A stretch of DNA of 32,000 bases from Cuniculiplasma divulgatum (GTDB lineage Archaea > Thermoplasmatota > Thermoplasmata > Thermoplasmatales > Thermoplasmataceae). Location: NCBI RefSeq assembly GCF_900083515.1, contig NZ_LT671858.1:690001-722000 (forward strand), read 5' to 3'. The notes below the pieces were generated by a model. The model worked only from the letters and a program-made list of their open reading frames with translations. It did no database searches and was not told the origin of the DNA. Below, in pieces: positions 1-32,000 of this stretch. The position numbers and the translations under genes are program-made. The stretch's first letter is position 1. Each line of letters opens with the position of its first letter.

Positions 1-46
1 TCGAACCCTTATAGTTAGAATAGTAATAAATTTTAGGTTTAATGAT

Positions 47-715
47 CTATCTGATTCCCTCCAATGTTTCCATACTGGAAAGTATTTCCCAGCCTACTGT
101 CCATATGGTCAGTTCATCGTCAAATATGGAAATTGGGTTCAATTTCTTGTATACCGGACTTACAAAATCACCCTCAGAGAAACCTCCTATAAATACGCTG
201 AAATCGGTTTTCCTAGTGAATAGATTGCTTGGTTTTATTTTTGCACCCTTCGGAGAAAGTAATATGCTGTCGTAACTATCATGGATAATAGAATCCCATT
301 TTCCCTTTTCAACGTTCATTAGGATTTTTCCATCTGGTGACTCTACTTTTCCATTCCTCAATAATTTCTCCATCAAACCAATGAATCTATTATAAGACTT
401 AGGAATTCTGGTTTCCCTATTTATTCTGATGATCTCATCATTTTTAGTATGAATTATAGTTTCCAGATAGCCCAATCTGTTTAGAATGGAATCCTGAGTC
501 ACGTTCAACAGGTGATAAAATATGTCTGGCCTTCCCACTCTATTAGATTTTCCCGGAAAAGCTCTATCTATTGCACCATGCATATAATTGGAATCAAGAA
601 TCATATCTTCTGGTCTTTTGTTTCTAGTATTAGCAATCTTTCTGATCTGATAATCGTCACACATCTCCTCAGGTACGAGTTCCAGTTCTGAGTCAATAAT
701 GTTAAGTTGAAGCAT
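47..715 (-). CDS. nep1: Nep1/Emg1-type SSU rRNA pseudouridine-N1 methyltransferase (SPOUT)
   Basis: 222-aa ORF, collinear with archaeal Nep1. Motifs read in the translation: ELELVPEE near the N-terminus, VGRPDIFYHLL, RIPKSYNRFIGLMEKLL and C-terminal FIGGFSEGDF. Confidence 0.85.
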   Translation of the reverse strand: MLQLNIIDSELELVPEEMCDDYQIRKIANTRNKRPEDMILDSNYMHGAIDRAFPGKSNRVGRPDIFYHLLNVTQDSILNRLGYLETIIHTKNDEIIRINRETRIPKSYNRFIGLMEKLLRNGKVESPDGKILMNVEKGKWDSIIHDSYDSILLSPKGAKIKPSNLFTRKTDFSVFIGGFSEGDFVSPVYKKLNPISIFDDELTIWTVGWEILSSMETLEGIR

Positions 716-781
716 AAGTACCCATATGATTACATTTTAAATATGTCTTTTCTGCATTTTAGATGGAATCGCTGGGAATGA

Positions 782-789
782 TTAAAATA
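782..789 (+). promoter_or_regulatory. Putative archaeal TATA box for tRNA-His
   Basis: TTAAAATA ends 25 nt upstream of the first tRNA nucleotide (814), the usual archaeal TATA-to-start spacing. Sequence only, no expression data. Confidence 0.35.
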
Positions 790-813
790 TCTTAAAGAAT
801 TACAGTGTCACAT

Positions 814-886
814 GGCCGGGTTGGGGTAGGGGATATCCTTGGGGACTGTGGATCCCCGGACCCGGGTTCAATTCCCGGACCCGGCC
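814..886 (+). tRNA. tRNA-His (anticodon GUG) with genome-encoded G-1
   Basis: Hand-folded cloverleaf. The acceptor stem GCCGGGT (815-821) pairs with ACCCGGC (879-885). An extra 5' G at 814 pairs with discriminator C886. Anticodon stem is GGGGA/TCCCC with loop CUGUGGA (GUG at 848-850). T arm is CCGGG-TTCAATT-CCCGG, the variable loop is 4 nt, and no CCA is encoded. Confidence 0.9.
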
Positions 887-1575
887 CTTTCTTAGTAGTC
901 TGGTGTGTTTCCGGGATTTATAAAAGTAAATTAAGACATGCTATTATAAAGAGAAAGATGTGAGCATTCACAGGGATAATAAGATTAAAAAGAGAGAGGT
1001 TTTGATTGCAATAAAAGGTTGCCTCATCGAATCATATTGAATAATTTATGTTATTTCGTCATTTCCTTCCTCATGGATTAAAGGAGACTTTTCCTACGTC
1101 ACACTTTCAGACAATAGCTGACGCGTAATCTCAATAAATTTTGATCAAATAAAAGCATTGATAAATAATCGCATAGGTTCTATAATGGAATTAAGATTCC
1201 TATTCCTCGAATGCTTTTCACTATCCTCTGTCCATGACATTATAATGATGGAGTGAAGATATTTTAGTTTCTTCTAGTACAAGCATAAACGCATTTTCGA
1301 GAACCAGGGTAAAATGCCCAGATCATGGATCAAAGATTGCAAATGTCCTCTGAGAAAAGCGGAATCCAGTTTACACAGATGGATCTAAATTCTGGCATAT
1401 TAGTTAGAGACAACGAATGCTGGATTAATTCAGTTTAACTCTTCGGAGTTGATATATTCCATTCATTAGAAGAGAATAAGACATTTTATAGATGAAAATG
1501 TGACACAGATATTCAATGCGTATTGAGGTACCTTTTAATCGTTTTTTGGTGAGATCAGGAAATGAATAATTTAAA

Positions 1576-2337
1576 CTATATATTTGAAACTATCTTGATG
1601 GTTTCCAGAAGTGCAACAATTATGAAAACTGTCCCGAGGAAATAATAAATAGTCTTGTCTTTCATTCCAAGAGCTCTTTTGGCAAAATAAAGTCCAGAAA
1701 CCAGTGATACCAGACCTATAATTATCCCTCCAATTAGATCAATATCATTGATTATGAAATAAACGGCAGTTCCACTTAATGCCGAGACAAACATGGACAG
1801 TGTAGCGGTCCCCACCATGGTTTTCGCATCCAGTGAATAAAGGAGCATCATAACAGCGATAAACATTATGCCACCACTTGTTCCGAGTGTGCCAGTCATA
1901 ATCCCTATTGGTAAACTGATTAGAAACCCGAGGTAGTTCGGATGGGAAATATCACGATGTCTGATCTTTAACCCCTTTTTTGCCCGTTGGAATGACTGCT
2001 CCGCCATTATCAATGCAACTACAGTAAAGATTATCTCAAGTGGTGTGTCACTTATGAAAAGAGCAACATGCGCACCAATTTGTGCACCTATTAATGCTCC
2101 CCCTCCGAGAATTAGTCCTATGCGCCACTCAATCTTTTTTCCCTTTGTATAAATATACACTACCGAGGCAGTTGTGATTACATCAATAAACAGACTCGTA
2201 CCTACTGCAATATGAAAGGAATATCCGAGGAATGTCATGCTAGGAACAACAATTATAACCCCACTTGCACCAGTTATTCCAGTGAGTATACCTGTTATTA
2301 TCCCTATAAGGGCAAAAACCCCAATGCTTTCTATCAT
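1576..2337 (-). CDS. TauE/SafE (DUF81) family anion exporter, polytopic membrane protein
   Basis: The track ORF is 1576-2454. I trim it to the internal Met (MIESIGVFALIGIITGILTGITGASGVIIVVP), which is a typical TauE N-terminus and lies 5 nt after the stop of the upstream MFS gene (2343). The protein is Gly-rich and hydrophobic throughout. Confidence 0.75.
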   Translation of the reverse strand: MIESIGVFALIGIITGILTGITGASGVIIVVPSMTFLGYSFHIAVGTSLFIDVITTASVVYIYTKGKKIEWRIGLILGGGALIGAQIGAHVALFISDTPLEIIFTVVALIMAEQSFQRAKKGLKIRHRDISHPNYLGFLISLPIGIMTGTLGTSGGIMFIAVMMLLYSLDAKTMVGTATLSMFVSALSGTAVYFIINDIDLIGGIIIGLVSLVSGLYFAKRALGMKDKTIYYFLGTVFIIVALLETIKIVSNI

Positions 2338-2342
2338 CTTAT

Positions 2343-3587
2343 TCACCTTTTTCCTGAAGCCATAATGATTGAATCTGGGCTTTTCCTCAACTTCAACATG
2401 CTTATTATTCCTATAAGCGGTCCAAGACTCAACAATGAAAATGCATATCTCCACCCAACAATAGGGATTATATAACCAATAAGGTTAATTGACCCAACAG
2501 TCAGGAGAAATCCGACAGCCATCTGGAAGGTAAGTGCACTACCAACATATTCACTGGGGGCAAGCTCTGTTACGGCAGTTGAAAACTGTGCTGAATCTGA
2601 TATTACAGTTATCCCCCAAATAAATGCAACCGCAAAGGTAATGATCGGAATATCACCAAATGTAATTCCAATTATCACTGCACACAATCCGCTTATGAGC
2701 ATTGAGCCTGCTGTCTCAGCAGTTCTTCCAATTTTATCTGCAATATGCCCCCCAATGACAGCACCTATTATTCCAGCAACTCCTATAGATACGAAGGAGG
2801 CAATCGTGGAATATTCTAATAGGGATTGACCAGTGAAATAATCATTCCAACTGAGATACAAAAAGGTCGGTAACCATGTCCACATGGCATAAAGTTCCCA
2901 CATATGACCAAAATATCCGACATTATCATACATCAATGACCTGTTTTTTATAATTTTTGAAACACTACTCAATTTAAACTTTTGTGTTCTGATACTTATT
3001 GGCGCATCATGAAATGTTATGATTGAAATTATTGCCGCGATAAATGCTAAACCCGAGCTTATCATAATCAGTGTGTTCCATGTTCCTGCAAAAGCTAGGC
3101 CTACGACAAATTCTGGAAGCGCCGATCCGAGTGTCAGTCCACCTATTAAAATGCCTATGGCCAATCCTCTTCTCTTCGGGAACCATAAGGATATAAACTG
3201 TACTGCAACCGGATATATTCCCGCGAGGAACATGCCCGTGAGGAATCGAAGTATAAATCCAAGTATAACTATGTGCACTTCGAATACAAAGAGCAAATTA
3301 AAAACCGATGCCAGAACCGCAGATGCTGGAAATAAAAAACGAGGATTTACTCTGTCCTGTATTCCGAATATTGCGCTTAACATTGCCCCAACAACGAATC
3401 CTATCTGAACAGATGCTGTAATCCAGGGCACCTGAAAAGGAGAAAGTTTCATAACGGTAGCAAGAGTACTCGACACTGCCGAGGCGCTAAACCATAGACT
3501 CATTGCAAGAACTTCCGCGATAGTTACCCAGATCAGTATTCCTCCATGTTTGGTTATGTGTTTTTTCATTTTATCCAATCTTGACAT
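2343..3587 (-). CDS. MFS transporter, about 12 TM
   Basis: 414-aa ORF with continuous TM-helix periodicity and a loop motif PKRRGLAIGI between TMs. Substrate is not assignable. Confidence 0.8.
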   Translation of the reverse strand: MSRLDKMKKHITKHGGILIWVTIAEVLAMSLWFSASAVSSTLATVMKLSPFQVPWITASVQIGFVVGAMLSAIFGIQDRVNPRFLFPASAVLASVFNLLFVFEVHIVILGFILRFLTGMFLAGIYPVAVQFISLWFPKRRGLAIGILIGGLTLGSALPEFVVGLAFAGTWNTLIMISSGLAFIAAIISIITFHDAPISIRTQKFKLSSVSKIIKNRSLMYDNVGYFGHMWELYAMWTWLPTFLYLSWNDYFTGQSLLEYSTIASFVSIGVAGIIGAVIGGHIADKIGRTAETAGSMLISGLCAVIIGITFGDIPIITFAVAFIWGITVISDSAQFSTAVTELAPSEYVGSALTFQMAVGFLLTVGSINLIGYIIPIVGWRYAFSLLSLGPLIGIISMLKLRKSPDSIIMASGKR

Positions 3588-3832
3588 TTTGTTAAATGTC
3601 GGTAAAAGGGATTAGTAGAAAATATTCTTAGCGGCCTTCTTTTGCTAAACTTCAAACGAGTTATTAGTGGTTCGGATTGAAGAATTTGTCTATTTTTTCT
3701 TAAATTAGTCATATACGTCTAAATGTGAATTATTAAAGGACTAATAAATGGGATAGAACGAAATTCTGAACCTAGTTTAACAAATTAAATTAGCACAGGT
3801 AAATAATTCCTCATAATAGATTTAACCTATCG

Positions 3833-4189
3833 TTATAAGTTTGCGTAACAATTGTACTCAATCCATTTAAACAACGGAATGAGATTTTCTCTAAGTTCAT
3901 TCCCGCTACTTGTTAGTGAATATTTAACAGAAACGGGACGTGAATTCATGACCTTTCTCTTAATAATGCCCGTATATTCCATTTCCTTGAGTCTCATTGA
4001 AAGAAGATTTGATCGGGGACAGCCTACTGACTTCTTTATGTCATTAAAACTCATCTCAGTATTATTTCCAAGAATCCCAATAATCAACAATGTATATTTC
4101 TTACCAAGAATCTTGAGTACTTCCTCAGACTTTGTTATACAGATTGTTTCACCATTATGCATTATGATGACATTGTTATGGTTCGACAT
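3833..4189 (-). CDS. HxlR-type winged-helix transcriptional regulator
   Basis: ILGKKYTLLIIGIL..FNDIKKSV..CPRSNLLSMRLKEMEYTGIIKRK...VKYSLTSSG matches the HxlR/MarR-like wHTH layout. I chose ATG 4189, which is preceded by GGGAG; the track uses an alternative GTG at 4204. Confidence 0.7.
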   Translation of the reverse strand: MSNHNNVIIMHNGETICITKSEEVLKILGKKYTLLIIGILGNNTEMSFNDIKKSVGCPRSNLLSMRLKEMEYTGIIKRKVMNSRPVSVKYSLTSSGNELRENLIPLFKWIEYNCYANL

Positions 4190-5699
4190 TTGAATTTCTC
4201 CCACATGCCATCATGATAGTATACTTCATAAGGTTTGAGAATTCTGAACAATGCCGAAAAATTCTCGAACATAACAATAATACCATAAAAATTGATTAAG
4301 CGTGAAGAGTTGGAAAGTACCAGAGCATATCTTCTTCACGCCATGAAGTTCTCAGTGAAAAAAACAGCACAATAAATGAATCAGTTTCTTTAATAATGGA
4401 ATATAGAAATTAGAAAGCTCCAATTTTAAATTACTTACTTGGCAATATCTCCTTGAAAAGTTTATTCATACTAGAGAATTTGTTAAATCATGTGGCCTAT
4501 AGCATAATATTTATAATTTTTTAACCTCAATTAACATCTTTATCGTATAAGTTCTTGATTCAGGAGATTAAGTTGTATTACGGTCAACACCAATGTAAGT
4601 TTCAGATTTTATTATAGTATTCTCTGGAACATTCATGGGAATTTATGTAAAATCCCTGTCAAACTCGATCTGGTGTAAATTCTCAATATCATTCCGAACT
4701 GATAATTTATGGCAAAGTAAGAGATGGTACAGTTATTATCATGTCTTCACGATTGAGCTTGATCCCCTGTGCCGATATGATCGGCTTTACGCTTTTAACT
4801 TTCCTAACATTTTCGCTTCTTAAGCATTTCCTTAAAATTTAGTTGGATATCACTTAACTCAAATCAAATTGTTTGACATCTCTTGATTAGAAGGGTCCTG
4901 TGATTTATGATAAACTGTACTATCTGTGTTTCCTTGCTAAGCTCAAAGGCCAATCCTTTCCATGACGGGCATTATATACCAATATGGTACATTACTCTGG
5001 TCCTCTATAGATTTCCTGACAATTTCAAGCGGCAAGGCCATAACAGTTGATATAAACTTGGAATGTGTCCGCAGTGCTGGAAGTTTTCTCTTCAAAGGAA
5101 GAAATTTGTTCATAGGTCGAAAGAGATATATCCATTTGTCCTGCTAATCATATGAAATATACCTATCTTCGGATTAACATCAAATAGAAGATTCACATGA
5201 TCTCAGACGACCTCCATTTCAGGTATTTTATATCTGTAATCATCTTGTTTTTCAAGAATAAGCCGCTTCAGCTTTTCATTAACTGGCGTATTTAAAGCAC
5301 TTCGTCTGTAGATAGGCAGAATAACACACAATATTGGCAACTGTATGATGTGTGCAGGTCATCTATTATGCATTAGAAAAATAACAAACCATATAACATA
5401 TTAAAACACTTAAAAGAAAACTAGAACATTTGGCCTATAATAAATAGATAAACTCCTAGTTTAATAATATAAAGCATCTATGACGGTATATTAACCGTAG
5501 TTGTGTTAAACAAAATAAGCGTTGGAGAGTGAAATTTAGGAACCAACTCCAACCTCCAAATTATGATAAATGCATTACATTCCAATTTCATTTGATAGAT
5601 ATTAATTTTATTATAACTATTTCTAAAACTGATGTTTGGATTATTAAGGAAACAGAAATCAGACGATATTGTAAAATATTATTTTACAATATACCAAAA

Positions 5700-7010
5700 T
5701 TGGAAAAAATAGATTTTGAAAATGTGGTTCTATCTAAGAGGATTTGGGTCATAACAATCCTCTCTTCAATGGGTGTCTTTATGGATGGATATGCGCTTTC
5801 TATATTCTCCAGTGCATATATTTATCTTAAATACAGTTTCTTAAGTGTTTCTATAATTACATCCATAGCAGCATCTTCCATCTATATAGGAATGTTTGTT
5901 GGAAGTATAGTATTAGGAAGATTATCAGACCTGCTAGGTAGAAAGAGAATTTATGTGTATGATTTACTCATCACAGCGATTTTTCTCATACTTACGGGTA
6001 TTTCTCACAATTTCATAGAATTTGTGGCGTTCCAAATTCTGGCAGGATTGGGGATAGGTGCAGACTATCCTATTAGCTCATCTATTCAAGCCGAATTTTC
6101 ACCAAAGAAAACTAGGGGGAAACTGTTAGTTTTCAACATATTCTCATGGACATTTGGTTCTATTGCATTCTATTTAATTTCAATACCCATCGTTATGTTT
6201 TTTGGAGATGTTTCATGGAGAATTATGTACATTACCGGTGCCGTAATTCCATTAATTGTAATCATCTCCAGAAGAAATATACCAGAAAGTCCCTACTGGT
6301 TAATGCTGAACAGGTCTGAAGAAGAGGCAGAGACTGTAGTTAATGAAGTTAAGTCAGTGAACACTAAGGAGATAGTTTCACCTCCATCTGTACAAAGGGG
6401 GGAGCCAGAAATGAGGGGGAAGAATGGTGTATACCGGCTGATCCTTTTCACATCCGTAGCGTGGTTCTGCTATGACGTGGCAAGTTATGGTGTCTGGAAT
6501 TATACACCTTCCCTTTTTATTCAGGAAGGTTCGTCTTACGTAGCAACAATTCTCTCAACACTGCTTGAAGAGATTCCAGTTTTCGCTGGTACAATTGTGT
6601 GTCTTCTAGCAATTGATAAGGTAGGAAGAAAAAAACTGGAATCTGCGGGATTTCTTCTCGCCGGAATTTCACTTATTGTCTTTGGCGTCATATCATTCCA
6701 CTCAGTGCTTCCATTCTTTATGATATTCTCAGCATTTGCTTTAATGCATTTCTTCCACAACACAGGGCCAACAAATATAACCTATCTATATCCAGCAGAA
6801 ATATTTCCAACTAGGATCAGAGGAACAGCCATGGGAGTTTCAACTGCTGCTTCACGATTGGGAGCCATACTTGGAGTGTTTGCCTTTCCAATCCTTATAA
6901 GTGGATTGAACATAACCTATGGTCTTCTTTTCTTTGCTATCTTCGAGATAATTGGCTTTGGTTTTACAGTGGTTCTGGCTCCAGAAACCAGAGGTAAATC
7001 GCTATCCTGA
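5700..7010 (+). CDS. MFS sugar-porter-family metabolite:H+ symporter
   Basis: Signatures: GRLSDLLGRKR (MFS motif A), PESPYWL (sugar-porter signature) and PAEIFPTRIRG. The track ORF starts at GTG 5529, but the first 57 codons are non-transporter-like. I place the start at in-frame TTG 5700 (MEKIDFENV..), so the start is uncertain. Confidence 0.75.
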   Translation: MEKIDFENVVLSKRIWVITILSSMGVFMDGYALSIFSSAYIYLKYSFLSVSIITSIAASSIYIGMFVGSIVLGRLSDLLGRKRIYVYDLLITAIFLILTGISHNFIEFVAFQILAGLGIGADYPISSSIQAEFSPKKTRGKLLVFNIFSWTFGSIAFYLISIPIVMFFGDVSWRIMYITGAVIPLIVIISRRNIPESPYWLMLNRSEEEAETVVNEVKSVNTKEIVSPPSVQRGEPEMRGKNGVYRLILFTSVAWFCYDVASYGVWNYTPSLFIQEGSSYVATILSTLLEEIPVFAGTIVCLLAIDKVGRKKLESAGFLLAGISLIVFGVISFHSVLPFFMIFSAFALMHFFHNTGPTNITYLYPAEIFPTRIRGTAMGVSTAASRLGAILGVFAFPILISGLNITYGLLFFAIFEIIGFGFTVVLAPETRGKSLS

Positions 7011-7087
7011 GCCAATACTACTTGAATCATATCTCGTTTAACAAACACTTTCTAGTAATTTGGCTCTTGAAGCCCGTTTATACCAAA

Positions 7088-7095
7088 TTTAAATA
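7088..7095 (+). promoter_or_regulatory. Putative TATA box upstream of the rps8e-srp19 unit, with Shine-Dalgarno AGGTGA at 7132-7137
   Basis: TTTAAATA lies 47 nt upstream of the TTG start. AGGTGA lies 5 nt upstream of the start and is complementary to the archaeal 16S 3' end. Confidence 0.3.
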
Positions 7096-7141
7096 GAAAA
7101 ACTTTAAAACCTTTTAGCTATGTGGAAAAAAAGGTGAAACA

Positions 7142-7519
7142 TTGGGTCGATTTCAGGGTAGATCATCTAAAAAATTTACAGGTGGAAGATACAAACAATA
7201 CAGAGCAAAGAGAAGATCGGAGATAGGTAGGGAACCTACATTTACGAGAGTGAATCCAACTCAGAGGAAAGTTCTCAGGATAAGAGGAGGCAATCTTAAG
7301 GCAGCTTTGTTGAATGATAATTTTGCAAACGTGTATGATTCAAAACAGAAGAAAACAACAAAATCACAAATCAAAACTGTTAAAGCGAATCCAGCAAACC
7401 CACACTATGTACAGAGAAACCTAATGAACAAAGGAACTATTATAGTAACAGAATTAGGCGAAGCAAGGATTACTTCAAGACCAGGACAGGACGGAGTTAT
7501 TAACGCTGTTCTTCTATGA
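7142..7519 (+). CDS. rps8e: 30S ribosomal protein S8e
   Basis: The 125-aa product starts MGRFQGRSSKKFTGGRYKQYRAKRR, a typical S8e N-terminus. It uses a TTG start, and its TGA stop overlaps the next ATG (ATGA at 7516-7519). Confidence 0.9.
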   Translation: MGRFQGRSSKKFTGGRYKQYRAKRRSEIGREPTFTRVNPTQRKVLRIRGGNLKAALLNDNFANVYDSKQKKTTKSQIKTVKANPANPHYVQRNLMNKGTIIVTELGEARITSRPGQDGVINAVLL

Positions 7520-7767
7520 AAGTAACTTTATATTCCCAATATTTTAACCCAAAAAATAGTAGAAGGCTGGGTAGGAAGATACCCTTAGAAGCAGCCAAGA
7601 AGTTCTCTGATCAAAAATTGCAGGATATCCTTAAAACACTTCGTATAGATTATGAAATAAAGGAGGGCTATTATCCAAGGGTACCCTATGAAAAATGCAA
7701 TATATACAATATTGAGAGTAACCTCAAGAAAGGAACCGTTATAAAGATGATAGAAAGAAAGCTATAA
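7516..7767 (+). CDS. srp19: Signal recognition particle protein SRP19
   Basis: 83 aa. YSQYFNPKNSRRLGRKIPLEAA is the SRP19 hallmark (compare YFD...SR.eGRR.p). It is translationally coupled to rps8e. Confidence 0.85.
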   Translation: MKVTLYSQYFNPKNSRRLGRKIPLEAAKKFSDQKLQDILKTLRIDYEIKEGYYPRVPYEKCNIYNIESNLKKGTVIKMIERKL

Positions 7768-7768
7768 T

Positions 7769-8755
7769 CTATTTTTTTGCCTTTTTCTTCATTTTGTAGT
7801 AGGTTAGTGGATGAGTCATAAATTCTTTATGACATAGTTCGTCATTATCCCAGTAGCACAGGTGATTTGACCTAAGTGTAACACATTTTGGTGGGGAATA
7901 CTTTGTTCCGGATATCTCTCCAATTATGTGTCTAACCTGATATTCAGTAACTTTCTTGCTGAAATCAGGAACTGTTCCAAATGATTCTATTATTCCCTGT
8001 TCATTCATTCCTATATTGTTCAGAAATGAAACAACAGTGAACCTTGCAAGATGTGGCAGGTTAACACCCCCTTTGATATCATTTAGAAAATGTATAATGC
8101 ATGGTGGGAAGCAAGATGAATCAACACCTCCAAGATCAGTGGATTTACTTTGTTCCTTGAGAATGGACCTTATTTCTTCTATTCTATCACTAAATGGTAG
8201 AAATAACTCTCTTGCCCTATCTGGGTCTATAGCTGAGGTTTCTTCTCTAAGCTGAACGGCAAAATACTCTCTCAGCATCTTTATAACTGCATTTTTCCCT
8301 ATTATTACGTCGCCTCCATAGAAGGACTGAAAGGTTAGCCTGTACTCAAATCCTGAGATCCTCGAACAGTATTTCGTGAACTCAAATATTGGTACCTTAA
8401 ATTGATTGATCTCTCTATCGTATGTAATAGATATACCAAATTCAGCTGATTTTAACTCTATCTCACTATTTTCCATTGAATCTAGATAATGCTCATATGA
8501 TTCCCTGCATGAATTTATGAACCTGTTGGAAAATACTGGATAATTAATGGACTTCATTACGAACGGCAGAAGTAATTTCCATTCATTGTACTTATTCCAT
8601 TCCAGTCCTCTGATCTTAAAATTCTTCGATTTTAACTGTTCATCAATGTTATCTAAAATCCTGAATACTATGTCAACATACTCTTCATTCCGGTCGTTAA
8701 ACTCATTGATCATCCCATTTACTTCGTTATATGGAATGTTTTCAGGGTCTAACAT
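7769..8755 (-). CDS. priL: DNA primase large (regulatory) subunit PriL
   Basis: 328 aa. The C-terminal Fe-S cluster domain has CFPPCI...LPHLARFTVVSFL and PPKCVTLRSNHLCYWDNDELC. It is convergent with srp19, with stops 1 nt apart. Confidence 0.8.
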   Translation of the reverse strand: MLDPENIPYNEVNGMINEFNDRNEEYVDIVFRILDNIDEQLKSKNFKIRGLEWNKYNEWKLLLPFVMKSINYPVFSNRFINSCRESYEHYLDSMENSEIELKSAEFGISITYDREINQFKVPIFEFTKYCSRISGFEYRLTFQSFYGGDVIIGKNAVIKMLREYFAVQLREETSAIDPDRARELFLPFSDRIEEIRSILKEQSKSTDLGGVDSSCFPPCIIHFLNDIKGGVNLPHLARFTVVSFLNNIGMNEQGIIESFGTVPDFSKKVTEYQVRHIIGEISGTKYSPPKCVTLRSNHLCYWDNDELCHKEFMTHPLTYYKMKKKAKK

Positions 8756-8900
8756 AAATACACTTAAGTTAAAAATGGAATTTAATCTTATTGAAAAAGG
8801 AATATCATATCTGGTAATGAAAGCTTATATTTTATTTTGATTTTTTTGAATAAATCTAGTTTCCGGTAAATATGATCAATGTTAAGATGGTCTTTTTCAT

Positions 8901-10451
8901 TTAAAATAATGGGGAAAGTGCAAAACCGTCGCCTCTAGGATCTGCGCCGCCAAACAAAACACCGTTTTCTCCCCGCTTTATTATCTGACAATGTCCATGT
9001 GAACTATCAAGAAAACTGGTTTGTCTTATCCTCTTGAAATATTTTGACAGATCATAATTGAACGATGCACCTTCTTCAAATATTAGCAGATCTGGGTCTT
9101 CATATATATTTGCAGGTATATTTATTCTGGGAAGGTCAATTGCCTCCTGAGGTGTCATCCCTAAGTCTATCAATTCATGGATCTTGTTTACGTGAACCTG
9201 GGGCTGGATATCTCCACCCATAGTGCCAATAGAATATTCAAATTCGCCATTTCTTTCGACCATACCAGCACAGAGTGTGTGAAAAGTTCTCTTTTCAGGT
9301 TCAAGGTAATTATGGTGTGCAGGATCAAGTGAAAAATAGGACCCTCTATTCTGCAAGGAAAATCCTGTACCCTCAGGAACAACAGTAGATCCAAATCCAG
9401 TGTAATTACTTTGTATAATTGATATTGCATCTCCATCTGTGTTTGCTATGGTGAAGTAGGTAGTATCTCCATCCTTACCCGATGCAGATTTTCCACTCTC
9501 TGAACTATCAACCACTTTCCAGTAAAATGCTTCATCAAGATAATTGGAAGGAAGTGGCATTCTATCCGGGTCTCCAATGAATGTTCTCCTGAATTTATTT
9601 GCAATGAGGTGGCTTTTCATTATTTTTTCTTCATACGAAAGATCATCATCTTTCATGAATCTTAGAGAATTAAGGTTAAAATTTACCGTAGCTCCCTGAC
9701 TGTTTGGAGGTAATTCGTAAATAATCCTATCTTCATAGAACGATTTGAGTGGATCCTGAACCTTAGGTTTATGTTTGGAAAGATCGGTTTCATCTATTAC
9801 AACCTCACTTTTCTGAAACGCCTTTGAAAGCTTATCCGCAAAATTTCCTTTGTAAAAAGAATCCAGCCCATCATTGGATAGCGATTCAATAGTTGAGGCA
9901 AGATCTTCCTGAAAGAATACATCACCTTGCAGTGGGGGAAGTCCATTGCTGGAAAAGGTATCCCTGAAATTCCTATCTCTGGTTCTCCTGAGGGTCAATT
10001 CAATTGATCTTGCATAATTATGTGTTACAGGAAATCCTTCTCTGGCTATCTTAATGGCATATTTGAGTAAATCCTTTGTATCCATTGAAGAATGCCTTTC
10101 AAGTTCTTGCCATAGACCCACCAGTCCTGGTACAGTAATTGCTGCCAAAGGACCCATATATGGTATGGATTTCATGCCCTTTTTTCCATACATCTCAGCA
10201 TTAATATTTCTAGATGATTTTCCGCTGCTGTTAATTGAAACGATTTTTCCATTCATTCTCAGCAATGCAAATCCATCCCCTCCAAGGCCACAAAGGTTAT
10301 TCTGTGTCACTGCAAGAACAGCACTGGTTGCTATGGCAGCATCAGCAATATTACCCCCGTCTTCAAGGACTTTAACACCTGTCCTTGAGGCATAAATACT
10401 TGACGTGGAAACCATTGCATTAAGAGACATTACATCTGGTCTAGTTCTCAT
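8901..10451 (-). CDS. ggt: Gamma-glutamyltransferase family protein (Ntn hydrolase)
   Basis: 516 aa. The autoprocessing/catalytic site region GDTTYFTIANTDGDAISIIQSNYTGFGS is present, with GGDGF near the N-terminus and MGGD..PQ near the C-terminus. Confidence 0.85.
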   Translation of the reverse strand: MRTRPDVMSLNAMVSTSSIYASRTGVKVLEDGGNIADAAIATSAVLAVTQNNLCGLGGDGFALLRMNGKIVSINSSGKSSRNINAEMYGKKGMKSIPYMGPLAAITVPGLVGLWQELERHSSMDTKDLLKYAIKIAREGFPVTHNYARSIELTLRRTRDRNFRDTFSSNGLPPLQGDVFFQEDLASTIESLSNDGLDSFYKGNFADKLSKAFQKSEVVIDETDLSKHKPKVQDPLKSFYEDRIIYELPPNSQGATVNFNLNSLRFMKDDDLSYEEKIMKSHLIANKFRRTFIGDPDRMPLPSNYLDEAFYWKVVDSSESGKSASGKDGDTTYFTIANTDGDAISIIQSNYTGFGSTVVPEGTGFSLQNRGSYFSLDPAHHNYLEPEKRTFHTLCAGMVERNGEFEYSIGTMGGDIQPQVHVNKIHELIDLGMTPQEAIDLPRINIPANIYEDPDLLIFEEGASFNYDLSKYFKRIRQTSFLDSSHGHCQIIKRGENGVLFGGADPRGDGFALSPLF

Positions 10452-11527
10452 AACTCCTTCAGTTCCTTTGTTGCTCCGTGTGAGATTACCTCACAACCAT
10501 CTTTCTTCACTATTACATCATCTTCTATTCTTACACCCAGTTTTCCCGGAAGATAAATGCCAGGTTCGTTGGTTATGGCCATATTCTCCTTTAGCGGGAA
10601 GTCAAGATTATACGAAAGTGCGCTATGATCATGGACATCTAGACCTATTCCATGACCAAGGGAATGTATGAAGCGTCCTTTGTATTTTGTAGAATCAATG
10701 ACATTTCTTGCCTTTATATCCACATCCTTACCGTTGGCACCCTCTCTAATTAGTTTCATGGATTCAGATTGAGCTCTATAAACAATGTCATAAACCTCTT
10801 TCAGTTCTTCTGAGGCTCTCCCAAAACATACTGTTCTGGTCACATCAGAGCAATAGTCATTGTATAGTGCTCCATAATCTATCAGCACTCCATCGCCTTT
10901 TTTCAATTTCCTCAACCCAGGCGAATAATGGGGTTGCGATGCATTTTCTCCAAAGGCTACAATTGTGGAAAAAGAAGGCCCATCTGCACCATTTTTCATC
11001 ATTTCATACACAACCTTTGAGGCTACTTCCTTTTCTGTCATCCCTTCTTTTAGGGAGAGATGGACCGCCTCTATTGAATCGCTGGCTATCTTTGCAGCCT
11101 CTTTCAGGAATTCAATTTCTTCTTTATCCTTTATTATTCTGGCTTCCTTAATTGAAACTGACACATCTACAAAATCCTTATCTGGAATGATCCTGAGCAG
11201 ATTCTTATAATTTTCAAGCGATAAGGATGCATAGTTTAGTCCAACTGTGTTGTATTTCTTGAGACTATCTCTCATCATGGTTTCATATTCCTGACGGGAT
11301 TTAAAAATCTTTACCTCAAGCCCCGTTCTTTTCGCTGTTTCTTCTTCAAGAATGGAAGTATAAATTGTTGAACCATCAGGTCTTGCAACTATGAAAGATC
11401 CCTCAAAAACTCCTCCAGGTGCCCTCGTTATATACTGGAATGTCTTATCGAGTGAATTTTCTCCACCATTTATAATCAAAATGGCTTCGCTTTCTCTGGC
11501 AAAATTAAAAATATCCTTTACAGCCAT
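10448..11527 (-). CDS. pepQ: M24B Xaa-Pro peptidase
   Basis: 359 aa. Metal-ligand motifs: DYGALYNDYCSDVTRT, HSLGHGIGLDVHD, NEPGIY and VRIEDDV. The stop overlaps the ggt start as ATGA (10448-10451). Confidence 0.85.
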   Translation of the reverse strand: MAVKDIFNFARESEAILIINGGENSLDKTFQYITRAPGGVFEGSFIVARPDGSTIYTSILEEETAKRTGLEVKIFKSRQEYETMMRDSLKKYNTVGLNYASLSLENYKNLLRIIPDKDFVDVSVSIKEARIIKDKEEIEFLKEAAKIASDSIEAVHLSLKEGMTEKEVASKVVYEMMKNGADGPSFSTIVAFGENASQPHYSPGLRKLKKGDGVLIDYGALYNDYCSDVTRTVCFGRASEELKEVYDIVYRAQSESMKLIREGANGKDVDIKARNVIDSTKYKGRFIHSLGHGIGLDVHDHSALSYNLDFPLKENMAITNEPGIYLPGKLGVRIEDDVIVKKDGCEVISHGATKELKEL

Positions 11528-11913
11528 AATCTAACATTCCTCACTAATATTTATAATGTTCTCAGAGGTCGTGAATGGCTTTGTCAGTCATTATCTGCTT
11601 AACTCTACTCAATTTACTTAACTAAGAAAAATATAGTTCTCTGAGTAAATGGTAACCAGGAATAAAATCACACTCTTTCAGCCAGCCTGCAAGCGTGCAC
11701 AGTTATTTTTGTATAGATGTCATGAAAAAAGTTCTTTTTGCCACCTTGTCATGTGATGTTAGGGGAGAGTCGGAGAGGCAGTATAAAAATAACTTGACCC
11801 ATGAAGTCGCAACTTAGATTTGCTCCCCTTCGCCTCCTCATATTACAATGAAACAAAGGTGAATAGAAGACTGTCGAGTTATCTCCCTTCTTAAACAGTC
11901 ACCAATCACGGAA

Positions 11914-12210
11914 ATGATCAGAATACTGATAGGAATGGATGTACATGAATGTAACATATACATAACTGAAATGGAACATAATGCAAATGTGAATGAACAG
12001 TATGAAATTAGAAATGATGAATCTTCATGGGGTGATTTCAGGGAAATATATCTGTCAAAGTATCCTGAAATATCACTTGAAGTATCCACATCTGGAAAAT
12101 ATGTTGCAGGAAAAGTGAGAGATATGGGGTTTTCAATTCATCTTGCATATCCTTAAAAGATATTACTCATATTCAATACAGGAAAAAACAACCACATAAT
12201 AAATCATTGA
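11914..12210 (+). mobile_element. IS110-family (DEDD) transposase, N-terminal remnant only
   Basis: IGMDVHECNIYITE ... LEVSTSGKYVAGKVRDMGFSIHLAYP matches the DEDD_Tnp_IS110 N-domain layout (GiDvhk ... EatG.y ... G..v.l.nP). A TAA stop at 12154 is followed by 17 more recognisably related codons (KILLIFNTGKNNHIIN, compare K...IA..K.KtDkiDA). The catalytic C-terminal half is absent. Confidence 0.6.
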
Positions 12211-12307
12211 ATGAATTTTCATAACAAATCCATATTCAAGGAAATCAAAAAAAGATACCCGTCTTTAGTATATTGACCCCCTGGGTTCTCACCCCTGCTA
12301 AGTCTAA

Positions 12308-12631
12308 CTAAAACATGAAGAATGGAGAAATGTGGAGCATGTACAGAATTCAGGAGTAAGATTTGCTTTAATCAGTGACCACCCAGTAATATTGCAAAGA
12401 GCATTGTTTTTAAAAACAATGCGATTCATCATATTCGGAGTCACAAAAGAGCAATGCATATCTTATGTGACTGCCGGATCTGCAGAAATGCTCGGATCTG
12501 ATAATCTTGGAACCATAGAGTGATGAAAGTGCGCATCTATGATATTCTGGAACAGGGACTCATTCCAGTATGACTCCTGTGAAAAAATGATAATGGGAGA
12601 GGAAAAAACTCTGGTTAACGAATGTTATTAA
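12308..12631 (+). pseudogene. C-terminal remnant of a metal-dependent amidohydrolase
   Basis: One frame reads GVRFALISDHPVI...VTKEQCISYVTAGSAEMLGSDNLGTIE-TGA-TGA-KCASMIFWNRDSFQYDSCEKMIMGEEKTLV. This follows the family C-terminus (Gv.vAl.sDhpv ... T..aA..lG....GslE.GK.AD.v.w..dp......v..v...G). About 300 N-terminal codons are missing and there are two tandem in-frame stops at 12521-12526. Confidence 0.5.
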
Positions 12632-12872
12632 GCAATGAGTGTAAAAATATAAATTTACAAACCTTAATTTTTTCCTTATTGAACTAGTTCTAGGAATGTC
12701 CTTCTTTATAAGTATTTCTATACCGACTGGAACTATACTTTTTGAAGATGACAAATTTAATATATTCCCTACTACATGTAATTTTATATGAATAAAATAA
12801 GTAAGGGAGATTTAAAAGCGTTTTGGAGAAAATGCTTTATTTTCAGAGAGAGAGTCGAACAAAATTGTCATT

Positions 12873-14540
12873 TTGCTTTCCATTTTTGCATGTCTACTCA
12901 TGACAGTCCCTATGACCACGTCATCCAGTTCTTGGAATAGTCAGAGTGTGGATGTTGGAGATTTTAGTGCTTCTCCATTTGTTATAGGGAGTGGCAGCAG
13001 TTCTTCCGTTTTTGGACTTCATGGTCCTATATCATGCGCATGTACAGGAGGAGGTGGAGGATCTGGAGGGGGTGGTAGTGGAAGTTCAGGACAACCACCC
13101 TCTTTATCCTCATATATGGATTGCTATAGTTCATATTTTATCCATGGAGGAACCATAAGCATTCAGGTGTCCATTAGCTCCATGGGTTCAACATCCTGCG
13201 ACAGAGTATATTTGTGTTTTTCAGCATGTCGTAGTTCACTGGGTTCTACCAGTTCAGATTATTACTTTTATAAAAGTTCGCCAATCTGTGTATATTCCAC
13301 GGGATCTTATAAAATGACCTTTACACCAGAAACCGGAAATTATAAAAATGTGTTATTCAACACTGAAGTGGCAAACAGCTATGGATCATCAGAATATGCC
13401 CCTAGCATAACCTATCAACATGATTTCACAGTGTTTCCTAAGGTGTCTAATCCTTCCATTGGATACGATGGGAATAATGTGATTTATCTTGCAAGTATTA
13501 ATGACTCTTGTTCTGAACATGAATTTAACGCTATTAATCAGAGCAAAACCTCAGATACTGTGAAATACAGTGGTACATTGTATAACGAGGAAATATGCAA
13601 CATATTAGGGCAGGGGTTTAAAATGGAAGAAGATGGACCTTATTCAAATGGAAAACAACTTCTTCACATTTGCATCTGGGATTCTATGATAGGCCTTGGT
13701 GAGATAGAACACCAACGACTTGCAAAATGTGGAAGGTTAACGTGTGAGCCGTCATCAATAACCACAAGGGTTAGCACGGTTAATGCAGAAAGTAACATGA
13801 GTAAAACAATTTGTGACTTTCCCGCTGCAAATTGCCCTAATGGGTTGGCAATTAACGTTAGCAACGCTCATATTCTATCTGAGTCCAGGGAATTGGCAGA
13901 AGCTTCCGTTGAATTCGGTGCCATGTCTTTGGCTGCCCTAGCTATTCCTGTAGCAGGCGACGCAATTTCCCCAATTCTTGGAGCTACATCCTTAGCTCTA
14001 GGCATTGGCTCACTCTTGGAATCCTTTACTTCATCTACCATTACGAATGGTAAAGGCAATTCGCCCATAGAGTTGACCCACTGTATAGATGGGGGGAACG
14101 GTAGAACAAATCTGTTTGGTTCAACCGATTACATTTCTTTGTTAGTCCCATTGTCCTCAACAACTCCTACATTCCAAGTGTTTATGAATACATCAGACAA
14201 ATACAGCTTAAATTACCCTTGCGCCTCTGGCCTTGGTACCCATAGTGAAGCATCTGTAAATCTCTCCGTAAGTTCAGTCCATGCAAATTATATAACATGC
14301 GAAAGTTTCAAACTGTGTTCAGGCAATGAGAAATATATCTACATTTGTAATCCCAGCAACGGAGTTGTGTATATGGAACCATTGAAAATGGAAGGTACTT
14401 ATGGTGGTTTTGGATTCTTTGCTGACCCTGGAAATCCTTATAACATATTTGCCGAAGTAGGTAACAGGCTTATCCCCATAGGAAATGTAGGATCAGGAAT
14501 ACTTGCCCAGAATGGTGATGATATTCTGCACCTAAAATAG
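12873..14540 (+). CDS. Orphan secreted or membrane-associated Cys-rich protein, function unknown
   Basis: 555-aa ORF with a hydrophobic N-terminus (LSIFACLLMTVP), a Ser-rich segment, a Gly/Ser linker at 13047-13091, many Cys and an internal 38-aa Gly/Ala/Leu hydrophobic stretch. I recognise no family. The start is problematic (see findings). Confidence 0.6.
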   Translation: MLSIFACLLMTVPMTTSSSSWNSQSVDVGDFSASPFVIGSGSSSSVFGLHGPISCACTGGGGGSGGGGSGSSGQPPSLSSYMDCYSSYFIHGGTISIQVSISSMGSTSCDRVYLCFSACRSSLGSTSSDYYFYKSSPICVYSTGSYKMTFTPETGNYKNVLFNTEVANSYGSSEYAPSITYQHDFTVFPKVSNPSIGYDGNNVIYLASINDSCSEHEFNAINQSKTSDTVKYSGTLYNEEICNILGQGFKMEEDGPYSNGKQLLHICIWDSMIGLGEIEHQRLAKCGRLTCEPSSITTRVSTVNAESNMSKTICDFPAANCPNGLAINVSNAHILSESRELAEASVEFGAMSLAALAIPVAGDAISPILGATSLALGIGSLLESFTSSTITNGKGNSPIELTHCIDGGNGRTNLFGSTDYISLLVPLSSTTPTFQVFMNTSDKYSLNYPCASGLGTHSEASVNLSVSSVHANYITCESFKLCSGNEKYIYICNPSNGVVYMEPLKMEGTYGGFGFFADPGNPYNIFAEVGNRLIPIGNVGSGILAQNGDDILHLK

Positions 14541-14564
14541 AAAATAATGAGGAGGGATCTTTAG

Positions 14565-15554
14565 ATGAATAAAGAAAAATTAAAAGGAAAAATGTGGAAA
14601 ATACTGTCCATCTTTGTCGCTTTGCTCCTATTATCTTCTGTATTAATCTATTTGGATTTAGAAAGAAATAAGCCTTCATACAAGGAATATGGATCAAGTG
14701 TTATTTTGAAAGACCCGGAAGAACATCGTAGTTTGAACGGTGTTAATTCCGTATACAGGGGAGTTAACAGCTCCTCTCAGTGCTCGATCCATGGGCAAAC
14801 ATATTACCTAAACAGTTCTCTTTCAGACCAGTACAGCTTTTTTGGTCGGCAAGACGGAGTAACTGGTCTTTATTTTCAAGGTACTTATGATAAACCAATT
14901 CAGTTAATCGAGGTTTGCGTCTACAATAATTCTAGTATTCATAATACAATATATAGCCTATCGAGGTCTTTTTACGTTTATAAGGGAGTAAAATGTTCTT
15001 GGTTTTCCAGTACAGAAAACCGCAGGGGAATTAATAGTTGTGATCGTGCAAACATGCAAACTATAAATAACAAAACATTTTGCTTGTCCATATATCTTTA
15101 TTGTTTGGAACGTTATGATATTATAATAAAAATTGAATCAACTCCTAACCTGTACAATACATACCACATTCAAGAAATACGTGAGTATGATGTTCTATTT
15201 TTTAAGGCTAATCTCGTTTGTAATAATCATAATCTTAGTAGAGAAGACTATTTGAACGAAAGTGCTAATGTAAAGAGAACAAGTCTTGAGGACTTAACAA
15301 CGCATAGGTTTGTTAATATCTGTCCCATTACTCCACAGGTATCCATTCATTGCTTTAGACTTATTTCTTATTTGAACCCTGAGAATAATTATGAACTGTA
15401 TTTTCAGAATGGAATTAACTTGACTCCGGTGTATTACTTTTCTTCTGCTACCCTGGAGAACTCGCTTATTAAAGGTATTACTATATTTCCCTACCTAACA
15501 TATACTTTAAATGGAACAAAAACGGAATTAACTGTATCAAACTGTATCAGTTAG
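14565..15554 (+). CDS. Orphan N-terminally anchored extracellular protein, function unknown
   Basis: 329 aa. The signal/anchor is KGKMWKILSIFVALLLLSSVLIYL. Cys and N-x-S/T sequons are scattered through the protein. GGAGGG lies 8 nt upstream of the ATG. The gene starts 24 nt after the previous gene, so it is probably co-transcribed. Confidence 0.6.
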   Translation: MNKEKLKGKMWKILSIFVALLLLSSVLIYLDLERNKPSYKEYGSSVILKDPEEHRSLNGVNSVYRGVNSSSQCSIHGQTYYLNSSLSDQYSFFGRQDGVTGLYFQGTYDKPIQLIEVCVYNNSSIHNTIYSLSRSFYVYKGVKCSWFSSTENRRGINSCDRANMQTINNKTFCLSIYLYCLERYDIIIKIESTPNLYNTYHIQEIREYDVLFFKANLVCNNHNLSREDYLNESANVKRTSLEDLTTHRFVNICPITPQVSIHCFRLISYLNPENNYELYFQNGINLTPVYYFSSATLENSLIKGITIFPYLTYTLNGTKTELTVSNCIS

Positions 15555-15888
15555 AGGTTATTTATGTGAATGTTATTGAACCTCTAAATCAAAATTTTAG
15601 AAAGTGATTTTACAAAGAAAATTTAGCATTAAGCGGTTCTTAATGATCCTTGTAATTTTTAATGCTCATGCTAACTATTATTCTATAGTGACCACCAGTA
15701 CTTAGAATTTCTACCTCCTATATCATTTCATTGATTTTATCCCTGACTATTTTGAATTCAGACTAGGTGATTACACCCCTTGATCCGATCAAAATAAATG
15801 AGCATATCTATGGATAAACTGAATAAGTGTTATAGAGTAAAATAAACATAAAGGATCAAACCCAGACCATACGGGAAATGTTAAAACG

Positions 15889-15990
15889 ATGTATGAGAAA
15901 ACGGTAACACCATTTGGGAATTCAGGTAAGGTTGATGTTGTCAAGAAGTATATTGGAAAGAGAGTCTACTTTATAGTGCTAAAGGAATAA
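15889..15990 (+). CDS. Small AbrB/SpoVT-fold protein resembling DUF2080 (putative transposon-encoded protein)
   Basis: This 33-codon ORF is below the track cut-off: MYEKTVTPFGNSGKVDVVKKYIGKRVYFIVLKE. The pattern eKtV.p.GnSgkv.vpKk.iGkrV..v. is what I recall for DUF2080. Its short length keeps confidence low. Confidence 0.4.
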   Translation: MYEKTVTPFGNSGKVDVVKKYIGKRVYFIVLKE

Positions 15991-16055
15991 GAACTTCTGT
16001 TACAGAGCCATCCTATAGACGGGATATATATTTAAGTTATACATATAACTACAAT

Positions 16056-16208
16056 ATGGAAAAGAAGACAACATTTGGACCCCAGGGACAGGTAATCATT
16101 CCAAAAGATATCAGAGATAAGATCGGCATAAAGGAATATTCTGAAGTTATTGTTGATGTATTGGATGACTCAGTTATAATAAAGAAGATCAAACATGAAT
16201 CAGTATAG
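16056..16208 (+). CDS. vapB: AbrB/SpoVT-type VapB antitoxin, apparently truncated
   Basis: 50 codons: MEKKTTFGPQGQVIIPKDIRDKIGIKEYSEVIVDVLDDSVIIKKIKHESV, a classic swapped-hairpin motif (G.v.IPk.iR..lgik.g..v). It ends in tandem TAG-TAA. The same frame then stays open to 16310 and overlaps the PIN start. Confidence 0.6.
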   Translation: MEKKTTFGPQGQVIIPKDIRDKIGIKEYSEVIVDVLDDSVIIKKIKHESV

Positions 16209-16287
16209 TAAGTTGACTATTATTGTACAACTTATTCAAAAAAGCTCACCAAGAAAATAGATATCAAAAAAATTATAGAGGAACAAT

Positions 16288-16710
16288 ATGAAAGGGACAT
16301 TTTACATTGATTCCAATGTTTTCCTGTACTCTGTTCTCTACAATGATCTCATAGAGTCTGAAAAAGCAAGAGAAATTTTATCACAAATAGAAGGGAAAAA
16401 TATCCAAGCATATACTTCAACCTTAACTTGAGACGAGGTCTCATATGTCGTTGAAAGAACACTAGGAAAAACAGATGCTATTGAGGTGGGCAAGAAGTTT
16501 ATTAATTTCCCATTCTTAAGATTCATACCAGTGGACGAAGAGATAATCCGGAGAAGCCGAGTTATCCGAGAAAAATATAATCTGAAACCACGGGATTCGA
16601 TACACCTGTCTTGTGCAATCGAACGAAATATTTCTGATATTATCTCTGATGACGCAGATTTTGAAGGTATAAAAGAGATCAATAGATTGCCTATCAATGG
16701 ATTGGTTTGA
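16288..16710 (+). pseudogene. vapC: PIN-domain VapC toxin interrupted by an in-frame TGA
   Basis: MKGTFYIDSNVFLY (first acidic PIN residue) ...AYTSTLT-TGA-DEVSYVV... PRDSIHLSCA ... IISDDADF (C-terminal acidic residues). The single in-frame stop is at 16429-16431. The downstream part is track ORF 16486-16710 in the same frame. Confidence 0.7.
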
Positions 16711-16784
16711 CCTTAACACCATAGCACCAAGCTAGTGACAAGACCTTTTAATTATCTTGTATTCTATTTCGAAAGTTTCTTATC

Positions 16785-17138
16785 TTACCTTTCCCTGTAA
16801 AATTTACACTCTATCCCATTCTTGTCCCGATGTAGTTTTTTAATCCAGGTCCTCAAATCTTGTTTAGGGTTATTGTAACTTTTGAATCTTCTGTCTGTAA
16901 ATTCCATGTCCATAGCATTGATCTCTATCTCTGCAATGCTCATCCACCTTGCATTCCTGAATGTATAATGGAATTCAACCCTCGAAAGCAGTGTATCGCT
17001 TTTTTACTTTCCAATTTCTTCTTCAAAAGAGCTCCTGAAATAGGTGTTAAGATTGTCCATTACAATGTGAATCTTCTTTCCATCTTTGTACATATTCAGA
17101 ACGTCCACCAGCTTCCCAAATCTTTTAACCAATCTCAT
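16785..17138 (-). mobile_element. IS630/Tc1-mariner-family DDE transposase, C-terminal remnant
   Basis: The minus-strand frame reads ..KKIHIVMDNLNTYFRSSFEEEIGK-TAA-KSDTLLSRVEFHYTFRNARWMSIAEIEINAMDMEFTDRRF...IECKFYRER. This matches the IS630 C-terminus (i.lvlDNl.tH ... lefhytPkh.SWlNmaEiei..l..qcl.rRi). It has an in-frame stop at 17004-17006 and the N-terminal half is missing. Confidence 0.65.
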
Positions 17139-17274
17139 CTTTGAACACGAAAAAAGGATCAAAAAGATCAATCATGAACAATTTATGAGTAAAATTAAAG
17201 TTGTTTTTTTTTGTTTGAAAGTAATTTGCAAAGAATTATGGCAATTCTTTTTTAAACGCAAGTCATCACCTGCA

Positions 17275-18840
17275 GTGATAAAATCTCAGTCATTTTTTGC
17301 ATATTCAAGATGCGGTTATTTAAATATAAATGGGCAGGAGATAGAATTTCCATTGGTACTGGACAGTGATAGTATACAAATAAAGGAGGATCAAATTTCA
17401 CTCATGGGAGAAAGTGCAACAAAAAGAGACGTAAGTATAGGAAAAAGAACCATAACCATCGCTGAAACAGAGAATTTCATAGTTCCTATAATCAATCCAC
17501 ATTTTCTCAAAAGAAGCAGGCAGACAGTTAATTTCATCATGGATTTAAAGAAAATCATAGGTTATGACAAGCTCCTCTACATTCCAGGGATCTCGGATCC
17601 TTATTTGTTACCACAACTGTTCATGCTTGGAGTTGACATATTTGATGACATTAATGCAGATATGGAAGGCTCCCATGGGACACTATATACTATGATGGGC
17701 AGAATCCATAATGGGGAAGAAAATAGTAGAGAAAACGGAAAATTCCTTCAAGATCTGGTGTCCTTATTAAAAAAAGGTGTCGAATCGATGACTCTGATGG
17801 AAATGGTTGAAAGATGGAATATAAGTTCAAAGGCAAGGGAGATAATCAGGATGCTGATGGATGAAAAATCAGAAGAATTTGAAAAGGTTTATCCACGAAC
17901 CACAGGATCGGTTATAGCTGGTGGCTTAGAATCACTTGAGAGGCCAGATATAGTGAGGTTTAACAGATATGTGCTGGAAGATTATAAAAAACCAAACAAT
18001 CTTGAAACAATTCTTTTCTTGCCTTGCTCTGCGAGAAAGCCCTATTCTACGTCTAAATCACATCGTGAAATATTTGAGGCACTGGGTTCTCTTAGAAGGT
18101 ACATTAACGAAGTGATCGTTACTTCTCCCATAACTCTCGTTCCAAGAGAGCTAGAAGAAACATATCCTGCTGGATTCTATGATATTCCTGTAACTGGTAA
18201 CTGGTTCCTGGAAGAAAAGGAGAATATAATAAGATCAATTAGATCGTTCATATCAAAAAATCAGTATAAGAATACGATTTTCTTCCTTCCGGAAGATATG
18301 TTATTTGTTAAGGAAAGACTGAATCTTGGTGAAGATTTTATTCTATGGAAAAAGGGAACTGATAACCAGTTTGACGAATTAAAGGCGAGAATATCTCAAA
18401 TTAGATCAGAAGAAGATGTAAGGGGGAGAAGAGATTTCATGAAGGAGAAACTTCTTTCCATAGCAAGATATCAGTTCGGCGAATGGATTATACCACACAT
18501 TGAAGGTCTGAGGATAAACCGTATGTTCAATCAGTTCATGCTGGTTGATGGAAATAAGCCATTTTTTGTGTTCAATGAAAGATTGGGTAAGCTCACAATA
18601 CATAAGAATGCAGCAGAGTTATTCGTAAAAACTCGTAAATTCTTAGTTGAAATTGATGACTTCAAGCCAACAGCCAGTATTTATGCAATGGGGGTGAAGG
18701 ACTGCACAGAGGATGTGAGACAGGAGGACGAGGTTGTTATACATCATAGTGGATCAGTGAGAGGAACCGGAATTGCAAAAATGAGCAAGGAGGTCATGAT
18801 GAATACACATAAGGGAGTTGCAGTAAAGGTGAGGAATTAA
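17275..18840 (+). CDS. arcS: Archaeosine synthase ArcS (TgtA2-like, DUF5591 plus C-terminal PUA)
   Basis: The ArcS signature PC-x3-KPY-x2-S-x2-H is present as LPCSARKPYSTSKSH. The C-terminal PUA-like segment is VVIHHSGSVRGTGIAKMS..GVAVKVR. The track start at 17086 overlaps the IS630 remnant. I place the start at in-frame GTG 17275 (VIKSQSFFAYSRCGYLNINGQEIEFP, resembling the TGT-family N-terminus). Confidence 0.8.
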   Translation: MIKSQSFFAYSRCGYLNINGQEIEFPLVLDSDSIQIKEDQISLMGESATKRDVSIGKRTITIAETENFIVPIINPHFLKRSRQTVNFIMDLKKIIGYDKLLYIPGISDPYLLPQLFMLGVDIFDDINADMEGSHGTLYTMMGRIHNGEENSRENGKFLQDLVSLLKKGVESMTLMEMVERWNISSKAREIIRMLMDEKSEEFEKVYPRTTGSVIAGGLESLERPDIVRFNRYVLEDYKKPNNLETILFLPCSARKPYSTSKSHREIFEALGSLRRYINEVIVTSPITLVPRELEETYPAGFYDIPVTGNWFLEEKENIIRSIRSFISKNQYKNTIFFLPEDMLFVKERLNLGEDFILWKKGTDNQFDELKARISQIRSEEDVRGRRDFMKEKLLSIARYQFGEWIIPHIEGLRINRMFNQFMLVDGNKPFFVFNERLGKLTIHKNAAELFVKTRKFLVEIDDFKPTASIYAMGVKDCTEDVRQEDEVVIHHSGSVRGTGIAKMSKEVMMNTHKGVAVKVRN

Positions 18841-19014
18841 AATTTAATATTTAGTGGTCGAATAAAATTGAGGTCATCAATCAACCTTTGAAAGTAAAGA
18901 TTTAATTTTATTAATATAATACTACCGGAAGGTGGTTCGATCGATTTTTCTAAAAAAGAGAAGGGGCTTTCCGAAATAGTTCTGTCAACTGTTATCTGGG
19001 GTTCTATACCTGTA

Positions 19015-19818
19015 ATGGCAGTGTGGTCATATCTACCCTCCCCAATTTTTGTATTTTTCAGGGTTATTATTTCAACCGCAGTTCTCTATACAATCTTAAG
19101 AAAGAAACTTAGTTTGAGTTATAGATATTTCTCTAATCCATTTGTTATTATATCAGGACTGCTGCTTGCTGCCAATTGGGTTTTCCTGTTTTATGCTGTG
19201 AGCCTAATTCCAATATCAGAGGCTATAATATTCTACTACTTTGGGCCTGTTATTGCTATTTTACTTTCACCACTGGTAAAGGAAAGAATAAACAGTTTCA
19301 ATCTGATAAATGTGATCCTATCATTCGCAGGAATATTGATAATGTCAGCTGGTACAATTTATTTAAATCCACTGGGTTTAATTTCAGCAATACTTTCAGG
19401 AATAACATATGGGTTGCTGTCAATAACAAGTAAACATTCTTCAAAATATTTAAGCCCCATCAATCTTGTGTTCTTTCAGGTTTTAATTTCATCCATAGTT
19501 CTATTTCCTTTCGTTCTCTTTATAAAATATTCATTTAGCGTTAATGATGTATTTATAGCCATATTTTCATCTGTTGTTCAGACAGTACTTGCCTTATTCC
19601 TTTGGTACGATTCCATGAAAAATCTCAATGTTCAGATAGTATCCATCATAAGCTATCTCGATCCTGTATTTGCAATCATATTTGCTCTGGCATTCCTGAG
19701 GCAAATACCAACAATCTATACTCTTATAGGAGGTACATTGCTTATAGGAAGTGGTCTGCTAACCACTATTATAGCACTGAAGGACAAAGATCGTGAACCA
19801 GATATCAATATAGAATGA
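19015..19818 (+). CDS. EamA/DMT-superfamily transporter
   Basis: 267 aa, with two EamA-like halves and about 9-10 TM helices. The frame is open and transporter-like for 39 codons upstream (..KKEKGLSEIVLSTVIWGSIPV) with no canonical in-frame start, so the 5' end is uncertain (see finding). Confidence 0.75.
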   Translation: MAVWSYLPSPIFVFFRVIISTAVLYTILRKKLSLSYRYFSNPFVIISGLLLAANWVFLFYAVSLIPISEAIIFYYFGPVIAILLSPLVKERINSFNLINVILSFAGILIMSAGTIYLNPLGLISAILSGITYGLLSITSKHSSKYLSPINLVFFQVLISSIVLFPFVLFIKYSFSVNDVFIAIFSSVVQTVLALFLWYDSMKNLNVQIVSIISYLDPVFAIIFALAFLRQIPTIYTLIGGTLLIGSGLLTTIIALKDKDREPDINIE

Positions 19819-20105
19819 ATTAACTGAAAAATGCTGTATAGACATTCCAAGTTCAATTGAAGTCGTAGTGAACAATTTGTTAGATTTCTATCAGATATTA
19901 CAAGTCAAACCAGAGAATAAAATTTTGGAGTATTATCTTGCAGAACTTAATGCCTAGACGACAATGCAAAGCTAAACAAAACAATAAAAACTAAGTCATT
20001 AGATAATGGAAGAAAGTTGAAATTAAAGGCTCAGATTTTTATTTAAAAATAAGTGTCTTTCCTTGTTCCAAAAACTTAATTAAGATAGGGACTTTATGCA
20101 TATTA

Positions 20106-23100
20106 ATGCCTGAAATAAACGCCAAATTCATCGCTGTTATAATAGTGGCAGCTATAATACTTGGTACAGGCCTTTCCCTATTCCACGAAACATATAACGC
20201 AAAGCCCTACGAAAAGATCAAGATTCCTCAGATATTTGAGAACGAGCAAAAGATGCTGGCCTTTAGCACAAAAGGTTCGAGCATGAGCCCTGTACAAAAC
20301 GGGACAATACAACTGCATGGGTATATAAAAAACAAATCTGGAAACCCGGTTACAGGAAGAATATCAATTTATGATTTTCCATGGGTAGTTTACACGGATC
20401 TTAATAGTCAGGGATATTACAATGTAACATTGCTACAGTATGGTTCATTTACCATAGGCTACAAGGTAAGCGGATATAATACTGGCTTTAGTAAATTTAC
20501 CATACTCTCAGGTAATTCAAAATGGGAAAATTTAACATTGCAAAAGGCGACCTTTTATAATGTATCAGGAAAAACATTTAACCTTACGGGAGCAAATGTT
20601 CCAAATGTAAATCTTTCATTTATTTCATTTTTTGGTTTTTATAACAGTAGCTCCAATTCAAACGCTGTTTACCATACTGTTCTACAGAACGGTACTTACG
20701 CAGCCCTAACAATTAAAAGGAATTACAATGAAACTCCAAAACCTCTTTTCTTCAACGTCACCGGAAAAGAAATAACAAATCTGAATTTTAAAATGAGGAA
20801 TTTGAAAAACGAAACCTATCTAATTTCAGGTTATGTACGGAATAAATTAAACCTGCCGGTTCCCCTGATTAAAGTTAGCTCAGTATCACTAAGTCGTAAT
20901 TCAACAGTGCGAAGCCTCAGTACTCCATCATTTTTTGCAAGTACACTCACAAATAAATCAGGGTACTATCAGGTGAGTGCACCCGTGGGTATAGACTATA
21001 TTTATGTGAGTGCAAATTATGAATATCTTCATAACTTTTCTTCCCTATTCTTCGTAAATAGAAGTGTAAGTCATATAAATATTTCAGTCGAGGCCAGGGA
21101 CCCGTTTGTATCTCCCACGGTAGTAAATAAAATTAATTCCTCGGGAATAAAACCTATCCCGTCTTTCATGGAGTCAAATGTTTCTAGTTACCTTAAAAGC
21201 AAACTCTCCGATGTATCATACAATCTTGCATTTTCAGATTTCAACAAGGGCTTTATCAAAAATAGGAATATTACTATTCAGCTAAATAACATATTCTACC
21301 CGAACTCGCCACAAAACAGAACGCTCCTCCATTCGCTGAATGTTTTGATAATGGGTAACTTTGAAGGGACCATATACTATACACAGACTAATATAAGCAC
21401 AAGTGGCGTTGCAACTTTTCCAGCATACTATTTTGGATCATACAGTCTTGTAGTTTATGCACCCGGCTTCCTTTACTCCACAGTCTCCATATCCATAAAA
21501 AACCAAAGTGGTCAAACTGTTGTTCCATATATCTCGCTGAAACCACTCCCAGGACAATTTTTTGAGGTAAGTGGATTTACCTTCAACCTTATAAATCAAC
21601 AAAGATTACTGTTTCCAGATATTACTTTGAATGAAAATGGTCTTCTGGTAAATAGCAGTATAGAGCAATCTTCAGGAGGTTCCTTTAAATTTTATTATTT
21701 CATAGATACTCACCAAAATTATGAAATAAATCTAACAATAAATGTGTTCCAGGCCGGATTCTATAATAGCAGCAAGTCTTTCGTAATTAAGTCTATATCC
21801 GGCCAGAAAAATTTTACATCTATTCAGATAGGTTCAAGACCACTCAACTCCATTGGAAGTGGTTTCACTCAGTCATTACTGAGAGTTCCTGGCTATAACA
21901 AGACCCACCTGGAGAATATATTAAAAGGGTCTGTTTCCTCTAACATTTATAACAAGGGTCCCCAAAAGATCAGTGTAAGAGTGAGCAATTTTTCCAAAAA
22001 CAAGGGGAATGAATTCGTTGTCTATTCTAATATAAACGGACTAATATATTCGAAGAAAGTGTTTATAAACAGTACAGTAAATCCAACATTCAACATAAGC
22101 ACCACATTTTCACTATTTATGAATATTTCATTATTTGGTCAGTATTATAAAACTATAAATAATCCAGTCTCAGATGGAATTAGCCAAACTGTAAGCACAC
22201 ACTTTGCTGGCAGGCAAACCAGTGTTGTGAATATAAGTCTGGTCAACATGTTAAATTTCACAGTCAATAAGGACTTTGGACTGGAATATGGGAGAGAATT
22301 CAATGAACAGCTACCTGTTTCGGATCTTTCCTTAAATATTTCTTCCTCATCCATACCAATCATTACAAATAGTGTAAATGAAAAATTCAATGGAACGTTC
22401 ATAACATACAAGCTTCCACAGGGTTCATATAATTTCACCTACAGAGGGCAGGATTACGTGTCTGCTAATCTCAAATTTAATCATAATAACAAAACGGGAC
22501 AGTTTAAAAAACTTAATGTTTCTTCCTACGGACTGGTTATACCAATTGAAAGTAAGGTTAAGGTCTCATTCTTTCTTACAGAAATAACATTTCAAAATAA
22601 TTCATTGCTTCAATATACCGTACCTCCTGGGAACAACGGTAAAATGTTAATTCTCAATCAAATAAACAACCTGACTGGAGTTAAAATGGATTACCACATC
22701 AATGTGGAGGGAAGCAACTTCACGAGTAAAAGTTTCTCCCTTAATTTCAAGACACCATACAATGTGCAGTATATAAACGTAACAAATACAAGAGAAAGGG
22801 CAATATTCAACGAAACTGGTAGCAGGTTTGCAAACAAAACCTATCTATGGAATAATTCAGTAAACCTTGGAAGCATATCGGGAATTATAAAGAATGTAAC
22901 TGTTGAGTTAAATAATCAGGAAGCCTATTACATGCAGAAGTATTCTAGACTGGAAATAGATGGAAAAAATATAAGCATTCTATCTATTGGAGGCTCTGAG
23001 TTCAATAATCTTAGTTATTCTTACATTGGAGGTCAAAAACTTGGAATTGATATTTACCTCGGAGGTTCAATATACTCTATATATGCATATTTCTATGTAT

Positions 23101-23150
23101 ACTTTGGAATATTGAATGTTAATTATGCGAACATGAATGGAGTGGAGTAA
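20106..23150 (+). CDS. Large membrane-anchored surface glycoprotein candidate with carboxypeptidase-regulatory-like beta-sandwich repeats
   Basis: 1014 aa. N-terminal TM is FIAVIIVAAIILGTGLSLF. I count about 49 N-x-S/T sequons by eye. Recurring modules include HGYIKNKSGNPVTGRISIYD, ISGYVRNKLNLPVPLIKV...TNKSGYYQV, VSGKTFNLTGANVPNV and VSGFTFNLINQQ. The C-terminal tail is aromatic and hydrophobic (IYSIYAYFYVYFGIL). Confidence 0.7.
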   Translation: MPEINAKFIAVIIVAAIILGTGLSLFHETYNAKPYEKIKIPQIFENEQKMLAFSTKGSSMSPVQNGTIQLHGYIKNKSGNPVTGRISIYDFPWVVYTDLNSQGYYNVTLLQYGSFTIGYKVSGYNTGFSKFTILSGNSKWENLTLQKATFYNVSGKTFNLTGANVPNVNLSFISFFGFYNSSSNSNAVYHTVLQNGTYAALTIKRNYNETPKPLFFNVTGKEITNLNFKMRNLKNETYLISGYVRNKLNLPVPLIKVSSVSLSRNSTVRSLSTPSFFASTLTNKSGYYQVSAPVGIDYIYVSANYEYLHNFSSLFFVNRSVSHINISVEARDPFVSPTVVNKINSSGIKPIPSFMESNVSSYLKSKLSDVSYNLAFSDFNKGFIKNRNITIQLNNIFYPNSPQNRTLLHSLNVLIMGNFEGTIYYTQTNISTSGVATFPAYYFGSYSLVVYAPGFLYSTVSISIKNQSGQTVVPYISLKPLPGQFFEVSGFTFNLINQQRLLFPDITLNENGLLVNSSIEQSSGGSFKFYYFIDTHQNYEINLTINVFQAGFYNSSKSFVIKSISGQKNFTSIQIGSRPLNSIGSGFTQSLLRVPGYNKTHLENILKGSVSSNIYNKGPQKISVRVSNFSKNKGNEFVVYSNINGLIYSKKVFINSTVNPTFNISTTFSLFMNISLFGQYYKTINNPVSDGISQTVSTHFAGRQTSVVNISLVNMLNFTVNKDFGLEYGREFNEQLPVSDLSLNISSSSIPIITNSVNEKFNGTFITYKLPQGSYNFTYRGQDYVSANLKFNHNNKTGQFKKLNVSSYGLVIPIESKVKVSFFLTEITFQNNSLLQYTVPPGNNGKMLILNQINNLTGVKMDYHINVEGSNFTSKSFSLNFKTPYNVQYINVTNTRERAIFNETGSRFANKTYLWNNSVNLGSISGIIKNVTVELNNQEAYYMQKYSRLEIDGKNISILSIGGSEFNNLSYSYIGGQKLGIDIYLGGSIYSIYAYFYVYFGILNVNYANMNGVE

Positions 23151-23153
23151 TTT

Positions 23154-23732
23154 ATGGAAAAAGAAAGTAGTGATCAGGAAGCAATAAAGCAAATACAGAA
23201 TATACTGAACGGTGAAAAAGGAGAGGGAAAGAAACGGGGATTCTTTAACAGGAAAAAGAAAGTTGTTAGAGAAGAAACACAGATCAGGGTAAAAACCATA
23301 CTTGATATTCCACCACTTGTCAATGCAAGAAGAAATGTTGGAAATAAAGAAATCCTAAAGGCAGCCATGGAGGGAAAGAGAGACGTACAGAAGGATATTG
23401 AAAGGTACTTTAATATAAACTTAGGAGGCAATCTTCCAAACATGGAGAGGATTTATAAGATTCTAAAAGAGTCTAACAAGGATCTTTCTGAAGAAATAAC
23501 AGTAGATCCTGTATCACTTGCTCTGGGTACATCATTGATAGGAACAAAGACCACTGGAGATACTCAGATGAAGGAAATGGCATTAAAGAAATACGCCTCG
23601 TTCCTGATGGAAATATATTTTCCAGCTGTCTATTCACAGGATAATGAAATAGACGGTGAAAGAATCGTATCACAGTTAACAGACATTTACAACTACATGG
23701 ATATAAAAAGACTCTATTTTGTGGATGAGTAA
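23154..23732 (+). CDS. Hypothetical soluble, charged protein (operon member)
   Basis: 192 aa. It starts 3 nt after the preceding stop and has a basic N-terminal patch (KKRGFFNRKKK). I recognise no motif. Coding is inferred from tight operon packing and ORF length. Confidence 0.6.
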   Translation: MEKESSDQEAIKQIQNILNGEKGEGKKRGFFNRKKKVVREETQIRVKTILDIPPLVNARRNVGNKEILKAAMEGKRDVQKDIERYFNINLGGNLPNMERIYKILKESNKDLSEEITVDPVSLALGTSLIGTKTTGDTQMKEMALKKYASFLMEIYFPAVYSQDNEIDGERIVSQLTDIYNYMDIKRLYFVDE

Positions 23733-23736
23733 GTAA

Positions 23737-24255
23737 ATGTCAGTAAGTGCTTTACCTTTTTCCTCATTATCTATTTCGGTCCCACCTTTTTCATTCACAG
23801 AAGTTCTTTACGAGCTGAGTACAGATCCGCTATTATTTCTCGTGTTTCTTATACCGGTCCTGATGGTTGTTATCTATTTCATCATTCTAAAGATAAATGC
23901 GCTGAGAAGGAAGGTAGATTCAGAACCGACCCTAATTCAGGAAAAGGAAACTTTTAAATTACCGGAAGATTACATAAATGAGGAGATGTTGTACGTGCAG
24001 AACAGGGATTATGATCATTTTGAGTTGAATCTTGAAGAAAGTTCCAGAAAGATCAAGGCATTATCGAAATATCTTACTAGGAAGGCCAGAAAATACAGGA
24101 GAATGAAATACCGCATAACATACACTGCAAGCGAGAGAATGAAGAAAAAACTTGCGGAAAAAATGCAGAAGGAATTCAAGGAGATTATGAGTGTGTATGC
24201 TACTATCCAGAAGGTAACCATAGATCTGGATCTTAGCAGAATAAAGGAGGAATAA
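23737..24255 (+). CDS. Hypothetical single-pass membrane protein with a basic coiled-coil-like tail (operon member)
   Basis: 172 aa. It starts 4 nt after the previous stop. The TM is LLFLVFLIPVLMVVIYFIIL, followed by a Lys/Arg/Glu-rich helical region (KYLTRKARKYRRMKYR..KKKLAEKMQKEFKE). Confidence 0.6.
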   Translation: MSVSALPFSSLSISVPPFSFTEVLYELSTDPLLFLVFLIPVLMVVIYFIILKINALRRKVDSEPTLIQEKETFKLPEDYINEEMLYVQNRDYDHFELNLEESSRKIKALSKYLTRKARKYRRMKYRITYTASERMKKKLAEKMQKEFKEIMSVYATIQKVTIDLDLSRIKEE

Positions 24256-24259
24256 ATAT

Positions 24260-25222
24260 ATGGCTGAATTAACACAAACAGACCTTAACAAGGTCAGGAA
24301 CTCAATAGAATTGATAGGTAATGAGATAGACTCCAGGGTGGTAGGTTCTAAGGAAATAGTGAAATTCATGTTTATTTCACTGATAAGTAACAATCATATA
24401 CTGATGGAGGGTGTACCCGGTCTTGCAAAGACAATGCTGGCAAGTGAATTCTCATCTCACCTTAAGGCACAGTTTAAGAGGATACAATTCACTCCAGATA
24501 TGCTACCCTCAGACATTACCGGAAATATAATATTCAATCTTGAATCGAGAAAACTAGAATTCAGGGAAGGGCCAGCTTTCACCAACGTATTACTTGCGGA
24601 TGAGATAAACAGGACCCCTGCAAAGGTACAATCTGCACTTCTTGAAGCAATGGAAGAAAAACAGGTGTCTGTGGGTGGAGTCACTCACAAACTACCAGTT
24701 CCCTTCATTGTCATTGCGACACAGAACCCCATTGAACAAGAAGGAACATTTCCAATAGCAGAAGCGCTAATGGACAGATTCCTTTTCAGATTAATTCTTA
24801 CCTATCCATCAAGGGAGGCAGAAGTGCAGATACTTAACAGATCATTGAGAGGTGCCAGCACTCAAACATATATGGACGTTGATACTATTTTGAAGCTGAG
24901 AGATGAAGTTTATGATGTATTTGTTTCCCAGAGTATTAAGGAATACATGGTAGACATCATGAGGAAGACAAGAGAAAGCAAGAAGGTTTATGTGGGTGCA
25001 AGTCCACGTACCACCGCTAAACTTCTAATGGCCTCAAAAGCATGCGCACTGGTTCATGGTAGGAACTACGTGGTTCCAGAGGATGTGTATTACATAAGTA
25101 AGTATCTGTTGAACCATAGGTTGATACTGAGACCAGAAGCCATGCTGGATGAATCTGATGTAGGGACTGAAGTTGCTTTTAGAGTCATAGAAGAAATACT
25201 TTCTGAGGTGCCTTCTCCTTAA
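24260..25222 (+). CDS. MoxR-family AAA+ ATPase (AAA_3)
   Basis: 320 aa. Walker A is GVPGLAKT (24410-24433) and Walker B is LLADEINR (24590-24613). Also present: ALLEAMEE.QVS, VIATQNPIEQEGTFPI.EALMDRF and GASPR. AAGGAGG lies 10 nt upstream of the ATG. Confidence 0.9.
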   Translation: MAELTQTDLNKVRNSIELIGNEIDSRVVGSKEIVKFMFISLISNNHILMEGVPGLAKTMLASEFSSHLKAQFKRIQFTPDMLPSDITGNIIFNLESRKLEFREGPAFTNVLLADEINRTPAKVQSALLEAMEEKQVSVGGVTHKLPVPFIVIATQNPIEQEGTFPIAEALMDRFLFRLILTYPSREAEVQILNRSLRGASTQTYMDVDTILKLRDEVYDVFVSQSIKEYMVDIMRKTRESKKVYVGASPRTTAKLLMASKACALVHGRNYVVPEDVYYISKYLLNHRLILRPEAMLDESDVGTEVAFRVIEEILSEVPSP

Positions 25223-26544
25223 TGATAAAGAAAAGGGCTTACAGCATCCTGGCCATACTTACAATAGGTCTTCTAGAATCATACATCTATAATTTATATG
25301 GTTACCAGATGCTAACCTTTTTTTTCCTAAGTGGGATTTTCATTGTAAGTGCTGATCTGTGGGCACTAAACCATGGAACTTTTAAGGCGATGAACCAGCT
25401 AGAGGTAAGGAGGATACTGGAAAGAGAAGAAATGAAGAAGGGGGACATGGTAAGGGCAGAACTTACCATAAGAAATCCTTCAAAACGCAATCTACATTTC
25501 CAATATTTTGACACACTGGCTGATGTATTTGACCTGAAGGGCGATTACACAGACAGCGTATATCTTAAGAAGGGAGAAACGGTGAAAAAAACCTATTATC
25601 TGAGCCCTGAAGCAATAGGTAAATATTCCATTGGTCCTTTGAAAGTTATATGTTCTGATGCTCTCGGATTGGGTTTTATAGAGTATGTAGCAGATCTGAT
25701 CAGTACTGCAAGGATAGGGCCATCATCCAAAGATACCTTTATGCAAAGAAGCGAGAGATTGAGCAATGTAATATTCACCAATGGACTGCATATTTCAAGA
25801 AAAGCTGGTCAGGGCTATAACTTCTTTGGCATCAGGTCATATAATGATTCAGACGATATGAGGCACGTTGCATGGAACAGATATAATCTTACAGGAAATG
25901 ATGAACTGTTTGTAAAGGAGTGGGAGGAAGAAAGGCAGATAGATGCCATTATACTAATTGATTACAGCATTGGGTCAAATCTGGGGTATGGAAAGCTAAG
26001 AATGTTTGATTTTATGGTTACAAGCGCAATAAATGCCTCATATACGATGCTGAAGAATCAGGACAGGGTTGGCTATATAATATTCTCATCTGACCATCAA
26101 ATATACATAAAACCATCTTCCAGGAGCGAATCAATTGAAAATCTCCAGAAGAAGGTTGCTGAGATCAGACCTTCAGGTACCTTCAATATAGGTGCTGCTA
26201 ACAGGTATATTAGAAAAACGGTAAAGAAAAACGCAATGATCTTTATGATTATTTCACCCTACTCCGGTAAAAATACAGAAGAAGTTCTACCTCAGGACCT
26301 CAGGATGGAAAAGCAAGAATATATGTACATAATCAACCCAAGAGGCTTTTATGAAACACATGATACAGAAATTATAGGTGTTTTTGGAAACGCTCTCATA
26401 ATTAATGAAAATAAGATCCTTGATACCAATGTTAAATTTTATAGAAAATTTGGCATTGTTGCAAGAAATGTAATAAAGGAGAGAATACTGGTATCACTCA
26501 TTTCGGATTATATTAACGGAAGGGAGAGTAACAGAGGTGCGTGA
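25222..26544 (+). CDS. DUF58 (vWA-like) protein with an N-terminal membrane anchor
   Basis: 440 aa. It overlaps the MoxR stop by 1 nt (TAATG). It has two N-terminal TMs and a beta-sandwich-like region (GDMVRAELTIRNPSKRNLHF). The DUF58 core is GQGYNFFGIRSYNDSDDMRHVAWNRYNLTGNDELFVKEWEEERQIDAIILIDYS. Confidence 0.85.
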   Translation: MIKKRAYSILAILTIGLLESYIYNLYGYQMLTFFFLSGIFIVSADLWALNHGTFKAMNQLEVRRILEREEMKKGDMVRAELTIRNPSKRNLHFQYFDTLADVFDLKGDYTDSVYLKKGETVKKTYYLSPEAIGKYSIGPLKVICSDALGLGFIEYVADLISTARIGPSSKDTFMQRSERLSNVIFTNGLHISRKAGQGYNFFGIRSYNDSDDMRHVAWNRYNLTGNDELFVKEWEEERQIDAIILIDYSIGSNLGYGKLRMFDFMVTSAINASYTMLKNQDRVGYIIFSSDHQIYIKPSSRSESIENLQKKVAEIRPSGTFNIGAANRYIRKTVKKNAMIFMIISPYSGKNTEEVLPQDLRMEKQEYMYIINPRGFYETHDTEIIGVFGNALIINENKILDTNVKFYRKFGIVARNVIKERILVSLISDYINGRESNRGA

Positions 26545-27422
26545 TGAGGAAAAATGATATATCTATATACATATCTAACGTGCTTATACTTACACCAGCC
26601 ATAGCATCTTTCATCTACATATTCCCGGTTGAGAGAATTTACTGGGAAGCGTGGGTCATCCTGCTTTTTGTAATACCATTTGTGAAGTATTTCTCACCCA
26701 AGGATTACAGATCAAAGGTATATCCACTTACCATGATTGTTATACTTGTATACATCCTCGTATCTGATCTCGTTTTACTAACACATGATTCATTTATTGG
26801 TTCAGGTCTTTTCAAATATCCAATTACTAGGGGAAACTTTACACCCTTTATGTTCACCCTTTCCACTGGTATAGTGTTTCCATTACTTTTTGAAGGGGTA
26901 TTATCCAAAAAAACCTCAAAAACAGTTTCATACATGGTCGTTTCCACAACTTCCACCATATATATGCTCGCAACACTCACATTTGCATTGAATGTTTTCA
27001 AAGGATACAATTTTTATGACGTATATGAACTAACAGGAATTCTAATTTATCTAAATGTGTACCTGCTTATATATAAGGGATATGAATTCATAACCCTTCT
27101 ATTACAGCCAAATCCATTTGTAATTGATCTATTAACAACAACCTTTATTGTTTCCATAGTGGGTTTCATCTTGAACCTTTATTTTTCCGAGGAAAACAGG
27201 GTAAAAAAATCACTTGAATATCTTGGTTACCCAATATTAACGGGGTCAATAGCCTCATTTATTCTGACATTTCTACTAATTTATTTGCCATATAGTATTT
27301 ATTCTATATTTGTTACAACTTTAATTGCCATAATGGTTATGTTTTCCGTAAAACACTCTGATAGAAAAGGAAATTACCATCTAAAGATTATGGAAGATGA
27401 TGGAAACAAGCAAAACAATTGA
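26541..27422 (+). CDS. Polytopic (about 8 TM) membrane protein, unknown family (operon member)
   Basis: 293 aa. The GTG start overlaps the DUF58 stop (GTGA), with an alternative ATG at 26544. The protein is strongly hydrophobic throughout and I see no catalytic motif. Confidence 0.6.
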   Translation: MMRKNDISIYISNVLILTPAIASFIYIFPVERIYWEAWVILLFVIPFVKYFSPKDYRSKVYPLTMIVILVYILVSDLVLLTHDSFIGSGLFKYPITRGNFTPFMFTLSTGIVFPLLFEGVLSKKTSKTVSYMVVSTTSTIYMLATLTFALNVFKGYNFYDVYELTGILIYLNVYLLIYKGYEFITLLLQPNPFVIDLLTTTFIVSIVGFILNLYFSEENRVKKSLEYLGYPILTGSIASFILTFLLIYLPYSIYSIFVTTLIAIMVMFSVKHSDRKGNYHLKIMEDDGNKQNN

Positions 27423-28671
27423 AGACGTTTATTATTACGACACTTCCCTGAACAGATTCATCCATGGATCGGTAAAAATTCAAAATGGAATAATTGCAGG
27501 AGTTGAAGAAACTCAAAATTCGGGTGATTGTAGCAGGTTCCTGATACCGGGCTTTATAAATACTCATTCTCATATTGCAATGAGCAGATTCAGGGGAAGA
27601 TTGGATGATGTAAATCTTGAAAAGTTTCTGGAAAAGACGTTCAAGCTTGACAGTGAAAGAACTAAAGATGATATATTCCATTCCACTATTTGTGGAATTT
27701 ATGAGTTACTTTCTAATGGTATAACTTCTTTCTTTGATCTTTACTACGATGAGGATATTATATGGGACGCATGCAACAAGATGGATATAAGATCTTTTTT
27801 ATCATGGAATACGCTGGACAGAGAAATAACAACACAAAAGGGAGACCCTGTTGATAATGCAGAGAGCTTCATTAGGGAATATAATGGGAAAAGCAGTATT
27901 ATATACCCTTCCATCGGAATTCAGGGAGTATACGTTGCATCTCTCGATACAATGAGGGCTGCAAACAATGTTTCTAAGAAATTTGATACAGTTCTTCACA
28001 TGCATTTATCAGAAACAAGGAAGGAGGTTTATGAATTCTTGGACAAAACAGGGAAGCGTCCTGTGGAATTTCTTTCGGATAACGATCTTTTAAGTAAAAG
28101 ACTTAATGCTGCCCACTGCGTATGGCTGAACGACCACGAGATCAAGGCACTGGGAAAGAACGAAGTCAATGTTTCATGGAATTCCGAAAGCAATCTTAAA
28201 CTTGGCACTGGAGGATTTCCACCAGTACCAGAATTAATGAATAATGGGGTTAATATTACCATAGGAACAGACAGCAATGGTAGTAACAATTCCCTGAATA
28301 TTCTTGAAACTGCAAAAACGGGAACTATTTCAATAAAGAATGGCAGATGGGATGCCGGAATACTAAACGCAACGGATGTTTTCAGGATGCTTACAGTCAA
28401 TGGAGGGAGGGCATCTCACATCCCATATCTGGGCGAAATTAAGATTGGAGCTCCTGCCGATTTTAACATAATTGATGGCAACCACTTTTCATTGCAGTCA
28501 TCTGATCCAGATGTCATGATTAACCAGATAGTTTACAGCATGAATCCTGCTGCAATAACAGATACTGTGATCAATGGAAAATATATAAAGAAAGATGGAA
28601 AAATGAATCTAGATATTGAGAATAATTACAGGGAATCTTTAAGATTCCTGAAAGCAGCATTCAAAGTTTGA
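27397..28671 (+). CDS. Amidohydrolase of the MtaD/DadD (methylthioadenosine/SAH or 5'-deoxyadenosine deaminase, ATZ/TRZ) type
   Basis: 424 aa. Metal-binding motifs in the canonical order: PGFINTHSHIAMS, HMHLSETRKEV, AHCVWL and GTDSNGSNNSLNILE. It overlaps the upstream membrane-protein gene by 26 nt. Confidence 0.8.
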   Translation: MMETSKTIEDVYYYDTSLNRFIHGSVKIQNGIIAGVEETQNSGDCSRFLIPGFINTHSHIAMSRFRGRLDDVNLEKFLEKTFKLDSERTKDDIFHSTICGIYELLSNGITSFFDLYYDEDIIWDACNKMDIRSFLSWNTLDREITTQKGDPVDNAESFIREYNGKSSIIYPSIGIQGVYVASLDTMRAANNVSKKFDTVLHMHLSETRKEVYEFLDKTGKRPVEFLSDNDLLSKRLNAAHCVWLNDHEIKALGKNEVNVSWNSESNLKLGTGGFPPVPELMNNGVNITIGTDSNGSNNSLNILETAKTGTISIKNGRWDAGILNATDVFRMLTVNGGRASHIPYLGEIKIGAPADFNIIDGNHFSLQSSDPDVMINQIVYSMNPAAITDTVINGKYIKKDGKMNLDIENNYRESLRFLKAAFKV

Positions 28672-30142
28672 GTCTATATTTCTGCAACCATCCAAGATCG
28701 CTCTCATAGAGCTTTCTTAAATCGTTGAGTCCATAATAAAGAAGTGCCAGACGTTCAAGACCTAGACCCCACGCTATGACATTATATTTAAGACCCAGTG
28801 CCTTCGTCACCTCTGGTCGTATTAATCCAGAACCACCCATTTCAAGTTCTTTTCCATCTATCTGTACTACCACATCAAGGCTTGGTTCTGTGTATGGATA
28901 ATAGGAAGGGATCAACTCTATATGATCAAAACCCAGGGCAGAATAGAACTTTCTTAAATACCATTTTAGCGTTCCCAGGTTTGCATTTCTGGCATGTATC
29001 GCCCCTTCAACCTGATGAAATTCTGCAAGATGTTTCCAATCGACGCTTTCGTGCCTGAATACTTTATCAACAGAGAATACAGCTTTCTCCATTTTTGGAG
29101 TTCTGTGAAGTGATCTCATTGTACTGGCAGTCGTATGAGTCCTTAGCATAAGTTTCTCAGCTTCTTCAGGCTTCCACTTATATCCCCAGCCAGAATATCC
29201 TCTTATACCATTTTCATGGATTTTGCCAGCTCTCTTGAATAGAAGTCTGTCATCCTCATCAGGTTCTACTTTTTTCGTGGTTGATAGGAAGAAAGTATCC
29301 TGCATATCCCTGGCAGGGTGATCCTGTGGAATGAAAAGAGCATCCATGTTCCATCCTGTAAATTCAACATAGGGATCTTTTAATTCCTCAAATCCCATAG
29401 ATAAAAAGATTTCTCTCACGTCGTTGATAAGAACAGTTAATGGGTGAAGTCCATGTCTCGGTGTAACTTTCCCTGGCATGTTCAAGTCATAGGTTCTGAA
29501 CCTTCTATTCTTCCATGTTCCATCCCTGATCATCTCAGCTGTAAGCTCCCCAATAGAATCTTCAGCATCTCGAATTGTTGATAATATTTCCTTACCTTCT
29601 TCGCTGATCTTTACTATTCGTGTGCTTCTAGTTCTTCTCTCAACGATACCACTCCGTTTTAAAATTGCATCCTTCTCCTCAGGATATTTCTCTAAAATTT
29701 CTTTATTGCCGGAATCTATTGATTTAAGTACCTCCATTCTTTTCAATAATTTATCTTCTATCTCTTTAAAATTGTTTATCTCAATCTCTCCCTTATTGGG
29801 TTTTATTCCAAATTTTGCAAGCTGAGCAATTGCAATTTTAGATTCTTCCGGGCCAAGTATTGTCCTAACATCAGATAAACTTATTCTTTTCTTTGATTTA
29901 AGAACGGACAGTATTCTATACTCAGGAAACCCTTCCTCTAAGTATTTTCTTCCCTCGCGCGTAAGCTCCAATTCCTCACTATTTACTACCCTAGCGGAGA
30001 CTAACCCTTTTTTTTCCAGCCATGAAATGGCTCCCCTTATATTTTCATTTGATAGTTTATCTATTACAATATCCTTCTCATTTATCTCTTTAATATCTTT
30101 TAGGTAAAGAAGAACAGCTGATTCCTGAGGACTGAGTTCCAC
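28661..30142 (-). CDS. pheS: Phenylalanine-tRNA ligase alpha subunit (archaeal long form)
   Basis: 493 aa with a GTG start. Class II motifs: FIPQDHPARDMQDTFF, HTTASTMR, FRHE..D..HLAEFHQVEG and GGSGLIRPEV..ALGL....AWGLGLERLA. Confidence 0.9.
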   Translation of the reverse strand: MELSPQESAVLLYLKDIKEINEKDIVIDKLSNENIRGAISWLEKKGLVSARVVNSEELELTREGRKYLEEGFPEYRILSVLKSKKRISLSDVRTILGPEESKIAIAQLAKFGIKPNKGEIEINNFKEIEDKLLKRMEVLKSIDSGNKEILEKYPEEKDAILKRSGIVERRTRSTRIVKISEEGKEILSTIRDAEDSIGELTAEMIRDGTWKNRRFRTYDLNMPGKVTPRHGLHPLTVLINDVREIFLSMGFEELKDPYVEFTGWNMDALFIPQDHPARDMQDTFFLSTTKKVEPDEDDRLLFKRAGKIHENGIRGYSGWGYKWKPEEAEKLMLRTHTTASTMRSLHRTPKMEKAVFSVDKVFRHESVDWKHLAEFHQVEGAIHARNANLGTLKWYLRKFYSALGFDHIELIPSYYPYTEPSLDVVVQIDGKELEMGGSGLIRPEVTKALGLKYNVIAWGLGLERLALLYYGLNDLRKLYESDLGWLQKYRLKL

Positions 30143-30249
30143 AACCCAAAATGTAAATAAGCGTTAATAATTTTGCTACTATCATGAGATCCTTTACTAT
30201 GAACAATTCATGGCAAAATTATGTAATCAAGGAATGCATTTAGTTAACA

Positions 30250-30996
30250 TTGAAAGACCTGGAAATAAGGGAGAATGTTTATATCTCAGACCTTTTCTGC
30301 ATTTATTTATCTGATATATCCGCCGCAGTTATATCGGATCTTCATCTCGGGTTTGAAGAAGAAATGAATCTCAATGGCCTGTTCCTCCCAAAATTACAGA
30401 GAAATCATGTTGAGGACAAAGTCTCTCAGATAATTGAAAGATATAACCCTGAAAAGTTGATAATCAATGGGGATTTCAAACAGGAATTCAGGAGGAATCT
30501 GCCACAGGAATGGGATGATGTCATTCACTTCATAGATCGTTTTACTGCAAAGACAGAGCTTATATTTGTCAGGGGAAATCATGATAACTATCTTCAATCT
30601 ATTCTGAGTAAGAGGGGTATTCTGGAAGTAGATACATACGAGACGGAAAATTACTACATCTATCATGGTGATAAGGATCTATCCTATAGAAAATTCACCA
30701 TACTGGGGCACGAACACCCATCAATAGTTTTAAGAGACAAAATAGGAGGTGTATATAAGATACCTGCCTTTGTGTACGATGATAAAAATCAGATAGCAAT
30801 CACGCCAGCAATGAGTTTCTTTTCATCAGGAACTGATGTCACTCAATCACTCTTGAGTGACGAGCATTTCACTCCTGTTCTAAAGAATATAAAAGATAAA
30901 AACTTCAGGGTTTTTGGTATAACTGATGATTTTGGACTTGTTGACTTTGGTTTTCTTTATGATCTTCAGACGAAGAATAGAGTTCCCTATCGGTAA
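30250..30996 (+). CDS. Calcineurin-like metallophosphoesterase (MJ0037/TIGR00024-like)
   Basis: Motifs VISDLHLG, NGDFKQEF, VRGNHDNY and GHEHP appear in the canonical order. TTG 30250 is the only possible start upstream of the first motif, because an in-frame stop lies at 30241. Confidence 0.75.
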   Translation: MKDLEIRENVYISDLFCIYLSDISAAVISDLHLGFEEEMNLNGLFLPKLQRNHVEDKVSQIIERYNPEKLIINGDFKQEFRRNLPQEWDDVIHFIDRFTAKTELIFVRGNHDNYLQSILSKRGILEVDTYETENYYIYHGDKDLSYRKFTILGHEHPSIVLRDKIGGVYKIPAFVYDDKNQIAITPAMSFFSSGTDVTQSLLSDEHFTPVLKNIKDKNFRVFGITDDFGLVDFGFLYDLQTKNRVPYR

Positions 30997-32000
30997 ACTT
31001 CATGGCCGAATCCAGAAACTCCCTTACGCTTTCAGTTTTTCCTTCTCTAACCATCTTTTTGAGGGTGAGTGTTTCAGGAGCAAGAACCTTATTCACTATG
31101 GAATTTCCCAGTAGTTCAAGTGCCTCTCTTTCTTCTGTGCCGTTTTCGATAGCCCTGCTGAATTTTTCAATTTCATCACTCAGTATATCCTTCGATCTAC
31201 TGTAAATGCTGGCAATATAGCCTTCAATTTCACCTTCTGCAAGCTTAGAGTAGATCTTTCTCAGTTCCCTATCAATAATGGTCTCGGCAACCTCTATATC
31301 CTTTTCTTTTCTTTTTCTGTTCTCCTGAAGAATCTGATTTGCCATCTCTAAATTGATCAGTTCAACATTTGGATTACTGTAACTTTCCTCAATATTTTTT
31401 GGGTTTGAAATATCTATAAACAGTAATTTTCTTGGAATTTTTTCAATGAGTTCCCTCGTGATCAATGGGGTCTTGGAGCTTGTGGCTGTCACAATTACGT
31501 GACACTCTTCAACTATATTTCCTATATCCAGAGTTTTCTTGAAATTTACCTTGAAAAGATGTGATAGCTCCGAACCTGCTTCCTCATTCCTTCCATATAT
31601 TGTGATCTTGACTGAAGGTTTCTTCTTTAAATATTTTACAACTGTGGCAGCCATTTTTCCAGTCCCAATTACACCGATAGTGCTACTATTCAGAAGACCT
31701 TTCTTTTCGATTTGCTCTATCATGATCGAAGGAATCGATACTTTTCCATGTGATATTTCTGTAGTCTCCCTTACTTCCTTACCTACCTTCAACGCTTTTT
31801 GAAAAATCATGGAAAGGAATTTATCGGTTCTACCCTGTTTGTGGGCCAGGTCAAATGCCTCCTTTATTTGTCTTAATATTTCCTGCTCTCCTATGGACAT
31901 GGACTCCAGTCCAGAAGAAACCCGCAGAAGATGTCTTATTGCATGTTCATCTTTCAATAATTCTGCATTTTCCAATTCATTCTCTGAAAATTTTGCATCA
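30905..32000 (-). CDS. hemA: Glutamyl-tRNA reductase, 5' end outside the window
   Basis: HLLRVSSGLESMSIGEQEILRQIKEA is the catalytic-domain signature and VIGTGKMAATVVKYL is the NADPH-binding motif. The frame stays open from the track start (31975) to the window edge, and about 60-90 N-terminal residues of a typical HemA are missing. Confidence 0.85.
   Translation of the reverse strand, partial: DAKFSENELENAELLKDEHAIRHLLRVSSGLESMSIGEQEILRQIKEAFDLAHKQGRTDKFLSMIFQKALKVGKEVRETTEISHGKVSIPSIMIEQIEKKGLLNSSTIGVIGTGKMAATVVKYLKKKPSVKITIYGRNEEAGSELSHLFKVNFKKTLDIGNIVEECHVIVTATSSKTPLITRELIEKIPRKLLFIDISNPKNIEESYSNPNVELINLEMANQILQENRKRKEKDIEVAETIIDRELRKIYSKLAEGEIEGYIASIYSRSKDILSDEIEKFSRAIENGTEEREALELLGNSIVNKVLAPETLTLKKMVREGKTESVREFLDSAMKFTDRELYSSSEDHKENQSQQVQNHQLYQKP

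Follow-up and report, generated by a model that had tools for sequence, protein, structure and literature searches.

Cuniculiplasma divulgatum carries a six-gene cluster that is specific to, near-universal in and single-copy in the order Thermoplasmatales. At its core stands a widespread pair, an MRP-type MoxR AAA+ ATPase and its DUF58 partner (β-sandwich plus vWA-like domain). Upstream of this pair lies the gene for a large predicted surface glycoprotein, O1, and the remaining genes encode three proteins, O2, O3 and O6, whose families are restricted to Thermoplasmatales. We tentatively favor the reading that the cluster specifies a lineage-specific, membrane-tethered variant of the MoxR–DUF58 system that would act in the biogenesis or maintenance of O1, a function that we infer from the evidence below. 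Wall-less, acid-loving archaea join a known MoxR–DUF58 pair to three proteins confined to Thermoplasmatales, and the operon supplies a concrete candidate client, O1, for this poorly understood chaperone family.

Locus organization and gene calls

The window (the whole 32,000-nucleotide stretch of DNA analyzed) contains six + strand genes between positions 20106 and 27422: O1 (CSP5_0748/CPM_0744; 20106..23150, 1014 aa), O2 (CSP5_0749; 23154..23732, 192 aa), O3 (CSP5_0750; 23737..24255, 172 aa), the gene for the MoxR-family AAA+ ATPase (CSP5_0751; 24260..25222, 320 aa), the DUF58 gene (CSP5_0752; 25222..26544, 440 aa) and O6 (CSP5_0753; 26544..27422). An earlier note, made from the sequence alone, had described six same-strand open reading frames, and its coordinates and strand held up, as did its spacers of 3, 4 and 4 nt, the TAATG at 25220-25224 and the GTGA at 26541-26544. 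It had read the GTGA as a 4-nt overlap between DUF58 and O6; the motif is present, but a 1-nt overlap (TGATG) is likelier. The O6 start codon is more likely ATG 26544, giving 292 aa, than GTG 26541, giving 293 aa; public gene calls also list 292 aa, and a GAGGTG lies 7-12 nt 5' of this ATG. The 287-nt gap upstream of O1 (19819-20105) is AT-rich, as had been noted, at 28% GC versus about 36% for the window.

Conservation of gene order and operon signals

We surveyed the locus in 80 species-level Thermoplasmatales genomes, among which 62 loci were complete. All 62 complete loci (62/80 overall) had O1-O2-O3-MoxR-DUF58-O6 on one strand; of the 18 remaining loci, 16 ran off the end of a contig, and two (L033 and L043) came from genomes in which O2 is missing. 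Median distances at the junctions from O1 to O6 were +3.5, −1, −4, −4 and −1 nt, respectively, with the MoxR→DUF58 junction at exactly −4 nt in 69 out of 79 loci and the O1→O2 gap at 20 nt or less in 97% of loci. The order and tight spacing of the window thus recur across relatives, and the arrangement is far beyond chance. DUF58 was only 31-40% identical between genera that retain the six-gene linkage. The flanking genes, ArcS and the amidohydrolase, likewise kept their positions in the majority of loci (50 and 60, respectively), so part of the six-gene synteny may reflect regional inertia; the clades of Thermoplasma, Ferroplasma and Acidiplasma retain the six genes together though both flanking genes differ there.

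A candidate archaeal promoter lies at 20070..20083 (+), where a purine-rich BRE-like AAAAAC precedes a TATA-like TTAATTAA spanning positions −30 to −23 relative to the O1 start codon, a spacing that implies a leaderless mRNA. Among the complete loci, an A/T-only 8-mer occurred at −40 to −17 before O1 in 48 out of 62 (77%; mode −30), and 12-20% of loci had one before O2-O6. Shine-Dalgarno-like motifs preceded O2-O6 in 59-79% of cases, versus 6% for O1 and 13% for the downstream amidohydrolase gene. Taking the TATA-like box before O1 together with the Shine-Dalgarno-like motifs before O2-O6 and the conserved order, strand and spacing, these signals indicate that O1 to O6 form a single leaderless operon, as the earlier note had suggested.

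O1 is a predicted glycosylated surface rod

The earlier note had counted O1 among four of six products lacking a placeable motif. O1 matched the CarboxypepD_reg family (PF13620; E 1.8e-10), so three products rather than four are unplaceable; all 18 aligned O1 orthologues matched the same family (best E 3.7e-32). The predicted architecture is an N-terminal signal-anchor followed by a large ectodomain in which CarboxypepD_reg-like β-sandwiches are arranged in tandem. The sole hydrophobic segment spans residues 8-26 (20127..20183, +; hydropathy 2.68) and is directly preceded by K7, which is invariant in the orthologue alignment. A jackhmmer self-repeat search found four CarboxypepD_reg-like (PF13620) repeats over residues 67-481 (20304..21548, +), bounded at 67-150, 151-233, 237-332 and 390-481, and a fifth, weaker repeat at residues 730-808 (22293..22529, +; i-E 0.0019). 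O1 has no Cys and few charged residues. It contains 49 NxS/T sequons, compared with 21.7±3.9 in shuffled sequences, and the observed/expected ratio was 2.53 over 67 O1 orthologues and 0.71-0.99 for the other five products. O1 is probably N-glycosylated, and the earlier description of a membrane-anchored ectoprotein can be sharpened to a predicted N-terminally anchored extracellular rod of at least five CarboxypepD_reg β-sandwich domains.

C. divulgatum and O. meridianum have an exterior protein layer about 20 nm thick and lack S-layer genes (PMC12448462). The six-gene operon is also present in O. meridianum (L071), and O1 is a candidate constituent of this unordered layer, which replaces an S-layer. 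Proteome data for C. divulgatum (PMC7285479 supplement) include peptides of both O1 and MoxR, the latter at a moderate level; O1 gave only 7 peptides in the one proteome examined, so its role as a major coat protein stays at the level of a candidate. Separately, glycosylation and the low K/R content of O1 would also lower peptide detection.

The MoxR–DUF58 core

The earlier assignments of MoxR and DUF58 were borne out by Pfam matches above thresholds. MoxR matched AAA_3 (E 5.9e-61) and AAA_lid_2, with Walker A (GVPGLAKT, 24410-24433) and Walker B (LLADEINR, 24590-24613) where they had been placed; its closest solved structure was 2r44 (E 4.9e-74), and RavA matched at E 8.8e-8. CSP5_0752 matched DUF58 (PF01882) at E 1.2e-16 (61 bits versus a cut-off of 23.4), with the core at residues 204-343 (25831..26250, +). 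This protein is laid out as an N-terminal hydrophobic hairpin, a β-sandwich with a weak BatD/DUF11-like match (BatD-like, E 0.006) and the vWA-like DUF58 core. The core carries a MIDAS-like motif, D247-Y-S249-x-G-x-N253-x-G255, of the form D-x-S-x-G, in which the second Ser is not conserved. Two adjacent hydrophobic segments with K/R on both flanks form a putative transmembrane hairpin at residues 7-49 (25240..25368, +), in which E19-S20 is nearly invariant. Judged by the positive-inside rule, and with sequons not enriched, the globular domains are probably cytoplasmic.

O2, O3 and O6

O2 is a predicted soluble protein whose N-terminus is basic and disordered and whose residues ~50-190 form an all-α domain. 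Its AF2 model had a pLDDT of 80 (above 90 over residues 50-190) and no fold match in PDB or BFVD; an exhaustive HMMER scan of 1.84e9 proteins returned only 28 O2 representatives, from a narrow clade. O3 is a predicted single-pass membrane protein whose transmembrane helix (residues 32-54; 23830..23898, +; hydropathy 3.22) contains conserved F37 and P40 and precedes a helical C-terminal tail that is highly charged and rich in K/R. O6 is polytopic, with about 7-9 predicted helices and conserved P18, E117-G118 and G234; its AF2 model was unusable (pLDDT 43). The topologies proposed earlier for O3, DUF58 and O6 (single-pass, membrane-anchored and polytopic) were all supported.

The earlier note had also proposed an equivalence between the unplaced products and DUF4350, DUF4129 and DUF3488/transglutaminase partners. 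At E<=1-10, members and consensuses of O2, O3 and O6 matched none of these models and neither DUF7269 nor DUF7519 from haloarchaea, and profile–profile comparison gave probabilities below 1%. This equivalence is accordingly not supported at the sequence and profile level, and what survives of the proposed resemblance to known MoxR–DUF58 neighborhoods is a parallel in architecture rather than homology of the unplaced products.

Comparison with known MoxR systems

In the RavA–ViaA, CbbQ–CbbO and NorQ–NorD systems, an AAA+ hexamer works with a vWA adaptor that delivers it to a target complex, resulting in target remodeling or cofactor insertion. The window likewise pairs a MoxR-family ATPase with a vWA-type partner. 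The ViaA, CbbO and NorD adaptors have a canonical MIDAS and serve soluble or respiratory enzymes, whereas DUF58 of the window has the D-x-S-x-G variant and a surface glycoprotein as its candidate target.

Haloarchaeal, mycobacterial and Listeria MoxR–DUF58 clusters are headed by a membrane protein or ectoprotein and closed by a polytopic one, with a small transmembrane protein and DUF58 in between. In Listeria monocytogenes (MoxR–DUF58–TgpA, L095), an MRP-type MoxR (~43% identical to that of the window) has DUF58 directly behind it and a polytopic membrane protein next, tightly spaced and co-directional as in the window; unlike such operons, the window has three extra genes (O1-O3) before MoxR, and its O6 matches none of TgpA_N, Transglut_core and DUF4129. 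Haloarchaeal clusters (L087-L093) consist of a DUF4129 membrane protein or a 908-aa protein (TgpA_N, Transglut_core, β-sandwich and DUF4129), then DUF7269, DUF58 and DUF7519, with MoxR (42-44% identical to that of the window) adjacent. They resemble the window in having a head membrane protein that may bear a large β-sandwich ectodomain, a small membrane-anchored protein with a soluble tail, DUF58 and a tail protein of 4-13 transmembrane segments. However, O2, O3 and O6 share no sequence or profile similarity with DUF4129, DUF7269 or DUF7519, O1 lacks the transglutaminase core and C-terminal transmembrane segments, and MoxR lies inside the operon in the window but is often convergent in haloarchaea.

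In the Bifidobacterium PFNA cluster (pkb2-fn3-aaa-atp-duf58-tgm), the gene for an FN3 surface glycoprotein precedes MoxR–DUF58–TGase, and its authors proposed that MoxR may fold FN3 (PMC8430577). The shared feature is a large secreted or surface β-sandwich glycoprotein gene directly upstream of MoxR–DUF58; the PFNA cluster differs in being bacterial, in encoding a Ser/Thr kinase and a transglutaminase, and in lacking O2-, O3- and O6-like genes. The Bacteroides aerotolerance (Bat) operon and its counterparts in Borrelia, Leptospira and Riemerella are membrane-associated operons built around an MRP-type MoxR and DUF58 (PMC11834572, PMC5700661) but also carry BatA/B vWA membrane, TPR and BatD proteins, which the window lacks save for the weak BatD-like match in DUF58. 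Makarova, Galperin and Koonin (2015) described the archaeal arCOG01314 (DUF4350) neighborhood as a 'putative novel secretion system' and predicted that its MoxR, Ig-vWA, Ig-like surface and small transmembrane proteins form one membrane complex (PMC5898192). That predicted operon parallels the window in its MoxR, Ig-like plus vWA (DUF58-type), Ig-like surface and small multi-transmembrane proteins; it differs in that the window has no DUF4350/GldG-like protein, a surface protein of the CarboxypepD_reg type and three small or membrane proteins from different, Thermoplasmatales-specific families. The arCOG label of CSP5_0751 carries the annotation of this neighborhood.

A tentative model and its alternatives

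In the model that we tentatively favor, the DUF58 hairpin, O3 and O6 would form a membrane platform to which a cytoplasmic MoxR hexamer, O2 and the adaptor domains of DUF58 are tethered, with the charged helical tail of O3 also in the cytoplasm. As in other MoxR/vWA pairs, the vWA-like DUF58 would target ATP-driven remodeling by MoxR, which may aid O1 export, membrane anchoring, assembly or turnover. The data are compatible with the hypothesis of the earlier note that such an ATP-driven machine would serve the glycoprotein coat. The physical complex, the choice of O1 as client and the direction of action are all conjectural. MoxR, O2 and probably the globular DUF58 domains lie in the cytoplasm, whereas only about seven residues of O1 do, so any action on mature O1 would have to be indirect or precede translocation. 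Also weighing against the model, O2 is missing from two genomes (L033 and L043), bacterial MoxR/Bat mutants show pleiotropic stress phenotypes, with cytoplasmic partners reported (PMC11834572), and a published arCOG label puts the vWA domain extracellular, which, if right, would break the proposed MoxR–DUF58 contact.

It is possible, though we consider it unlikely, that the six proteins are a trans-membrane secretion or surface-assembly apparatus of the kind proposed by Makarova and colleagues in 2015, with O1 as a structural extracellular subunit instead of the client and with other surface or secreted proteins, encoded elsewhere, as substrates. Such an apparatus fits the published prediction of MoxR, Ig-vWA, Ig-like surface and 2-5-TM proteins (PMC5898192), and O1, unlike fast-changing cargo, is conserved and colinear across Thermoplasmatales. 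However, the defining component, arCOG01314/DUF4350, is absent from all six products, and comparison with Pfam, NCBIfam and PADLOC matched none of them to known families of pores, channels or translocases.

We give similarly low odds to a general role of MoxR–DUF58 in envelope or stress tolerance, Bat-like or RL3499-type, with clients outside the operon, for instance membrane or metabolic enzymes, and O1-O3 and O6 as accessory or regulatory passengers. Four lineage-specific genes that stay joined to MoxR–DUF58 by translational-coupling-type junctions are hard to explain as passengers, and the operon lacks BatA/B-type vWA and TPR proteins. This role would nevertheless accord with the oxidative, heat and envelope phenotypes of Bat/MoxR mutants and the reported dehydrogenase interactions (PMC11834572, PMC5700661), with the moderate detection of MoxR, which has no obvious tie to O1 abundance, and with a second pair in C. 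divulgatum (CSP5_1283/1282), which shows that MoxR–DUF58 pairs of this organism are not tied to O1.

Historical synteny devoid of common function, with O1 an ordinary surface protein that lies upstream of MoxR–DUF58 by accident, appears improbable: the conserved positions of the housekeeping flanks speak for it, but the O1→O2 gap leaves no promoter space, TATA-like and Shine-Dalgarno-like signals are divided between O1 and O2-O6, and the six genes stay together in clades that have lost the flanks. An anti-phage defense or mobile-element module around the AAA+ ATPase, suggested by weak PADLOC matches of MoxR to IetA and DolB (E 3.5e-4 to 1e-3) but by no match of the other five proteins, is effectively refuted by the distribution of the cluster, which is near-universal, single-copy and fixed in its chromosomal place between housekeeping genes rather than in a variable island.

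Layout of the six-gene locus

Six forward-strand open reading frames occupy window positions 20106-27422, exactly where the earlier note had placed them: O1 (a 1014-aa surface protein), O2 (192 aa), O3 (172 aa, single-pass), MoxR (ORF4), DUF58 (ORF5) and O6 (a 292-aa polytopic protein). The junctions that it described were confirmed as well, with spacers of 3, 4 and 4 nt followed by a TAATG overlap and then a GTGA overlap; starting O6 at the ATG at 26544 instead produces a TGATG overlap at the DUF58/O6 junction. The AT-rich gap reported 5' of O1 is 287 nt long, with 28% GC. The window sequence matched strain PM4 (LT719092.1) and several C. divulgatum MAGs exactly, and the proteome paper lists the six genes as CSP5_0748-0753 in strain S5 and CPM_0744-0749 in PM4.

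Conservation across Thermoplasmatales

A search for DUF58 homologues gave an alignment (A1), from which we collected 80 loci on one-genome-per-species GTDB contigs. Going by record title, all of them belonged to Thermoplasmatales or Thermoplasmata, bar one labelled 'bacterium', and their genera included Cuniculiplasma, E-plasma, Oxyplasma, Thermoplasma, Acidiplasma and Ferroplasma. Iterative HMMER searches with the six window proteins detected O1 in 66 of the 80 loci, O2 in 67, O3 in 74, MoxR in 79, DUF58 in 80 and O6 in 78. The synteny that the earlier note had read from a single genome was kept: the order was always O1-O2-O3-MoxR-DUF58-O6 on a single strand, and the complete set was present in 62 loci, with contig ends cutting 16 of the remaining 18. 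O2 was absent from two Thermoplasmata MAGs, L033 (4923-8423) and L043 (4944-8480), with no match in any forward frame; O1 is ~170 aa longer in both and ends 52-109 nt before O3.

Median junctions along the operon were +3.5, -1, -4, -4 and -1 nt, although some larger negative values are over-estimates because gene starts in the loci were set by the longest-ORF rule. The MoxR→DUF58 junction was -4 nt in 69 of 79 loci and is a 1-nt overlap in the window. ArcS-alpha was a neighbour in 50 of the 80 loci, and a TRZ/ATZ-type hydrolase gene lay downstream in 60; the Thermoplasma, Ferroplasma and Acidiplasma clades have neither, yet the six genes remain together there. These results establish the MoxR-DUF58-centred cluster, a probable operon, as real, order-wide and order-specific.

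Operon signals

A purine-rich stretch in the window is followed by TTAATTAA, at positions -30 to -23 relative to the O1 ATG. We scanned the loci for an A/T-only octamer at -40 to -17 and for a Shine-Dalgarno (SD)-like tetramer (GGAG, GAGG, AGGT or GGTG) at -18 to -3. The octamer preceded O1 in 77% of cases (mode -30) and the tetramer in 6%; the corresponding values were 12-20% and 59-79% for O2-O6, and 44% (mode -28) and 13% for the downstream hydrolase. A leaderless first gene with SD-led internal genes is the signature of archaeal operons, and the pattern seen here is the one expected of such an operon bounded by O1 and O6. The single operon suggested in the earlier note is consistent with four features, namely co-directional genes, junctions too short for promoters, one predicted upstream promoter and putative internal ribosome-binding sites. 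Because the SD-like motif is rare ahead of the hydrolase gene and a TATA-like box of its own is often present at about -28, the hydrolase is probably a separate leaderless transcript with its own promoter, despite a 26-nt overlap in the window genome. Scans for bacterial σ70 promoters and terminators, uninformative for an archaeon, returned 47 promoter-like sites where 38.8±5.8 would be expected.

MoxR and DUF58

Both family assignments made from the bare sequence held. The MoxR protein matched AAA_3 over its full length (profile positions 1-131 of 131; E 5.9e-61; 204.6 bits against a cut-off of 27) and AAA_lid_2 (55.4 bits), with Walker A GVPGLAKT at 24410-24433 and Walker B LLADEINR at 24590-24613. 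Its nearest solved structure was PDB 2r44 (E 4.9e-74), with RavA well behind (8.8e-8). The DUF58 gene adjoins the MoxR gene and is co-directional with it; its product scored 61.1 bits against PF01882 (gathering score 23.4), a domain present in 65 of 65 homologues.

N-terminal to its vWA-like core, DUF58 showed a weak match to a BatD/DUF11-like β-sandwich. D247 and S249 of its MIDAS-like motif are invariant, and the third position is Gly (DYSxGxN), compared with the canonical DxSxS...T...D; the adhesion-site motif was likewise non-canonical in the haloarchaeal DUF58s compared. No solved relative emerged when the DUF58 profile was searched against PDB sequences. In its lack of sequon enrichment the globular part of DUF58 resembles the cytoplasmic proteins, which fits an inferred N-terminal hairpin of two helices with K/R on both flanks; the probable cytoplasmic placement is at odds with the arCOG entry, where the vWA is described as extracellular. 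Near-invariant acidic residues occur in or at the edge of hydrophobic segments at E19-S20 of DUF58 (25276-25281) and E117-G118 of O6 (26892-26897). A second MoxR-DUF58 pair (CSP5_1282/CSP5_1283) is encoded elsewhere in the C. divulgatum genome, outside the window.

The O1 surface protein

O1 had been listed as carrying no placeable motif, which proved incorrect: O1 and all 18 aligned orthologues matched CarboxypepD_reg (best E 3.7e-32), and a self-seeded jackhmmer search showed that the window protein contains at least five copies of the module. In the PDB, the O1 family profile matched the SusC N-terminal domain, NOMO2 and carboxypeptidase D regulatory domains. The protein has a single hydrophobic segment (residues 8-26) just after an invariant Lys (K7), no Cys and few charged residues. 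It contains 49 NxS/T sequons, compared with 21.7±3.9 in shuffles, and the observed/expected sequon ratio was 2.53 for O1 (67 orthologues) and 0.71-0.99 for O2-O6. Because it combines one N-terminal hydrophobic segment with a sequon excess absent from O2-O6, O1 alone of the six products looks extracellular and N-glycosylated, in keeping with the membrane-anchored ectoprotein predicted earlier. We rejected a C-terminal membrane anchor, as the candidate aromatic stretch falls below TM hydropathy and is not conserved. Peptides from O1 and MoxR appear in the C. divulgatum proteome supplement (PMC7285479); O2, O3, DUF58 and O6 were not found in the portion of the supplement that was covered.

The O2, O3 and O6 families

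O3 spans the membrane once and has a helical tail that is strongly charged, and O6 has about 7-9 helices. None of O2, O3 and O6 had a credible match in Pfam, NCBIfam or PADLOC. A word-indexed search recovered 29 relatives of O2 and 16 of O6, none with a Pfam domain; those with a named source were all of Thermoplasmatales type. When the O2 profile was run exhaustively in HMMER against 1.84 billion representatives, 28 proteins reached E<=1e-3, the weakest of which were spurious, such as a Big_9/cadherin giant. The AlphaFold model of O2 is all-α, with a pLDDT of 80 that rises above 90 at residues 50-190, and Foldseek found no match for it in either the PDB or BFVD, where the best E values were 1.6 and 0.9, respectively. 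The predicted O6 model (pLDDT 43) was unusable. The IMG/JGI name of O3 (23737-24255), '5-bromo-4-chloroindolyl phosphate hydrolysis protein' (XpaC-like), was discarded, with no Pfam or NCBIfam match at E<=1. The analysis therefore defines three order-restricted protein families, one of which, O2, has a confident all-α model without a solved-structure match.

Comparison with known MoxR-DUF58 neighbourhoods

We used the window MoxR to reach annotated MoxR loci on plasmid records, whose contents we verified by Pfam. Haloarchaeal loci encode a DUF4129 membrane protein (or a 908-aa head protein composed of TgpA_N, Transglut_core, CarbopepD_reg/Fn3_arc and DUF4129), DUF7269, DUF58 and DUF7519, with MoxR adjacent. 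A Mycobacterium marinum plasmid locus reads DUF4129 - hypothetical - MoxR - DUF58 - hypothetical, and a Listeria locus MoxR - DUF58 - TgpA. These clusters closely parallel O1-O6 in having a head membrane protein or ectoprotein, a small TM-anchored protein, DUF58 and a polytopic tail protein. The Bat (Bacteroides aerotolerance) operon differs: beside MoxR and DUF58 it has the vWA membrane proteins BatA/BatB and a TPR protein (BatC), none of which is among the six products, and outside DUF58 the six products contain neither VWA (above threshold) nor TPR domains.

The earlier note had also suggested that the unplaced ORFs might be kin to DUF4129, DUF4350 and DUF3488/transglutaminase families. For O2, O3 and O6, we scanned every member of the 21-sequence alignments plus the consensus against Pfam. 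Neither the O2 consensus nor any of its 21 members matched DUF4129 (PF13559) at E<=1-10, and hhalign gave O2 a probability of 0.1-0.2% against seven verified DUF4129 domains; a YExARF-like motif spotted by eye in O2 aligned with DUF4129, but not significantly. DUF4350/arCOG01314 (PF14258) had no match in O1-O6 or in 18-21 orthologues per unknown family. Neither O6 nor O1 matched TgpA_N/DUF3488 or Transglut_core in Pfam, hhalign against Listeria TgpA stayed below 1%, and both proteins have zero Cys, versus the Cys-His-Asp core of transglutaminases. DUF7269 (PF23933) for O3 and O2 and DUF7519 (PF24363) for O6 likewise gave no match (hhalign <1%). When the O2, O3 and O6 family HMMs were run on the comparison loci with hmmsearch, nothing was hit; only MoxR and DUF58 were recognised there. 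The hhalign templates were shallow alignments (4-7 sequences) of the partners verified in haloarchaea, mycobacteria and Listeria, with a halophile composition. The proposed memberships fail because Pfam, hhalign, hmmsearch and, for O2, structure searches were all negative, so that the likeness to known MoxR-DUF58 neighbourhoods is one of architecture. The MoxR-DUF58 core is already known; the partners (O1-O3 and O6) are lineage-specific. A defence-system reading was also dropped, since PADLOC gave weak AAA matches only.

Proposed function and alternatives

The most economical reading is a membrane-tethered MoxR/vWA-like remodelling module acting on O1. Its membrane platform would consist of O3, O6 and the hairpin of DUF58, with MoxR, the DUF58 globular domains and O2 on the cytoplasmic face, and the module would serve the biogenesis, anchoring or turnover of O1. 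DUF58 E19-S20, O6 E117-G118 and O1 K7 could be intramembrane contact points. The main difficulty is that O1 would lie almost wholly outside the cell, so the module would have to act before or during translocation, or through TM helices. To our knowledge, few prokaryotic AAA+ systems that lack a known client or mechanism are as widespread as MRP-type MoxR ATPases with DUF58 partners. The operon puts O1 forward as a specific client for such a pair, one that can be tested; the module is fixed and single-copy across the whole order, and a putative promoter ahead of one conserved candidate client makes it an unusually clean case. In the Bifidobacterium PFNA cluster, too, the MoxR-DUF58-transglutaminase genes are preceded by one for an FN3 surface glycoprotein (PMC8430577).

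Two alternatives deserve weight. Archaeal MoxR together with Ig-vWA, DUF4350, Ig-like surface proteins and small TM proteins was predicted to form a novel secretion or membrane-remodelling complex (Makarova, Galperin, Koonin; PMC5898192), a prediction that the arCOG label of CSP5_0751 (MoxR) repeats; a secretion apparatus in which O1 serves as a structural subunit is unlikely in our estimate. Bat-type operons have yielded stress and envelope phenotypes (PMC11834572, PMC5700661), and we regard as equally doubtful a general stress or envelope module whose clients are external to the operon. Mere synteny without shared function is highly improbable and disfavoured, given the promoter/SD pattern and the persistence of the six genes where their flanks change.

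The remodelling module acting on O1 also admits a bolder form. C. divulgatum and O. meridianum have neither an S-layer nor S-layer genes, and both bear a dense, unordered exterior protein layer of ~20 nm whose composition is not known (Gaines et al. 2025; PMC12448462). Both layer-bearing species have the six-gene operon (the window and L071, the O. meridianum locus), whose genes are candidates for making up and building the Thermoplasmatales exterior layer seen by cryo-ET. That O1 is a principal building block of this layer, in place of an S-layer in wall-less Thermoplasmatales, and that O2-O3-MoxR-DUF58-O6 is its dedicated ATP-powered export and assembly machine, is a long shot; if true, archaea would have a type of surface-biogenesis system that has so far gone unrecognised, and an MRP-type MoxR/DUF58 pair would for the first time have an identified client. 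Three operon-bearing organisms, C. divulgatum, O. meridianum and T. acidophilum, are culturable.

Flanking genes

The upstream flanking gene encodes ArcS-alpha (17275-18840; NF053620, 761 bits). Between it and O1 lies an EamA-family transporter gene (19015-19818, +), which is a C. divulgatum-lineage insertion because it was found in only 1 of the 80 loci; in other loci, 40-120 nt separate ArcS from O1. The downstream TRZ/ATZ-type metal-dependent hydrolase gene (27397-28671, +), whose first 26 nt lie within the end of O6, encodes a protein of the PRK06380 subfamily scoring 490 bits, under its 567-bit cut-off. Seven loci had neither usual flank (L069, L072, L078-L080, L082 and L083, the last from Ferroplasma sp.). 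O1 is just 520-555 aa in five of them (L078-L080, L082 and L083), and all seven have an AAA-type protein of ~655 aa with a weak MoxR-profile match ~1.4 kb upstream.

A strain-variable island covers approximately 11530-17080 and includes two ORFs without any Pfam match, at 12873-14540 (555 aa) and 14565-15554 (329 aa); MazE/PIN toxin-antitoxin genes are also found in the island of related strains. In other Cuniculiplasma genomes (L001, L004 and L005), an M24 peptidase gene directly adjoins ArcS in place of the island. Further downstream, a metallophosphoesterase gene (30250-30996, +) and a glutamyl-tRNA reductase gene (30905-31975, −) are convergent, their 3' ends overlapping by 92 nt (30905-30996), and public gene calls extend the reductase upstream to about 423 aa.
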